Shown here: piece after piece, positions 1-64,000 of the stretch
Layout of the letters: each line of letters starts with the position of its first letter
Numbering within the stretch: the stretch's first letter is position 1
Sequence record: PP456878.1
Strand: one strand, 5' to 3'
DNA from: Pseudomonas phage vB_PaePAO1-KEN19
DNA length: 64,000 bases
Position numbers and translations under genes: made by a program
Notes under the pieces: generated by a model
Told to the model about the DNA's origin: nothing
The model's database searches: none
What the model saw: the letters and a program-made list of their open reading frames with translations, nothing else

Positions 1-125
1 ATATTCATTGTTACTATTATAAATTCATTTATAGATGAGAAAAGGTTTTATCACCTTTTCAAAATCGGCATTTAATTCCAGTTAAAAAACTGAATCTATG
101 CTACATTGTAATAAAGGAGTCTATT

Positions 126-638
126 ATGACTAACTCTAATCAGTTTGTAAGAACTATTGTAAAGTACCAAGATATCCTAGATGCTTTAATTCAAAAAACG
201 AATGAGAACTGGGTTAATTATCGATCTAATTCTATTGGTCATATTGTTATTCGTGAATACAGGACTGTTGGATTATTTGTAGGTCGGCAATGTGGTAGTA
301 CAACTGCATTGATTGAGTTTGCTAATCGTCATCCTGGCGAATGTCTAGCTGTATTTGTAGAAGATAAAATTAAACAGGCTGTACTGGCTAAGTTCCAGAA
401 TGCTAAAGATAATATTGTTTCTTGTTTAATTACACACCAACTCCGTAAATATATTCATCAACCTGAGGAATCATCTATTCAAAAAGATATTAAAGAAGAA
501 TTAATATCGTCTGTAAAATATATTCTTGTTGACAATGCCTCATTTAATCTGAACCTACGCGGTATCACTGATAAAGAATTTAACCAGTGGGTTGCAGATA
601 CTTTTGGTACAGAGGTAATGGTGGTTCGTTTTAGTTAG
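126..638 (+). CDS. hypothetical protein (170 aa)
   Basis: ORF on the + strand block. Has a GRQCGSTT P-loop-like segment with no Lys. No family recognised. Confidence 0.5.
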   Translation: MTNSNQFVRTIVKYQDILDALIQKTNENWVNYRSNSIGHIVIREYRTVGLFVGRQCGSTTALIEFANRHPGECLAVFVEDKIKQAVLAKFQNAKDNIVSCLITHQLRKYIHQPEESSIQKDIKEELISSVKYILVDNASFNLNLRGITDKEFNQWVADTFGTEVMVVRFS

Positions 639-799
639 AATTAGTAACTTTGATAGTTTCTAATAAGATTAACTACACGTTATTTACATAATGTCATAAC
701 AAGAAATAAATAATACTCAGATTGTAATAATATGTAGTTATTACATATCTATATTAGGTTGTCAGTAACTCATCTCTAATATAAAATCGCCATAATTCT

Positions 800-875
<76 letters not shown>

Positions 876-921
876 ATTCATAGTTTTAGATTTAGTTATA
901 TTTCACTACTATGTAAACTAT

Positions 922-943
922 AAAGGCAGCTAATGCTGCCTTT
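922..943 (+). terminator. hairpin aaaggcagc-taat-gctgccttt followed by T-rich tract
   Basis: Inverted repeat directly 3' of the tRNA-Asn, followed by tttatg. Confidence 0.5.
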
Positions 944-1006
944 ATGTCGTCTTGTAAAAGTACCCAGTAGTTGAATCTTATAGCTGAATACAAATAGGGT
1001 AAAGAC

Positions 1007-1192
1007 ATGTCACTTAAAGCATTGCAAGATATAGTTAGTAGTGTTCCTACAAATGAACAAAAGGAACGATTAGTTAAAGTTCGGAAAACGATGGAAGAGC
1101 TAAATGAGTCTATTAAGAATCAGATTCGTAATAAACGACCTAGTCAAGCTCTTCTCGACAAAACGATAAACTGGGGTACCAAGTATGGCTAA
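1007..1192 (+). CDS. hypothetical protein (61 aa)
   Basis: ORF whose TAA stop overlaps the ATG of the next ORF (ATGGCTAAG), which suggests translational coupling. Confidence 0.4.
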   Translation: MSLKALQDIVSSVPTNEQKERLVKVRKTMEELNESIKNQIRNKRPSQALLDKTINWGTKYG

Positions 1193-1475
1193 GACATTAG
1201 TTCGTGCAAAGCTGATTACTGAGGCTGGTCAATGGATGTCGTCTGACTGGGAATGTGGTTTCCGTGCATGTCGATTCGTGAAACTTGGTAATGATCATGT
1301 AAACATAAAAGACTTTGAGGCTATGATCACGGCATTCGAAGTTGGTGACATGTTAGTGATTTGGCCAAATGGGCTTAGAACTTCGTATAGTGTGGATAAT
1401 TTCAATAAGTACTTTTCCCATATCAAAGATGAATACCATGAGACTGATCTCCGTCCACTCTTTTACCCCAAGTAG
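1185..1475 (+). CDS. hypothetical protein (96 aa)
   Basis: Same-strand ORF coupled to the upstream ORF. Confidence 0.5.
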   Translation: MAKTLVRAKLITEAGQWMSSDWECGFRACRFVKLGNDHVNIKDFEAMITAFEVGDMLVIWPNGLRTSYSVDNFNKYFSHIKDEYHETDLRPLFYPK

Positions 1476-1502
1476 TTGAGCTTATGATAACTATATTCGT
1501 GT

Positions 1503-1510
1503 ATAAATAC
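1503..1510 (+). promoter_or_regulatory. TATAAATA, exact match to the T4-type late promoter core
   Basis: Octamer TATAAATA in a 470-bp non-coding gap upstream of + strand genes. Confidence 0.25.
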
Positions 1511-1691
1511 ATTACATTCGTTATACCCTTTAATTGATTGAAATCAAGCTACATAAAAGTGATTGAATGGTCCATGTAGGTGATAATTTTAATAAAGGTA
1601 AAGGATTTATCAGAGAATATCTCAGTGCATTTAGGTATTTTATCACTCGCCTATCTAAATCACATAAAGCCCTTTACCGAGGAATGTGAGA

Positions 1692-1787
1692 ATGTTGGTT
1701 GCGATTGATAATACTGGGACAGAATATGATGTCGACCCAACTGATGAAGTAGACGTAATGTTTGTATTTAGACCCACACTAAAATAA
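1692..1787 (+). CDS. possible small acidic ORF (31 aa)
   Basis: ATG preceded by GAGGAA. Lies in a non-coding gap. Speculative. Confidence 0.2.
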   Translation: MLVAIDNTGTEYDVDPTDEVDVMFVFRPTLK

Positions 1788-1946
1788 CTTTATATGACTT
1801 AATACCCCTCTATATAGAGTGGTCTATTTATAAGTAAAATTATACATAGAGTTAATATTATTTGTAGATTAGTTCTACACATAACTCAACTTGAAACCGG
1901 GTGTTAATAAAATTTAACACTACGGAAAACATAAAGGTGTATAAAA

Positions 1947-2576
1947 ATGGCTTTTCATTTTACTGAAGTAGATTTAAATGATTTTATCAATGAATCAGGT
2001 AAAGACTTAAAAATAAATGTTGGTAAACAAACACTAGCAGTTTATGATATCGATAGGCTAAATATTGTTAATTCAACTATTAATAAACTAGTTTATAATG
2101 AACCTATAAGTGAAGAACACATAGATGCATCACTTACAGATAATTCATTAAAAGAGCTTAATGATTATTTACTAAATGTTGGTGTTACTGAAAGCGCTAA
2201 AATGATGATTGATGCTGTGTTAGAATTAAGCGATTATCATAAAAGTGATGAATACTTTAACCCAATGATGTATAAATTAAAAAGTATGCACACTAAAAAT
2301 ACAGATGGTGTTTATTTGATATTTTTACCAACGCCTACTATCGATGATCAAATTAACACCATGCAAGGGTATATTATCAATAAATCCGGTAATCTCATTA
2401 GGACTACTGTACAGTCATGGCGATTTGAGAAAATTGAATTCAAAGACTTAGCCAAACATGATAGACGTTGGTTATTTATTGAATATTACATTAATGTTAA
2501 ACAAACGAAAAATAATATAATCAAAGAGCAACAAGATGAATTAACTAAATTTATTTATTATAGTACTCTAAGTTAA
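1947..2576 (+). CDS. hypothetical protein (209 aa)
   Basis: ORF preceded by aaggtg. Ends before a bidirectional hairpin. Confidence 0.55.
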   Translation: MAFHFTEVDLNDFINESGKDLKINVGKQTLAVYDIDRLNIVNSTINKLVYNEPISEEHIDASLTDNSLKELNDYLLNVGVTESAKMMIDAVLELSDYHKSDEYFNPMMYKLKSMHTKNTDGVYLIFLPTPTIDDQINTMQGYIINKSGNLIRTTVQSWRFEKIEFKDLAKHDRRWLFIEYYINVKQTKNNIIKEQQDELTKFIYYSTLS

Positions 2577-2600
2577 AACAAATAAAAAAATAAATATAAG

Positions 2601-2623
2601 AGCTAGCCCCTAATGGGCTAGCT
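2601..2623. terminator. bidirectional hairpin agctagccc-ctaat-gggctagct
   Basis: Perfect 9-bp stem between convergent genes, T-rich on both sides. Confidence 0.6.
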
Positions 2624-2633
2624 TTATGTTATC

Positions 2634-2771
2634 TTACTCTGCTACATCTTTTACATCAGGTTTATTATTCCAACGTACTGCTCTCGCAATACCATACGTA
2701 AGAATAAGAGCACCTACGGTGCCAATAGTGGTGCTAATAATAATGCCAAGAGTTTTTGGATCAATATTCAT
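2634..2771 (-). CDS. small hydrophobic membrane peptide (45 aa, MNIDPKTLGIIISTTIGTVGALILTYGIARAV...)
   Basis: Found by hand-translating the - strand. AGGA lies 9 nt upstream of the ATG, and the promoter motif is upstream. The + ORF 2626..2814 in the track is its antisense artefact. Confidence 0.4.
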   Translation of the reverse strand: MNIDPKTLGIIISTTIGTVGALILTYGIARAVRWNNKPDVKDVAE

Positions 2772-2827
2772 ATTTAGTATCCTATTTACAATTAATAGAA
2801 AATATTACTTTTAGTAATATCAAGTTA

Positions 2828-2860
2828 ATGATATACTGTTTAAATATGTTTGAATATAAC
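2828..2860 (-). promoter_or_regulatory. conserved early-promoter motif (family 1 variant)
   Basis: The + strand reads gatatactgtttaaatatgtttgaatata. Its reverse complement gives TATATT-N18-TATATC-like boxes matching the repeated motif found at 23738, 30079, 33595 and 49348. Confidence 0.35.
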
Positions 2861-2918
2861 TTTATTTATTATAATAAATAAAATAATACTTTCATATACA
2901 CTATATGTAGAAGATTCC

Positions 2919-2995
2919 GCCGCTATAGCTCAGCTAGGTAGAGCAACGCACTTGTAATGCGTAGGTCCTCCGTTCGATTCGGAGTGGCGGCACCA
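2919..2995 (+). tRNA. tRNA-Thr(UGU): tRNA-Thr (anticodon UGU)
   Basis: Cloverleaf with acceptor gccgcta/tggcggc, D arm gctcagctaggtagagc, anticodon stem acgca/tgcgt and loop ctTGTaa, T arm ctccgttcgattcggag, discriminator a plus CCA. Confidence 0.85.
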
Positions 2996-3073
2996 AATTT
3001 ACTGAGGTTTAAACTATTCTTAAATATATTAGTTAGGATGGGATTGAACGCGAAAGACTCAGTAAATCATATT

Positions 3074-3093
3074 GCCCCTCCATATGGAGGGGC
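3074..3093 (+). terminator. hairpin gcccctcc-atat-ggaggggc followed by ttatgtttg
   Basis: 8-bp GC stem 3' of the tRNA-Thr. Confidence 0.6.
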
Positions 3094-3343
3094 TTATGTT
3101 TGTCATTAATCAGGAAAATATAAAATGAGTCATCTATTATTTATCATCCAAGAATACATTACTAATAAATTTGAGGTAACACGAATTGATATGAAGCCAG
3201 GTAATAGAATGTTACGTGTATGTTTATACGGTCAACATGAGGGAAAAGGTTTCGTCCGTATAGATTTATGGTCAGTTGGTTATCGCATTACAAAGAAATA
3301 ATACTCCAGATTATTTAATATGTATTAATCAAAGGAGTTTATA

Positions 3344-3754
3344 ATGAGTAATGAAACTAACTATCTAGGTTATGAATGGAAAACAGATATAACTACTTCA
3401 AATCTTAATAGAGTGGTTGATTTATATACACTTGAATTAACATGGTTAAAAGAAGATTTTAATGATACTCTTTTTATAAAGTCTTATAAAGTGCTAGAGG
3501 GTCTATTAGAGGAACCGTCTAGGGCAATCCATGATGATACAGTAACCGTTCAAGATCAATTAGATGAATTAAATACTGTTTTTAAATTAGTATTTGGAAA
3601 AGATAATGACGTAGAGTTATCAATTAATAATGATTCAATTATTGTGATCGGTGCTACAGATGCAACTAAAGAAAAATTAGAAGCAGAGGTGCGTGAGTTT
3701 GCATATAGAAAATCATTAATTGATGAACGTTATCCAGACATTGTAACGGATTAA
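3344..3754 (+). CDS. hypothetical acidic protein (136 aa)
   Basis: ORF preceded by aaggag. Confidence 0.55.
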   Translation: MSNETNYLGYEWKTDITTSNLNRVVDLYTLELTWLKEDFNDTLFIKSYKVLEGLLEEPSRAIHDDTVTVQDQLDELNTVFKLVFGKDNDVELSINNDSIIVIGATDATKEKLEAEVREFAYRKSLIDERYPDIVTD

Positions 3755-3834
3755 AATACTTACAGCTATCTAGTATGTAACTAGGCGGATTGCCATTTGT
3801 AAATTATCTATTTAATCAAACTGAGGAAATACTA

Positions 3835-4224
3835 ATGAAACAATTCTTTCAACTACTTCTAAGCCTACTTTTCAAACTACCGGTTCTATCATATTTTGCT
3901 GAGAAGAAACGACTAGAGAAAGAGAAAAAGGAAGAAGAAAAGCGTCAGCAAGAACAACGTCAAAAAGAACTACTTGACGAACAGCGTCGCGAACAAGAAG
4001 ATCATTATCGAAAGACGGCTTACGATCGCCTAGCAAAACTTATTCATACTCGGTGGTATGATGAGTTTAATGCATATGAAAAGAAACTAGTTGATCTTGC
4101 CGTGTCTACTGGTAAAGCAGTTAGTGTTAAGTATGGTAAAGTTACTAAGATGCAACACCCTCATCAATTTAAACTACTTAATGATTGGCTGGATGATATT
4201 CCAGTAGAAGATTTTTCTAAGTGA
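3835..4224 (+). CDS. membrane-anchored protein with a highly charged K/E/R/Q coiled-coil segment (129 aa)
   Basis: Start moved to the internal ATG, which is preceded by GAGGAAatacta. N-terminal hydrophobic helix MKQFFQLLLSLLFKLPVLSYF, then EKKRLEKEKKEEEKRQQEQRQKELLDEQRREQE. Confidence 0.5.
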   Translation: MKQFFQLLLSLLFKLPVLSYFAEKKRLEKEKKEEEKRQQEQRQKELLDEQRREQEDHYRKTAYDRLAKLIHTRWYDEFNAYEKKLVDLAVSTGKAVSVKYGKVTKMQHPHQFKLLNDWLDDIPVEDFSK

Positions 4225-4250
4225 GTTTAAATAAAAAAATAAAGACATAT

Positions 4251-4272
4251 CCCCTCTCCGTATGGAGAGGGG
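4251..4272. terminator. bidirectional hairpin cccctctcc-gtat-ggagagggg
   Basis: Lies between convergent + and - gene blocks. A-rich upstream and tttatg downstream. Confidence 0.65.
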
Positions 4273-4284
4273 TTTATGCCGTAA

Positions 4285-4965
4285 TTATACACTTACTTTG
4301 ATAAGATTTTTAATATCAGTAAAATGGGTATATGTTGCCTTTTTATCTTTGTGAACCAGTAAGCAACAGGTGCCTTCATTTACTGTATTGGTTTGTTTTA
4401 ATGGGATATTTAAAGCATATTCAAACAGATCATCCATCCAGTTAAATACCATGAACTTACTGATAAGGACATGATCGAAATCAATTAATCCAATAAACGA
4501 ATCGATCTCAAATTGATAATACTCTACAACCATTTTAGACCATTCTTTGTTTATTGCCTCAATGACATTAGGATTATTTATTTTATTAAATAACTCAGTG
4601 CGTTCCTTAGTAGGTAAACTGAGGTAATAATTAATATTACTCCTAACGATATCTGGATTAGTGATATCAATTTTTTCTGGTAAGTTATATTTACTATCTA
4701 CATAATTCTTAGTTTCTGGCGTCATTCTCCAGCAACCATAATCAGCAGTAGTACTTGATAGATCTACTCTAGCCTCTACTACTTTAGAAAATACATTTAC
4801 ATATAAATTAACAGATTCACATATATCAGGTCTGATTGAATTAAAGTTTAAACTTTTAATAAGACCCCTAACTGGTCGAGTACCAATTAGACAATGCAAT
4901 TCAAGCTTAACATTTTCCTCTTTAGCCATCTTAAATATATCAGCAAAACTGAGCTTTTCTGCCAT
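4285..4965 (-). CDS. hypothetical protein (226 aa)
   Basis: First gene of the long minus-strand block. Confidence 0.55.
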   Translation of the reverse strand: MAEKLSFADIFKMAKEENVKLELHCLIGTRPVRGLIKSLNFNSIRPDICESVNLYVNVFSKVVEARVDLSSTTADYGCWRMTPETKNYVDSKYNLPEKIDITNPDIVRSNINYYLSLPTKERTELFNKINNPNVIEAINKEWSKMVVEYYQFEIDSFIGLIDFDHVLISKFMVFNWMDDLFEYALNIPLKQTNTVNEGTCCLLVHKDKKATYTHFTDIKNLIKVSV

Positions 4966-5115
4966 TTAGAATATACCTTTTATTAATTGGACAAATAGAT
5001 TAGATACACATAGCAATAGAATAAACCATAAACCTAGTCTTTGTAATTTATCTATACGCTTAGCTTTTTGTTTCCTCTCTAATCTAACTAATAATGTATT
5101 TTTAATATCATTCAT
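4966..5115 (-). CDS. small protein with C-terminal TM segment (49 aa, MNDIKNTLLVRLERKQKAKRIDKLQRLGLWFILLLCVSNLFVQLIKGIF)
   Basis: Hand-translated. Its TAA stop directly abuts the ATG of gene 4285..4965. Not in the track because it is under 60 aa. Confidence 0.35.
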   Translation of the reverse strand: MNDIKNTLLVRLERKQKAKRIDKLQRLGLWFILLLCVSNLFVQLIKGIF

Positions 5116-5133
5116 TAAATTATCTCAGATTTT

Positions 5134-5664
5134 TTAGACGGTGTATAAACCCTCAGTATTACATGTTGTTATGATATTGTAAAGACGATGCCAATAGCGA
5201 TCATACGTATTTTTACGTTTGTAGCTATTGGTGCGGATGACTAGATTGGCGACCCAGTGATTCTGATCAATGGTCTCATGTAGATGCCCGAAATAAGCCC
5301 CCAGTTCAATTTCGAATGGGATCTTACACTCACGCCCCTTACACATTGCTTCACGCAATAAACGCATTGCAGAATTCTCTGCATTGGTATCTTTAAATAA
5401 AAGACTAATGTATCCAGGGCTACCACCAGTTTCTTCATCAACATGGCCTGAACAGCAATAAATAGTTGCAACATTGGTAAATTGATTAAACCATTTAATT
5501 AATGGCCTACATGCTTCATCAATAAGATCTTCATATTCAGGTTTATACATTACTTTAACAGTATCATCTGCACGTTGTTTCACATGATGAAAATATTGCT
5601 CCCAATTTACATTAGTGTAATATAGCATATCCATATTAGAATTACTCATACAAATCAACCCCAT
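5134..5664 (-). CDS. hypothetical protein (176 aa; start may be the Met at 5649)
   Basis: Same-strand ORF. Its first ATG overlaps the upstream stop. The alternative Met at 5649 sits after GGGG. Confidence 0.5.
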   Translation of the reverse strand: MGLICMSNSNMDMLYYTNVNWEQYFHHVKQRADDTVKVMYKPEYEDLIDEACRPLIKWFNQFTNVATIYCCSGHVDEETGGSPGYISLLFKDTNAENSAMRLLREAMCKGRECKIPFEIELGAYFGHLHETIDQNHWVANLVIRTNSYKRKNTYDRYWHRLYNIITTCNTEGLYTV

Positions 5665-6392
5665 ATGTTATTGGCATATTCGCGGTCATTGAAAATGCGG
5701 GTAAGATCCATCCGCTTTTGAATGCGCGCTAGTATCCATTTTAGTTGTTTAGTTGATAGTTCTTGATTTTGCTTGTACTCACCTGTAGCATGGATGTAAT
5801 AATCAAATTTACGACTTACAGTAGTAGTATGTGCACATGCAATAGCAAATGCTTCAAGTGCAGTTAGTTTGGTTGATCCATTATCATTACAATTAGGGAT
5901 AAACTCAAGTACACTATTAACTGCATCTACACCACTACCCAAATGAGCCCAATCTTTCTTGGTGATGTTGATACCCATGTCTTTAAGAATAACTGTATAT
6001 ATGTCACCATTCTCCATAGTGAACATCATAGAAGTATTACCATTAAACAACCTGCGTTCTATGACTGGCAAGATATTTACTTCAACTTTAAACCAATCAG
6101 CTAAATCAACACCTGCGGTAAGGGCATTCAATAGATCATAAACATTATCTATAGTTCCAGCAAAAGCCATAGTTTTAACACGTTTGCCTTGCCAAGTAAC
6201 AGTCGGATGAAAAATTATCTTGTGGCAATCATTGTAATATACATCTACACCTTCAGCTTTAGCAGTTAGATCAATATAACCGTTATCTAATACTGGAAGT
6301 CGCCCAATGCTATCAGTTGCATTATTCCGCTCAATTAATAGGCAGTCTGCAATCATGACTTTACCATCATTTACGATATATGTCATTTTCAC
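5655..6392 (-). CDS. hypothetical protein (245 aa)
   Basis: Same-strand ORF, no motif recognised. Confidence 0.55.
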   Translation of the reverse strand: MKMTYIVNDGKVMIADCLLIERNNATDSIGRLPVLDNGYIDLTAKAEGVDVYYNDCHKIIFHPTVTWQGKRVKTMAFAGTIDNVYDLLNALTAGVDLADWFKVEVNILPVIERRLFNGNTSMMFTMENGDIYTVILKDMGINITKKDWAHLGSGVDAVNSVLEFIPNCNDNGSTKLTALEAFAIACAHTTTVSRKFDYYIHATGEYKQNQELSTKQLKWILARIQKRMDLTRIFNDREYANNIWG

Positions 6393-6429
6393 TCCTTATA
6401 ATAAAATAAATAGGCTTAAGCGAAATAAA

Positions 6430-6449
6430 GCCCTCCCCGAAGGGAGGGC
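6430..6449 (-). terminator. hairpin gccctcccc-ga-agggagggc
   Basis: Member of the repeated GC hairpin family, downstream of gene 6553..6933. Confidence 0.6.
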
Positions 6450-6462
6450 ATTATCAATAGGT

Positions 6463-6526
6463 GGGATCTCGGCGGCACCTTCATTTGCGGACGGGAACGC
6501 TGAAGGGAGATAGTCCGGGAGATCCC
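6463..6526 (-). promoter_or_regulatory. GC-rich compound stem-loop (gggatctc...gagatccc enclosing GC-rich arms)
   Basis: 64 nt with 8-bp closing stem, unusually GC-rich for this genome, immediately upstream of gene 5655..6392. Confidence 0.3.
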
Positions 6527-6552
6527 GATTTGGGTATTCTTTACATATGGTA

Positions 6553-6933
6553 TTACTGCAAGTATTTGTTCCCCGCAGTATAATCACCATTGATCCAATT
6601 TTTGATTACAACACTGATCCCTTCATTTTCTTTAACGGTAACCCCCAACTCAAGATCGATTGATTGATAAGCTACAGCCGCCAGTGTTAACCGAAGATAA
6701 ACGGATCCATCTTTTTCGATATCGTAGGATACTACGAACCCGTCTTGTAGATTTTGTAGCTGGAATGTATTAGCATGTTGCGGGTGGAGACGATCCATAT
6801 TGTACTCAACGACATCTAGTAGATATTGCCGAGCATCAGCAGCATTATCAAATCCGAGATCGCGCAGACCGATCGGATAGCGAGCTTGCGTGCATGTAAC
6901 TTTCATAGATACTACACGATGTTGTTTGCACAT
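6553..6933 (-). CDS. hypothetical protein (126 aa)
   Basis: Same-strand ORF. Confidence 0.5.
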   Translation of the reverse strand: MCKQHRVVSMKVTCTQARYPIGLRDLGFDNAADARQYLLDVVEYNMDRLHPQHANTFQLQNLQDGFVVSYDIEKDGSVYLRLTLAAVAYQSIDLELGVTVKENEGISVVIKNWINGDYTAGNKYLQ

Positions 6934-6959
6934 TATATTTTCCTCTTAGATGTCAAAAA

Positions 6960-6980
6960 CCCTCCCCGATCAGGGGAGGG
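6960..6980 (-). terminator. hairpin ccctcccc-gatca-ggggaggg
   Basis: GC stem downstream of gene 7075..7488. Confidence 0.55.
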
Positions 6981-7074
6981 TATCTCATTGGTACTTCTTC
7001 AGCAAAACTGAAACTAAGATAAAAGAGCAATCGTAAAGGAACTACATAGAATAGTGTATTTCTTTTACTATTTT

Positions 7075-7488
7075 TTACACAACCTCTTTAGATGGGGGTT
7101 CTTTATGAATCCAGTCTAAAGTTGTTGGTAAACTATTATCTGATCTGAAGGTACACACCGTCCGGAACCGAGAGTGATCAACTACAGATAATTGCCCGTT
7201 AATCGCAACCTCATATTGCCTACACAACTTCACACACTTTTTCTCTAGATCAGTTGGTTCATAACCTTCTTCTCTTGGTTCAGTGTATGGTCCATCCCAA
7301 AAGAATATTAATCTAAGATCAATCCCAGACTTATACTCCGCTTGGTATGAATATTGATGAACATCAAAATCATCTAATTCTTCAACTAGATGTGATGTTA
7401 TTGTTCTAGGATGTTCATGAGTTAGTTCACTGTATATATGTTTATTTCTAGGATTTTGTAAATCAACTACGATAAGTTGACTAGCCAT
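7075..7488 (-). CDS. hypothetical protein (137 aa)
   Basis: Same-strand ORF. Confidence 0.5.
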   Translation of the reverse strand: MASQLIVVDLQNPRNKHIYSELTHEHPRTITSHLVEELDDFDVHQYSYQAEYKSGIDLRLIFFWDGPYTEPREEGYEPTDLEKKCVKLCRQYEVAINGQLSVVDHSRFRTVCTFRSDNSLPTTLDWIHKEPPSKEVV

Positions 7489-7490
7489 AT

Positions 7491-8144
7491 TTAGCTTTTA
7501 TCCAGATGTCTATTACGAGTGCGTTCCACTGCTGTAGGTTCGACAGTGGCTCGCGGTAGATAAGTAATCTCCGGGAAAGTCTTATTAAGAGCATCTTCAA
7601 TTAGCTCTTTAGCAATCTCTGCATCGATGTAATGGTTTAGAATAATACCACGATGATACAGGAAGAAGCTGTATTCATCATAACCATGGCGAAGACTTAC
7701 TTTACCACGATACCCACCATAGGTTAGAGTATCTTCGTTAATTTCATTCCGATAAATATCAAGTTGGATATTATTTTGAAGATGCATTTGAATGAAGTCA
7801 TTACCATCGCCACCAAATAGGGTTGGTCGTTTCCGACCGGTAACAACATCTTGGATGGAATCCATTAGTCGGTTAATGTCTGTTTCTAATCGTTGGATAT
7901 CACATTGAGAATTCATTGCTTCATGAAAACGAGTTACAACTGCATTGAATTCTTCTTCAGTCCAACCATTGGTACGTTTTTCATAATCAACAATGATAAT
8001 ACCGAACCAGGCATAACCGTTAGAATGTTTTACTTTAACACATAGATGAGGTACATTATCAGCACCTGACTGATGGTTAACAGTGTAATTATTATTACGG
8101 CTGATTACTAGTTTGATAAAAGGTAGACTAATGATTGACGCCAT
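7491..8144 (-). CDS. hypothetical protein (217 aa)
   Basis: Same-strand ORF. Confidence 0.5.
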   Translation of the reverse strand: MASIISLPFIKLVISRNNNYTVNHQSGADNVPHLCVKVKHSNGYAWFGIIIVDYEKRTNGWTEEEFNAVVTRFHEAMNSQCDIQRLETDINRLMDSIQDVVTGRKRPTLFGGDGNDFIQMHLQNNIQLDIYRNEINEDTLTYGGYRGKVSLRHGYDEYSFFLYHRGIILNHYIDAEIAKELIEDALNKTFPEITYLPRATVEPTAVERTRNRHLDKS

Positions 8145-8236
8145 GGAAATATTCCTTTTGTATTCTTTAAATTAAAGTAGGAGTTATTTTTTGAGTTTCA
8201 ACTCAATACATCAATAACTCCAGTATGTTTTCAAAA

Positions 8237-8635
8237 TTAAATACATGTATTTACAGTTACATTGTAACCAGTTAGTTTTGCCAGCAATACGAATGAGCGA
8301 ACCTGTTCGATTTTTTCAGAAACAATGAAAATATGTGTAATACGATCCTCATCAACATACTGATATCGAAATGAAGTATAGCTAAATGACACATCCGTAT
8401 CGTTTAAATAAGTGATATTAAAATCATCTACTTCCCTATCAAGCTTACTAAGCTCTGTAAGTAATACTTGATAGGGCGTAATGGTGATACGGTGGTTTTC
8501 ACAACGTTGAATAAGCTGATGTAGTTTAGAAGGCAGTTTATCAACTACCTTTTTATAACTATCATCACATTCTAGAAAGTTATGCGCCAAACCATTGACC
8601 GCTGCAACGGTATTTAAAATGTTAAGTAGACTCAT
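8237..8635 (-). CDS. hypothetical protein (132 aa)
   Basis: Same-strand ORF downstream of the AAA gene. Confidence 0.5.
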   Translation of the reverse strand: MSLLNILNTVAAVNGLAHNFLECDDSYKKVVDKLPSKLHQLIQRCENHRITITPYQVLLTELSKLDREVDDFNITYLNDTDVSFSYTSFRYQYVDEDRITHIFIVSEKIEQVRSFVLLAKLTGYNVTVNTCI

Positions 8636-8659
8636 TTTACAGATCCCTTTTTTAGTATA

Positions 8660-10186
8660 TTAATATTTCAATAGACTATTGATAAAAGCATTAGGGTCAT
8701 AACGGTTATTTGAAAAAGCCGCCATTACATCACACCCTGGCTGATCTTTAAATCTGATATCTTCAGGAATATCGAAGTCAGGGAACATTAGTTTAATATA
8801 CTCCCTAACCTCTTGATCTCGTAGATATGGAATCTCCACCATGTAATCAACGCGACCTTTCCTTAGAAGTGCTTTATCAATATTCTCAGGATGGTTTGTA
8901 GTTAGAATGGTCATAGTCTCATCTAGTGGAACAATGCCATCTAGCCCATTTAATAGAGCTGACAAAGTTAATCCGCTAGCTGGTTGTTCATACGTGATTC
9001 CATTCTTCATGCACTTCTTTAATTTCCACCATCGGCGAATTGTGGTAAATAATGGATCTTTTTCATCGGCCCATTTTGAAACACCCAGTTCAGCCATAGC
9101 ATAAGCACTTATCCCAAAACCTTGATCATCGCTATTTTCATCAAAGATATAGATGGTGTCATTAAACCCAACTACAGAGTATCCTTCATAGTCATCTTTA
9201 AGATCAACCCATGCAGACGGATATTTTTCAATTAAATCAATAAAAGAATATTTCCTCTCTAATTCCTTTATCTCTTTATCTAGTTTTACAGGATCATTTA
9301 AAACACGATCTTTAACTGCCGGGGTATCATCGAAATCTTCAATTAGAAGAATATTACCTTTAGGTAGTGTAGTAAATGCCCGCCTAAGACTATCATTGGT
9401 CATAGAGGCTAATGACAGTGCACTAACATTTTTATTAAAATGTGAGGCAATCGCTTTACTGATTGAGGTTTTACCAGTACCAGGAGGACCTGTTAGAACA
9501 CAAGTGAATTTATAGGGTAGTCCACGATCATCGTACCATTTCCGATCAGAATAGAATTCTTCAATCTTATTAAGGAATTCTTCTTTGATCTCTTTACGCA
9601 AAATCACCGTGTTGATATCGCGTTTAGTAACTTCAATCTCATTGCCCCAACGGTTACCATCCCAATGTGAAATAGTCAGACCCCTTTCATTTGGGCGCCA
9701 ATGGTAAGCATCTACTAAATCAATAATTAGTTTACTACTCCTAGATAATCCACGGATAGTAATATCCATTTGATCTCGACTGGCATTTTGACTATCCCGG
9801 CGTGCTTTTACAAACCAGAATAACCTACCTTTAAACAGAAAGAAATGTAAGCCAAAACCAACACCAATTTTCTGTTTAGTTGCACTATAACTTTGCTCAT
9901 CAACATTAGTTGAAAAACGTCGATTAAATCCAGCTAATGGCTGCTTAATATACCATTCCATGAAACAATCAAAGTTCTTCTCGTTCAGCCCATTACCCAT
10001 GTTGGTAATATGTAGACTAACTGTAAACTGATTTAATGCGAACATAGCTAGTTTACTTGGTAAGCCTCTTAGAGTGGTCCAGAATAAACCACCAATTGCC
10101 ATTCCGATAGCTCCACCCATAACCATATTCTTCTGAGAGATATCGATGAACATGGCGTAATATTGCAATAAGGTTTCTATAATCAT
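8660..10186 (-). CDS. Bcs1-like AAA+ ATPase with N-terminal transmembrane segment (508 aa)
   Basis: N-terminal TM helix MVMGGAIGMAIGGLFWTTL. Walker A VLTGPPGTGKTS. Walker B ILLIEDFDD. Sensor-2 region ILTTNHPENIDKALLRKGRVDYMVEIPY, matching the Bcs1 signature TTNHxExLDxALxRPGRxD. The ATGA start overlaps the upstream stop. Confidence 0.8.
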   Translation of the reverse strand: MIIETLLQYYAMFIDISQKNMVMGGAIGMAIGGLFWTTLRGLPSKLAMFALNQFTVSLHITNMGNGLNEKNFDCFMEWYIKQPLAGFNRRFSTNVDEQSYSATKQKIGVGFGLHFFLFKGRLFWFVKARRDSQNASRDQMDITIRGLSRSSKLIIDLVDAYHWRPNERGLTISHWDGNRWGNEIEVTKRDINTVILRKEIKEEFLNKIEEFYSDRKWYDDRGLPYKFTCVLTGPPGTGKTSISKAIASHFNKNVSALSLASMTNDSLRRAFTTLPKGNILLIEDFDDTPAVKDRVLNDPVKLDKEIKELERKYSFIDLIEKYPSAWVDLKDDYEGYSVVGFNDTIYIFDENSDDQGFGISAYAMAELGVSKWADEKDPLFTTIRRWWKLKKCMKNGITYEQPASGLTLSALLNGLDGIVPLDETMTILTTNHPENIDKALLRKGRVDYMVEIPYLRDQEVREYIKLMFPDFDIPEDIRFKDQPGCDVMAAFSNNRYDPNAFINSLLKY

Positions 10187-10968
10187 ACTAGCATCCCTCT
10201 GGATAGCTTAGGAAAATATTGTCCACAGATCATGTATTCACGTTCTAGAAAATCTAGAGTATGACTTTCAAATATTTCACCTACATCTTTACCATAGATT
10301 TCCGTATACCCATTTTTGAATACGGCCATTACATAAACATCAGACATAGTCATGCCGTAGTTATAAATTTGATTGTCTCTGTATTTTGGATGAAATAGGT
10401 CATATAAAAAACGAGTCATTGAACTATTGGCAACAGTTGTCACCCCTTTCTGCTTTAAGGCATAACGTACTTGTTTAACCACATAGTTAACTTTAGAGCG
10501 CTCGCCAAATACCGTCAGTTTATCTACATTGCAATTACGATATCCCATAACATCAGGATTAGCTATCACGGTGTGTTTTGGAACACGTACATCAAAGATA
10601 ATGCCATTAGGGGATAGAATAATCTTTTCATGGTTAAATAGAACATGAAATAAATGTCGTTCTGGTTTAGTGATTTTGATACTTAACCCAATCACTCCAC
10701 TAATCTTTCTTTCTAGATCTTCTAGTGACTGCATCACCATGTGATATTGATTGAAGAAAGCATTGTTCTTATATTGATCTAATTCAAAGTATTTCCAACT
10801 TCCACGAAAATGAATAGCATGGCTTTTGGTATAATCTTTAGTTAATCGACACTTGAGTTTGTCAAACCAGCTTTCAAGATAACTCTCGACTGTAAAACCA
10901 AGTGGGTTATTATTAATAAGTTTATTGGAATATGATAAGCTAAATCTGTACATAGTTCGACGATGCAT
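10183..10968 (-). CDS. hypothetical protein (261 aa from the internal Met MHRRTMYRF)
   Basis: The track ORF 10183..11043 runs through the terminator hairpin at 11001-11016. The start was moved to the first Met downstream of the hairpin. Confidence 0.5.
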   Translation of the reverse strand: MHRRTMYRFSLSYSNKLINNNPLGFTVESYLESWFDKLKCRLTKDYTKSHAIHFRGSWKYFELDQYKNNAFFNQYHMVMQSLEDLERKISGVIGLSIKITKPERHLFHVLFNHEKIILSPNGIIFDVRVPKHTVIANPDVMGYRNCNVDKLTVFGERSKVNYVVKQVRYALKQKGVTTVANSSMTRFLYDLFHPKYRDNQIYNYGMTMSDVYVMAVFKNGYTEIYGKDVGEIFESHTLDFLEREYMICGQYFPKLSRGMLV

Positions 10969-11000
10969 TTTATATTCCTGCCAAATAAAGAAAAAATAAA

Positions 11001-11016
11001 GGGCTCCGAAGAGCCC
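11001..11016 (-). terminator. hairpin gggctc-cgaa-gagccc flanked by aaa/ttt
   Basis: Downstream of gene 11025..11897. On the minus strand it is followed by TTTATTTTTTCTTTATTT. Confidence 0.6.
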
Positions 11017-11024
11017 TTTATGTA

Positions 11025-11897
11025 TTAGATTTTTACAGACCAACTTTGCTCGAATTCCTGATATAGGAAATTGTCTGACGCATTATCCCAATTTTCTCGA
11101 TCAGTTACACCATAATAATGGAATTCTAGTTCAGTAGGTCCACCAACAAAACCATTCTTAGCATAGCTATAAACTTTGCCATTGGTTAGCTTAATCAGTG
11201 TATCCACATAGAAACTATTACGGTTCCATATTTCATTGTGGATGTACTTAAATACCACACTGTGGATATACTTAAATTGCGCACTTGGTTTTCCGAGTAC
11301 ACTCCAATAGAATTTACGGATACCTATTTCGGTCTTGAAATTAAACTCTCCGTTGCGAATGTTGTTAGAAACAATACGTGCCAGTTTATTAACCCGATTT
11401 TCTTCACCGATTAGATAGATCCCGGAAACACTACATCCATCTCCTATTGATCCATTATTAACTAGTGGATCAACACCATATTCATCAGTGAAAATGGTTT
11501 TGATAACCTCTTTACCTTCTCGACGCACTAACATATTCAGGTGACCATCTTCGATATATGACATATGGCTAGGCTGAATATATTCACTTGTATCGACGAT
11601 AACATCATTCGCCATTACATTAAACTGTAGATGGTTTACCAGATCACTAATACCTTTAAAACGAATGGCTTGGTTCGCTGTATTTAGATCGACATACACC
11701 ACGACATCAATAATGCCTTGTTTTAGTGATTTGTCATCTTTGTCAGTAGTTGTATCAATTTTTACGTAATTTTGATATAGTTCACTAAAACAAGATATGA
11801 TGTCATCATGTAGTTTAATTACATCAGATCCATTTCGTTCAAGCGCTTTAAGCGATACGTTAAAACCAATACGAATTTTATTAGAACGACGTGCCAT
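11025..11897 (-). CDS. hypothetical protein (290 aa)
   Basis: Same-strand ORF. Confidence 0.55.
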   Translation of the reverse strand: MARRSNKIRIGFNVSLKALERNGSDVIKLHDDIISCFSELYQNYVKIDTTTDKDDKSLKQGIIDVVVYVDLNTANQAIRFKGISDLVNHLQFNVMANDVIVDTSEYIQPSHMSYIEDGHLNMLVRREGKEVIKTIFTDEYGVDPLVNNGSIGDGCSVSGIYLIGEENRVNKLARIVSNNIRNGEFNFKTEIGIRKFYWSVLGKPSAQFKYIHSVVFKYIHNEIWNRNSFYVDTLIKLTNGKVYSYAKNGFVGGPTELEFHYYGVTDRENWDNASDNFLYQEFEQSWSVKI

Positions 11898-11938
11898 GGT
11901 TATATCACCTATGTTAAATTAATGAATTATTTATTCAA

Positions 11939-12301
11939 TTACCGTACTACATCTGTGATTAGAATAAGTTCACCATCACTATTGATAACACTATAGCTTT
12001 TTACAATTTCGATGCGCTTACTAATAATCTTATTCTCTAGATCTACTTTTACGATATTAACACGAATTACCTTATTCGATTGATCATGCATTTCTTTAAA
12101 AATGCATTCGATATTTTTACCAATGACAGCTTTTAATTTTTCAATGCTGTCAATGGATGAATATTTAAAACTATATGCTTCTGCCAGGGTTTTTGCATTA
12201 CCCACAACCGTAGTTAGGGTACCCCAATAATCATAAACATACAACGCAGTATCACTATTGGGATTATCGATAATTTCAATTATAAAATCCACTTGTATCA
12301 C
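11939..12301 (-). CDS. hypothetical protein (120 aa)
   Basis: Same-strand ORF with the promoter motif upstream. Confidence 0.5.
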   Translation of the reverse strand: MIQVDFIIEIIDNPNSDTALYVYDYWGTLTTVVGNAKTLAEAYSFKYSSIDSIEKLKAVIGKNIECIFKEMHDQSNKVIRVNIVKVDLENKIISKRIEIVKSYSVINSDGELILITDVVR

Positions 12302-12328
12302 TCCTATTAGTTTATTGATAGTACACTT

Positions 12329-12360
12329 GTAATATAGATCTTAAATAAATTATGATCTAA
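12329..12360 (-). promoter_or_regulatory. early-promoter motif (family 2-like, GATCTATATTAC)
   Basis: The + strand reads gtaatatagatcttaaataaattatgatctaa, giving TTAGAT-N18-TATATT on the minus strand. Confidence 0.3.
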
Positions 12361-12635
12361 CCATTTAAAATAGATAAAGCCTCTATATGCCAATGGTGTA
12401 TTAGTTCTTCTTTACTAATAATATTATTGAAGTAGTTTAACCGATGTGATACCATTAATTTAGAATGCATATCGACTTCACTACTTACATTAATCACCCC
12501 AGTCTCTAATAATTGCAGAGAGCCAACATACGCAAATAAAGTTGGTTTTAAATACCAGTGTTCCCTATATTGTTTTTGATCAGGTACATTTCCTATAATG
12601 TAGTCAGTAGAATTACTTCGGTATGCGTAAATAGT

Positions 12636-12821
12636 TTATTTAGAACCAAGTAAATTAAGATCGATATCATAACTCCCGCTTTTAGCTGCAATACATTCAA
12701 TAACTGATGGAGCCACACATATACGGTTGGTTACACTGTCTTCGCCATCAGCTCTATTACTTGGAATATATGGCCTTAATAAAACATAATCCCCAAGGTA
12801 TATTGTCGATATGTGATACAT
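12636..12821 (-). CDS. hypothetical protein (61 aa)
   Basis: Short same-strand ORF with a weak RBS. Confidence 0.3.
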   Translation of the reverse strand: MYHISTIYLGDYVLLRPYIPSNRADGEDSVTNRICVAPSVIECIAAKSGSYDIDLNLLGSK

Positions 12822-12836
12822 AATTAACCTATTTAA

Positions 12837-13352
12837 TTAAAACAGATAACGCTCTGTTACTGAACGGTATTGTGACATGATGTTTAATGGATCAACATCC
12901 ACTGGTGCTTTAGTGACAGTTAAGCGAGCACCTTTTAAAAATTCACCAATATCTAGTTTCTTTACAGTAACATCATGGATAGTGTTTTTCGTAATCCACT
13001 CAGTATCAATGCTATTGTGAGGATTATTATTCTTAATCCATTTGTCAGAGTCCCTAAATGGAATGGTATAAACATACACAACCATTTTTAAAATATCGCT
13101 TTTATCGATATTATTTTGACAATAGATCGTAATATCCCTATCAACAGTAGCATATCTATCACTATCAAATAACTTTTCGATAGCGCTACCAATACCTAAA
13201 TAAGATGCATCTTTTTCAGATGACGTTGCATATAGGTATTGGTTAGACTCAATACCATCCCACATAACAAGTTCACCAGATCTTTTAAATCCTGGCATTA
13301 ATTCGTCTTGTTTATACAGAGAACCATGGTAAAGTAATTCTGGTTTATTCAT
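12837..13352 (-). CDS. hypothetical protein with N-terminal LYHGS motif, possibly an H-Y-E ADP-ribosyltransferase fold (171 aa)
   Basis: ELLYHGSLYKQDELMPGF resembles the PARP LWHGS and diphtheria toxin YHGT NAD-binding motif, and YLYATS follows. Weak motif-level inference only. Confidence 0.45.
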   Translation of the reverse strand: MNKPELLYHGSLYKQDELMPGFKRSGELVMWDGIESNQYLYATSSEKDASYLGIGSAIEKLFDSDRYATVDRDITIYCQNNIDKSDILKMVVYVYTIPFRDSDKWIKNNNPHNSIDTEWITKNTIHDVTVKKLDIGEFLKGARLTVTKAPVDVDPLNIMSQYRSVTERYLF

Positions 13353-13376
13353 AATAAATTCCTTTTAGTGAATCTA

Positions 13377-13408
13377 TATTGTGGACACTATAAATAATAT
13401 CCACAATA
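13377..13408. promoter_or_regulatory. AT-rich perfect 9-bp inverted repeat tattgtgga-N14-tccacaata, with TATAAATA in the spacer
   Basis: Unlike the GC-rich terminator hairpins. Sits in the 100-bp gap upstream of gene 12837..13352. Operator-like. Confidence 0.3.
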
Positions 13409-13452
13409 TAAAATCCACTGTGCTTTATAAGGGTTATGGTTATCAATTAACT

Positions 13453-13809
13453 TCAAGGTAGTAGTGTGGCAGTATTGAAGTGATTGGTTACTGCTTCGAT
13501 CAGCATTTGCTCGATGTTGATTTTGTAGTATTCTGGTTCTTCGTTCAATTCCCAAATAATAGTCGCACGTAATAGTGCAGGTGCTATGAATCTAACTACC
13601 TTACCATGTGTGTCAAACTCTACATTGAACATTGCATATTGTTCAGTAGTATGATTTTTATAGAAAATGAAATTACCAGCGTAACTGCGAACCTCTATTT
13701 CACCATGAATACTGGAGTAGGTTTCCTGGTGGAATACTTTACCTTTAAGGCGTGTATTCTCTTCAATGATATTTACCAATTCTTTCAATTTGTCTTTATC
13801 TAGTTGCAT
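13453..13809 (-). CDS. hypothetical protein (118 aa)
   Basis: Same-strand ORF. Confidence 0.5.
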   Translation of the reverse strand: MQLDKDKLKELVNIIEENTRLKGKVFHQETYSSIHGEIEVRSYAGNFIFYKNHTTEQYAMFNVEFDTHGKVVRFIAPALLRATIIWELNEEPEYYKINIEQMLIEAVTNHFNTATLLP

Positions 13810-13849
13810 TTGTAGGTTCCTATTAATAAATGTATACGATGGATATCTT

Positions 13850-14215
13850 TTACGATTTCCGGTGCTTATCCATATCTAGTTTTATATCAGTATATATCTT
13901 GAATCTATTAGATAGGCTATCCATATCTACGCGCAATGCCCGAATATGCATATCAGTATCTTTTGGTTTACCTTCAGACTCCCATACGGCCTTTGCGATA
14001 TCAAATGCTACATTGTTCAAATAGTATTCGACTTCATGTTCATCAAGCAAAAGTGCATCATGGAAACCAATACGTGATAGAATGGCGTAATCACGCTGAT
14101 TAACATCTCTCCAATCTTTACGCACTAAGTAACTTTTACCAATTCCATCTTTTTTACAACTTTTACTAATAATTTCTATAATGAACTTATCATGCCATTT
14201 ATAATCCATAATCAT
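13850..14215 (-). CDS. hypothetical protein (121 aa)
   Basis: Same-strand ORF. Confidence 0.5.
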   Translation of the reverse strand: MIMDYKWHDKFIIEIISKSCKKDGIGKSYLVRKDWRDVNQRDYAILSRIGFHDALLLDEHEVEYYLNNVAFDIAKAVWESEGKPKDTDMHIRALRVDMDSLSNRFKIYTDIKLDMDKHRKS

Positions 14216-14222
14216 TACTCCT

Positions 14223-14735
14223 TTATTTAATCAGCTTCATTACTAGAGGAACAGATAGACTTATGCCATTAGCCATTTTAGCTAGAATATGATAGACATC
14301 GTCTGCTTCTTGATTATTGGTACAAGGTATAGAAATGGCATCACCATAGTAAGGACTGTAGTTAATACGGTCGCCATACACACCACTCACAAAACTATAA
14401 TCTAATCCATCCGTGGTAGTCATAATAACTACAACATGATCATCCCCAACTATACCGGATTCTAAATCCTCACATAGTTCTAGTTTTTGTTGCACACCTC
14501 GTTGACAGATCCATACTTCACGGTATTGATGATGAGGATATGGATTACATGCTACATCATTTTCACTAACGAAGTACATAGTCCCCCAGTTGTAAGACTG
14601 GAATTGGGTTGTTTGTTTGTGGGCTTCCCATACCTCTTCCATACAAAAGGTATGTTTGTTAACCCATAGACCATCGTTATTAAGACTATCAACGATCCCA
14701 TCACGGACACGTACTACACGGAGTGTTTTTGCCAT
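14223..14735 (-). CDS. hypothetical protein (170 aa)
   Basis: Same-strand ORF. Confidence 0.5.
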   Translation of the reverse strand: MAKTLRVVRVRDGIVDSLNNDGLWVNKHTFCMEEVWEAHKQTTQFQSYNWGTMYFVSENDVACNPYPHHQYREVWICQRGVQQKLELCEDLESGIVGDDHVVVIMTTTDGLDYSFVSGVYGDRINYSPYYGDAISIPCTNNQEADDVYHILAKMANGISLSVPLVMKLIK

Positions 14736-14767
14736 TTTTAATTATCCTAAATACATAAAGGAATCAC

Positions 14768-15229
14768 TTAGTAAACACCATTGACAATAGCATCGCGGAA
14801 ACGAGACCATTCCGTTTGACCAACTACGAATACTCGTTCTTTAGGACGCCATAGATGATCACCGCAGTCAAGACCCAAGTAAAGCATATTGGTTTTCCAA
14901 TGATTGCGATGAACACGTAGTTTAGCTGATACACTGAACTCACACATTACTTCATTTACATCAAGATGTGTTAGTGTATCACTAATCATACCTGACATAC
15001 TGATACCAATTGATTTACGAACTCGGATTAGATCTTCAGTCATCACCCGCCAAGTTACCAGATGCTCGTAATACTCATCTGGGGTCATGTTGTTTTTATA
15101 ATTCAGTGCACCTGGAGTCATTGACATCCAGTTAGTGAACTGGGAAGTCATGTAATACATCCAATCACTATTATGACGGAGTTCTTTAAGCTTCTCTTGT
15201 ATTACGATATTAGTAGTTGCTTTAGTCAT
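14768..15229 (-). CDS. hypothetical protein (153 aa)
   Basis: Same-strand ORF. Confidence 0.5.
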   Translation of the reverse strand: MTKATTNIVIQEKLKELRHNSDWMYYMTSQFTNWMSMTPGALNYKNNMTPDEYYEHLVTWRVMTEDLIRVRKSIGISMSGMISDTLTHLDVNEVMCEFSVSAKLRVHRNHWKTNMLYLGLDCGDHLWRPKERVFVVGQTEWSRFRDAIVNGVY

Positions 15230-15662
15230 CTACGTAACCCTCATCAGATACATAAGTACGTTCAGGGCTGAACACATATTTGATGTTATTAATTACAGCT
15301 GTGATATAAACCTGATATTCTTTTGAAATAGATTCCATCAGTTCAATAGATACGGAATTTGAACTCTGAATAAGTTTATTTACTTTCTTTAGTTCATCAA
15401 ATTCTAACCGACCGTAGATTACACCAACATCTCTGAAACTGATAACTGGATAGTGTTTCCAAATATAACAATTCAGTTTACCAAGATGAATTACTTGAAT
15501 TGTTTCATCGCACCATTGTTTCTTTTTCTTATTGTAGTATTCAACACGACGTTCGATGAAGACGCGAGTACCAGAAACAGAGGTGTACGCATTCAGTTCA
15601 TAACCATACTTATGGTCAACGTTATTTGGGTCTTGGCGCCATTTTGGGATGAACGCTTTCAT
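15222..15662 (-). CDS. hypothetical protein (146 aa)
   Basis: Same-strand ORF with an 8-nt overlap with the next gene. Confidence 0.5.
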   Translation of the reverse strand: MKAFIPKWRQDPNNVDHKYGYELNAYTSVSGTRVFIERRVEYYNKKKKQWCDETIQVIHLGKLNCYIWKHYPVISFRDVGVIYGRLEFDELKKVNKLIQSSNSVSIELMESISKEYQVYITAVINNIKYVFSPERTYVSDEGYVDD

Positions 15663-15689
15663 TTGTATTTTCCTTTTTACGAAATAGAA

Positions 15690-15707
15690 GCCCTCCCGAA
15701 GGAGGGC
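15690..15707 (-). terminator. hairpin gccctcc-cgaa-ggagggc
   Basis: GC hairpin family, downstream of gene 15721..16035. Confidence 0.6.
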
Positions 15708-15720
15708 AATTATACCATTA

Positions 15721-16035
15721 TTAAATTACGAGTCTATATACTTCTTTTAATTTCTCACCAGGGGTAGCTAGATAATCGACATTATATTTAATAGCAATTA
15801 CACCCACAAGTTCTTTTCTCAGTAGTAGTTCTACCTGATCGCATAATTTATCGATAGCTTCATCTTCTACATCCTCGTATAATGGATATTGACTATAAAT
15901 ATTATCAGGTGTAAGTACAGACAGTTTCAATTCCCCATCTTTACCAATGACTGGGTGATATGTCTGTTTAAGACCTTTACAATGATAGTGATAGGTAATG
16001 CGCTGCTGTTTAGTGGTCATGTAAAGATACCTCAA
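15721..16035 (-). CDS. hypothetical protein (104 aa)
   Basis: Same-strand ORF. Confidence 0.5.
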   Translation of the reverse strand: MRYLYMTTKQQRITYHYHCKGLKQTYHPVIGKDGELKLSVLTPDNIYSQYPLYEDVEDEAIDKLCDQVELLLRKELVGVIAIKYNVDYLATPGEKLKEVYRLVI

Positions 16036-16553
16036 ATAAACCGTTGGGTAGTTCCGTCTTTAAAGACAGTTAGTTGATTAACATCTTTCAATGAATTATC
16101 TGCAATATTCTTAGCCAATAGCAGTAGATCATTGTGATATGTTTTAATGAGAACTTTAAGCCTCTCCCTCTGTTTATAGCGGAAACCTTTATTAATCACA
16201 GTAACTCCATCTGGGTTATTTTTATAATTCAGTACAGTGATTGGTGTATTCGGTACAAAGACGGCTAGTTCGTCATCGAATACAATGTAAACCATCACTT
16301 TATAATTATTAACCGATTCTTGGAATTGTTGTGTGATTACATTATAGTCTTTTGTGCGATGACTAAGAAATAGCTCTCTATTAGCTCGGCAGAAACTATG
16401 TCGTGCTTCTTTATCAGCACTCATAACAGCGATACCACGGATAATGAATTTATTATCTAAGGTATATTTTCTTTGAGACATTGCATAATCGACTACATCA
16501 ACATCACCGCCGAATAGTACGGCATTTTCACCATATCCACAAATAAGAGCCAT
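16032..16553 (-). CDS. hypothetical protein (173 aa)
   Basis: Same-strand ORF with a 4-nt start/stop overlap. Confidence 0.5.
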   Translation of the reverse strand: MALICGYGENAVLFGGDVDVVDYAMSQRKYTLDNKFIIRGIAVMSADKEARHSFCRANRELFLSHRTKDYNVITQQFQESVNNYKVMVYIVFDDELAVFVPNTPITVLNYKNNPDGVTVINKGFRYKQRERLKVLIKTYHNDLLLLAKNIADNSLKDVNQLTVFKDGTTQRFI

Positions 16554-16567
16554 TTATAATTACCTGT

Positions 16568-16927
16568 TTAAAAATTATATTCAATAAATTGGAGAGTGAA
16601 TAGTTCACTACATTCCCATGTACGACTTGCTAATTTATATTTACCTTTAACAGGTAAGTCATATTCATGTAATGCCTTTTCTACTGAACCTGCCTCATGA
16701 TTGGCTAATAGCACCTGTCTAGCTTTTATGATTTCTGAGCAATTAACTAACTCATAATCATCTCGCTTTGGTGTCCAAATGGCAACATTGGTGCCTGGCT
16801 TTCTAGCATACCAGAGTACATCATGGCCCTCTGGATTAATAATAGAGATGTATAGCTGACGTGCAGCGGGTAACCATAAGTTACGTGGATCATATTCTCC
16901 ATTAACATCAAAGAATTTAAATATCAT
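16568..16927 (-). CDS. hypothetical protein (119 aa)
   Basis: Same-strand ORF. Confidence 0.5.
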   Translation of the reverse strand: MIFKFFDVNGEYDPRNLWLPAARQLYISIINPEGHDVLWYARKPGTNVAIWTPKRDDYELVNCSEIIKARQVLLANHEAGSVEKALHEYDLPVKGKYKLASRTWECSELFTLQFIEYNF

Positions 16928-17163
16928 AGAGTTGGAACCGGTTTTGATGGATCAGCAATTAGTGCAGATTCGTCTACATAAACCATTGCAAAGTTTTCAC
17001 CTTCTTTACGAATACCAGTAGAAGGTGTTTTCGATGGATCATAAACGATAATTTGGCACTGCTGTCCAGCTGTTAAATAAGTTGGGCCAGTTAATGCATT
17101 GGGTTTTGGATGAGGAATATCAATTTTAGTAATACAATATTGACCAGTACGAAACTCACGCAT
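16924..17163 (-). CDS. hypothetical protein (79 aa)
   Basis: Same-strand ORF with a 4-nt overlap. Confidence 0.45.
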   Translation of the reverse strand: MREFRTGQYCITKIDIPHPKPNALTGPTYLTAGQQCQIIVYDPSKTPSTGIRKEGENFAMVYVDESALIADPSKPVPTL

Positions 17164-17175
17164 TATATTAACCTC

Positions 17176-17862
17176 TTAATGAATAACTGTTGCAGAAGGA
17201 CGACATTTCATAGTTTTAAAAATGTCAGTAGGATAGATATTACCAGCTTGTCCGAAAGGTTTATCGGCTAGAAGAAACTGCGGACAAACTGTTTGTAGAT
17301 AACCACTATCAGTGGGTAGGAATCCTTCAATATCACTGATGAGAATTTGCCAGATGGGCAATTGGTTATAATAGTCATCCATATTGTAGTATGCGTGGAG
17401 TTTACCACCAAAACCATATACAAATTGACGAGTATCAATTAGGCGAATACCAAATTTAGGTTGGCGTCCCATCCGTTGATCTTCTTCAAATGCACTCAGT
17501 AAATCTGCAATCTCTACGCCACCCGTGATCTGTTTCACTTCTTTTAATTTTTCAAAAATGGCGTAAAAGGTATTTACTGCCGATTCCTTAGTAATGCAGG
17601 CAGTGATCACCAGTTCAGGAAAGAGTGGATCTTCTTTATTACATCCACACGTGTAATAAACAACATTGGAACCAATATCACCTTCTCGTTCAACCACGGC
17701 AAAAGGTTTTTTGGATAGTTTCATTTGCTTTTCAATTAACTGTCTGCTATTCTCACGAATAGATTCATATTCGTGACTGGCCTTAAAAATAGGTGCTTTG
17801 TAATCTATCTCTTTTGGTTCTACTAGATCACTTGCCGATTTGATAACTAATGGATTACTCAT
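17176..17862 (-). CDS. hypothetical protein (228 aa)
   Basis: Same-strand ORF. Confidence 0.55.
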   Translation of the reverse strand: MSNPLVIKSASDLVEPKEIDYKAPIFKASHEYESIRENSRQLIEKQMKLSKKPFAVVEREGDIGSNVVYYTCGCNKEDPLFPELVITACITKESAVNTFYAIFEKLKEVKQITGGVEIADLLSAFEEDQRMGRQPKFGIRLIDTRQFVYGFGGKLHAYYNMDDYYNQLPIWQILISDIEGFLPTDSGYLQTVCPQFLLADKPFGQAGNIYPTDIFKTMKCRPSATVIH

Positions 17863-17891
17863 TGTATATTTCCTTTTCTTATATAAGAAAA

Positions 17892-17910
17892 GGGAGGTAT
17901 TACCCTCCCT
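17892..17910 (-). terminator. hairpin agggagg-tatta-ccctccct
   Basis: GC hairpin abutting the stop of gene 17909..18244. Confidence 0.5.
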
Positions 17911-18244
17911 AATTAAGCATTAAATATTTAGGTTCAGTAGTGGCTCGGATCTTAGCAATAAGTGCTTTTTGATCACTAACCTTACTAATGGGATATTCTA
18001 ATAAACGTAAATCCATGTCCCGATGTACTAAACCTAACATTGCCTTATTTTGATGACTATTATTACGTAATGCAGCGATATGTTTATCAACTTCATTACT
18101 AACAGTCTTTGAAAGCCCTACCAAATACTTCCCAGTTGCAATGTGTTCAATAACATAAACACCTGCTCCAACTATTTCGCTTCTTTTCCCACGACCGTGC
18201 GAAGTACTTGACCAACTATAACACTTATCATCAACTATAAACAT
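17909..18244 (-). CDS. GIY-YIG domain mini-nuclease (111 aa), comparable in size to T4 endonuclease II DenA
   Basis: GVYVIEHIATGKYLVGLSK matches the GIY...YIG/YVG core, with a conserved Arg downstream (KIRAT). Confidence 0.6.
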   Translation of the reverse strand: MFIVDDKCYSWSSTSHGRGKRSEIVGAGVYVIEHIATGKYLVGLSKTVSNEVDKHIAALRNNSHQNKAMLGLVHRDMDLRLLEYPISKVSDQKALIAKIRATTEPKYLMLN

Positions 18245-18287
18245 GGTTAATTCCCGTCCTATAACTATCTAATTGGACGGTCAAGTA

Positions 18288-18659
18288 TTAGCTACCAGTC
18301 CATGAATACTTATCATAAACTAACCACATTGAATGGATCTTATTGATGATATTGAAAATAGGTTCTTGGACCTCTTCAAAATCACCTAGGTTAGCTGCCA
18401 GATTGGCCATGTATTGGAATAGCCACTCAATTGACACATCCACTAGATTGGTAAATGGGATACTGGCATATGGGATTTGCTTTGACATACCAAACTGATA
18501 AACCTTAGCAAACCATGCATCCAACATTGCAACATCTGCTTTAAGCATCCAATTAATTTCAGCAGGATGTGCGCCATAGGTGATGTTAAATAAATCACCA
18601 GTAACTGTTTTAACAAGCATTTCCACTTCAGTCGCATTAAATTCAATCATCTCAACCAA
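18288..18659 (-). CDS. hypothetical protein (123 aa)
   Basis: Same-strand ORF. Confidence 0.5.
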   Translation of the reverse strand: MVEMIEFNATEVEMLVKTVTGDLFNITYGAHPAEINWMLKADVAMLDAWFAKVYQFGMSKQIPYASIPFTNLVDVSIEWLFQYMANLAANLGDFEEVQEPIFNIINKIHSMWLVYDKYSWTGS

Positions 18660-19029
18660 CCTTTAGTTTACTGCAATATAGTCTAAACTTAAGAATATCC
18701 TCTACTAAGTTAGACCACAGGGTATACCTATTTCGTGATGCATTTACTTCTTCAATCTTAGCATTTATATTTTGGCGAAGAACTTTGTAATGCTGATACG
18801 CATTAGTCGCATGTTTAGAGAACATGATGATAATATCATCAGGACTTTTATTTAGCACATCAGCTAGTGAATCATCATCATATATTTCAATAAGTGTATT
18901 AACGATACGATGATGAAGATGGGTTAGTAATTGGTAAATATGATATTCGCTACCAATATAATCACCTTTTATAAAAGCTCTTTTACTGTAGAAGATCTGT
19001 GCAGTATCTCTTATGCATTCAAGTTTCAT
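18652..19029 (-). CDS. hypothetical protein (125 aa)
   Basis: Same-strand ORF. Confidence 0.5.
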   Translation of the reverse strand: MKLECIRDTAQIFYSKRAFIKGDYIGSEYHIYQLLTHLHHRIVNTLIEIYDDDSLADVLNKSPDDIIIMFSKHATNAYQHYKVLRQNINAKIEEVNASRNRYTLWSNLVEDILKFRLYCSKLKVG

Positions 19030-19238
19030 TGTGCATTAACCTGATGTAGATGAACATAAAATCCATTACTAGGACCACTATTAGATGGATAAACTAACAG
19101 ATGGTCTCCATTAACAGATTCGATTATAACTACAGTACCAGCTTTACATAGTGTAAGATCATAACCGCATTCACCGGTGCTATTAATAATATCTGTATTG
19201 ACTACAACTTTGTCACCGGCTTTAAATGAATTTGACAT
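19026..19238 (-). CDS. hypothetical protein (70 aa)
   Basis: Same-strand ORF with a 4-nt overlap. Confidence 0.45.
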   Translation of the reverse strand: MSNSFKAGDKVVVNTDIINSTGECGYDLTLCKAGTVVIIESVNGDHLLVYPSNSGPSNGFYVHLHQVNAQ

Positions 19239-19246
19239 ATACCACC

Positions 19247-19549
19247 TCAGTTATATGCGTGAAGAATATCATCCATATCTGTACATTGTACAGTTTCAAT
19301 TTGATTATAATTGTCGGCATTTAAAACTCTAAAGCCGCCTTCGGGATTACCCTCATCAACGCCTAATACGGTTAGGTCATCTCCTTCATCGGCAAACTTC
19401 CATTCTAGATAACCATTCTTTTTACAAGTACGCATGATCCAAATATCCTGTGTTGCTTGTAGAATCATACCAACTTGAACTTTATTCTTAGCGATAAGAC
19501 TAATACCATTAGCTAGCGCGTTTGCTAGACAGCTCACTGTTGAACTCAT
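19247..19549 (-). CDS. hypothetical protein (100 aa)
   Basis: Same-strand ORF. Confidence 0.5.
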   Translation of the reverse strand: MSSTVSCLANALANGISLIAKNKVQVGMILQATQDIWIMRTCKKNGYLEWKFADEGDDLTVLGVDEGNPEGGFRVLNADNYNQIETVQCTDMDDILHAYN

Positions 19550-19605
19550 TTCTTTTTACCTCTTTACAACTCTTCTCTTCAGTCAGCCATGACTTGTTAA
19601 AGATG

Positions 19606-19758
19606 CTATTTATGATAGGATTGAATTTCGGTGATTCTTTCTTTTTCTGATCGGTATCCATCGATATCACCTATATTGATAATTTTATTAATACCAATTA
19701 GCGTACTACCTAAAACCGCTATAACTAAAAACAATACTACATATTTCATTCCTTCCAT
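19606..19758 (-). CDS. small membrane protein (50 aa, MEGMKYVVLFLVIAVLGSTLIGINKII...)
   Basis: Hand-translated minus-strand ORF with GAGGT 9 nt upstream and one TM helix. The + track ORF 19631..19852 is its antisense artefact. Confidence 0.4.
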   Translation of the reverse strand: MEGMKYVVLFLVIAVLGSTLIGINKIINIGDIDGYRSEKERITEIQSYHK

Positions 19759-19843
19759 TTGTGATACCTCAGATAATATTTATTTTATTTGGCATGGTTG
19801 TTATATAACTTTAAATTTTATTATAATAAACTATTACCCCGTA

Positions 19844-20146
19844 TTAAGGTAATAGTTTATTATATTTATTATAGTTATCGATAACCCATTGGCATGACAT
19901 ATGTTTAGGAGTATCACCTAGTAATTTGGTGTACGTTAGAAAATATATTACTTGGGCTTTGTTAAAGTCCAATCCAGCTTCTTCCCAGATATAACGATAC
20001 TGTTCAGTTTTATCCCCATGTGCAGCAACCAGACCAGCGCATGCATCAATGTATCGATCCTCACCAGAGAAAACAGCACTTATGAATTTATCAGTATTAT
20101 CCAACATATACTGAGTCGATTTGATTACCTTATCATTCATTTTCAT
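19844..20146 (-). CDS. hypothetical protein (100 aa)
   Basis: Same-strand ORF. Confidence 0.5.
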   Translation of the reverse strand: MKMNDKVIKSTQYMLDNTDKFISAVFSGEDRYIDACAGLVAAHGDKTEQYRYIWEEAGLDFNKAQVIYFLTYTKLLGDTPKHMSCQWVIDNYNKYNKLLP

Positions 20147-20180
20147 TTGAATATACCTGTTTATATAAAAGGATATAAAA

Positions 20181-20198
20181 GCCTCCCCGAAGGGAGGC
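20181..20198 (-). terminator. hairpin gcctccc-cgaa-gggaggc
   Basis: GC hairpin family. Confidence 0.6.
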
Positions 20199-20208
20199 CA
20201 TTATGACG

Positions 20209-20643
20209 TTACATTGTGAAACGAATTGACACACCACAAATAGGACTATTGTCATCTGTCCAAATTTTTGCAGTACCATCATTTTTAATAGTTAAACAAT
20301 AACCCCAACGGAGATTATTTATTTTAGTGGTATAACCACTTTTGAATACAGCCATGTCTTTATAAAGCTGAGGGATAGTTGGCACTACCTTTGACTGCAT
20401 TTTACCAGATAAATCACGATAGTAGAGTTTATCTACAATCACATTATCAAATTTTTTGTAATCACCAAAGACTTCAGATAGATTAAACTCTACCCCATCT
20501 GTTTTCAGTGGGGCTGTCATAAAACTACCTTGCTCAGTTGTAACCATACTGATAGCAACATCATGGTCTAATAGAAATCGAGTTTCACCAATAGTTTTCT
20601 TATATACTGGGAAACTTCCTAGCGGTTGTAGAACACTCATCAT
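20209..20643 (-). CDS. hypothetical protein (144 aa)
   Basis: Same-strand ORF. Confidence 0.5.
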   Translation of the reverse strand: MMSVLQPLGSFPVYKKTIGETRFLLDHDVAISMVTTEQGSFMTAPLKTDGVEFNLSEVFGDYKKFDNVIVDKLYYRDLSGKMQSKVVPTIPQLYKDMAVFKSGYTTKINNLRWGYCLTIKNDGTAKIWTDDNSPICGVSIRFTM

Positions 20644-20676
20644 TAACTCCTGATTGACGGTCTATAAAATTGACCA

Positions 20677-21123
20677 TTATAAACCTTTATAGCATTCTAC
20701 GCTAATTTTCTTTATGGTCATATCAAACTCACTATCAACATACTCATTGTCATGATAGTATTCATCTGAATAACCTATGAGTTTTTTCTGGTTATGATAA
20801 TTTAAAAAGAAAATAACACGCATCACAATACAAGCATGTTCGGGATGATTAAGGTATAATTCTTTCTTATTTAGGTCTAAATAAAGTGTTTTTATTTGAA
20901 CTGGTTCATTAGTGAAAACTAGTTTTACAGGGTTATCCAGCTGTATTACTTTGGGTTCACTATTAAAAAATGTATCACCGGGTTCACCTAAGTAATACGT
21001 AATTGATTTAACATAATAGGCTATATCTTCGGTTTTCTCTAACCGGGTTATACAATAGCCGGTTATGACTGAAAGAACAAACAATGATAAAATAACTAAT
21101 ATTATCTCAGTCACATTGACCAC
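20677..21123 (-). CDS. membrane protein with N-terminal TM anchor (148 aa)
   Basis: N-terminal helix VNVTEIILVILSLFVLSVITGYCI. Confidence 0.5.
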   Translation of the reverse strand: MVNVTEIILVILSLFVLSVITGYCITRLEKTEDIAYYVKSITYYLGEPGDTFFNSEPKVIQLDNPVKLVFTNEPVQIKTLYLDLNKKELYLNHPEHACIVMRVIFFLNYHNQKKLIGYSDEYYHDNEYVDSEFDMTIKKISVECYKGL

Positions 21124-21403
21124 CTATGTAAAGTGTTGTTATATCGATACACTGTGAAACAGAATGTTTACGTGGAATAAATATTTCATCGATGGTTAAA
21201 TCATCATCAATGGGTTGAATACTTTCTAATCTACCAAATCCATCACAGTTAAATTTAAGTGCTGGATAACCTTCAATACCCATGCTAACCCAGCTATTAT
21301 TCTGTTTAGTTATATGGTTGAATTTAAAATTACGCATCTTTCCTAGAAATTCAATTGTCCATGTAGCATCCTTCTGTTTCTTCAAATGGTAATATTTATT
21401 CAT
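21107..21403 (-). CDS. hypothetical protein (98 aa)
   Basis: Same-strand ORF with a 17-nt overlap. Confidence 0.45.
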   Translation of the reverse strand: MNKYYHLKKQKDATWTIEFLGKMRNFKFNHITKQNNSWVSMGIEGYPALKFNCDGFGRLESIQPIDDDLTIDEIFIPRKHSVSQCIDITTLYIGGQCD

Positions 21404-21449
21404 TAGTATTCACCATTATTAAGATTAGTTTCATTCTATTAAATAGATA

Positions 21450-21467
21450 GGGGGTCTTTAGACCCCC
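21450..21467 (-). terminator. hairpin gggggtc-ttta-gaccccc
   Basis: GC hairpin with T-rich flank. Confidence 0.6.
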
Positions 21468-21481
21468 ATTTTCATAATTAA

Positions 21482-21901
21482 TTAGAATGCAGAAATGGTC
21501 AACTCATTGCACTTAACGGCAGCGAGTTTTTCCCAATTTTCTTCATGTTCCATCAAGCATTCAATTACAACATGCATGGACCATGACTCGCCATCAATAT
21601 TTGCAAATACAAAGAAACCATCATCAAGCTCAGTAATGCCACTAATCAGATTATTTTTGATCAGGTAGACCAATTGATCATTAACGATTTTAACTTCATG
21701 ATCAATGAGATGGCTGGCATATTTGCTAGTGATATCAAACACTTCTTTTGATGAAAGTGATCCATCGCGTTTGACGGCAGTTAGGCTCCAATTAACCAAA
21801 GACGGTGAACACCAATGAAGACCATGCACATTCATCAAAACTGGATGTTTGTTATCCATAGCTTTTACAGAATGAGCCCAGTACTTTTCATCAATATACA
21901 T
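21482..21901 (-). CDS. hypothetical protein (139 aa)
   Basis: Same-strand ORF. Confidence 0.5.
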   Translation of the reverse strand: MYIDEKYWAHSVKAMDNKHPVLMNVHGLHWCSPSLVNWSLTAVKRDGSLSSKEVFDITSKYASHLIDHEVKIVNDQLVYLIKNNLISGITELDDGFFVFANIDGESWSMHVVIECLMEHEENWEKLAAVKCNELTISAF

Positions 21902-21927
21902 TTATATTTCCTTTTTTTCCAGATTGA

Positions 21928-22206
21928 TTATTTTATTACAATGCCTTCAGCATTGCGTACTGCTTCTTTAGCAAATTGAACATCTCCAAATACATGTTCA
22001 ATAAACTTTGATGCATCTGACCCAGCTACATCGCTTGATAGTAGTTTCACAGTCTTGGTAATCTTACCAGGATAATAGAGGATGATATCCCATCCATCAC
22101 TTTCTTTAACAGAGCGAATTTTTAGAATAGGCTCTTCTTTACCAAGGTGTTCAAGACTAACACCACTTTTGACAGCGGCTTCATATACTACATCAGAGAT
22201 AGACAT
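21928..22206 (-). CDS. hypothetical protein (92 aa)
   Basis: Same-strand ORF. Confidence 0.5.
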   Translation of the reverse strand: MSISDVVYEAAVKSGVSLEHLGKEEPILKIRSVKESDGWDIILYYPGKITKTVKLLSSDVAGSDASKFIEHVFGDVQFAKEAVRNAEGIVIK

Positions 22207-22229
22207 ATTAGTTACCTTCTTAAAAGAAA

Positions 22230-22245
22230 GCGGTCATGCGACCGC
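22230..22245 (-). terminator. hairpin gcggtc-atgc-gaccgc
   Basis: The stop codon of gene 22234..22467 lies in the loop. tcttta follows. Confidence 0.5.
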
Positions 22246-22467
22246 ATCTTTAATCAGCGAGATAATTCGCGCTGATGGTTCGCGCCAAAATTCAATACGT
22301 ACATTATTGAACTGGCTATCGTGATGCATAAAAGCTGACGATTGCTTTGCTGCATCGTGATTCATAATAGAACGTAGCTGGATAATATTTTTGTCTTTGA
22401 GTCGGATACCATCCAGATCAATGACTTTCAGTCCAGAGTTCATAGTTTTTACAGTTACATGTTGCAT
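22234..22467 (-). CDS. hypothetical protein (77 aa)
   Basis: Same-strand ORF. Confidence 0.45.
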   Translation of the reverse strand: MQHVTVKTMNSGLKVIDLDGIRLKDKNIIQLRSIMNHDAAKQSSAFMHHDSQFNNVRIEFWREPSARIISLIKDAVA

Positions 22468-22518
22468 TTACAATTTCCTTTTAGTTGGATTAAAAATCTG
22501 TTAAACTTCTTTTATAAG

Positions 22519-22941
22519 TTATTTCGGTTTTGCGATAGCTTTAATGAGTTCCTGTTCAAGTTGCACGAGTTCATCATCTGCGATGTCGCGTGAAACACAC
22601 ATACACCGTCCTGGTCGTTTATACCAAGTAATGCAGACATCACGCCAAATAAGCGCACCTTCATCGATATCATTGAGCCTGAAAGTCTTTAGCTCGTCAG
22701 TGTTAAGAGAAGGACCACCAGGATAAGGATAAAATCTTTCGTAATCAATTCCACTATATTTCATCACTAGGGCATATAGTGGTGGTTGAACCATTTTCCA
22801 ATATGAAGCTAATTTAATATCCTCACTTGGTACAGATGCCCAATACTCTTTTTCTGCTTCATCCATTTCTTCTGGTTTAGGAAGTCCACCAATCAGGCAA
22901 TATGCATGTTCAGCAACTTCAACTAAGCGTGTATTTTTCAT
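22519..22941 (-). CDS. hypothetical protein (140 aa)
   Basis: Same-strand ORF. Confidence 0.5.
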   Translation of the reverse strand: MKNTRLVEVAEHAYCLIGGLPKPEEMDEAEKEYWASVPSEDIKLASYWKMVQPPLYALVMKYSGIDYERFYPYPGGPSLNTDELKTFRLNDIDEGALIWRDVCITWYKRPGRCMCVSRDIADDELVQLEQELIKAIAKPK

Positions 22942-23282
22942 AGCTTAATCCTAATCTTTGTAATACCGCAATCGTGCTCACCGAACTCGACTTTTCTCCA
23001 GCCCGCTTCACGCAATCGTGCTTTAACAACCTTCATTACAGATGGAGCAATTTCATCCTTATGTTCGACAACAATTTCATAACTGCGAATAAAATGGAAG
23101 TTGTTGAAACCAGGTAGGTCTTCAAGCATCTTTCTCCGAATACCCGCACAGACTTCATTGGCTTGCCGTTCAACCAACATTGCATGAATTTCATTTTTGG
23201 TCGGAATAGAGCAATTGCCAGTTTCTATTTGAAGAGTTTTGATTGCATTTTCCAAAAGAGATTTTGAAATACCAAGAGTCAT
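22938..23282 (-). CDS. hypothetical protein (114 aa)
   Basis: Same-strand ORF with a 4-nt overlap. Confidence 0.5.
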   Translation of the reverse strand: MTLGISKSLLENAIKTLQIETGNCSIPTKNEIHAMLVERQANEVCAGIRRKMLEDLPGFNNFHFIRSYEIVVEHKDEIAPSVMKVVKARLREAGWRKVEFGEHDCGITKIRIKL

Positions 23283-23335
23283 CGTATCAGTTCCCCGTGA
23301 GTTAAATAAATTTTAATACGCGTTTTGATGGTTTA

Positions 23336-23695
23336 TTATTTACCAATAGATACAATTACCTCTTTTAATTTACCATGGTCATTAATTGCCATCTGACAAG
23401 TGGGGCACGGATACGCATCCAATGGCCTGCCATCAGCACCGACCCGCGCAACATAGATCCTATATCCTTTTCCTTTGGAGAGGATGATAGAACGCAACTC
23501 ACTATGCATCTCACAACGTAGATCAGACAATCCTGCTTTTAGAGAATAACGTTTCTGAACAGGATGTGTTTTACCATACATATTTTGGCTTTCACTAATA
23601 ATCCTGCCACGCTTATCAGTAATGACTGAATAAACACGTTGACGATGTTTTACATAAGGGATCTCGCGACACTTTTCCAAAGCATAATCCAACAT
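23336..23695 (-). CDS. zinc-dependent deaminase of the cytidine/dCMP deaminase family (119 aa from Met MLDYALEK)
   Basis: C-E-M-H-S-E (the H/C-x-E zinc and catalytic motif), then PCPTCQMAI about 35 aa later (PCxxC). The track ORF starts at 23797 inside the promoter and terminator region. The start was moved to the first Met after the promoter; AGGT lies upstream. Confidence 0.7.
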   Translation of the reverse strand: MLDYALEKCREIPYVKHRQRVYSVITDKRGRIISESQNMYGKTHPVQKRYSLKAGLSDLRCEMHSELRSIILSKGKGYRIYVARVGADGRPLDAYPCPTCQMAINDHGKLKEVIVSIGK

Positions 23696-23737
23696 AATTG
23701 ATTTACCTATTTGAAATTTAGATAGTTTTATCACATT

Positions 23738-23771
23738 TGTAATATACTGTTTAAAATGCTTTAAATACAAA
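23738..23771 (-). promoter_or_regulatory. conserved early promoter (family 1), TTGTAT-N18-TATATTAC on the minus strand
   Basis: The + strand reads ttgtaatatactgtttaaaatgctttaaatacaa. The same core motif recurs at 30079, 33595 and 49348, always between a terminator hairpin and a gene start. Confidence 0.5.
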
Positions 23772-23785
23772 AAAATAAAATATAA

Positions 23786-23806
23786 GCCCTCCCGCAATGG
23801 GAGGGC
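23786..23806 (-). terminator. hairpin gccctccc-gcaat-gggagggc
   Basis: Identical 21-mer to the hairpin at 61931-61951. Confidence 0.6.
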
Positions 23807-23819
23807 AATATAATAACTA

Positions 23820-24254
23820 TTACAATTTATTCGCCATTTTACCTGGTACTATAACCCAGTGTAAATTACATTTAATGTGTTTATTTTTAAGAGACATTCC
23901 TGAGATACACACATCCTCTTTGGTTATGCTAATTTTAAATAAAGCTTCCCATTTATTAGCTGTGATGATTTCATCAACAGTGTGATGGAATTTAAGTGTG
24001 TTATCTAATACTGAAATATAAAAGTCTTTATTGGGTTGACCTTTAGTTAAATCAATTATTAACCTATTATTTAATTTAGGTGAAAAAGTTGTTAATGTAC
24101 CATCTTCATTATTTTCAGATATATAAGAGCAACCAGTAACAATGAAGACATTATCATTTACACTATTGGCATAAATTATTTTTGGGTGTTTAAAAATATT
24201 AATTAGATAAACAATAATTGCTGACAGGATTAGTGCAATTACTATATCAGCCAT
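23820..24254 (-). CDS. membrane-anchored protein (144 aa)
   Basis: N-terminal TM helix MADIVIALILSAIIVYLINIF. Confidence 0.5.
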   Translation of the reverse strand: MADIVIALILSAIIVYLINIFKHPKIIYANSVNDNVFIVTGCSYISENNEDGTLTTFSPKLNNRLIIDLTKGQPNKDFYISVLDNTLKFHHTVDEIITANKWEALFKISITKEDVCISGMSLKNKHIKCNLHWVIVPGKMANKL

Positions 24255-24256
24255 TA

Positions 24257-24631
24257 TTAACCCCTATTAACAAAGATAAAATAATCTCGTAGTTCACCAG
24301 CTAAATCTAATGGTTGATAATTATCACTACCATCATCATAAGGGATATAATCAGCACCTGCTTCTACAGCCGCTAAATATTCTTCCTCACCAACTGCTGG
24401 AATTAAATGAAACGCTGGGCAATCGTCATTATTGCCATCTAGTATATCTAGCATGCCTGTAATGACACTATCTGCTACAGCCCTGTCCCGATCAGCTGGC
24501 TCTGTAAATTGATCAAGTTTAGAGTTATTGATAGCATTATCACGCATATTGACAACACTACTAATAAATAGTTCTTTAACTTGTTCCTGTGTTACAGGTT
24601 TAACATTACCATCGCCTTCAAAATAGATCAT
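24257..24631 (-). CDS. hypothetical acidic protein (124 aa), paralogue of the C-terminal half of 24676..25362
   Basis: Shares ...LDGNxDxxPxFxLIPxVxxEEY... with the adjacent gene. Confidence 0.5.
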   Translation of the reverse strand: MIYFEGDGNVKPVTQEQVKELFISSVVNMRDNAINNSKLDQFTEPADRDRAVADSVITGMLDILDGNNDDCPAFHLIPAVGEEEYLAAVEAGADYIPYDDGSDNYQPLDLAGELRDYFIFVNRG

Positions 24632-24675
24632 AATTACATACCTTGTTATCAGTAGCTTATAAATTTATTAGTTCA

Positions 24676-25362
24676 TTAACGCATTATTCGACTGATATCA
24701 TCAGCTATTTGTGATTGTATCTTTTCCGCTTTTTCTTTAGCTTTTTCTACTAACATAGCAAGTTGCTCTTGCGTAAAATTACCCGAGTAATACTTAACAG
24801 GTTTCTCACCTGCTAAACTAAGGAAATGGTTCAATAGTGCATGTGGTCCTTTGAAAGGTTCCGTAAATGTCTTAGAAACTTGATAACGTAGATTACCAGA
24901 AATATCAACTGCATCACACTTTGCACGGATATTATCTTTTAAATTTTCAACTGGGTTTACTGGCCAATAATTCTCACCAATACTTATTAGGTAGTCAATA
25001 TCCTCTTGAGTAACATTAGGTATAAGTTTGAATCCGGGTATATTTGGATCATTGCCATCTAGGCCAGCTGCGATGCTATATATAAATCCATCAAGCATAT
25101 CTCTGATAGATAGTGCCTTATCTGTATTTTGAGTATCGGTATACTGTTTATGCCAGTAATTACGTGTGCTTTGAAGCCAATTTACAAAGAGAGAAGTTTG
25201 TTCCTCTTTTGTATATTCTCTCGGATCATCTACTTTCTCCCATTCTTTTTGTTTATTTATCTTAGGAGTCTTAGTTTTCTTTACAGGTTGTTCAATCGGT
25301 GAATCTGAAACCTTTGTTTCAAATCCTATACCAACTATAGTTTTATCGGTTGTATTGATCAT
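24676..25362 (-). CDS. hypothetical protein (228 aa), tandem paralogue partner
   Basis: Contains AAGLDGNDPNIPGFKLIPNVTQEDIDY, similar to the 124-aa neighbour. Confidence 0.5.
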   Translation of the reverse strand: MINTTDKTIVGIGFETKVSDSPIEQPVKKTKTPKINKQKEWEKVDDPREYTKEEQTSLFVNWLQSTRNYWHKQYTDTQNTDKALSIRDMLDGFIYSIAAGLDGNDPNIPGFKLIPNVTQEDIDYLISIGENYWPVNPVENLKDNIRAKCDAVDISGNLRYQVSKTFTEPFKGPHALLNHFLSLAGEKPVKYYSGNFTQEQLAMLVEKAKEKAEKIQSQIADDISRIMR

Positions 25363-25589
25363 AGAACATGAAACCTTTGTATATAGTTTGGTTTTATGCG
25401 TTTAGTAAATTGCGCTGAATGCTCAATGTAATAAATGCATTTATCATTAAGTGAATACACTGTATAATAGGTTTTAGCACATATATGTCGTATGCCAATA
25501 GTAACACATATTTCCCAACCGATCTTTGTAAATACATAACCTAACTGATTAGGCTCTATTTCTAAACATCTTTTGTCGAAGTTAACCAT
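25359..25589 (-). CDS. hypothetical protein (76 aa)
   Basis: Same-strand ORF with a 4-nt overlap. Confidence 0.4.
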   Translation of the reverse strand: MVNFDKRCLEIEPNQLGYVFTKIGWEICVTIGIRHICAKTYYTVYSLNDKCIYYIEHSAQFTKRIKPNYIQRFHVL

Positions 25590-26029
25590 TGTGGCTTCCT
25601 CGGAATAGTTCGCAAGTACTGAACAATAAGTCGCGCGAATTCATCCATATCGTCTTCAACTAGAATTAACTCATCCAATGTATACCAGCCATCATCAGTT
25701 GTTTCAATTAGATTAGAATCATCTTTGATTTCTCTATCTAAGATGGCGTATAATCTAGTTGGTCCAAAATCAGGCTCTTCTATAACCCCAAGATGTATCA
25801 AAGAATTTCTATTATTAGTATCATCTGTGATAGTTGGCTGAACACTAATATTGGAAGTTTCCTCTGGGAAGTTATAACTATCTAAAATAGCAAAATCAGT
25901 TAATTGTCTAATAGCCTTTCTAGTGAAATCATAAACCTTCACTATGGGATGAATCACATAGGTTAGTTTATCATTAACTAAACGTTGCCTTAAATTAATA
26001 AATGCGCAGTTATTCATCGACATACTCAT
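25562..26029 (-). CDS. hypothetical protein (155 aa)
   Basis: Same-strand ORF. Confidence 0.5.
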   Translation of the reverse strand: MSMSMNNCAFINLRQRLVNDKLTYVIHPIVKVYDFTRKAIRQLTDFAILDSYNFPEETSNISVQPTITDDTNNRNSLIHLGVIEEPDFGPTRLYAILDREIKDDSNLIETTDDGWYTLDELILVEDDMDEFARLIVQYLRTIPRKPQWLTSTKDV

Positions 26030-26384
26030 GTACCATTTTAATAGTTTTCAAAAATACTTCTTGATTATTACTATCATCTGCTTTTAGAATAACAGGATGA
26101 CACATAAATTCATTTTCCAATGATACTCGATAATATTCATTAATTGTCTGAATGAAATCAAGCGGGGGATAAATAATAATATCCTTATCTGTTTCGGCGT
26201 AATTAACTACATTTGGTTCATGTTTAAATTTGGATTTATTTAATTTATAAACAAAGTATTTTATATCATTTTTATCTACTTGTGATACAAATACAATTCG
26301 TTCATACATTGATAAATCAATATCTTTACCAATATTGATAGACAGTGGCATACCAATAAATGAGCGTTTAATATTTTCATTCAT
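26010..26384 (-). CDS. hypothetical protein (124 aa)
   Basis: Same-strand ORF. Confidence 0.5.
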   Translation of the reverse strand: MNENIKRSFIGMPLSINIGKDIDLSMYERIVFVSQVDKNDIKYFVYKLNKSKFKHEPNVVNYAETDKDIIIYPPLDFIQTINEYYRVSLENEFMCHPVILKADDSNNQEVFLKTIKMVHEYVDE

Positions 26385-26423
26385 TTTTTAATTACCTATT
26401 TAATAGTTTAATGTTGTATTAGT

Positions 26424-26456
26424 GTAATATAGATTTCAAAAAAAATTTAATGTAAA
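26424..26456 (-). promoter_or_regulatory. conserved early promoter (family 2), TTACAT-N18-TATATTAC on the minus strand
   Basis: The + strand reads gtgtaatatagatttcaaaaaaaatttaatgtaa. Relatives occur at 41538, 33163, 48284 and 57065. Confidence 0.45.
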
Positions 26457-26458
26457 AG

Positions 26459-26478
26459 CCCTCTCCTTTGGGAGAGGG
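26459..26478 (-). terminator. hairpin ccctctcc-tttg-ggagaggg
   Basis: GC hairpin downstream of the small ORF 26488..26595. Confidence 0.6.
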
Positions 26479-26487
26479 TTTATGACT

Positions 26488-26595
26488 TTATTTATATTTT
26501 TTCTTATGAGTGTGGTAAATATAGCTAAATAGCATACCGATTGACATTGATACAGCTACCATACCCACATAGAAAAGTTCATTACTAAGTTGCAT
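26488..26595 (-). CDS. small hydrophobic peptide (35 aa, [35 protein letters not shown])
   Basis: Hand-translated. GAGGAA lies 5 nt upstream of the ATG. One TM helix with a basic C-terminal tail. Confidence 0.4.
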
Positions 26596-26633
26596 TAGAT
26601 TTCCTCAAATAGTTTAATTTATCCCACCTAGTT

Positions 26634-26675
26634 TTAACCGTCCAGTCGGTTAAAAAGAGGACCCGAAGGTCCTCT
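26634..26675 (-). terminator. tandem hairpins ttaaccg-tccagt-cggttaa and agaggacc-cgaa-ggtcctct
   Basis: Two adjacent stem-loops downstream of gene 26678..26917. Confidence 0.5.
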
Positions 26676-26677
26676 AA

Positions 26678-26917
26678 TTATTTCTTATAACTCTCAGGGC
26701 ATCCCATTTTGAGTTTGCCATCCTTTGGGTCTTCAGCGAATAATACTTCATCTGGACACTTCTTAACAGGAGTGTCCTTCGCCTTATCTTCCCATTCTAC
26801 AACAGGCATTTCTAATTTCTTACGAAATTGATACGTATCATAAAGAACATACGTAATCATTCCCATAAGAGAGATTACCCATACCCATGCAACAATTAGG
26901 ATGATTCTAGTTATCAT
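26678..26917 (-). CDS. small membrane protein (79 aa)
   Basis: N-terminal TM helix MITRIILIVAWVWVISLMGMITYVLY. Confidence 0.5.
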   Translation of the reverse strand: MITRIILIVAWVWVISLMGMITYVLYDTYQFRKKLEMPVVEWEDKAKDTPVKKCPDEVLFAEDPKDGKLKMGCPESYKK

Positions 26918-26961
26918 ACAACTCCTCGCCGACTATATTGAAACACCCATTACTGAGTTTT

Positions 26962-27285
26962 TCAGTCAGCATCATCACCAACATCACTTCCCTCGCTCTT
27001 TGCCAAAAGCTTAAGTGCGGGATCAGTGAGATTTTGGTATATTACATCGACATTATCCAATGCGATATTAATAGCGAGTGCCTTATCACTCTGGTTTTTA
27101 TCTATGGCAATGGATAGTTCATCTTGCAGTATTGCATACATCTCCAATGGCTCACCGCCATTAGTGTAGAATTGAACCATATTCTTTGCCAAGCTGTGCA
27201 GCACGTAGCAAGATGACACGGTTACGGGTTGTGCATTAACCGACATTGCTACCATAGTGATAATGAGCGAGAAGACGTATTTCAT
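26962..27285 (-). CDS. secreted/periplasmic small protein with signal peptide (107 aa)
   Basis: MKYVFSLIITMVAMSVNAQP looks like a signal peptide. Confidence 0.5.
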   Translation of the reverse strand: MKYVFSLIITMVAMSVNAQPVTVSSCYVLHSLAKNMVQFYTNGGEPLEMYAILQDELSIAIDKNQSDKALAINIALDNVDVIYQNLTDPALKLLAKSEGSDVGDDAD

Positions 27286-27317
27286 CCTATTTTCCTTTTG
27301 AAAGTATTCGATATGAA

Positions 27318-27773
27318 TTAAATGAGTTCAACAATTACCATGTGAGTGAATTTCTCACCAATATGCTTCATGCAGTAATTGCCATAATACCCGCTGATAA
27401 AAGCTGCCAGATTAGGAGTAGTCACATTGTAACCTTGACTACGGATATAATCATGGATCTCTTTACTGTTAAGGTCATTATTGATTTTATTAAGACTATT
27501 GAATACGAATGTTAACGCAATCCAATTATTGGTATCCAACTCATCTTTGAGTTTAGCAGAGTTGTTGAGCATAAGCACACCAACTTCATCTGCGCTATGA
27601 CCTTCACTCATTCGAAATACAGCTTGTTTAGTAATGGTTTCAACCATTGCACACGACTGCACAGTGAGTTGAGCATCTTTTTTACCAATCTTGATTTCAG
27701 CCATTGCGGTATTGAACATGATACCGGTAATGGCAATGAGACCAGCGAAAGCTGCTGCAATTACATTTTTCAT
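27318..27773 (-). CDS. secreted/periplasmic protein with signal peptide (151 aa)
   Basis: MKNVIAAAFAGLIAITGIMFNTAMAE looks like a signal peptide. Confidence 0.5.
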   Translation of the reverse strand: MKNVIAAAFAGLIAITGIMFNTAMAEIKIGKKDAQLTVQSCAMVETITKQAVFRMSEGHSADEVGVLMLNNSAKLKDELDTNNWIALTFVFNSLNKINNDLNSKEIHDYIRSQGYNVTTPNLAAFISGYYGNYCMKHIGEKFTHMVIVELI

Positions 27774-27790
27774 TTTAAATCCTTCTTCAT

Positions 27791-28174
27791 TTATTTAATG
27801 GTAAGAATAGTAATTTTTTCAGGATTTACTGGAACTTTAATTTTAGATTTATGTTGGAGAAACTCAACAACCACCATAGACTTATCCATTTTATACACTT
27901 CACATACTTTGACAAGCCTATCTACTACGCAACCAATTTTACCGGCATTTTGAGAAAAGAAAGATTTTGCTTTTCTAATAGCCTCGCGTTTCTCAAGCAT
28001 TTCCATACGCATATTTTCAATATGTTTATCGCGTTGAACACGATTAAACTTACGCATATGTCGTTCGATCTTACTAATTTCAGAAGAGTGTAATGAATAA
28101 GCAGCAGCTTCTTTCAGTTTCTCATATACTTCCACTGCCATTACCACGTGATCATCTTCAAAATTTCTTTTCAT
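27791..28174 (-). CDS. hypothetical basic protein (127 aa), paralogue of the N-terminal half of 52537..53139
   Basis: VVMAVEVYEKL...ISKIERHMRKFNRVQRDKHIENMRMEMLEKREAIRKAKSFF aligns with VIMSIEMYNSL...LIQRHVRKMNPF...IRSQRIREARAFF. Confidence 0.5.
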   Translation of the reverse strand: MKRNFEDDHVVMAVEVYEKLKEAAAYSLHSSEISKIERHMRKFNRVQRDKHIENMRMEMLEKREAIRKAKSFFSQNAGKIGCVVDRLVKVCEVYKMDKSMVVVEFLQHKSKIKVPVNPEKITILTIK

Positions 28175-28187
28175 ATCTATGCCTTTT

Positions 28188-28982
28188 TCACTGTTTGATT
28201 AAATTTGACACTGCTTCTTGTTTACATTGAGTATTCATCCATAATGCAATGTCTTTGGGTTCTTGTCCAGTTTCCACCATATCGATAATGATACGGGTAT
28301 TACGTTGTGCTTTCTCACGGGCATTTAACATATCAGGATCATTAATAATGAATTCCCTACCCATAACTGGATCTAATCCAATATAAGCTTTAGATGCAAT
28401 AGTTCTCACCATTGCTTCATATTGGTCACATCCACGTTCAGTTAATACAAGGTTATCTGCATTGGCACTACCGCCAAATAGCAAACCTAGGAATCCATAG
28501 AAAAAAGTGTGACGTATTGTCTTCCAACAAATACGCATCTCTTCATTTTTTGTATAAAGCTTTTCCCAATCAAACATTAAATAGAAACTTTCTTTTTGGA
28601 TAGAAGGGTGTAACCAAATAGGTTTAATACTTACTTCAAGAAGTTTACTATTTGGATTTTTACCAATAAAGATAACTTCAACAATGGCTCGTGCTAAAGC
28701 ATCTTTTTCTTTACCATTCCATCCAAATTTTATTTCATCAGCCGTGATATAAAGACGTATTCCGTCACCCACGTATTTGGGTAACCAAACAGCTTTACCT
28801 AGTTGCATTGGAACACTATTAGGGATCCCCCCAACCATCCAGGTAGCATTGGTGAAATGAATAGCGACATCATCATTTAACCACTTTAGAATAGCTGGCC
28901 TTACCCAGCTATCTACCAAATTACCACATGTCAATGCAGCTAGCATAGCCATGAGTATAATGACAATATAAATACTAACCAT
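28188..28982 (-). CDS. membrane-anchored protein (264 aa)
   Basis: N-terminal TM helix VSIYIVIILMAMLAALTCG and a long extracytoplasmic domain. Confidence 0.5.
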   Translation of the reverse strand: MVSIYIVIILMAMLAALTCGNLVDSWVRPAILKWLNDDVAIHFTNATWMVGGIPNSVPMQLGKAVWLPKYVGDGIRLYITADEIKFGWNGKEKDALARAIVEVIFIGKNPNSKLLEVSIKPIWLHPSIQKESFYLMFDWEKLYTKNEEMRICWKTIRHTFFYGFLGLLFGGSANADNLVLTERGCDQYEAMVRTIASKAYIGLDPVMGREFIINDPDMLNAREKAQRNTRIIIDMVETGQEPKDIALWMNTQCKQEAVSNLIKQ

Positions 28983-28985
28983 ATT

Positions 28986-29345
28986 CTACTCCAAGTTAAA
29001 TTTAGTACCAATTGCTTCAACACAGTTTTCAGCTAGCCTATCTAGAATAGCTCCATTGGTAAATCCTTTTCGTTTATTTACGCGAATATCAACTAAGTTT
29101 AATTTAGCATATACGGTACCTGCATAGAACTCTAAGTCATCCATATCCTTACGAGAGATCATATCTAACTGCATCATTATCTCAAATTGGGATAGGTTCT
29201 TATCATAAAGCTCAGTTGCTTTTTGTGAAAGATTTACTGCCACATTACATGATTTCTTAGTAATACCCACTTCTACAGCGTGGGCAGGCTGACATGCAAT
29301 GGACAGGATTGGCAGGAAAAGGAATAATAGCCAATTCTTAAGCAT
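28986..29345 (-). CDS. secreted small protein with signal peptide (119 aa)
   Basis: MLKNWLLFLFLPILSIACQPAHA. Confidence 0.5.
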   Translation of the reverse strand: MLKNWLLFLFLPILSIACQPAHAVEVGITKKSCNVAVNLSQKATELYDKNLSQFEIMMQLDMISRKDMDDLEFYAGTVYAKLNLVDIRVNKRKGFTNGAILDRLAENCVEAIGTKFNLE

Positions 29346-29357
29346 GTTGTACCTCCA

Positions 29358-29765
29358 TTATTTTAGAGTAAGTGGTTTTGCTTCAAACGCACCTGCCGCT
29401 ACACAACGCTGGAAATAACCATCAATGATGAATTTCTCAGGAGTGGTCTTATAGACTTTAGCAGCATTTGTTGCACGTGGCAAACTTGCCTCAATTGCCA
29501 TTTTATCTACCTTAGACCATAGGTAAAATAGACCAGTGAGTTCTTCAACTTTAGACTGGTTGGTCTTTAGATCTTTAGTGTTATTAAGGATATAATGAAT
29601 CCTTTCATAAGTCTTCATTTGCACTTCAGTTACAGATGCACCTTTTACAAACAATTCATCTGCCTGTTTTACAAACTCGATGCATGAATCACGATTAGTG
29701 TACATGACAGCCGAGTTAGCAGTGATAGTTACAATAGACAACATAAATACAATTACATATTTCAT
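29358..29765 (-). CDS. secreted small protein with signal peptide (135 aa)
   Basis: MKYVIVFMLSIVTITANSAV. Confidence 0.5.
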   Translation of the reverse strand: MKYVIVFMLSIVTITANSAVMYTNRDSCIEFVKQADELFVKGASVTEVQMKTYERIHYILNNTKDLKTNQSKVEELTGLFYLWSKVDKMAIEASLPRATNAAKVYKTTPEKFIIDGYFQRCVAAGAFEAKPLTLK

Positions 29766-29791
29766 AATGAATTACCTCAAAATTAATTTTA

Positions 29792-30055
29792 TTAACTATT
29801 GGTTTCACCACGAGTATTGAATTCTAAATCCAATACAACTTTAGTAAATTCTTCCAGTGCACCACCCTCGTAGATGAGTGGGTCACTGTCACCCCGGTAC
29901 ATGCTACCTACCGGTACTTGACCACGAAACACCATCAGCATATCGTTTTTTACTATGACATGATGTTCATCCCCGACAGCAATGTCTTGGATGTGTCTCC
30001 AGCGTTCACGCAGTAAGCTGCAAGCGCACCATACGGATTTCAAACGTTCAGTCAT
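29792..30055 (-). CDS. hypothetical protein (87 aa)
   Basis: Same-strand ORF downstream of the promoter at 30079. Confidence 0.45.
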   Translation of the reverse strand: MTERLKSVWCACSLLRERWRHIQDIAVGDEHHVIVKNDMLMVFRGQVPVGSMYRGDSDPLIYEGGALEEFTKVVLDLEFNTRGETNS

Positions 30056-30078
30056 TGTATTGCCCTCTTGGTTATTAA

Positions 30079-30110
30079 ATTCATATTTGTAATATAGCTT
30101 TTTAAATAGT
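30079..30110 (-). promoter_or_regulatory. conserved early promoter (family 1)
   Basis: The + strand reads ttgtaatatagctttttaaatagtttaaatacaa, giving TTGTAT-N18-TATATT on the minus strand. Confidence 0.45.
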
Positions 30111-30135
30111 TTAAATACAAAAAAAGATAAATAAA

Positions 30136-30153
30136 ACCCTCCCCGAAGGGAGG
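30136..30153 (-). terminator. hairpin ccctccc-cgaa-gggaggg
   Basis: GC hairpin family. Confidence 0.6.
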
Positions 30154-30173
30154 GTGTATATTAAGTAATTATT

Positions 30174-30830
30174 TTAACATACAATTTCATTATCAGAAAA
30201 TAGTTTATTATATTCTTTTAGTGCATCCCCACCAACCATAGTACACCTGCCATAGAGAACAGATATAGCCAGATCTTTAATAGCGGGGTGACAATTATTT
30301 AACTTACTGATTAGTTGAGCTTTCTCAGTCAGATACAGTTCAGCAAAATCAGGCTTATCATTAACAATCGACCACATGTTTGAAATGGAATCTAGTAACT
30401 TAAGAGATTGACCACTCCATGAAATGCGAGAAAGTCTTTCATGTTGTAAACTAATCCTAGTTTTACGATTACCTTCGTAAGTTACATTTGTTAGTTCAGT
30501 TACTAAATTAACAACAGGGATTGAGAATAGTTTAGTTAGATCAGAAGCAGTTACAGCAGTATCCTCAATTACATCATGTAACCATGCTGCTTTATAAGCA
30601 GCGTGAGATAGGTCGAATAATTGCGCCATCTCAGCTACTTGTAATAAATGATGCCAGTAAGGTTTTCCTGAACCATCTCGCAATTGACCAACAGCAGTAT
30701 GTGCCGCAATGGCATATGATGCAGCCATTGCATTACCCGCATTGGAATATTTGCCATTACCTAGATGGTTAGTTAAGAGAATATTCTCTTTCCCTCCTTC
30801 TAGAATATCGATAATTTCATTCATTAGCAT
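30174..30830 (-). CDS. HD-domain phosphohydrolase of RelA/SpoT type (218 aa), a candidate (p)ppGpp or signalling-nucleotide hydrolase
   Basis: HHLLQVAEMA...AAWLHDVIEDTAVTASDLTKLF matches the H...HDxxED signature of SpoT/Mesh1-type hydrolases. Confidence 0.7.
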   Translation of the reverse strand: MLMNEIIDILEGGKENILLTNHLGNGKYSNAGNAMAASYAIAAHTAVGQLRDGSGKPYWHHLLQVAEMAQLFDLSHAAYKAAWLHDVIEDTAVTASDLTKLFSIPVVNLVTELTNVTYEGNRKTRISLQHERLSRISWSGQSLKLLDSISNMWSIVNDKPDFAELYLTEKAQLISKLNNCHPAIKDLAISVLYGRCTMVGGDALKEYNKLFSDNEIVC

Positions 30831-30860
30831 AGCTATATTCCTATTTAAATTATTGGAAAC

Positions 30861-31295
30861 CTAATATAGGTCTTCACTAAATAAATATTTAGTTACTAAT
30901 CTATTTTCTAATTCAGCTCGATATAACTGATTATTATTCTTAGCGATAATTACTGCTTCTTCCCTAGAGTGGAAGTTTTCATACTGATCAATAAAACCTT
31001 GTTCATGATCATCTCCTGCATATTCATGCAATACCTTAAGACCACCATACATTAGCTGTTGTTGAGTCATTATGATTGATGAATGCCTCGCTGCAATGAA
31101 ATAAACATCCTTCCATCTATTGCAGGCGGCAACTATCCTTAATTTCACATCGGGATGTTGTTCCCACCACCATAGACCAGTTTCCTCATTCCAATACCTT
31201 TCTTTCATTTGAGTTTTTCTAAACTCACCTTGTATGTCTAAAAGTCTAAATGCCTCTTCTTTAGACATAGCTTGTAGAATAGGATACTTATCCAT
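30861..31295 (-). CDS. hypothetical protein (144 aa)
   Basis: Same-strand ORF directly upstream of the HD hydrolase. Confidence 0.5.
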   Translation of the reverse strand: MDKYPILQAMSKEEAFRLLDIQGEFRKTQMKERYWNEETGLWWWEQHPDVKLRIVAACNRWKDVYFIAARHSSIIMTQQQLMYGGLKVLHEYAGDDHEQGFIDQYENFHSREEAVIIAKNNNQLYRAELENRLVTKYLFSEDLY

Positions 31296-31325
31296 TTAAT
31301 ACAGATACCTAATTGCGAAATAGAA

Positions 31326-31343
31326 AGAGCCCCGAAGGGCTCT
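31326..31343 (-). terminator. hairpin agagccc-cgaa-gggctct
   Basis: GC hairpin. Confidence 0.55.
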
Positions 31344-31345
31344 TA

Positions 31346-31702
31346 TTATACAAGTAGCTTTTCAATAGTGAAGCTTGTCCAGACCATTGCCCTATAACCA
31401 ACACTCTCTTCAGTATAAGTGATATCATCAAACTTATTAGGTGGCATGAAACCACGTTGTGTACTAGCATCAGTCACAACAAGATTAGAATCTTTTAAAG
31501 TTTCATTTAGAGCCTTAAGTTTATCCTTACTAATTGATCCCTTAACATGGAACTTAAAATAAGCATAGCCTTTATGATTGATACGACAACTGTCAAGAAC
31601 AGTTTGTTTATCATTCATTTGACTCATCAGATCACTAATAACTGCATCATCTACAGGAGTATCATCATTGACAATATTGATTAATTCAATATAAGTTGGC
31701 AT
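31346..31702 (-). CDS. hypothetical protein (118 aa)
   Basis: Same-strand ORF. Confidence 0.5.
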   Translation of the reverse strand: MPTYIELINIVNDDTPVDDAVISDLMSQMNDKQTVLDSCRINHKGYAYFKFHVKGSISKDKLKALNETLKDSNLVVTDASTQRGFMPPNKFDDITYTEESVGYRAMVWTSFTIEKLLV

Positions 31703-31759
31703 TCTTTTTGTTTCCTTAATTAGATAAACTACATAAGATAATTTTTAATTGATATTCTA

Positions 31760-32659
31760 TTAAATTTTTAATAGGAGCCCACTGTGATTAAATGAGATAA
31801 TACAGTTATGTCCCATCATGGCAATATGATAAGATATTATATTATCACGTGTATCATTTGAAATCTTGTTCACCTTAAATTCATTCATGATCGCATTATG
31901 AATGGCTAAGTCTTTTTCTCGATACTGCTTTGAGAAAAACATAATATCATTATGATTAATATTGATAGTATCCATTGTATTAAGAAAATCTTCAACATCA
32001 AACTTTTTAATAGTTTCAGATTTTCCAACACAACGCTCGGTTTTATCAATTAATGAAAAACCAATAGTCCTAATTGGTTCATCCTTATTATGGAAGCTAT
32101 AATTGGTAATACTCATACCTACCAATAGTCCATTTTTATCTACATTAACTACTTTAGAATCAGTGTACTTATAAATATCATTGATTGCATAACCAGCTGA
32201 ATATAATACATCTTTAAAATGACTAGTTACTTTATCAATAATAAAGTTTTGATAATCTGATTGATATAGTTTATCACTATATTCAAGCTTTTTGATAATA
32301 TCACTTAGTTCATGATACACATTAGTAAAACTATTCGAAAAATAATTATCTTTTATTCCTAACCTAGTTAACAGATCTAGCTGGATTTCTTTTTTAGATA
32401 GTTTCGTAGAATTACTAAGTTTTTCAATGACGGATGTAATTGTACGTAGATCAATTGCTAGTGAAAGTGATTTAAAGATATTATTAATTGGTGTATCAGA
32501 TAGCTTTGAAATAGCTATTAGTAGATTATCTAATTCATCATTAGTAATTTTCAGTTCTTTCACAATGTCATTATATTCAATTAGTTTACCATCAATAATA
32601 TTACAGATTAGAAGTTTATGTAATTCTTTAATAGTGGTATTAACTTGTAGATTATTCAT
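31760..32659 (-). CDS. hypothetical protein (299 aa), very AT-rich gene
   Basis: Long ORF with Asn/Ile/Lys-rich composition. Confidence 0.5.
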
Positions 32660-32679
32660 TTTTTTACCTTTTAGTTAAT

Positions 32680-33117
32680 TTAAAATTTATTTACAGTTCT
32701 AAGAAAATATTCAGATGGATCGTCGAAGAAGACAATACTATCAACAACACTATTTTGTCGAGTACACCTTACTTTGATAAGATTATATTCTCTGAATTTA
32801 TTAAGACCCCAAGCTTCTTTAGCACGATGGCGTAATCCACTACCAACAATAGCCCCATACCTAGTTTGTTCAACAAATAAATAAACATCCCAGCCATGAT
32901 GATTATCATGGTATTTTGCGTAGTATTTATTGTCTTTAGTTTTGTTTAAACTAAGACTATACCTTTCTGTCTGTAGTTGATTAATATTCGATTTAATCAT
33001 TTCATTTAATTTGGGTTCCACTATATGAATGACATCGCCAGCAGTAGTGGCCATTACCTTTAGTTTGTGATGCACGTTCGTAAGAACGTCCTCCCAAATG
33101 TTAGTAACTACGTCCAT
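32680..33117 (-). CDS. hypothetical protein (145 aa)
   Basis: Same-strand ORF. Confidence 0.5.
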   Translation of the reverse strand: MDVVTNIWEDVLTNVHHKLKVMATTAGDVIHIVEPKLNEMIKSNINQLQTERYSLSLNKTKDNKYYAKYHDNHHGWDVYLFVEQTRYGAIVGSGLRHRAKEAWGLNKFREYNLIKVRCTRQNSVVDSIVFFDDPSEYFLRTVNKF

Positions 33118-33162
33118 CTATTAAAACCTCGACACATTAATTTGATTTTGTAATACACACAT

Positions 33163-33196
33163 GTAATATATATCTCAAATAAAATTTAGTGCAATA
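33163..33196 (-). promoter_or_regulatory. conserved early promoter (family 2), TTGCAC-N18-TATATTAC
   Basis: The + strand reads gtaatatatatctcaaataaaatttagtgcaatag. The 45-bp block including the hairpin is duplicated at 48284-48336. Confidence 0.45.
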
Positions 33197-33216
33197 GCCC
33201 TCCCCGAAGGGAGGGC
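33197..33216 (-). terminator. hairpin gccctcccc-ga-agggagggc
   Basis: Identical 20-mer to those at 6430 and 48317. Confidence 0.6.
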
Positions 33217-33228
33217 CATATGCTCTTA

Positions 33229-33558
33229 TTATCGATTAACTACACGATAATTATCAATAATAAACTCGATGTACTGTTCGACATCATGTAAGAAGCAGTT
33301 GTAACTATACCGATCAAGTTTATTTAAAGCTTCAGTTAGAACTGGTTCGATATAGATATTTATTTCAGCTATTGATGGAATCTCAACATACTTGTTTTCA
33401 TATTCGGTAAGCTGCTCCTTTACCTTAGCCATTTGCTTTTTGTAAATGTATTCCATCGACCATTCTTTATAAATGGAACGTGCCCCATCAAAGAGATGGT
33501 AACCAAATGCAATACCACCAAGCACCAGAACACCAGTGGAAATAGTTGACATATTCAT
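33229..33558 (-). CDS. membrane-anchored small protein (109 aa)
   Basis: N-terminal TM helix MNMSTISTGVLVLGGIAFGYHLF. Confidence 0.5.
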   Translation of the reverse strand: MNMSTISTGVLVLGGIAFGYHLFDGARSIYKEWSMEYIYKKQMAKVKEQLTEYENKYVEIPSIAEINIYIEPVLTEALNKLDRYSYNCFLHDVEQYIEFIIDNYRVVNR

Positions 33559-33594
33559 GACATATCTCCTTTTTTCAAGATTGAATTCACATTA

Positions 33595-33626
33595 GTAATA
33601 TACTGTTAAAATATGTTTGAATACAA
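33595..33626 (-). promoter_or_regulatory. conserved early promoter (family 1)
   Basis: The + strand reads agtaatatactgttaaaatatgtttgaatacaa. Confidence 0.45.
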
Positions 33627-33642
33627 AAAATAAAATATAAAG

Positions 33643-33658
33643 CCTCCCCGAAGGGAGG
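33643..33658 (-). terminator. hairpin cctccc-cgaa-gggagg
   Basis: GC hairpin. Confidence 0.55.
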
Positions 33659-33686
33659 ACTTTATGGTGACTTTGTAAAAGACTTA

Positions 33687-34214
33687 TTATAGTTGAAAGT
33701 CTTTATCTTCTTCAATGATTTCATAACCTGGTAAATTAACTATATTTTTATTTAAACGAACTCGTTCATCTACTAGGTATTTAACTACTTTAAGTAATTG
33801 ACTTATCGACAGGTCATTATTTTCATCAGTATCTGATTTAAAAATACGACCACTGGTAGGTGAAGCATTCGTAAAACAAATACCTTCATTATCTTTATAA
33901 ATATCATAATACCATACGACATATGGATTATTGGTATTACTTATGACAAATACTAAAAACAGATCTTCATCATCACCTTGACCATTCAGGATCCCGATAT
34001 TTTTTCGATGCGTTATACCACCTGTAATAACTAGGCCGTTGACATCATCACTGAATTTAAATATATCATACCCACCTTCAAGTTTACCATTTTCAAAATA
34101 CTGTAATAGCGCACCACCTACTACAGCACCCCATGAAAAGAAGTTATCTTTATTTAAATGCTCAACCATCTTAAAAATCCTCTTTAGGTTCAGTGATCCG
34201 AGAATAAAGAACAA
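33687..34214 (-). CDS. hypothetical protein (175 aa)
   Basis: Same-strand ORF. Confidence 0.5.
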   Translation of the reverse strand: MFFILGSLNLKRIFKMVEHLNKDNFFSWGAVVGGALLQYFENGKLEGGYDIFKFSDDVNGLVITGGITHRKNIGILNGQGDDEDLFLVFVISNTNNPYVVWYYDIYKDNEGICFTNASPTSGRIFKSDTDENNDLSISQLLKVVKYLVDERVRLNKNIVNLPGYEIIEEDKDFQL

Positions 34215-34312
34215 ACATATCAGTTAGGATATTTCTATCTAGAATGGTACGTGTAAGTAAGATTCCATATTGAAATATACCTGTAGTATACAAATTATAA
34301 AACAACATAAAA

Positions 34313-34337
34313 AGAGAGAGGATAAATTCCTCTCTCT
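34313..34337 (-). terminator. hairpin agagagagg-ataaatt-cctctctct
   Basis: 9-bp stem followed by ttatg. Confidence 0.5.
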
Positions 34338-34355
34338 TTATGCAACTAAATAGTT

Positions 34356-34478
34356 TTATTCTTTTTGCTTTTCTTTAGCTTCACGTTTAGCTTTGAGTTC
34401 TGCATTATTAAGCCGCCAAGCAGCTTGCATAGTAGCTAGATTGACAAACTTAGGCTGTTGCTTATTTTTAACTTTCAT
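34356..34478 (-). CDS. small Lys-rich protein (40 aa, MKVKNKQQPKFVNLATMQAAWRLNNAELKAKREAKEKQKE)
   Basis: Hand-translated, followed by a terminator hairpin. Weak RBS. Confidence 0.3.
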   Translation of the reverse strand: MKVKNKQQPKFVNLATMQAAWRLNNAELKAKREAKEKQKE

Positions 34479-34549
34479 TTGCTAATTCCAAATTTATTTC
34501 AAATGGTTAATCTAAACTATTAAATTGCTTCATATTCTTCATGCATAAT

Positions 34550-34843
34550 TTAATCCTCAGTCAGCGTAGTATAATCTACATAAAGATCATTGAGTTGCTC
34601 TTTTAATGAAATATTTATTTTTAATTCATTAAGAGTAATCCTATTCCAATGTTTACGCGGATTACCACATAGCATACAACGAGACCTACCGCAGTTAAAC
34701 GGATTATGTTTACGCCATTTACCTTTAGCCTTTGCTGAAGGATTAGTGTCATTATAACGACTCTCGGCTAGTGAAACATAATAATTAACTATACGAGTAT
34801 TGTGATGACGATTAAGTTGTGCAGATAGTTTGTTGCTTGACAT
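34550..34843 (-). CDS. hypothetical basic protein with a Cys cluster, possibly a zinc ribbon (97 aa)
   Basis: KHNPFNCGRSRCMLCGNPRKHW. Confidence 0.5.
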   Translation of the reverse strand: MSSNKLSAQLNRHHNTRIVNYYVSLAESRYNDTNPSAKAKGKWRKHNPFNCGRSRCMLCGNPRKHWNRITLNELKINISLKEQLNDLYVDYTTLTED

Positions 34844-34864
34844 ATTTATACTCCACCTTAATAC

Positions 34865-34887
34865 CCCTACCCCAATATGGAGTAGGG
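34865..34887 (-). terminator. imperfect hairpin cccctac-N11-gtaggg
   Basis: Weaker stem-loop downstream of gene 34943..35443. Confidence 0.35.
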
Positions 34888-34942
34888 TAAAGTATGTAGT
34901 AGAGTAAATTTAATACATTAACTTTTAACATTCTAAACTTCA

Positions 34943-35443
34943 TTAATTTTCCACAATATCCTGGATGGTACGTAGACTTTCTTGCATTGTCAGTAAGAAA
35001 TTACGATAAGGTTCACTGGTGTCCAAAAAAGGTGGCATGTTTAACCTATTAGTAACCTCTTCTAGAAATTCTTTATACTTATAAAGATTAATAGTGAATT
35101 TATTACAATCTGGATCAGTAGTAGTTGGGATAATATAATTACGAATAATGTAGTAAATATGAAAACTGCTACCATATTCAATTAAAGTATAAGGATTATC
35201 ATCAATGAATTTCTGTGCTTCTTTTCCTTTTAAGGCGAAATCTTCTCGTTCAACGATTTCATGAAGTAGCGGCCCTAAGAATTGCATTGGAATCACACCA
35301 TACATTTTAGTGAATTCCTTAATATATTTATATGTTACTTTTGGATTAGGATATACCTCACGATTCCTACCAATATTTCTAACTAGATATAGTTTTTCTT
35401 TTACTAAGATATTTTCGATGCATAGTTCATCTTTAAATAGCAT
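34943..35443 (-). CDS. hypothetical protein (166 aa)
   Basis: Same-strand ORF. Confidence 0.5.
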   Translation of the reverse strand: MLFKDELCIENILVKEKLYLVRNIGRNREVYPNPKVTYKYIKEFTKMYGVIPMQFLGPLLHEIVEREDFALKGKEAQKFIDDNPYTLIEYGSSFHIYYIIRNYIIPTTTDPDCNKFTINLYKYKEFLEEVTNRLNMPPFLDTSEPYRNFLLTMQESLRTIQDIVEN

Positions 35444-35492
35444 AAAATATTTTCCTTTTAATAAGATGGTATTAAACTTTTTTCTTTATTGA

Positions 35493-36326
35493 CTAATATT
35501 TTCTTCGTTCGATATCCTGTAGTTTCGCGAATGTGTCGAGCTTGTATTGGTCAACAAAATGCCAGGCTAGATCGGTAAGTGTATAGATGTCCGGACGTTC
35601 GTATTTACCGAAGTCTGGTTTCTCACGACTCAATTGAAAATCGATGAACTGATCTAATATAGGGCAACGATCTATCAGATCCTGTTCAATAGACCCAACC
35701 TTATCATTAACCAGTTCTTGGATACGTTTATAAAGGATAGGATCTGACAGAAGAGGCAGTAGGTCATGGAATACCATCGGCGGATGTTCCAGACTTTCAC
35801 GGACCCACATTGCAGCCAACAGAGGACGAAGAGAATAGAAGTATTTCTTCATCCGGATCTTCTCATCTGACAACCAACGCATTTTGGTTTGTTTGGCCAT
35901 CGAGATATAGTGCATGTAACTCGATTCAGGGATGAAGTGCTTTAGCGCAGCATCACGGATTAACTTGTAGTCCCGATCAACCTTACGGTAAACGATTGGG
36001 GAGTTTAGCCATTCCAAGAGAGTGGGGTTAGACTTGTAAGCAAGCTGAAGAGTCTTAGTGATACTCCAACCAGCTAGGTCTAGTTCTTTAGACACCATCT
36101 CTTCAATAGTATCACGTGCTTCATTATCCACACGAACATAATGACTCGGATGGTTAACGTAAATGAAACGAACGTCATAGTCACTATTAGTTGAAGCAAA
36201 GCCCCATCCACGACTACCGGACTCACAAGCATAAATAATCTTTACACCATATTTCTTTTCGATACGGTCTAGTTCTACATTAATCGTTACCCGCATCTCA
36301 TCGTTAACTGGATGACGTTGATCCAT
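35493..36326 (-). CDS. Pol-beta superfamily nucleotidyltransferase of the ANT/KNTase-like type (277 aa)
   Basis: KKYGVKIIYACESGSRGWGFASTNSDYDVRFIYV matches the GS-x9-11-DxD nucleotidyltransferase motif and resembles the kanamycin nucleotidyltransferase N-terminal layout. TAATGG overlap with the upstream gene. Confidence 0.65.
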   Translation of the reverse strand: MDQRHPVNDEMRVTINVELDRIEKKYGVKIIYACESGSRGWGFASTNSDYDVRFIYVNHPSHYVRVDNEARDTIEEMVSKELDLAGWSITKTLQLAYKSNPTLLEWLNSPIVYRKVDRDYKLIRDAALKHFIPESSYMHYISMAKQTKMRWLSDEKIRMKKYFYSLRPLLAAMWVRESLEHPPMVFHDLLPLLSDPILYKRIQELVNDKVGSIEQDLIDRCPILDQFIDFQLSREKPDFGKYERPDIYTLTDLAWHFVDQYKLDTFAKLQDIERRKY

Positions 36327-36733
36327 TATCCACCAACCTTTTCAAATTTGAGTTTTTCTTCTTTACCTGTGTCCAGATACATGAACATCGATGTACCCAG
36401 CAAGTTGTATACAAACCAACCTTTGCTCACAAGTTCCTCTTCGAATTTCAGTGGTGCCGATAGTTCGCATATAGCCTCGTACGGGATGACAATAGGCTCT
36501 TTCTCGGGCTTAGTAAGAATCAGTGCATGATCTGCAAGCTTCAACCATTGCTTGCGACTACTGATACCAAGACCAATACTAAACTCTTCACCTGGATCTT
36601 TTCCGTTAAAAAGGCTACAGCGAGTTTCTTTGGTTACTCTATTACCGGCGATACCGATCGTGAGAGGATCAGGAAAGACCCCCATCAGTTCAATAACCAT
36701 TTCAAGTTGACGCTTCAGTTCAGTGTTGTTCAT
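36326..36733 (-). CDS. hypothetical protein (135 aa), translationally coupled to the nucleotidyltransferase
   Basis: Its stop overlaps the ATG of the downstream gene (TAATGG). Confidence 0.5.
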   Translation of the reverse strand: MNNTELKRQLEMVIELMGVFPDPLTIGIAGNRVTKETRCSLFNGKDPGEEFSIGLGISSRKQWLKLADHALILTKPEKEPIVIPYEAICELSAPLKFEEELVSKGWFVYNLLGTSMFMYLDTGKEEKLKFEKVGG

Positions 36734-36841
36734 AGGACAAATTCCTTTGTATTGTATTTACGTACTACATCGGTCCACTAGGCAGGAGTCTGTGCATAGT
36801 AGTATTCGCTGAATATCCCAAATGAACCATAGGGAAATAAA

Positions 36842-36859
36842 GCCTCCCCAAAGGGAGGC
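36842..36859 (-). terminator. hairpin gcctccc-caaa-gggaggc
   Basis: GC hairpin directly downstream of the thymidylate synthase stop. Confidence 0.6.
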
Positions 36860-36866
36860 ATTTATG

Positions 36867-38333
36867 TTAGACAGCAACTTTACCAGCAATGTGTGAATGA
36901 TATTCGTAGTTTTCGATAACAAAATCATCTACACCAATTTCCCGAATATCTTTACCAATAGCTTCTTGTTTGAAACGAATAGTTGGTAGAACCTTCGGTT
37001 CACGAGTTAATTGAAGATCAGTCTGTTCTTGGTGATTAGAGTAAATATGTACATCACCACCAGTCCAGATAAACTCTTCAGCAATCATATTCATTTGGTT
37101 AGCTAACATGTGAGTCAGCAGACTATAGAATGTGATGTTAAAGGGTTTTCCTAAGAAAGTATCACAAGATCTTTGATAGAGTTGACAACTGATGGCTCGT
37201 TTCGGAGCACCATGTTGATCCAGCCATTCTACTACTGCTTCATCTGTAGCCTTTTCATAACCACGACAGACACGCAGAAGTGCTTTAACCTGCTCAGCAC
37301 TATCGAATGGAGGTTGACCACGAGTAATCTCACCACTAATCTTATCATGATAAGCATCAGCTTCGAACTGGGTTTGGTCTAGAGCTTGCACTCGTTCATC
37401 TACGGTCAGTTCACGGGTCCAGAACTGAATAAATGCGTGGCAAGGTGGGAGTGCCTGCTCATCAATAAGATGTGGCGCCCATGCACAAACAATGATCCGA
37501 CGAGAATCCGGGTTGGTGCGAAGTTGATCGATGATGTCTTGGATTTGGTCGATACGTCGAGTAACCACGCATCTATCGGTTTCCATGGTTGTACCTGGGA
37601 TATCCGCCACGAAGTCAAAACCACGCTTCTCATAATCAAACCACTCATATTTAGGGATTACACGAGTGTCTTCAAGATTACGCCATGTCTTACCGTAAAC
37701 AGCACCTAGATCGCCGCCGACCAGACGCTCTGGTTCTTTATGCATCAAAGCACGATACAGTCGCTTGTTATATTCAGCACGAATACCTTCAGGATTTTTG
37801 GCTTCATCGAACCCTTCAGTAGCGAACCTATTCCACGACGTTACGCTAACTCCAATGATGTATTGGATTTCCTCACGGTTAACTGGATATTCATCCCAGA
37901 AGGCCTGAATAGTCTCTGGAGTCATACCCGACTCGAATTCCGCTACAGTCTCAATGAATGGAGTAGAGTCATCGTTCATACAATGTAAGTACATTACGAA
38001 TGGGGCACCAATGAGGGCAGTTACTGCTTTAAGAACGGCCTCATCGGTCATCGGCTCATATACTGCGGTTTCAGGTTTAACCCACTCGTTCCAGATGCGT
38101 ACACCATTAGCGATCAGGTAATCCACCTTAGTATCACCTGACAGCATCCAGAACAATTCATGAATTACAGAAGCTAGATGAATCTTCTTGGTGGTTACAA
38201 CTGGTAGCTGATTATTACGCAGACTATAACGTTCTTGTTGACCAAACATGCTCTGAGTACCAGTACCAGTACGGTCACCTTTATGTACACCGTGTTCTTT
38301 AACTAAACGGATTGAATTAAGATATTGTTCCAT
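36867..38333 (-). CDS. thyA: thymidylate synthase (ThyA) with about 200 aa of in-frame insertions (488 aa)
   Basis: N-terminus DRTGTGT...VVTTKK...HELFWMLSGDT. Active-site PPCHAFIQFW. Motifs GAVYGKTWR, DSRRIIV and QLYQRSCDTFLGKPFNI. C-terminus GDVHIYSNH...HIAGKVAV. Three insert regions relative to E. coli ThyA, at residues about 86-206, 219-260 and 306-379. Confidence 0.85.
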   Translation of the reverse strand: MEQYLNSIRLVKEHGVHKGDRTGTGTQSMFGQQERYSLRNNQLPVVTTKKIHLASVIHELFWMLSGDTKVDYLIANGVRIWNEWVKPETAVYEPMTDEAVLKAVTALIGAPFVMYLHCMNDDSTPFIETVAEFESGMTPETIQAFWDEYPVNREEIQYIIGVSVTSWNRFATEGFDEAKNPEGIRAEYNKRLYRALMHKEPERLVGGDLGAVYGKTWRNLEDTRVIPKYEWFDYEKRGFDFVADIPGTTMETDRCVVTRRIDQIQDIIDQLRTNPDSRRIIVCAWAPHLIDEQALPPCHAFIQFWTRELTVDERVQALDQTQFEADAYHDKISGEITRGQPPFDSAEQVKALLRVCRGYEKATDEAVVEWLDQHGAPKRAISCQLYQRSCDTFLGKPFNITFYSLLTHMLANQMNMIAEEFIWTGGDVHIYSNHQEQTDLQLTREPKVLPTIRFKQEAIGKDIREIGVDDFVIENYEYHSHIAGKVAV

Positions 38334-38533
38334 TACTTGATCCTCGGATTGTCTACTAGTCCACAGTTGAACCAGAGATGTTTATCATGGCGGCGCTCAT
38401 CACTAATAGATACGATCGTACCCTTACCATCTTTAAAGTTAATAATCAATGCCCGAACTCGACCATGGGTGAGAGCATTGAAAATTTTGTACGACTTTAC
38501 ACTGAATGCGATTCTTTCATCAAGACGATCCAT
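38333..38533 (-). CDS. hypothetical protein (66 aa), coupled to thyA
   Basis: Its stop overlaps the thyA ATG (TAATGG). Confidence 0.4.
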   Translation of the reverse strand: MDRLDERIAFSVKSYKIFNALTHGRVRALIINFKDGKGTIVSISDERRHDKHLWFNCGLVDNPRIK

Positions 38534-38560
38534 ACTTTATTCCTCTAGTCTTACTAATAA

Positions 38561-38854
38561 TCACAGATCAACCTCTATCCGTTTGTATTTGATTTCAACC
38601 GGAATACCTAATTCATTTTTTACAAGATTAAATGAGTTTTTTGATGGAGTGTATGTAGCAATTATAACGGCTTGACTATCAGCTACAGCTACATCTCGCC
38701 ATTCCATGTGCATGTTATCGAAATCATCTTTACCCATAATCAAGTAATAAGACGTATCATTATGCGTAATGGTATTTTCAAACGGTCTAATTACAAAAGC
38801 ACTTAAACTAGACTGTATACGGTGTCCTACTTGTTCAAGTGTAACTGTATACAT
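38561..38854 (-). CDS. hypothetical protein (97 aa)
   Basis: Same-strand ORF. Confidence 0.5.
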   Translation of the reverse strand: MYTVTLEQVGHRIQSSLSAFVIRPFENTITHNDTSYYLIMGKDDFDNMHMEWRDVAVADSQAVIIATYTPSKNSFNLVKNELGIPVEIKYKRIEVDL

Positions 38855-38875
38855 AAAACCTCCTAGACGGCATAC

Positions 38876-38895
38876 GGGAGTCCCGAAGGACCCCC
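38876..38895 (-). terminator. hairpin gggagtcc-cgaa-ggaccccc (one mismatch)
   Basis: GC stem downstream of gene 38960..39667. Confidence 0.45.
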
Positions 38896-38959
38896 TAAGC
38901 GCAACTAACCAATCGGCCAGTATTTTGCCTATAATATTAGTCTATTAAAAGTATTTTTA

Positions 38960-39667
38960 TTACAGACCAATACGAGTCAAAATTTCAGCCCAACCTTTCT
39001 CTTTAGCATATCGCAATAGGCTATTTTCAATATGGGTTTCACTATAGACAATAGGCTCATGACCACCTTGTACATGATACATTGTTAATGGTTCCACCAC
39101 ATGTTGACTAGACCAAGCATCGTATAAACGATCATTGATTTTAATCACCACATATACCATCAATTTATCGTCGATGTCAAGATCAATACCTGCTACAAAT
39201 GCATTAACATTGGAACGCACTTGGTCAGCAGTTAGTTGCACTTGCAGCCCGCCATGTACTTCAAATTCGATATCACAGATATTCTTATTTAACCAAGTAT
39301 ACACTGCCTGATTAGCATATGTCTCAATTGGATCACTACTACGTAAATCTATTAATGGACCATATGTTTCTAATGATGAGACACTGGTATCAACTAAGTC
39401 ATTCAATGAGTATTCGGTACTAGAACAACTATCTAAAACACAGATAGTGTTATCCTCGATATGGATAGGTAATACCTTGAATACCACATTAGCAACATTA
39501 GGTAATGACGTATCTGGTTCAGAACTATTGAATGGAGTATAAAATAATCGATCAGCCACTTCAGTATCAATAGTTGATACATCCATTGGAATGAATCCAT
39601 TAAGATCTTGTTTGATTACGTCATTGTGTCCAATTCCAGAAAAAGATAAATACATTTTCTCAGACAT
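38960..39667 (-). CDS. hypothetical acidic protein (235 aa)
   Basis: Same-strand ORF. Confidence 0.5.
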   Translation of the reverse strand: MSEKMYLSFSGIGHNDVIKQDLNGFIPMDVSTIDTEVADRLFYTPFNSSEPDTSLPNVANVVFKVLPIHIEDNTICVLDSCSSTEYSLNDLVDTSVSSLETYGPLIDLRSSDPIETYANQAVYTWLNKNICDIEFEVHGGLQVQLTADQVRSNVNAFVAGIDLDIDDKLMVYVVIKINDRLYDAWSSQHVVEPLTMYHVQGGHEPIVYSETHIENSLLRYAKEKGWAEILTRIGL

Positions 39668-39675
39668 ATCCGTAC

Positions 39676-39933
39676 CTATTTATTTACACAGATTAGAGTA
39701 TGTTCTACTTTACTGGTACTAGAAGAAAAATAACGTAATAGAACACCATCGCTGATTTTTACAGTCTCTACATTATTACGAATAGCACTTGCTTTAGCTA
39801 GTTTTTGAATACGCTCAATCGCGCTAAAACAAGTAGTCATGTCAGAGAACTCAGTAGTTGACTGCGATGCACCATTGGCTTGATAACCAGCGATACTGAT
39901 ACTACTAAAAAGAATTGCTAAAGTTGCATTCAT
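39676..39933 (-). CDS. secreted small protein with signal peptide (85 aa)
   Basis: MNATLAILFSSISIAGYQANGA. ATGA overlap with the upstream SspB-like gene. Confidence 0.5.
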   Translation of the reverse strand: MNATLAILFSSISIAGYQANGASQSTTEFSDMTTCFSAIERIQKLAKASAIRNNVETVKISDGVLLRYFSSSTSKVEHTLICVNK

Positions 39934-40838
39934 TTCTTACCACCTTTAATAACAGTGAGTTTTGGTGGACCAGTAGGACGAGAAGGTTTATTAATAATAA
40001 TCTGCGAATTGGAAGAATTATTGAAATCCTCAACCATCTTATTTACATCATTGTCAAATGAATTAGATGTATTATCACCCGAGTCCACAGTTGATTCACT
40101 AACCACATTTGAAATAGGGTAACTGAGGAGTTCCATCATAAGTACATTGATGTTATCCTGATAGTTTTCATTACGTGTACAATTAATAACCCGCTCACAC
40201 CAATCCATAATTAATTCTGGTGCATTCTGTTTAATTGCAGTTACCGCTACTCTAATATGTGCATCTAATTCTGGATTACTAAATTCAGTTACTCTGTTAA
40301 TGGCGCTTTCAATCATCTGATCATGCTCATTCTCAGATGTATTCCTTACAACTAACTTACCATTAGTGGTATCGGCTTTATTTTTAAAATTAACCTCAGT
40401 GACATTACCTACGGTAGTTAATACTGGGTTTTTGTCAACTACATTATTAACAGTTCCTTCTAATGTTGCACGAATAGTATCTGCATTGAGATATCTATCC
40501 ACTAGCGGCATTTCAAAGAATGCGTTAGAATTATCATCAATAGGTGTAACTACACCCAATACTGCATAAAGAGGAAGTTTAATACTGACCCCAACTCCAT
40601 TTACTGTTACATTGAAAGAGATATATTCGTCACTGATATAAAAATTCTTTGCACAGCGTGGATGGATATTGAAAGTGATAGTGTGATCTTCTTTCGCATG
40701 CTTTAGAGCTACCTCAGATAAATCAGGTACTAATTGAGTATGTGCTACAATTAGAATATCTCTGAAGTTATTCTCAAGAAACCAATCATAGGTAGCTCGA
40801 AGAATATGGCCAGTAAGTAATGATTTTACCTTTAGCAT
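39930..40838 (-). CDS. SspB-like ClpXP adaptor homologue with a long Asn/Ser-rich linker (302 aa)
   Basis: The N-terminal domain aligns with E. coli SspB: ILRATYDWFLENNF versus LLRAFYEWLLDNQL. FNIHPRCAKNF...ISFNVTV...GVSIKLPLYAVLGV aligns with LNIAPRAVGNL...VRFNARF...QVSVPLAAVLAI. A flexible N/S/D-rich linker follows. The C-terminus PKLTVIKGGKK resembles the SspB ClpX-binding tail ALRVVK. Confidence 0.7.
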   Translation of the reverse strand: MLKVKSLLTGHILRATYDWFLENNFRDILIVAHTQLVPDLSEVALKHAKEDHTITFNIHPRCAKNFYISDEYISFNVTVNGVGVSIKLPLYAVLGVVTPIDDNSNAFFEMPLVDRYLNADTIRATLEGTVNNVVDKNPVLTTVGNVTEVNFKNKADTTNGKLVVRNTSENEHDQMIESAINRVTEFSNPELDAHIRVAVTAIKQNAPELIMDWCERVINCTRNENYQDNINVLMMELLSYPISNVVSESTVDSGDNTSNSFDNDVNKMVEDFNNSSNSQIIINKPSRPTGPPKLTVIKGGKK

Positions 40839-40860
40839 ATTTGTATTACCTTTAAATAAA

Positions 40861-41328
40861 TTATAGGAAGATATCTTCTACTGAGGGCACTATATTCTTT
40901 TCTTTTACAAGTTCAGTAGATTTGGTATAATGTGCATTAAATAGTTTCTTTAAATCTGCTTTTTCATATTTTACAGTATCTGCTAATTTCCAAATAGTAA
41001 GACCTAGATGAATACTAACTGAATTAACATGTTTTACGCATAGATCAATTAATTTGTTAAACTCTTCTAATTCATTTTTAATCAACGTTGCATCTAAAGC
41101 TTGGTGCAAACGATTAGATAATTTAACTTTATCTTTGTCAATTGTAAAGTTATTTTCAATATCCTTAGCACTCATCGGTGGTTCAACTTTATACCACACA
41201 TTGGTTAGTTTACCGTCCACACGCGTCGTGATGGGATGTTTATAATCAGTCCAACTTCTATGTAGATTATGTTTATCATCAAGAACATCTACAGTAACTT
41301 TCTCATTACCTGTAAAGAATGGATACAT
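40861..41328 (-). CDS. hypothetical protein (155 aa)
   Basis: Same-strand ORF. Confidence 0.5.
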   Translation of the reverse strand: MYPFFTGNEKVTVDVLDDKHNLHRSWTDYKHPITTRVDGKLTNVWYKVEPPMSAKDIENNFTIDKDKVKLSNRLHQALDATLIKNELEEFNKLIDLCVKHVNSVSIHLGLTIWKLADTVKYEKADLKKLFNAHYTKSTELVKEKNIVPSVEDIFL

Positions 41329-41420
41329 TAGGTTGCCTTTATTTTATCAATGAGTAATTTTAATAGTTCATCATTAGTTAAATTGTCTTTATTTTTAATA
41401 ATGTCTTTTAGTTTAAACAT
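41328..41420 (-). CDS. possible 30-aa ORF (MFKLKDIIKNKDNLTNDELLKLLIDKIKAT)
   Basis: Hand-translated. TAATG overlap with the downstream gene. No clear RBS. Confidence 0.25.
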   Translation of the reverse strand: MFKLKDIIKNKDNLTNDELLKLLIDKIKAT

Positions 41421-41537
41421 ATTGAAAGTATACCACAACCACTTATGAATTATATAACAAATCACTATAACTAATAATAGTAGTGAATGTAATGCTAGCA
41501 TTATAACTACCTATTTTGATATGACTTGACCAAATAT

Positions 41538-41570
41538 GTAATATAGATTTCAAAAAAAATTTAATGCAAT
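41538..41570 (-). promoter_or_regulatory. conserved early promoter (family 2), TTGCAT-N18-TATATTAC
   Basis: The + strand reads gtaatatagatttcaaaaaaaatttaatgcaat, nearly identical to the motif at 26424. Confidence 0.45.
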
Positions 41571-41602
41571 AAAGGAGAGCTAAATAGCTCTCCTATTTAT
41601 GC

Positions 41603-41893
41603 TTATTTATTTTTCTTTCTTGACTTATCTTTAATAACTAAGTCTAATGCTTCAAACATTTTAACAGCAGTTAAATGGTCGATAGAGTATGCCTTTTTAC
41701 GTAAACGTCCAATAGCTACTGTATACTGGTATTCAGATAAACCATCACTCATATTGTCAATAATTGATAGTGCTTCTTTATAAAGCCTGTTACACTTTAT
41801 CGTGTGTTTGATGGCATAATAACCCCAGTTAATTAAAGCCATCATTATAATCAGAAACAAAATACCTATAATTACTGTCATGATATCATTCAT
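41603..41893 (-). CDS. small membrane protein (96 aa)
   Basis: N-terminal TM helix MNDIMTVIIGILFLIIMMALINWGYYAI. Confidence 0.5.
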   Translation of the reverse strand: MNDIMTVIIGILFLIIMMALINWGYYAIKHTIKCNRLYKEALSIIDNMSDGLSEYQYTVAIGRLRKKAYSIDHLTAVKMFEALDLVIKDKSRKKNK

Positions 41894-42203
41894 TTGCTGT
41901 TTCCCTATTATTACATTTTAATATAATCAATGAGTTGATATCGTAAATAAAAGATGTAAAAATATGTTGATTTGTTATTTTAGATGATTCTTTATCTATA
42001 ATGTCTTGGACAGCATTTTGATAGAAAAAATAACTTATGCCATTGGGCATTTTATCTAATACATATCTAACCTTATAAACACCCATCCAGTGAATATAAT
42101 GATTTTTTATATTAATAATGAAAGTTACACATGTTGATATAGCCGTTAGTGTTATCATTGATATAACAAATACTTTATACATTTGCAACCCACAGATTCT
42201 CAT
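41886..42203 (-). CDS. small membrane protein (105 aa)
   Basis: TM helix VFVISMITLTAISTCVTFII. Confidence 0.5.
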   Translation of the reverse strand: MRICGLQMYKVFVISMITLTAISTCVTFIINIKNHYIHWMGVYKVRYVLDKMPNGISYFFYQNAVQDIIDKESSKITNQHIFTSFIYDINSLIILKCNNRETANE

Positions 42204-42217
42204 CTAGATGAAATAAA

Positions 42218-42235
42218 CCAGCCCCGAAGGGCTGG
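42218..42235 (-). terminator. hairpin ccagccc-cgaa-gggctgg
   Basis: GC hairpin. Confidence 0.55.
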
Positions 42236-42238
42236 TAT

Positions 42239-42607
42239 TTATTTTACAACCACAGCTTTACCGTAGTTGTTATCCATACAGGTTTTAAATGATGTAACGT
42301 ATGCATCACGTGGGCTTTGTCTACGTGAATACACAACGTGCACCTCTTTAATTGCTGCTGGGAGAACATTGTAAAGAACGTTATCTTTGTTCTTCACGCC
42401 GTACCCTTTTAGGGATCGTAGGTTTTCTTCCCATTGTAAAATGGGTGTTTTACGCTGACGTGCTTCTGCTGTGGCATGTGCTATAAGTGCAACACCATTA
42501 CAGTAATTCTCGTCAACTACCAACGATGCAGCTAGTGGGTTTGATACGTATAACAACGTACTTAATACGGCCACTAACTTCATTACGTGTGTTAAACATT
42601 GCATCAC
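42239..42607 (-). CDS. secreted protein with signal peptide (122 aa)
   Basis: MKLVAVLSTLLYVSNPLAASL. Confidence 0.5.
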   Translation of the reverse strand: MMQCLTHVMKLVAVLSTLLYVSNPLAASLVVDENYCNGVALIAHATAEARQRKTPILQWEENLRSLKGYGVKNKDNVLYNVLPAAIKEVHVVYSRRQSPRDAYVTSFKTCMDNNYGKAVVVK

Positions 42608-42660
42608 GTTGTACCTAGGTTGCTAAGATCAGAATATAAAGCTACTAAAATAGCCTTAAA

Positions 42661-43260
42661 TCATTCTACAACCTTAACGTTACCATCTTCAATAACTAGA
42701 TCTTTACCTACAACATCGGCAAGATCTAACTTATCCTTTACTTCCAGTTTCTTGATACTGTGTACAAAACGGAATACAGATAGACGAAGAATTAGTTCTT
42801 CTGGTACATCAACAACATCAATAAAGTATTCTGATGGGTTGATATCACAATTGACATATTCCCAACTTTGTCTTAGTTCAGTTTCATTCTCAGTTACTTG
42901 TGCATCAAGAACTTCTTCAAAGTTAATATTGGCAATATTAGTATCATTATCATTCAGATAAGTAAATTGAAGACTAGCATTATTAATGAATTCTTCTTCA
43001 ACTACAGTTAGTGCACGTTGAGCGTGAATGGGTAGATGATATCGAATACACCCATTAATAATAACCTCATTTGCCTTTTCAATATAACGTTCTTCTTTGA
43101 ATTTTACATTAGATACGACGTAATCTAGGATTGCCTTGTAATATTCTTTATGATCTGGGTGGCTCTTTTCAATCCACTGTCGGCTACTTACGCTAATTTT
43201 TTTCTCGGCTAGAAAATCTCGGAATTTAGCACGATCGATATAAGCGGTACGTTTTTTCAT
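42661..43260 (-). CDS. hypothetical acidic protein (199 aa)
   Basis: Same-strand ORF. Confidence 0.5.
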   Translation of the reverse strand: MKKRTAYIDRAKFRDFLAEKKISVSSRQWIEKSHPDHKEYYKAILDYVVSNVKFKEERYIEKANEVIINGCIRYHLPIHAQRALTVVEEEFINNASLQFTYLNDNDTNIANINFEEVLDAQVTENETELRQSWEYVNCDINPSEYFIDVVDVPEELILRLSVFRFVHSIKKLEVKDKLDLADVVGKDLVIEDGNVKVVE

Positions 43261-43272
43261 CAGTAGTTCCTA

Positions 43273-43788
43273 TTATTTAACATTTCTAGGTGTTAGTTCG
43301 ATATGTGAACAGATCACATAAGATGCACATGCCAGTACATCTAAACCATAATACTCATCATAATGGAAATATCCTCTGAGATTACCTTGTTTAGTAAAGG
43401 TGTATTCATCAGCTAAATCTAACTCGTTACTTGTCTCTAGCACATTGATTAATTTATCATATTCAACTTTTAGTGCTATATCAGTACAGATTATTTGCTT
43501 GATATATTTATCAGAGTTTGGATCATTTTTATAATCTAAAGTATCAGTTAATACAGTGGTTAATGCTAGAATAACATAGTCATGGTAACTTTCCGGTTGT
43601 TTAATCTCACCTTCAGGTATTTCAATCCATTCCCAACCATGTCGTAATATATTTAGCATTACATGCCACTTATTGGTTTCATTACTAACCACAGCTATTG
43701 GTGAATCATTATAAGGTTTATACAAACCTGTTGTTTTTAAAAGATCTTTTTTAATAGCAGCTATATATAACGGGCGGTTTTCTGACAT
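43273..43788 (-). CDS. hypothetical protein (171 aa)
   Basis: Same-strand ORF. Confidence 0.5.
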   Translation of the reverse strand: MSENRPLYIAAIKKDLLKTTGLYKPYNDSPIAVVSNETNKWHVMLNILRHGWEWIEIPEGEIKQPESYHDYVILALTTVLTDTLDYKNDPNSDKYIKQIICTDIALKVEYDKLINVLETSNELDLADEYTFTKQGNLRGYFHYDEYYGLDVLACASYVICSHIELTPRNVK

Positions 43789-43797
43789 TTTTATAAC

Positions 43798-44127
43798 TCA
43801 CATATATTTCAAATGTTTGCCAATTGGTCTGTTAGGGTTATACATATAACCACGACCTGCTGCTGCCCTAATTACTAATTGCTGCATATCTGTTAATTTT
43901 CTATAATTATCACCAATTAATTTAAGTATAATACTTTCTATAGAATCATTAGTTAATTCAGAAGGATCTGTTACTTTGAAATAATTATATACTAATTCTC
44001 TTTTAACTAGAAAATCAACTCTTCGTTTTTCTTTAATTCGTTTATAACGTTGCGATACATGGATAAATGAAAATAAAACAACTATCCAGAATAAGGTCAA
44101 AAGTAGGTACTCATCAACTACATTCAT
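43798..44127 (-). CDS. membrane-anchored protein (109 aa)
   Basis: TM helix LLLTLFWIVVLFSFIHV. Confidence 0.5.
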   Translation of the reverse strand: MNVVDEYLLLTLFWIVVLFSFIHVSQRYKRIKEKRRVDFLVKRELVYNYFKVTDPSELTNDSIESIILKLIGDNYRKLTDMQQLVIRAAAGRGYMYNPNRPIGKHLKYM

Positions 44128-44136
44128 TTTTAATCC

Positions 44137-44454
44137 CTATCTTTTTTTTTTCAAATTATCTTGTAACTCAACTAGTGTTCTGTTTAATAAACTAATTTGT
44201 TTCTGTTGTTCACATACAAGTTCACTTAACGTATTAATCTGTGCCTGTAGTTCTTTAGTATTAGTATCAATAACATCAAGAATATATTCTTTATTTTTCT
44301 TAGGCATTCTTTGCTTCCTCAACGTTAATTCACCAAACGGCAGAAAAGATGACTGGGCAGCCAACACTCTTTTAGAATGTCTTTTGCCCAGTCTTTTAAA
44401 TGTCTTACGAAGTTTAATTGGTATAAGCATTAAATAATATCTCTTGATGCCCAT
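44137..44454 (-). CDS. basic coiled-coil protein (105 aa)
   Basis: Basic N-terminus, then a heptad-like C-terminal half ELQAQINTLSELVCEQQKQISLLNRTLVELQDNLKK. Confidence 0.45.
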   Translation of the reverse strand: MGIKRYYLMLIPIKLRKTFKRLGKRHSKRVLAAQSSFLPFGELTLRKQRMPKKNKEYILDVIDTNTKELQAQINTLSELVCEQQKQISLLNRTLVELQDNLKKKR

Positions 44455-44864
44455 GTACCATCTACAGAGTCATTTACAAATGGTGCACGGTCACCAGGTA
44501 TTACTTGAGCCCATAAATCCACTTCAAGTAATATCCGACGACATGCATAAAAAGGCTCTACTTCTACCCTGTATGAATTATCTTTAGGATCAATATACAC
44601 AGTAGCAACTAGCTTAGGCTGGGCTCTTCGCCATTTATCCCATACTTTAAGAATTACTTCGCCTTCCATTCTGGCTATACGTGGAGTTATCTTTACCTCA
44701 CTAATGATTAGCCCATCTGGACCTACCACTCGTTTAGGGGATAGCCATTTATGATAACCAATATCATTAATCCCATTCTTTGAAAATACCGAGTCTTCAA
44801 GATATCCTCTCACACCAGGGTATAACGGAACCATTGTAAGCATATGACACCTATAGTGATCCAT
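44430..44864 (-). CDS. hypothetical protein (144 aa)
   Basis: Same-strand ORF. Confidence 0.5.
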   Translation of the reverse strand: MDHYRCHMLTMVPLYPGVRGYLEDSVFSKNGINDIGYHKWLSPKRVVGPDGLIISEVKITPRIARMEGEVILKVWDKWRRAQPKLVATVYIDPKDNSYRVEVEPFYACRRILLEVDLWAQVIPGDRAPFVNDSVDGTWASRDII

Positions 44865-45249
44865 TGGATGCCCATAAAACTGAATAAGGATTTTGAGTTA
44901 ATTGGAATCTAATTGCAAAGTTTTCGATTTCCCAAAAACGATCAGTCTTATTCCACTCTAATTCCTTTTTCGCCAGATCAACATTAATTGTTGATATAAT
45001 ACGATTACGCTCTTCTTCAAATACAGTAAACCTGACGATTGCTGGAAATAAGCAATCTCTTTCTTTATAAAAGTTTAGAGTATTCTTATCGATATAACCT
45101 GGTCCTGGAATAATTTCAAGGATATTAAAATCAGTCCATCCTAAGTCTGGTGTACCTAGATCAGGTAAATGTTTTAAAACCCCATTGCGTATAAAGGGTT
45201 TTCCATATTCTAGTGTGACCTCATGAAAAGAAGAACCATAGATTTTCAT
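44851..45249 (-). CDS. hypothetical protein (132 aa)
   Basis: Same-strand ORF. Confidence 0.5.
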   Translation of the reverse strand: MKIYGSSFHEVTLEYGKPFIRNGVLKHLPDLGTPDLGWTDFNILEIIPGPGYIDKNTLNFYKERDCLFPAIVRFTVFEEERNRIISTINVDLAKKELEWNKTDRFWEIENFAIRFQLTQNPYSVLWASNGSL

Positions 45250-45410
45250 ACAACCACCGTGCGTTTTAATTCATAGGGTTAGTATGTTTAGTACCGTTTG
45301 AATTTTATTTCATTACAGATGATCGCTTTGTTATATTTGGTGTTTGAATATTTTAGACTAGTTTCAATAAATGCTTTCTTTTTCATATATACACTTACGC
45401 AAAATAAATA

Positions 45411-45431
45411 GGGACTCTCATTAAGAGTCCC
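45411..45431 (-). terminator. hairpin gggactctc-att-aagagtccc
   Basis: 9-bp stem downstream of gene 45438..45770. Confidence 0.55.
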
Positions 45432-45437
45432 TTAATA

Positions 45438-45770
45438 TTAAACGAATAATAACTCCAGTACTAATACTGGAAATTTATGCCGATATTGTGGATGTACATA
45501 CGTATGAAATTTATGTGTGCCTAAATGGAATTCAACGTACAGTACAATAAAATCTTTAGCTACATTTCGATCATGTACGTAAATAGTGAGTATTTCACCA
45601 TCATCATCTTTCTTACGTCCATAATCAAAATAGTAATTTTTGTTATCAGCTATCCCTTCAGCATTTAATTGAATGCCCCTTACATCAACAACATTTAAAC
45701 TAGAATCTTCATTAAATAAAGATCTAGTGCTACCATGGTAAACCATTAATGGATCTAATTGAATCTGCAT
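45438..45770 (-). CDS. hypothetical protein (110 aa)
   Basis: Same-strand ORF. Confidence 0.5.
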   Translation of the reverse strand: MQIQLDPLMVYHGSTRSLFNEDSSLNVVDVRGIQLNAEGIADNKNYYFDYGRKKDDDGEILTIYVHDRNVAKDFIVLYVEFHLGTHKFHTYVHPQYRHKFPVLVLELLFV

Positions 45771-45790
45771 GTGTTAGTCCTCTACTATGT

Positions 45791-45810
45791 AGTGAGGCAC
45801 ATGCCTCACT
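45791..45810 (-). terminator. hairpin agtgaggca-ca-tgcctcact
   Basis: 9-bp stem followed by ttatattg. Confidence 0.55.
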
Positions 45811-45838
45811 TATATTGTTTTAATTTTCATATTAATGA

Positions 45839-46186
45839 TCAATTAAAGTTAACAGTGCTATAAGCTTTGCCTAAAGCTGTAAATAGTTCTTCATTAAGTT
45901 CATCAAATTCTAACCAACCATTCATTTCACCTAAGATAGTTTTAACAATCGTAAGATTAACAATCTCAGAGCTAGGAATGATATCTCGAATTCGCTCATG
46001 GAAATTAACTACTTGTTGAATACTTACTTTAGTATCATTGACTGAGATATCATCATCAGTTAACTTATTAATAGCCATCATCGCTATACGTGAGAATAGA
46101 TCAGTATGTTCTTCCTTAACAATTTCCCATGCTGCATTAAAGGAGTCAAGAACATCTAGATCATCAGAATTTAGTTGCTTTTGCAT
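45839..46186 (-). CDS. hypothetical acidic protein (115 aa)
   Basis: Same-strand ORF. Confidence 0.5.
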   Translation of the reverse strand: MQKQLNSDDLDVLDSFNAAWEIVKEEHTDLFSRIAMMAINKLTDDDISVNDTKVSIQQVVNFHERIRDIIPSSEIVNLTIVKTILGEMNGWLEFDELNEELFTALGKAYSTVNFN

Positions 46187-46288
46187 TTTAACCTCTTAAA
46201 CATTATAACACATATACCCCACAACATAAGTCATGGAGTATATGCCTCGAAAGGTACGTAATAGAAATACTACTACATAGTATTGTAT

Positions 46289-46759
46289 TTACTCATTAAT
46301 AACAGATACTTTGTTATTCTCAGCTTTACTTTTAGCCGATAGCGCTAAATAGAGACAACTATACCAAGTGAAGTAGTCTCTTGGGAAATAGCCCTTTAAA
46401 AAAGTAGCCATATTTTTAGCACACGCTTTATTAATATTCTTATTAATGATTTTCCTCTCATTCATTATTTTACAAGCTAACAATGAATAATGTAGTTGAT
46501 TATTAGTACTTAGGTCTTCAAGGAATAGTTCTTTCACTGCTTGTGGCTTAGAACTTAGACACATTATAATTTCTTGAACAATATAGTCATTCGTCACTGA
46601 ATGAATAAGTTCAAGATAGAGTGAAAGATTAATCGAATACAGATCTTGTTTATTATTGAAAATGTATCCATTTCTATCTAATGTAACTAATTTCTTATAT
46701 GTGGGTGACATCTTTTCATTAACTATTTTATAAAAAAGACTAATCACTAATTTAATCAT
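46289..46759 (-). CDS. hypothetical protein (156 aa)
   Basis: Same-strand ORF. Confidence 0.5.
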   Translation of the reverse strand: MIKLVISLFYKIVNEKMSPTYKKLVTLDRNGYIFNNKQDLYSINLSLYLELIHSVTNDYIVQEIIMCLSSKPQAVKELFLEDLSTNNQLHYSLLACKIMNERKIINKNINKACAKNMATFLKGYFPRDYFTWYSCLYLALSAKSKAENNKVSVINE

Positions 46760-47889
46760 TTTAATAAACTTCCATCTACTCTATAAAAACCATGGACATC
46801 ACGTTTACCATTTAGACTAGGTATCTCATATGGATCAGTTGATGGATTTATCAGTTTGATTTTGCATTTATCTAAACGATCACGCAAGCTGATATTACCA
46901 GATAATGTTAAACCACGATACTGAATATCGACATTATCTAAATCAACAATGAGCGTACTAAGCTCCCCATTTGTTAAGTATGGTACCACAACCGAGTCAA
47001 TTACTTTTGCAATTGTTTTAGCTTCAATATGTATCCAGTTTCCAATATGATTAACAATCTCTGGAAACTTATCTAGATTTAATGTGATGCTATAGTCACA
47101 CCTAATTTTGATAATTCCATTACTTGACCAATAATGCATTGCACTATTGATGCCACCTAGATGATTCTCCATAGGTGTGAACTTTAGCCGTCCATTGAAA
47201 TCTATAAGCACTTTTGAGTTATCACACGCATCAACTATTCTTGACCGATACATAAACATATTAAGTAGTTTTCTATTGATGGCCACAGTTGTACCATTAG
47301 TTAGTTCAACTACGACGATATCACCATCTGCTTCATAAGACTCTACAATTAGAGTTATTGGGTTACTATCAAATTTGGAATTATCAGATAACCCATCCAT
47401 CACAATCTTGTAATTACTATTAACTGATTTAACTTGATCTATTAAAGATGGATCAATGAAATCCTTAGTGAGTGATTTTGATGTGAAAATTACAGCCACA
47501 TTTAGATCACTATTGATTGGTGTATTTACAGGTATGTATTGTTCATTAGAGAAATAGAATAATTTAAGATCTTTTATATCAGTTAGATTAATAATATCTA
47601 ATGAATTATTAGTTACTTTATACATGAATGAATCAAAATTTTGTTCAACAAAATAAATCATCCATGTCTTAGTTTCTTTGGTATAATAACCCCATGCTAA
47701 ACTTCGATCATGTAATTTACCAGATAGCATTCCTGTGAAGTAACCTGACAAAATATCAATTTTATCAACATCTACATTTTCTCTGATGTATTTATCATTT
47801 AGATCAGCTATCTTTTGTTCTAATGTATCTACCTTTTTTGGTTTGTTAAAACTATCAATAACATTTTTTAAGTACTTAAACATAATCAT
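46756..47889 (-). CDS. hypothetical protein (377 aa)
   Basis: Same-strand ORF with a 4-nt overlap. Confidence 0.55.
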   Translation of the reverse strand: MIMFKYLKNVIDSFNKPKKVDTLEQKIADLNDKYIRENVDVDKIDILSGYFTGMLSGKLHDRSLAWGYYTKETKTWMIYFVEQNFDSFMYKVTNNSLDIINLTDIKDLKLFYFSNEQYIPVNTPINSDLNVAVIFTSKSLTKDFIDPSLIDQVKSVNSNYKIVMDGLSDNSKFDSNPITLIVESYEADGDIVVVELTNGTTVAINRKLLNMFMYRSRIVDACDNSKVLIDFNGRLKFTPMENHLGGINSAMHYWSSNGIIKIRCDYSITLNLDKFPEIVNHIGNWIHIEAKTIAKVIDSVVVPYLTNGELSTLIVDLDNVDIQYRGLTLSGNISLRDRLDKCKIKLINPSTDPYEIPSLNGKRDVHGFYRVDGSLLK

Positions 47890-47920
47890 AAATTACCTTT
47901 TGAGTATAAACACGGAATAA

Positions 47921-47940
47921 AAGCGGTGTACACACCGCTT
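47921..47940 (-). terminator. hairpin aagcggtgt-ac-acaccgctt
   Basis: 9-bp stem overlapping the stop of gene 47939..48238. Confidence 0.55.
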
Positions 47941-48238
47941 ATTGTTCAAATTTGATTTTGATATATCCACCACCAACATTAGGCTGCTTAGGTCTTAGCC
48001 ATCCTAGATTAAGATCCATATTCAAAACAAACGTATAAGCTGTTACTCCATTTTCATCATCAACACTAATGGAGTGCCATCCATCATGATTTTGATCTTT
48101 AAGAGAATGGATTTTGGGATATAGTTGATTATGATTCAAATCAAATACTGTAACATCTCCAATTGATCTAATTGGATAACCGCGAGATCCTAAATGATGG
48201 GCTCCTCTGCGGTCCAGTGAAATAATAGCTTCGTTCAC
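47939..48238 (-). CDS. hypothetical protein (99 aa)
   Basis: Same-strand ORF. Confidence 0.5.
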   Translation of the reverse strand: MNEAIISLDRRGAHHLGSRGYPIRSIGDVTVFDLNHNQLYPKIHSLKDQNHDGWHSISVDDENGVTAYTFVLNMDLNLGWLRPKQPNVGGGYIKIKFEQ

Positions 48239-48283
48239 GATAATTACCTCATGTAGATGTTTCCATTAGTATATGCTAATCTA

Positions 48284-48316
48284 TAATGTAGATCTCAAAT
48301 AAAATTTAGTGCAATA
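48284..48316 (-). promoter_or_regulatory. conserved early promoter (family 2 variant), TTGCAC-N18-TACATT
   Basis: The + strand reads taatgtagatctcaaataaaatttagtgcaatag. Part of the duplicated 45-bp module also found at 33163. Confidence 0.4.
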
Positions 48317-48336
48317 GCCCTCCCCGAAGGGAGGGC
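48317..48336 (-). terminator. hairpin gccctcccc-ga-agggagggc
   Basis: Identical to the hairpins at 6430 and 33197. Confidence 0.6.
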
Positions 48337-48348
48337 TTTATGACAACA

Positions 48349-48579
48349 TTACCGCTTACTCATTATCGCAGCTAGTTCAACTTTAAATAATGCTTCTTCG
48401 ACTTTACGAGAAATAGCATTTATTTGAACACGTTTATTATTTTCACGATCTAATGCAATTGTATTTTTTCGTGTACAATAATCGTGTAAACCCAGTTGTC
48501 GCCTAACATAGAAAATAACAATTAATTTCAAAACACGAATATATCTCATAACGCGCTTGAACATTTTATAAATCCTCAA
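48349..48579 (-). CDS. hypothetical basic protein (76 aa)
   Basis: Same-strand ORF. Confidence 0.45.
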   Translation of the reverse strand: MRIYKMFKRVMRYIRVLKLIVIFYVRRQLGLHDYCTRKNTIALDRENNKRVQINAISRKVEEALFKVELAAIMSKR

Positions 48580-48583
48580 TAAT

Positions 48584-48775
48584 TTAAGGAATTGCTTTTA
48601 AAGCTTCTTCGCGTTCAGCTAAAAGCTTATCATATTGTATTTGTAATCGGTTAATTTCCGCACGAGTTAATTTTGTCTTAGCATTAGGTTTCAACTTATG
48701 GTTAATATCAACGGTAATACCATGGTACCTAAATAGAGCTTCCATTTTGGCTATTTTCTTTTCAATATCATCCAT
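48584..48775 (-). CDS. hypothetical coiled-coil protein (63 aa)
   Basis: Same-strand ORF. Confidence 0.4.
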   Translation of the reverse strand: MDDIEKKIAKMEALFRYHGITVDINHKLKPNAKTKLTRAEINRLQIQYDKLLAEREEALKAIP

Positions 48776-48806
48776 AGCTAAAATCCAAAAAAATAATAAT
48801 GACTAA

Positions 48807-48824
48807 GGGGACCAGAAGGTCCCC
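48807..48824 (-). terminator. hairpin ggggacc-agaa-ggtcccc
   Basis: GC hairpin downstream of gene 48832..49308. Confidence 0.55.
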
Positions 48825-48831
48825 TATATCG

Positions 48832-49308
48832 TTAGGCAGTAATAGCGCGGCGGAAGACTGAATCAAACTCTTCCTGGTATGCTTTAATCAGCTTTGCAGT
48901 TTCTTCACAAATGGTATTATTACCATAAAATGCATCTGCAAAAGATTCTTGCTTACGTACTTCACAACCGAATAGCTCAAGACCATTTTTTGCTAGCTCA
49001 ACTTTGAACTTAGCTAATTCGGTCATACCAATTGGTTTGGCCCGCCCTTCTTCGATACCATTTTCTTTTAGTTTAATATTATCACATACACTGCAATGAC
49101 GAACATCTTTTTGTTTGTTCTTACGGAAGTTAGGACTTGATTTAGTTTGTTTTGCAGCAATGTCCATAAAGGTTTCCCTAGAATTTTTACGAACCGCAGC
49201 TTCATGATTCTTTTTAGCTCGATTTTTCTGTTTCTTCTGAACCGGCTTCGGCTGTACACCCAGCATTGAACCAAGTTCACTCCAGGAAGAAATAGTATTG
49301 CGTGACAT
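48832..49308 (-). CDS. hypothetical basic protein with Cys pairs (158 aa)
   Basis: Lys/Arg-rich N-terminus. Cys pairs HCSVCDN and LFGCE. Confidence 0.5.
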   Translation of the reverse strand: MSRNTISSWSELGSMLGVQPKPVQKKQKNRAKKNHEAAVRKNSRETFMDIAAKQTKSSPNFRKNKQKDVRHCSVCDNIKLKENGIEEGRAKPIGMTELAKFKVELAKNGLELFGCEVRKQESFADAFYGNNTICEETAKLIKAYQEEFDSVFRRAITA

Positions 49309-49347
49309 GTATTAGAATCTCCTATATATGTTGATTATATCACATTT

Positions 49348-49382
49348 GTGATATACTGTTTAAAATGCTTTGAATGTATAAA
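49348..49382 (-). promoter_or_regulatory. conserved early promoter (family 1 variant)
   Basis: The + strand reads gtgatatactgtttaaaatgctttgaatgtat. It shares the ctgtttaaaatgcttt core with the motif at 23738. Confidence 0.4.
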
Positions 49383-49398
49383 CCACTATGTTGGTCAA

Positions 49399-49635
49399 TC
49401 ATAGATAGAATGGTTCATGAATAACAACCCGATAACGAGTGTTATATTGGTTAATTGGAAACATATGAACAATCTTAAAATGCAGTTCAGCAACCAAATT
49501 AAAGAATTCAGCATGCATGTTATCAGTTGAAATATCAAATGAGATTGTATCATTAACTGCACAAAGTTCTGAATCAGATGCCTTTGTAATTTCAGTTAGC
49601 CGACTGACAAACTTTTCTTGGTTAGGACTAAGCAT
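49399..49635 (-). CDS. hypothetical protein (78 aa)
   Basis: Same-strand ORF. Confidence 0.45.
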   Translation of the reverse strand: MLSPNQEKFVSRLTEITKASDSELCAVNDTISFDISTDNMHAEFFNLVAELHFKIVHMFPINQYNTRYRVVIHEPFYL

Positions 49636-49637
49636 TA

Positions 49638-50207
49638 TTAAAGTCTCGCTGTTGTGATACCAATTTGATTTTGATATTTACCATTACGTTTTGCATAACT
49701 AACTTCACATGGGGCATCACCTCTAAAGAACATAAACTGAGCAATACCCATATCAGCATAAATTTTTAGAGGTAGTGTAGTGCAGTTTGCAATCTCAATA
49801 ACGACTTGTCCTTTGAAACCTGGTTCAATAGGAGTGACATTAACAATTGCACCTAGTCGTGCATAGGTTGATTTACCTGTGCAAATAGCTAGGACATCAT
49901 CTGGAATATTAAACGATTCTACAGTATGACCAAGAATATAACTGTTAGGTGGAATAATACAATAATCACCAGTCCAATCTACTAAGAATCCATCACTAGG
50001 GTCTAATGGGTCAATAACTGCACTTGTTACATTAGAAAAGATCTTAAAATTACGGGCTAGCCTTACATCGTACCCATATGAACTAAGCCCATAACTAATA
50101 ATCTTTTTACCATCTTTTTCACGGACCTGGTGACCAATGAAATCCGTAATCATTGGTTCACGACCTTTAGATAAGTCAGTGATTGTTTTATCAGATAGAA
50201 TAGCCAT
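49638..50207 (-). CDS. dCTP deaminase (Dcd)/dUTPase-superfamily enzyme (189 aa), possibly analogous to a T4 gp56-type dCTPase
   Basis: GLSSYGYDVRL and GKSTYARLGAIVNVTPIEPGFKGQVVIEIAN...DMGIAQFMFF match the conserved Dcd-family blocks. Confidence 0.75.
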   Translation of the reverse strand: MAILSDKTITDLSKGREPMITDFIGHQVREKDGKKIISYGLSSYGYDVRLARNFKIFSNVTSAVIDPLDPSDGFLVDWTGDYCIIPPNSYILGHTVESFNIPDDVLAICTGKSTYARLGAIVNVTPIEPGFKGQVVIEIANCTTLPLKIYADMGIAQFMFFRGDAPCEVSYAKRNGKYQNQIGITTARL

Positions 50208-50230
50208 TTTTAACTTTTCCTGTTAAGTAA

Positions 50231-50815
50231 TCATCCCCAGAATCGGGCGATGAAGTGAACACACTCCATCTTTTTAGTTTCTTCCAGGAACTTGAAATAA
50301 CCATCATCCACACCATTGCTCAAAAATAGCTGGCGATAGGTTTTTTCCGAAATGACTTCACCATTAACATCTTGATCGAACATCGTTGGCTTCTGATCAT
50401 AATCGAAGTTCCAGAGGTCTTCCATATTGAAGATCATTGTAAGTGGGTACCAACCATCTTCACTATAATAGGCGTACGGTGTTAGATTGTCCTGTTTGGA
50501 ATTGACAATTTGTGAAAGGCGACCTTCAAAGTTGTTCCATACTGGATGCGAGTCATCACTGACGAGTGTACCAAATCCACAGCCTTTAAGAGTCGGTCGA
50601 CAGAATCGGTTGGTATACTCATTATTATCGGTTAACCAATCCCAAAGATAATAGCAACGGCTAAAGTTAAGAGCCTCGCATGTATGCATGTCAATGAATT
50701 TAAGTACACGTGCACCATCTGAAGAACGTGTGGAACGTTTGGTAACTACAGGGAAAACATCAATACCCATTTTAATCATCCATTTAACAGAATTTTTCTT
50801 GACCAGGGATTTCAC
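50231..50815 (-). CDS. hypothetical protein (194 aa)
   Basis: Same-strand ORF. Confidence 0.5.
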   Translation of the reverse strand: MKSLVKKNSVKWMIKMGIDVFPVVTKRSTRSSDGARVLKFIDMHTCEALNFSRCYYLWDWLTDNNEYTNRFCRPTLKGCGFGTLVSDDSHPVWNNFEGRLSQIVNSKQDNLTPYAYYSEDGWYPLTMIFNMEDLWNFDYDQKPTMFDQDVNGEVISEKTYRQLFLSNGVDDGYFKFLEETKKMECVHFIARFWG

Positions 50816-51128
50816 CGTCCATAACCTCTAGTACCCAACGGCCAGTCATCAACTCACGTGCAACATCACATGCCGCCCCGCCAATCTTCTCAGCTACTTT
50901 GTCCAGCAGAATTGGATGATAGTTGTGATCACCCATTACTGCGAACTTGCTTTCCCGTTCTATTTCAGCAAGTAAATCAGTGTCAACCCATTCAACACGC
51001 CCATCTGGATAGACAATATTAAGACCATACCACTTACAATAGTTTTCGATGGTTACAACTGGAATGTCATAAACACCTTTAAAACACAGCGGTAACTTAC
51101 GATCTGAGTAATGAATACGTTCAGTCAT
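50784..51128 (-). CDS. hypothetical protein (114 aa)
   Basis: Same-strand ORF. Confidence 0.5.
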   Translation of the reverse strand: MTERIHYSDRKLPLCFKGVYDIPVVTIENYCKWYGLNIVYPDGRVEWVDTDLLAEIERESKFAVMGDHNYHPILLDKVAEKIGGAACDVARELMTGRWVLEVMDGEIPGQEKFC

Positions 51129-51544
51129 TTGCCATTCACCAATTCAAAATAATTTTTTAGTAGATCTTCAGTTATTGGACGAGTATGTTCTTTAATCGAT
51201 AATTCCTTACTGTCCATTTCAATTTCATATTCAGAAATTTGAAATTGCTTATGTGGCACTGAACCATCTAACATAATGATCACATCTGCTAAGACTTGAT
51301 CCACTGCACATTGCAACAAATTATTAACTTGTTGATTATCAGTAAGTGAGTAATCATTGATGGCTTTATTACGAATGTCATATAGCCTTTTACTTAAAGG
51401 AGTATTACGTTCAATATGTTCTGTTCGCCACTCTTCTAAAATCTGTTCTGTACTTAGTTTGGATAATGACGATCCGCCAAGTTTCTTCCTAACTTCATTT
51501 TCTGAAAATGGTTTATCATGCCAGAATTGATGATCTTGTTTCAT
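51125..51544 (-). CDS. hypothetical protein (139 aa)
   Basis: Same-strand ORF with a 4-nt overlap. Confidence 0.5.
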   Translation of the reverse strand: MKQDHQFWHDKPFSENEVRKKLGGSSLSKLSTEQILEEWRTEHIERNTPLSKRLYDIRNKAINDYSLTDNQQVNNLLQCAVDQVLADVIIMLDGSVPHKQFQISEYEIEMDSKELSIKEHTRPITEDLLKNYFELVNGK

Positions 51545-51556
51545 AGTAAATCCTTT

Positions 51557-51814
51557 TTATAATTTAGAAATAGGTTTTAATACCGTATCTTTTTCATTGA
51601 ATGGATTATAAACTTTATGCGGATTAATCATCTTTAGTTGCTCATTCTTTCTTTCTAAATAAGCATCTGATGGTTTAATTGTTTTAGTTTTCCAAAAGTC
51701 ATCGATTGGTTTTAACTTATCCATTTCTGACTGTTCGTTATCAAAAGGAGTTTCCCGATTTCTTAGTCGGGTCGAATTGAATAGGAGTCGTAAACTCCCG
51801 TCGTAATTCCTCAT
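51557..51814 (-). CDS. hypothetical protein (85 aa); overlaps an out-of-frame upstream ORF
   Basis: GAGAAG lies upstream of the ATG. A 54-aa ORF in another frame (51741..51905) overlaps its first 74 nt. Confidence 0.4.
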   Translation of the reverse strand: MRNYDGSLRLLFNSTRLRNRETPFDNEQSEMDKLKPIDDFWKTKTIKPSDAYLERKNEQLKMINPHKVYNPFNEKDTVLKPISKL

Positions 51815-51905
51815 CTAAATTCTTCTCTTGAATTAATTTAGGAAAATGTTTTCTAACTGTTTTAATTGAAGCTATTAAATTGGAATAGGCTTTTTCTATG
51901 GACAT
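51741..51905 (-). CDS. 54-aa ORF overlapping gene 51557..51814 in a different frame; possibly a frameshifted or split gene
   Basis: Hand-translated MSIEKAYSNLIASIKTVRKHFPKLIQEKNLDEELRREFTTPIQFDPTKKSGNSF. Confidence 0.25.
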   Translation of the reverse strand: MSIEKAYSNLIASIKTVRKHFPKLIQEKNLDEELRREFTTPIQFDPTKKSGNSF

Positions 51906-51930
51906 TTTTATAACTCAAAATACATTATAA

Positions 51931-51954
51931 AGACAGTGGCTAAAACCACTGTCT
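51931..51954 (-). terminator. hairpin agacagtgg-ctaaaa-ccactgtct
   Basis: 9-bp stem. Confidence 0.45.
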
Positions 51955-52065
51955 AATTATTTCCCATAATGATCCACCTATAACTGCACTTAGAAAAAGC
52001 ATTTTGAATATGGGTGGTTCTTCTTGTTCATGTTGCATGTCTGATTTATTATTTTCGCTAGCCAT
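51940..52065 (-). CDS. small hydrophobic peptide (41 aa, MASENNKSDMQHEQEEPPIFKMLFLSAVIGGSLWEIIRQWF)
   Basis: Hand-translated. Runs into the hairpin. Speculative. Confidence 0.25.
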   Translation of the reverse strand: MASENNKSDMQHEQEEPPIFKMLFLSAVIGGSLWEIIRQWF

Positions 52066-52076
52066 TTTCTTTTACT

Positions 52077-52445
52077 CTAATGCCCACCATATTCTCTAAT
52101 TTTCTCACCATCCCAAAACTCATAACCAGTCATATTGTGATTAAATGGCTTTATTTTAGTAAACCCACTACGATAGATCCAGAAATGACCAGTGCCTCTT
52201 TTTAAGCGGCACTTATACATTGCTTTTTTCTCATATTCCGTGGGAGGGCTAATTTCTAGAACTTCAAGTTCATCACCCCGTATACAGAATAGCGCTGGTG
52301 GATGCTCACAGGATGCTTTCATACCGAGAACACCTGTTGACCAAACTGTATCACCTGGCTTAATAACAGTGATGTCATTTGATACTGGTATTACAGGAAT
52401 TGCACACATATTAGATGCTCCAGAGTAATTACCTCCAAAGAGCAA
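52077..52445 (-). CDS. hypothetical protein (122 aa)
   Basis: Same-strand ORF. Confidence 0.5.
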   Translation of the reverse strand: MLFGGNYSGASNMCAIPVIPVSNDITVIKPGDTVWSTGVLGMKASCEHPPALFCIRGDELEVLEISPPTEYEKKAMYKCRLKRGTGHFWIYRSGFTKIKPFNHNMTGYEFWDGEKIREYGGH

Positions 52446-52536
52446 ACACTGATATATTCATAGTCTGCTCTTTAGTAATATTTAAGAAGTTGGAATACTC
52501 ATACTGGAGATAAACTAATGTCCATTTATACTAATC

Positions 52537-53139
52537 TCATTGTGTATAATAATTCTTTTTGAGATTATCCATATCGTAAGAATCATGTTTGAACTCAAAC
52601 TTCTTAGCTATCTCACTCGAAAAAGCTTGTTTACGTTTTTCTTCTTGTTCACGGATATCGTAAGGACCATTCTCTTTAACAAGATATTTTTTATACGGCC
52701 CAGTTCCTTGGATATATCCATCAGGAATAATGGTTGTGAGATATTTAGCCTCTACCAACCGGATGCACCGTCCATAACCAACTTCATTGGCATGACGAAC
52801 TTGGATTAGTTGTCTATTCTTGGCAATACGTTCAGATATGCATGGGAAGTAAACCGGATCATCTCCTTTTTTACAGTTACCCATATCAACCTTTGCGTAC
52901 AGAATTTTTCTATGATTGGCTTCGAAGAAAGCCCGAGCTTCACGAATACGTTGGGACCGAATAGCTTCCTTAGTTCTGACATTCTTTAGATGTGCAGGTT
53001 GTAAAAAAGGATTCATCTTTCGCACGTGACGTTGGATAAGTTTTGTCGTGTAATGAGGTGAATCATTAGCCATAGCCAGTAGGCTATTGTACATCTCAAT
53101 CGACATGATTACTTGCTGCGGGTCATTATTGCGCTGCAT
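52537..53139 (-). CDS. hypothetical basic protein (200 aa), N-terminal paralogue of 27791..28174
   Basis: Shared N-terminal about 75-aa domain. Confidence 0.5.
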   Translation of the reverse strand: MQRNNDPQQVIMSIEMYNSLLAMANDSPHYTTKLIQRHVRKMNPFLQPAHLKNVRTKEAIRSQRIREARAFFEANHRKILYAKVDMGNCKKGDDPVYFPCISERIAKNRQLIQVRHANEVGYGRCIRLVEAKYLTTIIPDGYIQGTGPYKKYLVKENGPYDIREQEEKRKQAFSSEIAKKFEFKHDSYDMDNLKKNYYTQ

Positions 53140-53246
53140 GCTGATCTCCGTATGTGAAATAATGCTTTACTTTAAGGTCATCAGGATTATAAATAACACG
53201 TTGGAATTCATGTTTCTTCGCTAGTTTAAAAGCAGCTTACTTTTCC

Positions 53247-54347
53247 TTAGAAACCTACACGACTTGCTTTGCGTGGGCTACTGCAAGAACTAGTATTCAA
53301 TGCTTCAGCTAAAGTAAGATTATTACCGACAAACTCAACTGGATCTAGACCATTAGCTAAACGAGCTGCATTCGCTTGTTCAGCAGTAAGTGTTTTGAAG
53401 GTAAGAATATCGAAAGCACGGCCAGGTCGAACTAAAGCTTCATCAACATCACGAAGAGTCGGAAGATTAGTAGAAATGATAATCTTGGTCTTAGTAGATA
53501 CTAGACCAGCTGTAGCATTTAATAGCCCTGACATATTACTATTACCATCTACACGTTTAGCCACCATTTTATCAGAGTCTTCTGTAATAATGAGTGAATT
53601 ATCCTCAACACCACGAATAAAATTAGTCAAACCGGCGTGGCCAAGTACATCATCTTGATCAGCTAGATACACATTACGATCATTATAACCACGAGCCCGA
53701 ATAATCTCATTGATATAATTAGACTTACCAGTACCAGGAGGACCAATCAATAGTAGAACATTAGATTCAGATGCAGCGAATTCAGTCCAGATTTCAGCTG
53801 GAGATCGATCTAGGAATGGATACATTTCCATCATATTTGGATTGTAGTTACGAACAGAAATAACTTCACTAAAGCTATATAGTTCATTATTTTGATAGTT
53901 AACCCGAATTCTTTTAATACTAGGTGGACGAGTCTGATCAAATACTTCTTCAAAACGTAATTTAAATACTTTGATCAGTTCTTCATTGGAGTATAATCTA
54001 AAGTTCTGACTAGTGGTACCTTCCATTCCATTCATTAGGAAACCAATGATTCCTTCATCATCTAGTAATGCAAAACCACCACTAATTCTGAATGCTTTCA
54101 GATTTAAAGGGCTTATAACTTCATCACATAGTTTGTAAATTTGTTCTTTGATGAATTCTTTTCTATCAACTCCAAAAGGATAGTGAATACGTAGATCTTC
54201 ACTATCTGAACTAATTCCCTGTTCATTAAGAGTATAGCGATATGCATTGGAAATTGCACGGCCATTATCAACCTCCATAGCAATGGAGATAAAACGATCA
54301 ATCCACTTCTGCTGGACTAACGTAAGTTTGCTATTACGATAATTCAT
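53247..54347 (-). CDS. Bcs1-like AAA+ ATPase, soluble paralogue (366 aa)
   Basis: Walker A LLLIGPPGTGKSN. Walker B SLIITEDSD. Sensor-2 region IIISTNLPTLRDVDEALVRPGRAFD, the same TN-x-P-x-LD-x-AL-x-RPGR signature as the gene at 8660. Confidence 0.75.
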   Translation of the reverse strand: MNYRNSKLTLVQQKWIDRFISIAMEVDNGRAISNAYRYTLNEQGISSDSEDLRIHYPFGVDRKEFIKEQIYKLCDEVISPLNLKAFRISGGFALLDDEGIIGFLMNGMEGTTSQNFRLYSNEELIKVFKLRFEEVFDQTRPPSIKRIRVNYQNNELYSFSEVISVRNYNPNMMEMYPFLDRSPAEIWTEFAASESNVLLLIGPPGTGKSNYINEIIRARGYNDRNVYLADQDDVLGHAGLTNFIRGVEDNSLIITEDSDKMVAKRVDGNSNMSGLLNATAGLVSTKTKIIISTNLPTLRDVDEALVRPGRAFDILTFKTLTAEQANAARLANGLDPVEFVGNNLTLAEALNTSSCSSPRKASRVGF

Positions 54348-54393
54348 TTGATGTTCCTTTTCTAATTGATAATCTAATTTGAGACGATATAAA

Positions 54394-54413
54394 CCCTCCT
54401 ACTAAGAGGAGGG
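54394..54413 (-). terminator. hairpin ccctcct-actaag-aggaggg
   Basis: GC stem followed by tttatttt. Confidence 0.55.
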
Positions 54414-54450
54414 TTTATTTTGGCTATTATAACTAATTCATTTGAGAAAA

Positions 54451-55104
54451 TTAATTATTATATTCATCCATCAATTCAGGTAGACGGCTATCTCTAGGAT
54501 CTAAGATTTCAGACCAATCAATTGGCATATATGGCTCATCAGATTCATTTTTATTTAACCATTCTTCTAGTCTCTTTACATCATCGGACCAGTATAGGTT
54601 ATACATAGTTGGCACATTTGCATCTAATGCCAACTGCCACGCTGTATTAGTACCACCACTAATTACAGAGGTTGGTGTCTTTTGTTCACCGTATGCAATA
54701 ATAGTTGAAACAGGTTCACGTAAAGTATGGCCATGAATTTGAAATACATTACGAGTATGTAGTTCAATACCTGTTCTACCTAAACCATTGAAACTTCCCC
54801 GAGCTGCACAGGCCATTGCCATAGCTGTGGGAATGGTATCAGTATATACGGAGGCATCATGAAACCACGCTAGATTCTCAATTCGTCTTCCAAGAAATCC
54901 ATTTCGAATAATGTAAATACGACTTTCTACTGTATCCCATTTATCAGACTGAATTGCACCATACCAACCAGCTCTATCTGATCCATATGCATCGCCTGAT
55001 GAAATACCTATACCTAGATCAACAAATGTTCTTCCTGCGCGTATCATCAATTCTAGGGCCCATGTAGGGGCATAGCGACTACCGACAATAGCTGTCATTG
55101 CCAT
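54451..55104 (-). CDS. Rossmann-fold protein of the SLOG superfamily, DprA/Smf- or LOG-like (217 aa)
   Basis: IVGSRYAP...LGIGISSGDAYGSDRAGWYGAI resembles the DprA GS...SGxAxGxDxxAHxGAL core. ISGGTNTAWQLAL resembles the LOG PGGxGTxxEL motif. Confidence 0.5.
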   Translation of the reverse strand: MAMTAIVGSRYAPTWALELMIRAGRTFVDLGIGISSGDAYGSDRAGWYGAIQSDKWDTVESRIYIIRNGFLGRRIENLAWFHDASVYTDTIPTAMAMACAARGSFNGLGRTGIELHTRNVFQIHGHTLREPVSTIIAYGEQKTPTSVISGGTNTAWQLALDANVPTMYNLYWSDDVKRLEEWLNKNESDEPYMPIDWSEILDPRDSRLPELMDEYNN

Positions 55105-55814
55105 TATCTAACCCTCATTAGAAGACGGATATCACCGTACTTAAGAACGGCATTTCGGACTTGATAAATAAAAGGTTTAAATTCTTTTCGCTGTTGATCA
55201 GCCGTGAGTGTATAAGTTACTTTGATAGGTTCATTAGGAACATTGCAGAAAGATAGATAACGCGATACTCGACGTAGATTACGTAGGTGATTCTTACCAC
55301 ATTTAGGCCCGACTCGTTGTAACCGACCGTCGATAACCTTCCAATCATAATTAGCTTTAAGGTTTAGAGAATAAAAACTTTCAGTTAAATTCTTATAATA
55401 CTGTAATTGTTTTTGAGAGATTTTATTAATTTTTGGTTCATCTGTTACAAGACGTGGGCTATACCGTGAATAGCAATCTGGTTCTGACATACGATCCCAG
55501 GACATATAAGTATATAGACTCATATATACTGTTTTAGTAACTGGTTTAAGCTCACTCATACCTTTTAGAATAGCTTCACCACTAATCCATGCATCACAGC
55601 GTGGATCATCATCATAACTACTCCACCATTCTGGTTTCTTTTTCAGATCATCAGGAACACCATTATGGTAAGCAAATGGTTTTACATCCCAATAATTGCG
55701 AATATCAAGTAGATATGCATAAAGATCATAATTCTGTGTTAGTTCAATATCTTCGATACCAATCCATTCATTATTTACTTTAGCTTGAGTTTCTAAATAT
55801 ACATAATCACCCAT
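55104..55814 (-). CDS. hypothetical protein (236 aa), coupled to the SLOG-like gene
   Basis: Its stop overlaps the downstream ATG (TAATGG). Confidence 0.5.
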   Translation of the reverse strand: MGDYVYLETQAKVNNEWIGIEDIELTQNYDLYAYLLDIRNYWDVKPFAYHNGVPDDLKKKPEWWSSYDDDPRCDAWISGEAILKGMSELKPVTKTVYMSLYTYMSWDRMSEPDCYSRYSPRLVTDEPKINKISQKQLQYYKNLTESFYSLNLKANYDWKVIDGRLQRVGPKCGKNHLRNLRRVSRYLSFCNVPNEPIKVTYTLTADQQRKEFKPFIYQVRNAVLKYGDIRLLMRVR

Positions 55815-56018
55815 TTTCTTTATTTCCTGTATTAGATTAATATAAATGTTTTATAACAACTATTTCAATATTGAATAACGTATTATTGGTTGTTTTAATT
55901 TACTACTCAACCTGATAATGTGTAATACGTCTATCTATATATCTCTTTTCTCTGGTGAAGAGCATTAGCATTATTCCAAGGTAGAGTCCTTATTCTATTA
56001 AACATATGAGTAAATAAT

Positions 56019-56040
56019 CCCTCCCCAATAAAGGGGAGGG
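56019..56040 (-). terminator. hairpin ccctcccc-aataaa-ggggaggg
   Basis: 8-bp G/C stem. Confidence 0.55.
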
Positions 56041-56056
56041 TATATGTTATCTTAAT

Positions 56057-56458
56057 TCATGCTTTTGAAAGATCATATTTAATAGCTTCATCTTTCATAG
56101 GAGTTAATACAATAGTCACTTTTTCAAAACCATGTATATCCCTACCATTATAAGAAATATCAATACTCTCCCAATCCTGGTTAACTACTTCAGCATGAGG
56201 AATATTTTTAATATTGATAGCATCTGTTTTATCAAACCATTTAAAAACCTTTGGGTTAAATACAAGTTCGAAAGTAGTTTGATATGGATAGCTTTTCTGT
56301 TTAACAAGCCTACTAGATGCTAGTGATGTATTCTCAATGTTTCGAATAACATCAATCATTGCTTTACGGATAGTAAGTAATTTACTTTTCAGAACCAAAT
56401 CAATAAATGCTGGATCAGTTGTCATTACTTCTTTTACAGATGGAAATGTGATTTCCAT
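56057..56458 (-). CDS. hypothetical protein (133 aa)
   Basis: Same-strand ORF. Confidence 0.5.
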   Translation of the reverse strand: MEITFPSVKEVMTTDPAFIDLVLKSKLLTIRKAMIDVIRNIENTSLASSRLVKQKSYPYQTTFELVFNPKVFKWFDKTDAINIKNIPHAEVVNQDWESIDISYNGRDIHGFEKVTIVLTPMKDEAIKYDLSKA

Positions 56459-56622
56459 AGCATCCTCTTATAGGTTAATTATTAAAAGATAAATCATAAT
56501 CACTTTGTCTGCGATTCGGATTAACAGGATCAGGATATTTTCCAGTTTTGATAACTTCTTTTATAGCTCTAAAATCACGTTCTAGAAAATCTAGTTTTTT
56601 AACTAACTCTTTTTCTAATTCT

Positions 56623-57018
56623 TTATTGAGTAGTCTTCTTAATTTGCTCATCTACGTATACTCTTACAATGAACCAATTGATTAGGCCAAAACCTTTTGG
56701 TGTGATGGTAATGTCATCTTTATATCCATTTTTAGTGATTACATTACGTAATACTTTAATTGCTTCAGGTGGAATAAGATTAGCATTACCGGTAACACTA
56801 TACTCGAAATAATAACCTACACCTGGTAAATAACCTGATGCAATCTGGTTAGTACCTGTGATATTACTAACGTGTTGGAAGTCACTAAAAGCATTCTTGT
56901 AGAATAACAAAATATTAGGAATTACTTCATCCCTAATAGTAGAACTAGTAATGGCATCCGCCGATGGAAAATAAGGTACTAATTCATCTGTTACATTGGT
57001 GCTATTAATATCGGACAT
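56623..57018 (-). CDS. hypothetical protein (131 aa)
   Basis: Same-strand ORF, the last gene of the long minus block. The promoter motif is upstream. Confidence 0.5.
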   Translation of the reverse strand: MSDINSTNVTDELVPYFPSADAITSSTIRDEVIPNILLFYKNAFSDFQHVSNITGTNQIASGYLPGVGYYFEYSVTGNANLIPPEAIKVLRNVITKNGYKDDITITPKGFGLINWFIVRVYVDEQIKKTTQ

Positions 57019-57064
57019 AATCTTTTCCTCATTATAAAAGGATAAATATCTTTATGGTAATCCT

Positions 57065-57098
57065 GTAATATAGATTTAAATTAATTTATAATGAATGG
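57065..57098 (-). promoter_or_regulatory. conserved early promoter (family 2 variant)
   Basis: The + strand reads gtaatatagatttaaattaatttataatgaat. Confidence 0.35.
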
Positions 57099-57101
57099 CA
57101 T

Positions 57102-57126
57102 AAAGGAGCCCCTGGTGGGCTCCTTT
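57102..57126. terminator. hairpin aaaggagccc-ctggt-gggctccttt
   Basis: 10-bp stem at the boundary between the minus block and the divergent + block. Confidence 0.45.
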
Positions 57127-57127
57127 A

Positions 57128-57300
57128 ATGTAATAGGTCCGACCCCTATCTAGAGGTCGGTGAGTAGCAAGGCACCGTAGTTGGGGTTCGTGTCGTTCCT
57201 GACGATACTTTAGTACCCCGGTTTATTTACGACTGGATCACCCCCTTAAAGTGCAGTGCGTTTTACGCAAACTGCCTTGCTCTATATCATTGCACTGTGC
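57128..57300. ncRNA. GC-rich, highly structured non-coding island (candidate ncRNA or structured leader/attenuator)
   Basis: No ORF. Local GC is far above the genome average. Predicted helices: ccgacc/ggtcgg (57137-57161); a long-range pair agcaaggca (57165-57173) with tgccttgct (57274-57282) enclosing ggggt/acccc and gtcgt/acgat helices; gcagtgcg-tttta-cgcaaactgc (57250-57275); and an alternative pairing of cagtgc with gcactg (57291-57296), followed by gtattttta. Confidence 0.35.
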
Positions 57301-57368
57301 GTATTTTTATTCGTTAGCTAATCTTATGACTTAGAGTTATATTTACATACCCCTTAAGGAAAAATGCA

Positions 57369-59480
57369 ATGATAGACTCATTTAGGAAGCTAATGGGCTC
57401 GCTATCAATTACTGAAACTGATCAAGAAATTATCATCAGTGGTTTTGATGGTGCTGCATTCATTAGAGATATTAACAAGTATTGGCGAACCACTAAATTA
57501 GCTACGCAGTTATTTAACACGGTTAGTCGTCGTAGTATTTCATTTTATAAATTCTTTGCTCCTGAAATATATTACATGCTAGAAGCAGTAAAGAATTATA
57601 GAAGTAGATACATCTCTATTAAAACTGTTAATGCCATCCGTGAAGCAATGCTTCAATATACCTGGTTAAAAAATACTCGTCCTGTAGATACCAACTCTGT
57701 ACCAGGTAGACTCAATTTCAAGATGTTAGACAAATTGACATTTACACCAGATGAGTCTCAAAAAGCTTATTTTGAAAATTATAATTATCGAATTGACCAG
57801 TATGGTTTACGTGGTGATATTGTTGCAGGTAAACCTGGTACTGGTAAGACATTCATGACGATGGCTATTGCTGAAATGGTTGAGTCGGATATCATTATAG
57901 TTGTTTGTGAAAAGAAGTCTATTGATCTAATATGGAAGCCATCTATTATTGAGATGTATAAGGAAAGACAAAAAGTATGGTCGACCATTGATGATAAAGC
58001 CTACAACGGTCAAAGAATACTTATATCCCATTACCAGGCGCAAGATAAAATAATTGATCTATTAAGAAGCGGTATATTCAAAGGTAAGAACATTACGGTG
58101 ATTCTGGATGAATCACACAATATGAACGATCCTAATTCTGCACAATCTCTTAAGTTCCAGCAAATATGTTTTATGTCTAACTCTAATAACAGATTATTAG
58201 CGTCAGGTACCCCTGTTAAAGCACTTGGTTCTGAATTAGTAAGTGCATTAAGAGTATTAGACGATCTCTTCACCAATGAGGTTGAAGAACGTTTTAAGAA
58301 AGCATTTGGAAAAGAGACACAGAAAGGATTAGATATTGTCCAACATCGCTTTGGGTTAATTGCGTACGTCATTGAAAAGAAAGATACTGAGGTTTTACCA
58401 CCGAGGATAAAAGCGTATCGTATCAAGATACCAAATGGATCACAGTATACTCTTAATGCCATTAAACGTGATTGTGAAGCTTTTATTAGAGAACGTGTAA
58501 AGTTCTATGCTGCGCGCCGACCAGAAGATGAGAAGTATTGGGCTAAACTAATGGCGATACACGAGAACTCTCTTAAGACCCAGGCGCAGAAAGATGGTTT
58601 CGCTCGCTATAAGAATTTGATTAAAATAATTCAGAAGAATCAAGACCCGCGATACATTGGTGAAGAAATTAAAGAATCTAACCAATATGAAAAAATGTTT
58701 ATAGAGCCAACTTTACCTCGTAATGAAATAGCTGCTTTTAGAGATATTAAATCAGTTATAAAATACGTTATGCTAAAGATACAAGGTGAATGTTTGGGAA
58801 GGGTTTTAGGTGCTAAACGCATTCAGTGCCATGTGGACATGGTACCGTATATTGACTGGGTTGGTATCACTGAATCAACTATGAAGAAAACGATTGCATT
58901 TACATCGTTTGTTGAGGTTGTTGATACTGTTGATAAGTACACCAATAAATTAGGTATGCATCCGGCGGTGGTGTATGGTAAAACCAATGACAATTTACCT
59001 CAAATAATCAGTAGATTTGAGAAAGACCCTAAATTAAATCCATTGGTAGCTACATATGCTTCCCTTTCAACAGCGGTCCGTATGACGATGGCTGATACTA
59101 TGGTGACAATTAATTCACCGTTTAGACATTACATTCTAGAACAAGCTATTGCTCGAATTTACCGTAAAGGTCAGGATTCACAAACAGTCGTATATCAATG
59201 TACTCTCGATACAGAAGATGAACCGAATATCTCAACAAGGTCAGATGACATTCTAAAATGGAGTCAGGCAATGGTTGAAGCTATTATGGGTATTAAATCT
59301 CCATTTGAGATCACAGAGTCATTAGAAAGTTATGTTGATAAAAATAATAATTTTGATGAAAATAAAATCATTTATCAGATGCTAAAAGAATCATTTGAGA
59401 AGTATGATATCGCAATTGATTTTAATGACTTTGATACACGTATGTATAAACCATATCAGCCCGCATATATGCGGTTTTAA
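57369..59480 (+). CDS. SNF2-family / superfamily-2 DNA-dependent ATPase-helicase (703 aa)
   Basis: Walker A GKPGTGKT. DExH box VILDESHN. Motif III LLASGTPV. Motif VI QAIARIYRKGQ, which is SNF2-like (QAxxRxxRxGQ). AAGGA lies upstream of the ATG. Confidence 0.75.
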   Translation: MIDSFRKLMGSLSITETDQEIIISGFDGAAFIRDINKYWRTTKLATQLFNTVSRRSISFYKFFAPEIYYMLEAVKNYRSRYISIKTVNAIREAMLQYTWLKNTRPVDTNSVPGRLNFKMLDKLTFTPDESQKAYFENYNYRIDQYGLRGDIVAGKPGTGKTFMTMAIAEMVESDIIIVVCEKKSIDLIWKPSIIEMYKERQKVWSTIDDKAYNGQRILISHYQAQDKIIDLLRSGIFKGKNITVILDESHNMNDPNSAQSLKFQQICFMSNSNNRLLASGTPVKALGSELVSALRVLDDLFTNEVEERFKKAFGKETQKGLDIVQHRFGLIAYVIEKKDTEVLPPRIKAYRIKIPNGSQYTLNAIKRDCEAFIRERVKFYAARRPEDEKYWAKLMAIHENSLKTQAQKDGFARYKNLIKIIQKNQDPRYIGEEIKESNQYEKMFIEPTLPRNEIAAFRDIKSVIKYVMLKIQGECLGRVLGAKRIQCHVDMVPYIDWVGITESTMKKTIAFTSFVEVVDTVDKYTNKLGMHPAVVYGKTNDNLPQIISRFEKDPKLNPLVATYASLSTAVRMTMADTMVTINSPFRHYILEQAIARIYRKGQDSQTVVYQCTLDTEDEPNISTRSDDILKWSQAMVEAIMGIKSPFEITESLESYVDKNNNFDENKIIYQMLKESFEKYDIAIDFNDFDTRMYKPYQPAYMRF

Positions 59481-59491
59481 AGGAGACAGAA

Positions 59492-59962
59492 ATGTCTGAT
59501 CCACATTCATCTAATACTGGTGAAGATCTTATTCTTGGGCCTGAAGCCACCAGTGAAGAAATGTATAATGCGATTTTAAGGTGGGTTGACAAAGTAACAA
59601 CCATCCTAGAATCTGGTGGTGGCCCTGGTCCAGGTCCTAGTACTGGTTTAAAACCAATTCTATTTCAAACTGGTACATTAAACCCAGGAGATGTAGTTAC
59701 TTATGATCTTTCCAAAGTTATTACTTCTATGGGTGATTATACTCTGGCTACAGCCATCGTTGATCTCAAGATTATCGACCCTGAAACTACTAGTCCTACT
59801 AGTGGTAAGCTTATTAGCGCTTCTGCTAGTATTGGTTGGGATCTCGATTCATCTACAGGGATTTTAAATATCCGTGGGTATAGCCTGTCTGTACCAATCA
59901 CTTATTATATTCGAGTTGACTCACCTATTAAGACGGCTGATATTCCCGTGTATACCCCGTAA
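59492..59962 (+). CDS. hypothetical protein with GGGPGPGPS linker and beta-rich C-terminal domain (156 aa)
   Basis: AGGAG RBS. Possible virion or accessory protein. Confidence 0.5.
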   Translation: MSDPHSSNTGEDLILGPEATSEEMYNAILRWVDKVTTILESGGGPGPGPSTGLKPILFQTGTLNPGDVVTYDLSKVITSMGDYTLATAIVDLKIIDPETTSPTSGKLISASASIGWDLDSSTGILNIRGYSLSVPITYYIRVDSPIKTADIPVYTP

Positions 59963-59972
59963 GGAGTGAGAA

Positions 59973-61922
59973 ATGCCTTCTATTGTCCCGTCGCAAGTGC
60001 CGGGTCCTGTGGCACTAAACTCTAAAGTTAAATTTAACTTTAGTTCAGATATTCAGAAGGTGTATTATACAGTGAGCCCGGAGTTACCTCCGGTGCTCTC
60101 TGAATACATTGCTTATGATGGTGACCCTGCAACAGGTGGTAGTCCATTTATTGCTGTTGTGCAAGATGGCACTGGTAATGTTCTTTATGATTGTAGTTTT
60201 CCAAAATTCTATAATTTAAACTATGATACTTACCAAATTCCGGCTAATACAACAAACCCTCAAGATCTATGGGGATGGGTAAGATATTTTTATAATGCTA
60301 TTGGGTTTATTAGGAATGGTAGTAAGTACGAATCAACTGGAAAGAAATTCTTAGTAATCACAGATAGTAATCCTAGTGAACCTTATTCAGTCCTCAATAC
60401 GTCAGGTAATGGTTTTAAAAAGATACTAGATACGGCTGCTCGTGTACAAGATTCTACCTATGATGTTTATTACCCAGAAATGATGGGTGGCACAGTAGAC
60501 CTTACTTTAACAGATCTTAATAAGTATTATGCATGTATTCTATTCTCTACTAAAGATCATAATACTGGTGCATTAACTCCTGAAAGAGTGAGTCAGGCGA
60601 CTATTGATAATCTAGCTACTTGGCGTAAATCGGGTAATGGTATCTTTGTTATAACTGATTCTGCTTCAAGAGATTACACTAATATTGAAGATGCTAAAGA
60701 AAATAATGGTAGTTTTGCATTTACCGCTAATAGACTAGCCTTTAATTTTGGTTCTTATTTCTCTGGTGTTGTTGATAGGTCAGATGTTCAATATACTGTA
60801 AATCAGATGCTAAGCTGGTCACCAAAAGCTGCATCATCTGGTTTGTTTACAGGTATGAATAAATCTATTGGTAATGGTCAAGTAACTGACTTTGTTATCA
60901 AAGGTGATTCAAGTGAAAGTGAGATTAAGCTTGTTACTTTCCCAGCGTATAACAAAGAAGATATTCCTGAATTTACCTTCGATCATACTGGCGAGTACAT
61001 TTACAATTTTCTTTGTACGACATCTGAAAATCCTAATAAACCGTATGCTATTTCATTTAGATTCCAAGTTGGTGTAGATGATGGTATCTTTGTTGCACGT
61101 GATAATGGCCAAGCTATTGATACTACTCAGATACTAACAGCTAAGCGTTATTTTGATCTTAATCTAGGTTACTCAAATGGTACTGACCATCAGGATTATC
61201 TAGGCGATATTCAAATAAATGGCTATTTAGTTGGATCATTCTTATTTAGTCAGGGCATTACTCAGTGGGATCTGATAACTCATGGATCAACTCTTTTAAT
61301 CCATGATAATGATCAGATACGTATTAACGTACGTGTACCTTATACTTACACAATGCAGCATCAAGTGGTACTTAGTTCAAAACCTGCTTCTCTTTATAAT
61401 GAAGCATCCCTTATAGGTACAATGGCATGGGATGATTATAAAGGGATAAGTAAAGCTAAAATTTATGAATATATTAATCTTAGCATGACCAAGTATATGT
61501 ATCGTGTAGCGAATGCATATAAGAATAACATTAATATAAAACCAATAGTATTGACTGCATTACGCCGTACATTCCTTGGTGAGACATTAAATACAGCTAA
61601 TGTATATGTTTATGATAATAACTCCACATGGGGTAAACTATCACAACGTGTCCAGAACGGACGACATGGTGATATTGTTATCTTTGCAGATACTTCTAAA
61701 GTTGTCCAGTATGATGAACTGGCTTCAACACCTGGCTGGTATGTAATGAAAGATCCAGGATTAGCTGATGTAACAGTAGCTAAACTAGTTCCATTCTTTG
61801 GAAATAACCGAGCTATTAAAAATAGGTTAAAGACTGGTGACATTCTTGATGAGACCACTGGTCAACCAATTTCTTTCCATGCTAATTGGAAAATAGAAAA
61901 TGATAAACTTGTAAAAGTTTAA
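59973..61922 (+). CDS. large hypothetical protein (649 aa)
   Basis: AGGAGTGAG RBS. No catalytic motif recognised. Possibly structural. Confidence 0.55.
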   Translation: MPSIVPSQVPGPVALNSKVKFNFSSDIQKVYYTVSPELPPVLSEYIAYDGDPATGGSPFIAVVQDGTGNVLYDCSFPKFYNLNYDTYQIPANTTNPQDLWGWVRYFYNAIGFIRNGSKYESTGKKFLVITDSNPSEPYSVLNTSGNGFKKILDTAARVQDSTYDVYYPEMMGGTVDLTLTDLNKYYACILFSTKDHNTGALTPERVSQATIDNLATWRKSGNGIFVITDSASRDYTNIEDAKENNGSFAFTANRLAFNFGSYFSGVVDRSDVQYTVNQMLSWSPKAASSGLFTGMNKSIGNGQVTDFVIKGDSSESEIKLVTFPAYNKEDIPEFTFDHTGEYIYNFLCTTSENPNKPYAISFRFQVGVDDGIFVARDNGQAIDTTQILTAKRYFDLNLGYSNGTDHQDYLGDIQINGYLVGSFLFSQGITQWDLITHGSTLLIHDNDQIRINVRVPYTYTMQHQVVLSSKPASLYNEASLIGTMAWDDYKGISKAKIYEYINLSMTKYMYRVANAYKNNINIKPIVLTALRRTFLGETLNTANVYVYDNNSTWGKLSQRVQNGRHGDIVIFADTSKVVQYDELASTPGWYVMKDPGLADVTVAKLVPFFGNNRAIKNRLKTGDILDETTGQPISFHANWKIENDKLVKV

Positions 61923-61930
61923 CGGCATAA

Positions 61931-61951
61931 GCCCTCCCGCAATGGGAGGGC
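61931..61951. terminator. bidirectional hairpin gccctccc-gcaat-gggagggc
   Basis: Identical to the hairpin at 23786. Lies between convergent genes. Confidence 0.6.
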
Positions 61952-61962
61952 ATTATGTTGTT

Positions 61963-62622
61963 TTAACCACGCGTTATATTAAATAACCGTCTTTTCTGAT
62001 CAAGTAATAAAATAGCGCTTGTGGTAATTTTAATGTTAAACCTACGTTTAGCTAAACTCTGAGCTACTAGTTCAATAGCATCAACTAGATCGATTGATTC
62101 TATATCACCTGTATTTTTAGATTTACTAATTGGTTTACTAAGAATTTTCCATCCCTTAGTAAAATTACTAGCTGATGGCTTTTGACCTATCTTGCTACGA
62201 AAAAATAGTCCAACTAATTTACTAGCCAGTTCACGTGGATCATTAAAATCTGTTTCTGGTGAATGTAAGGTAATATTACTGTTTGCCAGGAATTCATGGT
62301 TCTCCGCACGATCCTCGATGGTTTTAGCACGTGGATCAAAATCCCAACAATTAACAGTTATATTTACGTCATTACCATTACGACGTAGATCAATACATCT
62401 AATGAAATCAGTCATATCAAACTTACGTTCAACATCACGCATGTCATTAGCAATCTTCTCTAATTCATCGTTATCAGTAATACCAACTTGCTTAGTAATA
62501 TCAAAAGTCAAATCGGCTAAAACGGATTGAGGAAAACTGGTTGCGATCAGCAAACGCAGTACGATTTCTGGACGACTTTTTCTATCTTTGTCGCCTGACA
62601 TCTTCTCAAAGGTATTAGTCAT
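61963..62622 (-). CDS. hypothetical protein (219 aa)
   Basis: Same-strand ORF. Confidence 0.5.
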   Translation of the reverse strand: MTNTFEKMSGDKDRKSRPEIVLRLLIATSFPQSVLADLTFDITKQVGITDNDELEKIANDMRDVERKFDMTDFIRCIDLRRNGNDVNITVNCWDFDPRAKTIEDRAENHEFLANSNITLHSPETDFNDPRELASKLVGLFFRSKIGQKPSASNFTKGWKILSKPISKSKNTGDIESIDLVDAIELVAQSLAKRRFNIKITTSAILLLDQKRRLFNITRG

Positions 62623-62641
62623 GATGGCTATCCCAAAAAGG

Positions 62642-63073
62642 TTAGTTCACACCATTTAAACGCTCCCAGTCATCTAGGGTTGCACGAGCATCAAATAGTG
62701 CGTTGTGAAGCATTTTAGAACCTTTTCCACTTAGCTCATGATTTAATTCAAATATAGTTGGTAACTCAACAACTTGTTTACCTTTACCCATATCCATAGC
62801 TTTACCAGTGTAAACCATATCGTTAACATGATTAGCTATAAAATGTAATCGAGCAAACTGACCAAGAAACTTGGCTAGTCTATCATGGAATTCTTCTAAA
62901 GAGATTGGTTCTTTTTGAAGAATAGGAATAACGTTTTCTTTAACCCATTCATCTTCAATATTGTCATATGGTAGAACTTCGTAGAATTCACAACGTCGAT
63001 CTTCACTAACAATACCGAGTGAAATAAGAGTACCAGTAGGCGTATCAAATTCTGTATCAACAAAAAGTAACAT
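62642..63073 (-). CDS. DEDDh-family 3'-5' exonuclease, miniature (143 aa)
   Basis: Exo I LFVDTEF. Exo II IANHVNDM. Exo III HNALFDA. Confidence 0.7.
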   Translation of the reverse strand: MLLFVDTEFDTPTGTLISLGIVSEDRRCEFYEVLPYDNIEDEWVKENVIPILQKEPISLEEFHDRLAKFLGQFARLHFIANHVNDMVYTGKAMDMGKGKQVVELPTIFELNHELSGKGSKMLHNALFDARATLDDWERLNGVN

Positions 63074-63163
63074 AGTAGTTTTCCTTATACGAAAGTCTTA
63101 TCATAACAATAATGCACTTACGTCAAAAAGAGAGAACCATCATGGTTCTCTCCTATAAAAGTA

Positions 63164-63652
63164 TTAGACTTTTAGTCCACGAATATTGAAGATTATTTGA
63201 CAAGCTGCAATTATTCTATTTCTAGAAATCTTTACAGGAATTTTATAGTGATTGAGTACAGCTTTAGGATTCTCAACACTCATCAATTCTTTAAGTAATT
63301 CGTCGCTAATTTTATTATGTGTCAGGACAAAGGTTGCGACATCGTGGTCCCAGCATCGTTTTATTGCACTACAAGCACGAATATACTTCTCGGCTAATTC
63401 GGGGCTAAAATCTAATGCTTCTAGCCATCTTTTGCGACCAGCAGTGTAAATCACTCGTGTACGAGTATTCGATGGGACAGCTACAATGTAGCCTGTACCT
63501 GGTGTCCTACGTTCTTCAATAGGTCTGATATTCCAATCACCAATCGTCCTAATTAGTGTAGATAAATCATCATTAGCACCATAGTAGCCAATAGGTAAAC
63601 CTAAACTAACTTGTTTATCTATCTGGTCTACAGTTTGATGTGTAATAACCAT
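63164..63652 (-). CDS. hypothetical protein (162 aa)
   Basis: Same-strand ORF. Confidence 0.5.
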   Translation of the reverse strand: MVITHQTVDQIDKQVSLGLPIGYYGANDDLSTLIRTIGDWNIRPIEERRTPGTGYIVAVPSNTRTRVIYTAGRKRWLEALDFSPELAEKYIRACSAIKRCWDHDVATFVLTHNKISDELLKELMSVENPKAVLNHYKIPVKISRNRIIAACQIIFNIRGLKV

Positions 63653-63760
63653 TGTAGTTCTCTTCCCAATAGGGTTTTATAAACTTCCACAAGACTAAAC
63701 TCCATTATAGTCCTATCAGATTGGGTAATAAAACTTAACAAAAAAAATATTAAACATAAA

Positions 63761-63782
63761 ACCCTCTCCCGAAGGAGAGGGT
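63761..63782 (-). terminator. hairpin accctctcc-cgaa-ggagagggt
   Basis: GC hairpin. Confidence 0.55.
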
Positions 63783-63793
63783 AATATATAACT

Positions 63794-63991
63794 TTATCCA
63801 TACATTACGAAAGGTACTTCGTAAACAATTAGATAAGTATACATTAGTTTAAAACCAATGTGTAACCACTGATCTTGATTAAATGTAATTTTATTATCAC
63901 ATTTTAAATAATCAATAATGCAGTGAGAAATTGTTTCAATAAGTCCTAAAACTAATGAACCAGTAATGAAATAAACTGCGCCACCATGCAT
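63794..63991 (-). CDS. membrane protein, possibly 5'-truncated by the window edge (65 aa or more)
   Basis: Hydrophobic ORF with no in-frame stop before the window end. Confidence 0.4.
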   Translation of the reverse strand: MHGGAVYFITGSLVLGLIETISHCIIDYLKCDNKITFNQDQWLHIGFKLMYTYLIVYEVPFVMYG

Positions 63992-64000
63992 GAAGCTGTG

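Follow-up and report, generated by a model that had tools for sequence, protein, structure and literature searches.

RlaP owes its name to the operon linkage of its gene to RNA ligases (PMC7824862). Among the nucleotidyltransferases that restore RNA ends, it is reported to be the one most often found in jumbo phages, and it is distributed across these phages in parallel with their RNA ligases (Iyer et al. 2021, PMC7824862). As a rule, fewer RNA-repair systems are found in jumbo phages of the nucleus-forming group 1 (PMC7824862).

Two members of the family, PfRlaP and PaRlaP, whose genes lie between rtcB and rtcA, have recently been characterised (Carruthers, Fatma & Huang, bioRxiv, December 2025; PMC12776372). 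Both enzymes act on RNA only, on neither DNA nor protein, require a 3'-OH and add one or two NMPs (or dNMPs) with low base specificity. They prefer the 5' half of a cleaved-tRNA mimic, and Mn2+ serves them better than Mg2+. When a trimmed anticodon loop was filled by RlaP and then ligated, aminoacylation was restored. Full-length tRNAs and rRNA-sized RNAs were labelled as well, with little NTP specificity. The crystal structure of PfRlaP comprises an N-terminal nucleotidyltransferase (NTase) domain and a C-terminal helical domain with a terminal helix packing back, and in a clustering of sequences the Pseudomonas RlaPs fall into cluster 1a and T4 NrdC.11 into cluster 5. According to the same study, the host carries RtcB (PMC12776372).

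Jumbo phages that form a nucleus evade DNA-targeting immunity but stay exposed to RNA-targeting defences, and any RNA-repair genes that they carry are therefore relevant to the conflict between phage and host and to the therapeutic use of phiKZ-like phages. Here, we describe a two-gene locus in a stretch of 64,000 nucleotides from Pseudomonas phage vB_PaePAO1-KEN19 (PP456878.1), referred to below as the window. An initial annotation had proposed that this locus encodes an ANT/KNTase-like nucleotidyltransferase of unknown target and a small partner, in a two-gene module of the toxin-antitoxin, abortive-infection or signalling type.

Results

Organisation and expression of the locus

The window belongs to a phiKZ-type P. 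aeruginosa jumbo phage and, over the locus, shares 100% identity with PaSz-1_45_270k and PaZh_1 and 98.4% with phiKZ. Positions 35493-36733 are occupied by two minus-strand ORFs, one of 135 aa (36326-36733) upstream of another of 277 aa (35493-36326), which are the orthologues of PHIKZ236 and PHIKZ237 and are called gp236 and gp237 here. PHIKZ236-PHIKZ237 are flanked by the thymidylate synthase gene PHIKZ235 on the 5' side and by PHIKZ238 on the 3' side. A weak WYL/Csx1 match of gp238 was obtained with PADLOC (E 0.0018).

On the minus strand, positions 36328-36323 read TAATGG, such that the TAA stop of gp236 (36328-36326) and the ATG of gp237 (36326-36324) overlap by one base, 36326; the junction, in minus-strand reading, is GGTGGATAATGGATCAA. 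The interval, the 135-aa partner and the TAATGG had been given correctly in the initial annotation, with the strand left unstated. By direct reading of the sequence, a purine-rich run resembling a Shine-Dalgarno (SD) element, AAGGTTGGTGGA, is located within the 3' end of gp236 just before the TAATGG (36323-36340, minus strand), and a further SD-like element, AAGGA, is found at 36743-36747 on the same strand, with the ATG of gp236 9 nt downstream. The one-base stop/start overlap is common in the phiKZ genome and not distinctive: within the 17.6 kb of phiKZ that surround the locus, overlaps occur in 7 of the 36 same-strand adjacent pairs, and in 4 of these the overlap is exactly one base.

A terminator scan revealed an intrinsic-terminator-like hairpin, GCCTCCC-TTTG-GGGAGGC followed by TTTATTT (36842-36859, minus strand), which is also kept in the phages Churi, SL2 and Wadjak1. 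Since this hairpin lies directly 3' of the thymidylate synthase stop, gp236 and gp237 probably start their own transcription unit. Their RNA-seq counts run in parallel (r = 0.99 over 20 values from a published supplement), with the proviso that all phage genes co-vary somewhat with infection. Peptides of gp237 have been detected in infected cells in published data.

gp237 is a member of the RlaP family

The product of gp237 (35493-36326, minus strand) matched Pfam PF10127, the RlaP family ('RNA repair pathway DNA polymerase beta family'), with an E value of 5.7e-90 and 301.8 bits (cut-off 23), residues 11-260 aligning with positions 1-245 of the 249 in the profile; the phiKZ orthologue matched the same family with an E value of 2e-91. 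The protein also matched phrog_14344 'nucleotidyltransferase' (E 2.8e-123) and is 97.5% identical to phiKZ NP_803803. Below an E value of 1e-5, 7176 homologues were obtained, and PF10127 was found on every one among the matches listed. Together with the AF2 model described below, these assignments make gp237 a clear member of the RlaP family of the Pol-beta superfamily of nucleotidyltransferases. This family is known and has recently been characterised, the enzyme itself had already been catalogued, and phiKZ is among the best-studied jumbo phages. Beyond the phiKZ-like phages, its closest relatives are 262-aa RlaPs encoded on Pseudomonas chromosomes, with 45-49% identity. One close cellular homologue (P0043) is found within a cluster of the order Ro60-RtcB-447aa-210aa-RlaP-RtcA, and, as the genes of PfRlaP and PaRlaP have been found in the same kind of operon, gp237 is a phage-encoded version of this subgroup of enzymes. 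By homology to these two enzymes, gp237 would be an RNA 3'-end nucleotidyltransferase. Whereas the target had been considered unknown in the initial annotation, the substrate class of the RlaP family is known, namely RNA 3'-OH ends (PMC12776372).

The catalytic motif G37-S38-x10-D49-Y50-D51, identified by a regular-expression match starting at residue 37, lies within 'KYGVKIIYACESGSRGWGFASTNSDYDVRF' and is encoded at 36174-36218 on the minus strand. The GS-x10-DYD motif that had drawn attention to the gene is thus present at 36218-36174, and the RlaP match cited above puts it far beyond chance. It corresponds to the Pol-beta signature hG[GS]-x9-13-DxD, and the third carboxylate of that signature is present too, as D83 in 'ELDLAGW' (codon at 36078-36080, minus strand). 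In an alignment of 121 homologous sequences, E35, G37, S38, D49, D51 and D83 are invariant. With all three carboxylates among the invariant residues, the catalytic triad of gp237 (D49, D51 and D83) is complete, and the nucleotidyltransferase assignment of the initial annotation stands, third acidic residue included.

The AF2 model of gp237, built on the 121-sequence alignment, reached a pLDDT of 93.3 and a pTM of 0.90. In it, E35, G37, S38, D49 and D51 are placed on strands 29-35 and 50-57, with D49 and D51 on the latter, and D83 is found at the start of strand 82-88 with a pLDDT >89. Beta strands occupy residues 29-115 and helices residues 117-276, the terminal helices being those at 247-276; according to the model, the protein is composed of an N-terminal NTase domain and a C-terminal all-helical domain. 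When the model was compared with the PDB by Foldseek, the best matches were the ANT(4')/kanamycin nucleotidyltransferase structures 6un8 and 1kny (E ~1e-6, TM 0.42-0.45, 12-15% identity), followed by Hailong HalB, AAD(9), AadA, LinB and Tam41; the PDB copy searched held no RlaP chain, and this ranking of the closest solved fold was made without one. Regarding the ANT/KNTase likeness, the initial annotation was therefore right as far as the modelled fold is concerned (best Foldseek match ANT(4'), E 1e-6), and the likeness stays at the fold level, with no ANT family matched in Pfam.

gp236 is an ORFan restricted to phiKZ-like phages

The upstream gene, gp236 (36326-36733, minus strand), codes for an acidic protein of 135 aa (pI 5.3) whose PHROG match, phrog_30953, is unnamed. 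With a dN/dS of 0.06-0.19 between lineages, it is a real coding gene under purifying selection. No match was found in Pfam (to E 10), NCBIfam or PADLOC, and none in the PDB by sequence and profile searches. Only 7 clusters out of 5.8 billion contained it, and 5 matches were obtained when 1.8 billion representatives were searched exhaustively with an HMM; all of these large-scale matches are copies from phiKZ-like phages, save for a paralogue, P0128, with 29% identity. A scan of IMG/VR yielded none, nor was any paralogue of gp236 found elsewhere within the window. Hence, gp236 is a lineage-restricted ORFan, found only in phiKZ-like phages. Its AF2 model, which was obtained from 4 sequences, is uninformative (pLDDT 40.7), and Foldseek returned only noise with it. 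The single histidine of the protein is not one of the residues that are invariant in the gp236 alignment, so that a conserved HEPN Rx4-6H motif can be ruled out, and the sequence contains no long hydrophobic stretch, which makes gp236 unlike a membrane effector.

Two candidate relatives of gp236 were rejected. One was a 407-aa RlaP (P0008), considered as a possible gp236-RlaP fusion, in which the 130 additional residues lie at the C-terminus and show no relation to gp236 (hhalign probability 0.9%). The other was the 210-aa protein encoded upstream of RlaP in Pseudomonas (probability 1.1%). In the literature searched, we found no main-text discussion of PHIKZ236 or PHIKZ237, and neither is mentioned in the Juk paper. 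The 'gp237' of a review was rejected as PHIKZ237, as it refers to phage 201phi2-1.

RlaP is retained in relatives that have lost gp236

About 35 of some 55 phiKZ-like records carry the gp236-RlaP pair intact. In about 14 others (SL2, Churi and Wadjak1 type), gp236 is deleted and RlaP is found directly after thymidylate synthase. In another 6 records (KTN4/fnug type), gp236 is truncated at both ends and RlaP lacks its catalytic, N-terminal half, in place of which unrelated ORFs of 170 aa and 93 aa are found. The spacer in SL2, Churi and Wadjak1 is an identical stretch of 82 nt in which, of gp236, only the last ~8 codons remain, followed by the TAATGG, which points to a single ancestral deletion of gp236 that spared the ribosome-binding site of RlaP. 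The simpler reading is that this 3' remnant was kept for the ribosome-binding site that it contains. In SL2 and Churi, the remnant also forms a mini-ORF of 11 codons (MNFLLFEKVGE, then a stop), which might preserve translational coupling; we do not rely on this. The dN/dS of RlaP in the SL2/Churi lineage is 0.18, indicative of purifying selection, and, since the enzyme remains constrained in a lineage without gp236, RlaP does not need gp236.

Other genes were found in the place of gp236 as well. In phage Psa21, a DNA polymerase gene precedes RlaP with a one-base overlap as in phiKZ, whereas the ORFs upstream of RlaP in a phiKZ-like metagenomic contig bear no detectable relation to gp236, and on Pseudomonas chromosomes the upstream gene codes for the unrelated 210-aa protein. 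Conservation of the pair, on which the reading of the initial annotation had been made to depend, thus applies to the ~35 of ~55 records with both genes intact and fails for the ~14 with RlaP alone and for RlaPs outside the phiKZ-like group, which have other neighbours.

These data bear on the possibility that gp236 serves RlaP as a dedicated accessory or regulatory subunit, acting in RNA targeting, in bridging to a host ligase or in the restraint of promiscuous tailing. In our searches, gp236 was always immediately upstream of RlaP and never elsewhere, although adjacency in one close phage group is expected by common descent. The overlapping or nearly abutting junction recurs in phiKZ, PA1C and the metagenomic contig L005, but overlaps are common in this genome. 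In L005, the diverged paralogue P0128 stands in tandem before gp236-RlaP, which would suit an accessory function, as would the purifying selection on gp236 and its truncation at both ends in the KTN4 lineage, whose RlaP has been destroyed as well. In contrast, the SL2/Churi lineage kept an intact and constrained RlaP after the loss of gp236, and cellular and other phage RlaPs have no gp236-like neighbour. Furthermore, gp236 is 100% conserved across records in which the RlaP alleles differ by up to 6%, and there is accordingly no sign of co-variation between the two. Taking both sides together, we regard a dedicated functional partnership of gp236 and RlaP as unlikely.

In a published transposon-mutagenesis study of phiKZ, gp237-242 were among the non-essential genes, and the tables of that study give 3 and 9 insertion sites for PHIKZ236 and 12 and 24 for PHIKZ237. 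Tolerance of these insertions, together with the natural degradation of RlaP in the KTN4/fnug type, indicates that gp237 is dispensable. That gp237 can be dispensed with under laboratory conditions and has been lost from some relatives in nature fits a conditionally useful counter-defence gene.

A recognisable RNA ligase is absent from phiKZ and present in PA1C-like phages

The RefSeq annotation of phiKZ includes no RNA ligase, RtcB, RtcA or polynucleotide kinase. Neither RtcB nor RtcA was found by phmmer in the reassembled phiKZ genome, and a Pfam scan of all 123 phiKZ ORFs of at least 230 aa (E<=1e-4) recovered RlaP and no RNA/DNA ligase, RtcB or polynucleotide kinase. Likewise, no RtcB or other ligase was detected within the window.

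The situation is different in PA1C, where the genes p202-gp236-RlaP-p193, in overlapping frames, are followed after a gap of 139 nt by RtcB, PRPP synthetase and nicotinate phosphoribosyltransferase, with RtcB 0.7 kb downstream of the gp236-RlaP pair. This RtcB is carried by 8 PA1C-like records, and any RtcB by only 17 Pseudomonas phage records. The linkage of RlaP to a ligase is therefore present inside the phiKZ-like group, and the PA1C cluster looks like a counter-defence island. No informative domains were found in the neighbour genes of PA1C, KTN4 and a further contig, L004. The ligase neighbourhood typical of RlaP is thus absent in phiKZ and in the window and present in PA1C-like phages and on Pseudomonas chromosomes; it is a typical context of RlaP and not a strict requirement.

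As phiKZ has no recognisable ligase, the repair pathway is incomplete on the phage side, and the missing phage ligase is the main gap in the mechanism that we propose. If gp237 does act in tRNA repair in phiKZ, sealing would fall to a host enzyme or to an unrecognised phage protein. RtcB joins 3'-phosphate or 2',3'-cyclic-phosphate ends to a 5'-OH, while RlaP leaves a 3'-OH, so that the hand-off from RlaP to RtcB is a gap even for PfRlaP and PaRlaP. In the published work, ligations were done with 5'-phosphorylated tRNA halves (PMC12776372).

In view of the missing ligase, gp236 could be an invention of the phiKZ lineage that aids RlaP in ligase-less phages, either as a factor for specificity or for recruitment of the host ligase, or as a brake on tailing. 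We find this rather doubtful; if true, it would amount to a hybrid phage-host tRNA repair against trimming anticodon nucleases, an RNA-level defence that the phage nucleus does not block.

Alternatively, the ligase-less RlaP of phiKZ-type phages might act alone at RNA 3' termini, mending trimmed tRNA 3' ends or tailing RNAs and thereby altering their stability. The lack of a detectable phage RNA ligase would be in line with such a role, and so would the labelling of full-length tRNAs and rRNA-sized RNAs by the orthologues with little NTP specificity (PMC12776372). However, the nearest phage relatives have RtcB at the short distance given above, the family is defined by its association with ligases, and the host itself carries RtcB. 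We thus judge independent action of RlaP to be improbable.

Discussion

We consider it likely that gp237 is a RlaP that mends RNA 3' ends in a dispensable function, be it counter-defence or the maintenance of translation, and that gp236 is a non-obligate accessory or a passenger. The enzyme would use a two-metal site formed by D49, D51 and D83, Mn2+-preferring in the orthologues, to add, without a template, one or two NMPs to the 3'-OH ends of broken RNA. Its targets would be chiefly tRNA halves that have been cut and trimmed by 'smart' anticodon nucleases, and, once nucleotides have been added, a ligase would restore the full-length, functional tRNA. PA1C-like relatives may supply their own RtcB for this last step, and phiKZ-type phages would rely on a ligase of the host. 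Presumably, gp236 is co-transcribed with RlaP and carries the ribosome-binding site of RlaP in its 3' end, and it may otherwise be an accessory that RlaP can do without, or else a passenger with no relation to RlaP within a variable accessory island. The residual interest of the locus lies in gp236 as an unexplained ORFan and in the lack of a recognisable ligase in phiKZ.

The two-gene module of the initial annotation, in which the NTase would serve as toxin, antitoxin or second-messenger synthase and gp236 as its partner, did not hold up: no MNT, HEPN, AbiE, CD-NTase or PADLOC match was obtained for the pair. As in MNT-HEPN (MntA/HepT) and AbiEii/MenT systems, a Pol-beta-type NTase lies beside a small, here abutting, gene. 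In contrast to those systems, gp237 stays below the model thresholds (PF18765, Polbeta: E 0.15, 12.7 bits vs a cut-off of 26.9; NF047752, MntA: E 0.079, 12.9 bits vs a cut-off of 60), gp236 has no HEPN features or other Pfam domain, and the pair is not strictly co-inherited. PADLOC (2023 version) gave no match for gp236 or gp237, in a release that may not cover Hailong. The likeness to the defence NTase HalB of that system, the second-best structural neighbour of gp237 (E 5e-5, TM up to 0.53, target-normalised), is structural only, as sequence identity is ~10%. HalB synthesises oligodeoxyadenylate, and its partner is the membrane effector HalA. Making or extending short oligonucleotides is a further trait by which HalB would resemble gp237. 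Nevertheless, gp237 belongs firmly to a family with demonstrated RNA-repair chemistry (PMC12776372), and the locus lies in the genome of a lytic phage. Natural relatives have lost one or the other of the two genes separately, which disfavours an addiction logic. Transposon insertions in gp236 are tolerated, an argument weakened by polar effects on gp237. Altogether, such a module is very improbable.

A role as an aminoglycoside or small-molecule nucleotidyltransferase, that is, a resistance enzyme of the ANT/KNTase kind, is scarcely tenable, since the Foldseek matches to ANT(4'), and then to AAD(9), AadA and LinB, come with only 12-15% identity and TM values of 0.42-0.48, no ANT Pfam family was matched, and the orthologues act on RNA and not on protein or DNA, small molecules not being reported as tested (PMC12776372). 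With ANT(4')/kanamycin nucleotidyltransferase, the closest solved fold, gp237 shares the two-domain plan and no Pfam family; the acceptor is an aminoglycoside hydroxyl there and, by analogy with the orthologues, would be an RNA 3'-OH here.

Returning to gp237 as a RlaP of RNA repair, T4 NrdC.11 and the RlaPs of jumbo phages are likewise phage-borne and have been interpreted as restoring nucleotides before tRNA ligation (PMC7824862). The distribution of the jumbo-phage RlaPs mirrors RNA ligases, whereas phiKZ is without a recognisable one. Much closer are the PA1C-like phages, in which gp236 is 70% and RlaP 84% identical, the order of the two genes is kept and stop and start overlap. They differ in that PA1C has a 202-aa gene upstream and, downstream of RlaP, p193 (193 aa, two hydrophobic segments), which is absent from the arrangement in the window, where gp238 is found downstream. 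In comparison with PfRlaP and PaRlaP, gp237 is phage-encoded, has ~15 extra C-terminal residues, is not flanked by RtcB and RtcA and is preceded by the ORFan gp236 where Pseudomonas operons have the 210-aa protein. It nonetheless belongs to the same Pfam family over its full length and has the identical GS...DxD...D triad and, according to the AF2 model, probably the same two-domain plan.

Genes surrounding gp236 and RlaP in the window

The gene following that of the nucleotidyltransferase RlaP codes for gp238, a protein of 166 aa (window 34943-35443, minus strand), which gave a weak PADLOC match to the model 'WYL/Csx1, CARF+WYL C' (E 0.0018, 16 bits) and no match in a Pfam search. Further downstream, PHIKZ239, which spans 417 nt in phiKZ (6553-6969 of L001, the phiKZ stretch around the locus), is apparently missing from the window, and its position is occupied by a 45-aa ORF (34171-34308, minus strand), as is also the case in phage Churi. 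An ORF corresponding to PHIKZ241 was assigned by size and order (33229-33558, minus strand). It has been reported in transposon work that the entire gp237-242 stretch is non-essential, and PHIKZ241 is cited there as the activator of Juk, a defence against jumbo phages. PHIKZ246 (window ~29857-30513, minus strand, mapped from L001 2558-3214), which shares its strand with RlaP and lies about 5 kb away, is annotated as a metal-dependent (HD) phosphohydrolase, for which a role as a putative end-healing phosphoesterase is conceivable. The window also contains genes for tRNA-Asn(GTT) and tRNA-Thr(TGT) (800-875 and 2919-2995, plus strand), both more than 32 kb away from the RlaP locus.

On the other side, beside gp236, a Pfam match identified a thymidylate synthase of 488 aa (36867-38333, minus strand). 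Its residues 2-306 span only positions 1-154 of the Pfam profile, and the protein carries large insertions relative to this model. In phages SL2 and Wadjak1, the thymidylate synthase gene (within 1-620 of both L017 and L018, the stretches from these relatives) is interrupted by an ORF for a GIY-YIG homing endonuclease.

Rearrangement of the locus in related phages

In the KTN4/fnug lineage (1774-3243 of the KTN4 stretch, L007), two ORFs of 170 aa and 93 aa, neither of which was matched in a Pfam search, stand in place of the N-terminal catalytic half of RlaP, the C-terminal half persists as fragments and gp236 is truncated at both ends. The neighbouring thymidylate synthase, in contrast, shares 99% identity with its counterpart in the window, which makes this locus a sharply mosaic spot.

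RlaP itself was also found in other settings. In phage Psa21 (L009 1836-4783), its gene is located directly 3' of a DNA polymerase gene, with a one-base stop/start overlap at the junction, as between gp236 and RlaP in the window, and the gene for the RNA ligase RtcB is ~250 kb distant. A metagenomic phiKZ-like contig (L004 3370-4593) codes for a 407-aa RlaP, 56% identical, whose C-terminal extension of 130 aa had no Pfam match and showed no likeness to gp236.

Searches with gp236 yielded P0126, a protein of 3172 aa in which 16 separate stretches were matched by the gp236 profile (E 9e-20). Every one of them aligns to profile positions ~26-49, the IGIAG...NGKDPG segment, and the match is probably one to a repeat or to low-complexity sequence. 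A paralogue of gp236, P0128 (130 aa, 29% identical), was found on a 1.3-kb Logan contig (L005 213-605), immediately followed by a gp236 orthologue and RlaP in a tandem arrangement. Upstream of P0128, this contig carries a fragment homologous to a 202-aa ORF of phage PA1C. That ORF belongs to the extended cluster of PA1C-like phages (1989-6813 of the PA1C stretch, L008), which additionally includes genes for RtcB, a PRPP synthetase, a nicotinate phosphoribosyltransferase and a protein of 193 aa in which two segments are hydrophobic, and which may represent an island of counter-defence combining RNA repair and NAD salvage.

Follow-up and report, generated by a model that had tools for sequence, protein, structure and literature searches.

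A DprA-clade SLOG protein and a soluble AAA+ ATPase among accessory genes 205–209 of jumbo phage phiKZ

Does the juxtaposition of a SLOG-type Rossmann protein and a Bcs1-like AAA+ ATPase in a jumbo phage mark a nucleotide-signalling conflict system? The question is raised by positions 52537-56458 of the 64,000-nt stretch of DNA that we analysed (the window), where the original prediction had placed such a system in a single five-gene operon. The region corresponds to genes 205–209 of phiKZ, a well-studied jumbo phage of Pseudomonas, and sits in a large arm of its genome that is accessory and dispensable. We lean towards reading it as three unrelated, separately inherited accessory genes (gp206, gp207 and gp208) that are adjacent by chance in Phikzvirus, with no SLOG-AAA signalling or conflict system. 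The five minus-strand ORFs were recovered at the predicted positions, and are listed below together with a further ATPase gene of the window.

PHIKZ205, 56057-56458, minus strand: 133 aa (ORF and phiKZ annotation; phrog_24055)
PHIKZ206, 55104-55814, minus strand: 236 aa (ORF; phrog_17909)
PHIKZ207, 54451-55104, minus strand: 217 aa, stand-alone SLOG-superfamily (DprA-clade) Rossmann domain
PHIKZ208, 53247-54347, minus strand: 366 aa, soluble classical-clade AAA+ ATPase
PHIKZ209, 52537-53139, minus strand: 200 aa, basic, pI 9.6 (ORF; phrog_18482)
PHIKZ286, 8660-10186, minus strand: 508 aa, Bcs1-like (phiKZ annotation)

Profile searches of PHIKZ205 against Pfam and NCBIfam gave no match, and phrog_24055 is a family of unknown function. 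A match of PHIKZ209 to Phd/YefM (E-value 0.083 over 20 residues) was dismissed as noise, and Rfam and tRNA scans of positions 51500-57600 returned nothing above chance. RefSeq already labels gp208 as 'AAA family ATPase' and gp207 as 'DprA-like DNA recombination-mediator protein', and both protein families have been described in a survey of jumbo phages (PMC7824862). Literature hits for gp206, gp207 and gp208 mostly follow the numbering of other phages (Goslar gp208, phiPA3 gp207 and Churi gp208). Published experiments report that gp206-216 are non-essential and that an orf208::Tn phage is viable, and the genome arm carrying these genes is suspected to hold anti-defence loci (PMC12676376). Grad-seq places gp207, gp208 and gp286 in high-molecular-weight fractions (PMC10914614).

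Whether the five genes form one operon depends on what lies between them. A hairpin scan combined with RNA folding found two terminator-type hairpins, both G+C-rich:

56019-56040, minus strand: hairpin in the gp205/gp206 gap, CCCTCCCC-TTTATT-GGGGAGGG (RNA fold -19 kcal/mol, z -3.5)
54394-54412, minus strand: hairpin in the gp207/gp208 gap, CCCTCCT-CTTAGT-AGGAGGG followed by TTTAT (RNA fold -18 kcal/mol, z -5.2)

Both belong to a family of palindromic CCTCC..GGAGG hairpins with 14 members in the window, where 0.1 would be expected by chance. In phiKZ coordinates the two lie at 214,096-214,117 and 215,724-215,742. The terminators predicted at 54394 and 56019 therefore exist; they do not bound a five-gene operon, since they are internal to it and bracket gp206-gp207 alone. 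They divide the stretch into gp204-205, gp206-207 and gp208-209, with PHIKZ205 as the final gene of the upstream unit gp204-204.1-205, and transcription would be punctuated by these two phiKZ-type hairpins. A single operon spanning gp205-209 fails on this count, and also on adjacency, which is lost outside the genus. Within the middle unit, the predicted translational coupling of the 217-aa protein to the 236-aa protein is borne out by the TAATG overlap of the gp206 stop and the gp207 start, with GAGGG upstream; these two are the only coupled genes in the stretch. Stop-start overlaps are common between local neighbours (e.g. 50784-51128 and 51125-51544). A sigma-70 promoter scan (19 sites as compared to 27.6 expected) was uninformative, and phiKZ in any case uses RNA polymerases of its own. 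Because read-through is frequent at phiKZ terminators, co-transcription of gp206-209 despite the hairpins is possible.

The original prediction also counted on the neighbours being conserved together in related genomes, which they are not. The gp206-gp207-gp208 adjacency is limited to one genus, Phikzvirus, whose genomes are near-identical. In related chimalliviruses the homologues of the three genes are 1-7 kb apart, reordered or absent: in 201phi2-1, Phabio, PA1C and a 195-kb relative they are 5-11 genes apart, reordered or missing, and in phiPA3-type and metagenomic relatives they are likewise separated, reordered or absent. According to tblastn, PA1C and the 195-kb relative (loci L007 and L012) carry a gp209 homologue after the gp207 homologue, with one small ORF between them. 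At none of 29 loci of distant gp208 relatives does the gp207 or the gp206 family occur within 10 kb. From the other side, a gp208-family gene is found within 10 kb at only 6 of 80 gp207-family loci and is adjacent at none; the six are all in Pseudomonas-type chimalliviruses, with the genes in reverse order each time. The phyletic patterns are also unlike, the gp207 family being found in at least 833 phage records (jumbo, T4-like, rV5-like, PAK_P1-like and N4-like phages) and the gp208 family in 178, from different host genera. A subset of Pseudomonas chimalliviruses keeps the homologues of gp206, gp207 and gp208 inside one region of about 8 kb, and for this reason a loose functional relationship among the three is possible.

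For gp207, the predicted SLOG/DprA assignment holds by both HMM and fold. Profile similarity is weak in Pfam (PF02481: 21.1 bits over residues 3-54 only, below the gathering threshold of 29.6) and in TIGR00732 (13.6 bits, threshold 191), strong in PHROGs, and 19 of 32 gp207 relatives have sub- or near-threshold scores for DprA/Smf. Comparison of the predicted structure gives the Rossmannoid alpha/beta fold common to DprA, LOG, YpsA, MoCo-carrier proteins and ThsA-SLOG (the SLOG sensor domain of Thoeris, PDB 7UXS, shares this superfamily fold), in the form of one Rossmann domain with a short C-terminal tail that is acidic and specific to chimalliviruses. Two motifs are invariant in the 32 relatives, SGDAxGSD (residues 36-43; the SLOG glycine-rich loop after strand 2) and GGTNTA (residues 150-155; the G-rich motif after strand 4), and gp207 retains the GSR, SGxAxGxD and RN motifs. 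As compared to DprA/Smf (PF02481; PDB 3MAJ, 4LJK and 3UQZ), gp207 is without the SAM-like N-domain and the C-terminal winged helix/DML1, and it is a phage gene that has nothing to do with competence. It also differs from LOG cytokinin-riboside 5'-monophosphate phosphoribohydrolases (PDB 9US2 and 5WQ3): with the register set by motif position rather than by superposition, PGGxGTxxE becomes (S)GGTNTAx(Q/R/K/I/T), and the position of the catalytic Glu is acidic in none of the 32 relatives.

gp207 matches the DprA description of Iyer, Anantharaman, Krishnan, Burroughs & Aravind 2021 (PMC7824862), who proposed the conserved jumbo-phage DprA/Smf SLOG protein as an extra ssDNA-binding protein. Judged from sequence and predicted fold, gp207 probably binds ssDNA or a nucleotide, most likely in the canonical SLOG pocket, and it could assist phage DNA recombination or replication without being essential, e.g. 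by handing over ssDNA to the phage RecA-like recombinase. Outside chimalliviruses, gp207-family genes are found near ligase, helicase, RNR and PhoH genes, and have no AAA partner. With a pI of 6.4, the core of gp207 is close to neutral, which is atypical of a DNA binder and speaks against the ssDNA-binding reading.

An alternative that we consider unlikely is that gp207 on its own is a counter-defence factor, either a surrogate antitoxin or decoy against toxin-antitoxin defences that combine a PRTase with a DprA-like protein (ShosTA/PsyrTA), or a protein that binds or hydrolyses immune signals consisting of nucleotides or derived from NAD. Several observations are consistent with it: ShosA neutralises ShosT without binding to it (PMC12961424), very many virulent phages carry a member of the gp207 family, phiKZ can do without gp207 on PAO1, the genome arm is under suspicion of harbouring anti-defence genes, and strictly invariant pocket residues fit a specific ligand. 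On the other hand, gp207 resembles ShosA/PsyrA no more closely than it does DprA, over the same stretch of 50 residues, and the extra domains of ShosA and DprA are absent from gp207. Compared with the DprA-like antitoxins ShosA/PsyrA (PDB 8ZVA and 9VZO), which come from host defence islands, gp207 comes from a virulent phage, is about 100 residues shorter and has no adjoining PRTase toxin. Its neighbours elsewhere are the replication and nucleotide-metabolism genes named above rather than anti-defence islands, and a literature search for phage-encoded SLOG anti-defence proteins found no paper. The broader version of this idea, in which the stand-alone DprA-clade SLOG proteins of at least 833 phage genomes make up a widespread counter-defence family (orphan 'antitoxins' against ShosTA/PsyrTA-type PRTase toxins, or proteins that sequester or cleave nucleotide-derived immune signals) and are then not recombination mediators, strikes us as quite improbable.

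The other half of the supposed pair, gp208, is an AAA+ ATPase as predicted (PF00004, E-value 3.8e-8). Its best matches among solved structures are mitochondrial Bcs1 (PDB 6SH3, 6UKO and 6U1Y), and its AAA core is nearer to Bcs1 than to other AAA clades. The protein consists of a family-specific alpha/beta N-domain (residues 1 to about 165), the Bcs1-like ATPase core and a very short lid. It has Walker A GPPGTGKS (202-209), an 'ED' Walker B (256-257), sensor-1 N294 and the second-region-of-homology (SRH) arginines R307/R310; G202/G205/G207/K208, E256/D257, N294 and R307/R310 are invariant in 43 gp208 relatives, which places gp208 in the classical AAA clade. It aligns to Bcs1 over the pore-loop-1 region and at the Walker B motif ('LEDID/TEDSD'), and has no aromatic pore-loop-1 motif. 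No PF08740 (BCS1_N) match was found at E-value up to 1. The predicted solubility also stands, as gp208 has no hydrophobic segment (maximum 19-residue Kyte-Doolittle mean 1.14) and no N-terminal hydrophobic helix or transmembrane anchor.

PHIKZ286, a genuine Bcs1-like protein, is the first ATPase to which gp208 had been likened. It matches PF08740 (43.9 bits, threshold 28.1) and, in two stretches, PF00004, the AAA domain having a large insertion, and carries an N-terminal hydrophobic segment (residues 21-39; Kyte-Doolittle 1.51). PHIKZ219 (46756-47889) was considered for the same role and rejected, having no AAA domain. To call gp208 and PHIKZ286 paralogues is an overstatement: their alignment is confined to Walker A and some 60 residues in the SRH region, and their N-terminal domains cannot be aligned. 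The 'sensor-2 signature' said to be shared by the two is the arginine-finger motif of the SRH (ALVRPGR / ALLRKGR), which is generic to classical AAA proteins, e.g. Cdc48 and proteasomal ATPases. The case for an expanded, phage-specific Bcs1 family is likewise weak, given that gp208 and gp286 share the AAA core only and that Bcs1-like ATPases of jumbo phages were reported earlier. That survey found BCS1-type AAA+ ATPases in all three groups of jumbo phages, proposed a role in translocation during head assembly, and drew no link between BCS1 and DprA/SLOG proteins (PMC7824862). PHIKZ286 fits its BCS1 description, and gp208 is a BCS1_N-less relative rather than an orthologue. gp208 is probably a ring-forming protein remodeller: going by family resemblance and sedimentation in large complexes, it would most likely assemble into rings and use ATP to remodel folded substrate proteins or to move them, a Bcs1-like motor with a private N-terminal substrate or adaptor domain.

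The third gene, gp206, encodes a basic protein (pI 8.9) with no Pfam or PDB relative in searches of both. An exhaustive search recovered 47 representative relatives, as compared to 2 by word-index search, and in their alignment gp206 stands as a degenerate member of a phage family, so far uncharacterised, whose consensus is MGCDIH...VRNY...PRGxPxD...DxHSxSWL...VRxVFxFDN. The N-terminal MGCDIH and the DxHSxSW of the family look like metal-binding or catalytic sites. Both motifs are missing from phiKZ gp206, which is therefore probably a binder rather than an enzyme. Published Grad-seq and ectopic expression experiments (PMC10914614) show that this basic protein associates with the 50S ribosomal subunit: it co-sediments with 50S ribosomes, and it still does so when expressed by itself.

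It is very doubtful that gp206 and gp207 instead form a translationally coupled functional pair acting at the ribosome or on RNA, with gp208 unrelated. The TAATG overlap and a hairpin-bounded unit of their own would fit such a pair, as would the sedimentation of both proteins in heavy fractions and the presence of homologues of both within 10 kb in five chimallivirus loci. The two genes are, however, 10 genes apart in 201phi2-1 and 5 genes apart in the closest relative, 75 of the 80 gp207-family loci lack a gp206-family gene in their vicinity, gp206 expressed by itself sediments with ribosomes, and overlaps of this kind are common locally.

There remains the conflict module, i.e. a five-gene operon gp205-209 in which the SLOG protein would be the sensor or processor of a nucleotide and the Bcs1-like AAA+ ATPase its partner or effector, and this we regard as highly implausible and already largely refuted by synteny: the adjacency is confined to near-identical genomes of one genus, the genes are separated, reordered or absent in 201phi2-1, Phabio, PA1C, phiPA3-type and metagenomic relatives, co-localisation is rare or nil in the locus counts, a terminator hairpin separates gp207 from gp208, and in PADLOC no defence-system model was significantly matched. 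The matches that PADLOC did give for gp207 and gp208 covered only the N-terminal 50 residues or only the P-loop, and were rejected as signs of defence membership. Because the neighbours are not conserved together and two hairpins lie inside the stretch, nothing in the evidence supports a conflict system made up of SLOG and AAA proteins from one operon.

The SLOG/AAA+ adjacency in phiKZ is thus best taken as an accident of one lineage, and it would be wrong to carry it forward as a candidate conflict system. phiKZ, a nucleus-forming phage, has gp286, a genuine Bcs1-like ATPase anchored in the membrane, as well as gp208, which is related to it and soluble. The gp207 family, being widespread in virulent phages and uncharacterised, with a strictly invariant pocket, is a cheap biochemical target for an ssDNA or nucleotide ligand.

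The five minus-strand ORFs between 52537 and 56458 correspond to phiKZ genes PHIKZ205-209 (gp205-gp209), the window running antiparallel to the phiKZ reference numbering. Across this stretch Pseudomonas phage PaZh_1 is 100% identical to the window, and most of the 48 matching phiKZ-genus records share at least 98% identity with it. The five genes (ORF and phiKZ annotation), with the "first" Bcs1-like ATPase of the original prediction, are:

PHIKZ205: 56057-56458, minus strand, 133 aa
PHIKZ206: 55104-55814, minus strand, 236 aa
PHIKZ207: 54451-55104, minus strand, 217 aa
PHIKZ208: 53247-54347, minus strand, 366 aa
PHIKZ209: 52537-53139, minus strand, 200 aa
PHIKZ286 (gp286): 8660-10186, minus strand, 508 aa, the "first" Bcs1-like ATPase

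The gp205-209 features are already known; RefSeq labels PHIKZ208 'AAA family ATPase' and PHIKZ207 'DprA-like DNA recombination-mediator protein'. A published study notes that the orf184-304 arm of phiKZ is dispensable as a whole, and speculates that genes for host interaction or anti-defence lie there (PMC12676376).

The SLOG/DprA-like assignment first made for gp207 proved correct. The protein matches phrog_768, a PHROG family annotated 'DprA-like', end to end (E 7e-49), PF02481 (DprA) is matched at sub- or near-threshold scores by 19 of 32 diverse relatives, and AlphaFold2, given a 32-sequence alignment, returned one confident Rossmann-type domain (pLDDT 96.3). Invariant residues in that alignment are grouped in VGSR, SGDAxGSD, ARGS, LHTRNxxQ and GGTNTA, which, judged from sequence, are DprA-like signatures. 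gp207 itself falls outside the strict DprA and LOG families: PF02481 scores 21.1 bits (gathering threshold 29.6) over residues 3-54 only, TIGR00732 scores far under its cut-off, and the flanking domains of DprA are absent. Whereas LOG has PGGxGTxxE with a catalytic Glu, every gp207 relative has Q, R, K, I or T at the Glu position, so LOG-type chemistry is unlikely. The C-terminal ~30 residues (54451-54560, minus strand) form an acidic tail whose conserved pattern is E.D.PY..IDW..I..P.DPRL. Within the 32-sequence alignment this tail is found in chimallivirus members, the closest relatives (including those of phiKZ, phiPA3, 201phi2-1, Phabio and Psa21), and is missing from more distant ones; it may serve to dock a partner or to localise the protein.

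Neighbours of the gp207 family in PAK_P1-like, rV5-like and T4-like phages include genes for ligase, helicase, RNR, PhoH and thioredoxin. Iyer et al. (2021) described a conserved DprA/Smf SLOG protein in jumbo phages and suggested that it serves recombination as a further ssDNA-binding protein (PMC7824862). We infer that gp207 is a DprA-clade SLOG protein whose invariant pocket most likely takes up ssDNA, or possibly a nucleotide, and that it would be a non-essential aid to phage recombination or replication. The main rival reading is that gp207 works by itself in counter-defence, either as a surrogate antitoxin resembling ShosA/PsyrA or by binding a nucleotide signal. Its fold, its dispensability and its broad distribution would fit such a role, but nothing supports it directly.

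In alignments gp208 resembles Bcs1 in having an 'ED' Walker B and, at the usual pore loop 1 position, a short segment that is not aromatic. A Pfam search found no BCS1_N domain in gp208, it has no hydrophobic anchor, and its alpha/beta N-domain (about residues 1-165) matched no family. The "sensor-2" signature said to unite gp208 with gp286 turned out to be the arginine-finger motif of the SRH, which every classical AAA protein has; between gp208 and gp286, hhalign aligned 59 columns around the SRH and no more, to which BLASTP added only the Walker A motif. The full-length gp208 architecture also occurs in non-nucleus-forming jumbo or large myoviruses (CBB, GAP32, RP12, ME3 and Campylobacter phages) and is therefore not chimallivirus-specific. 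BCS1-type AAA+ ATPases have been reported across jumbo-phage groups, with folded-protein translocation during head assembly proposed (Iyer et al. 2021, PMC7824862), and gp207, gp208 and gp286 were all found in high-molecular-weight sedimentation fractions (Gerovac et al. 2024, PMC10914614). gp208 would be, we infer, a ring-forming Bcs1-like AAA+ remodeller recognising folded protein substrates via a private N-domain.

At the DNA level, 53292-54366 (gp208) is 96% identical to 217790-218863 of Pseudomonas phage vB_PaeM_PS119XW (MN103543; 301 kb), where the flanking genes are unmatched at megablast level; in PA1C (304 kb, another ~300-kb Pseudomonas jumbo phage) gp208 is merely 72% identical in protein. 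These identities suggest that the ATPase gene has recently moved laterally from one jumbo phage to another. PHIKZ286 is a genuine Bcs1-like protein, encoded here by a phage that forms a nucleus: residues 21-39 make up a hydrophobic, Gly-rich N-terminal segment, the BCS1_N domain scores over the Pfam threshold, and a roughly 115-residue insertion interrupts the AAA domain between Walker B and SRH. PADLOC matches it to IetA and TRIP13.

An exhaustive search for gp206 gave 47 representative relatives with the consensus MGCDIH...RxYxLFAxLAxVRNY...PRGxPxD...DxHSxSWL...VRxVFxFDN; Pfam and PDB searches gave no relative. phiKZ gp206 has MGDYVY in place of the first motif (D/H lost) and PRCDAW at the HSxS motif (also lost), and so looks like an inactivated member whose catalytic motifs have probably been lost. 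In the family alignment, MGCDIH (at the very N-terminus) and DxHSxSW are invariant and enzyme-like; both are gone from the chimallivirus members, phiKZ among them, which carry a newly acquired basic insertion (KLxKYxxR...). This fits a putative switch from enzyme to ribosome binder. Gerovac et al. (2024) detected gp206 in 50S ribosomal fractions, both during infection and when expressed alone (PMC10914614), and we read the protein as a ribosome-associated binder, its association with ribosomes being shown by that work.

Both predicted hairpins, at 54394-54412 (gp207/gp208 gap) and 56019-56040 (gp205/gp206 gap), were recovered by hairpin scan and RNA fold. They belong to a near-identical palindromic family, CCTCC(C)...(G)GGAGG (CCCTCCC-TTCG-GGGAGGG and variants), with 14 members in the window where chance would give 0.1 (among them 6432, 20182, 23788, 30138, 33199, 33643, 48319, 54395, 56020 and 61933). 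The phiKZ early-promoter motif ...TATATTAC directly follows several hairpins; those at 23788, 30138 and 33643 are directly followed by its form TTTTTGTATTTAAA-N11-12-AGyTATATTAC, so that terminator and promoter are packaged as one cassette. A conserved hairpin terminator motif has been described in the literature for phiKZ and 201phi2-1. Given their positions, the two hairpins split the stretch into gp204-205, gp206-207 and gp208-209, and transcription may read through both; coupling, by a TAATG overlap, is confined to gp206 and gp207. Between helicase gp203 (plus strand, start 57369) and gp204 (minus strand, start 57018) lies a G+C-rich, strongly structured intergenic segment (57085-57345, minus-strand reading; RNA fold -77.7 kcal/mol, z -4.2) with no Rfam or tRNA match. 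It ends in a hairpin, GGAGCCC-ACCA-GGGGCTCC, then TTTAT, followed by an early-promoter-like TATATTAC at 57065-57072, and could represent a leader or a small RNA that lacks annotation.

The genes are not kept together in relatives, the outcome that the original prediction itself named as refuting it. Ten genes' distance separates the gp206 and gp207 homologues in 201phi2-1, which has no gp208; eleven genes' distance lies between gp208 and gp207 in Phabio, and gp208 is seven genes ahead of gp207 in PA1C. In the closest non-genus relative (a 195-kb contig), gp207 is 64% identical, with a gp206-like gene five genes upstream of it and a gp209-like gene beyond a single small ORF on the other side; no gp208 is present locally, so gp208 in phiKZ fills the slot of a ~100-aa ORF elsewhere. 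The order gp207, one ~100-aa ORF, gp209 homologue recurs in two relatives (positions 8817-10574 of the PA1C locus and 6001-8015 of the locus from the 195-kb contig); it therefore appears to predate the arrival of gp208, which would have been inserted later in the phiKZ genus. Among 80 gp207-family loci, six have a full-length gp208-family gene within 10 kb (always upstream, never adjacent) and five a gp206-family gene, all on ~305-325-kb chimallivirus contigs. At 29 IMG/VR loci holding distant relatives of gp208, matched over the AAA half, no gp207- or gp206-family ORF lies within 10 kb, and the genes flanking three metagenomic gp208 homologues are unrelated. The phyletic patterns are also unlike (gp207, 833 records; gp208, 178), with different host genera.

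The original prediction therefore stands in part: its domain interpretation holds, its system-level interpretation is not supported, and a SLOG-plus-AAA conflict system built from gp205-209 has essentially no support. gp206, gp207 and gp208 would instead be three independent accessory genes.
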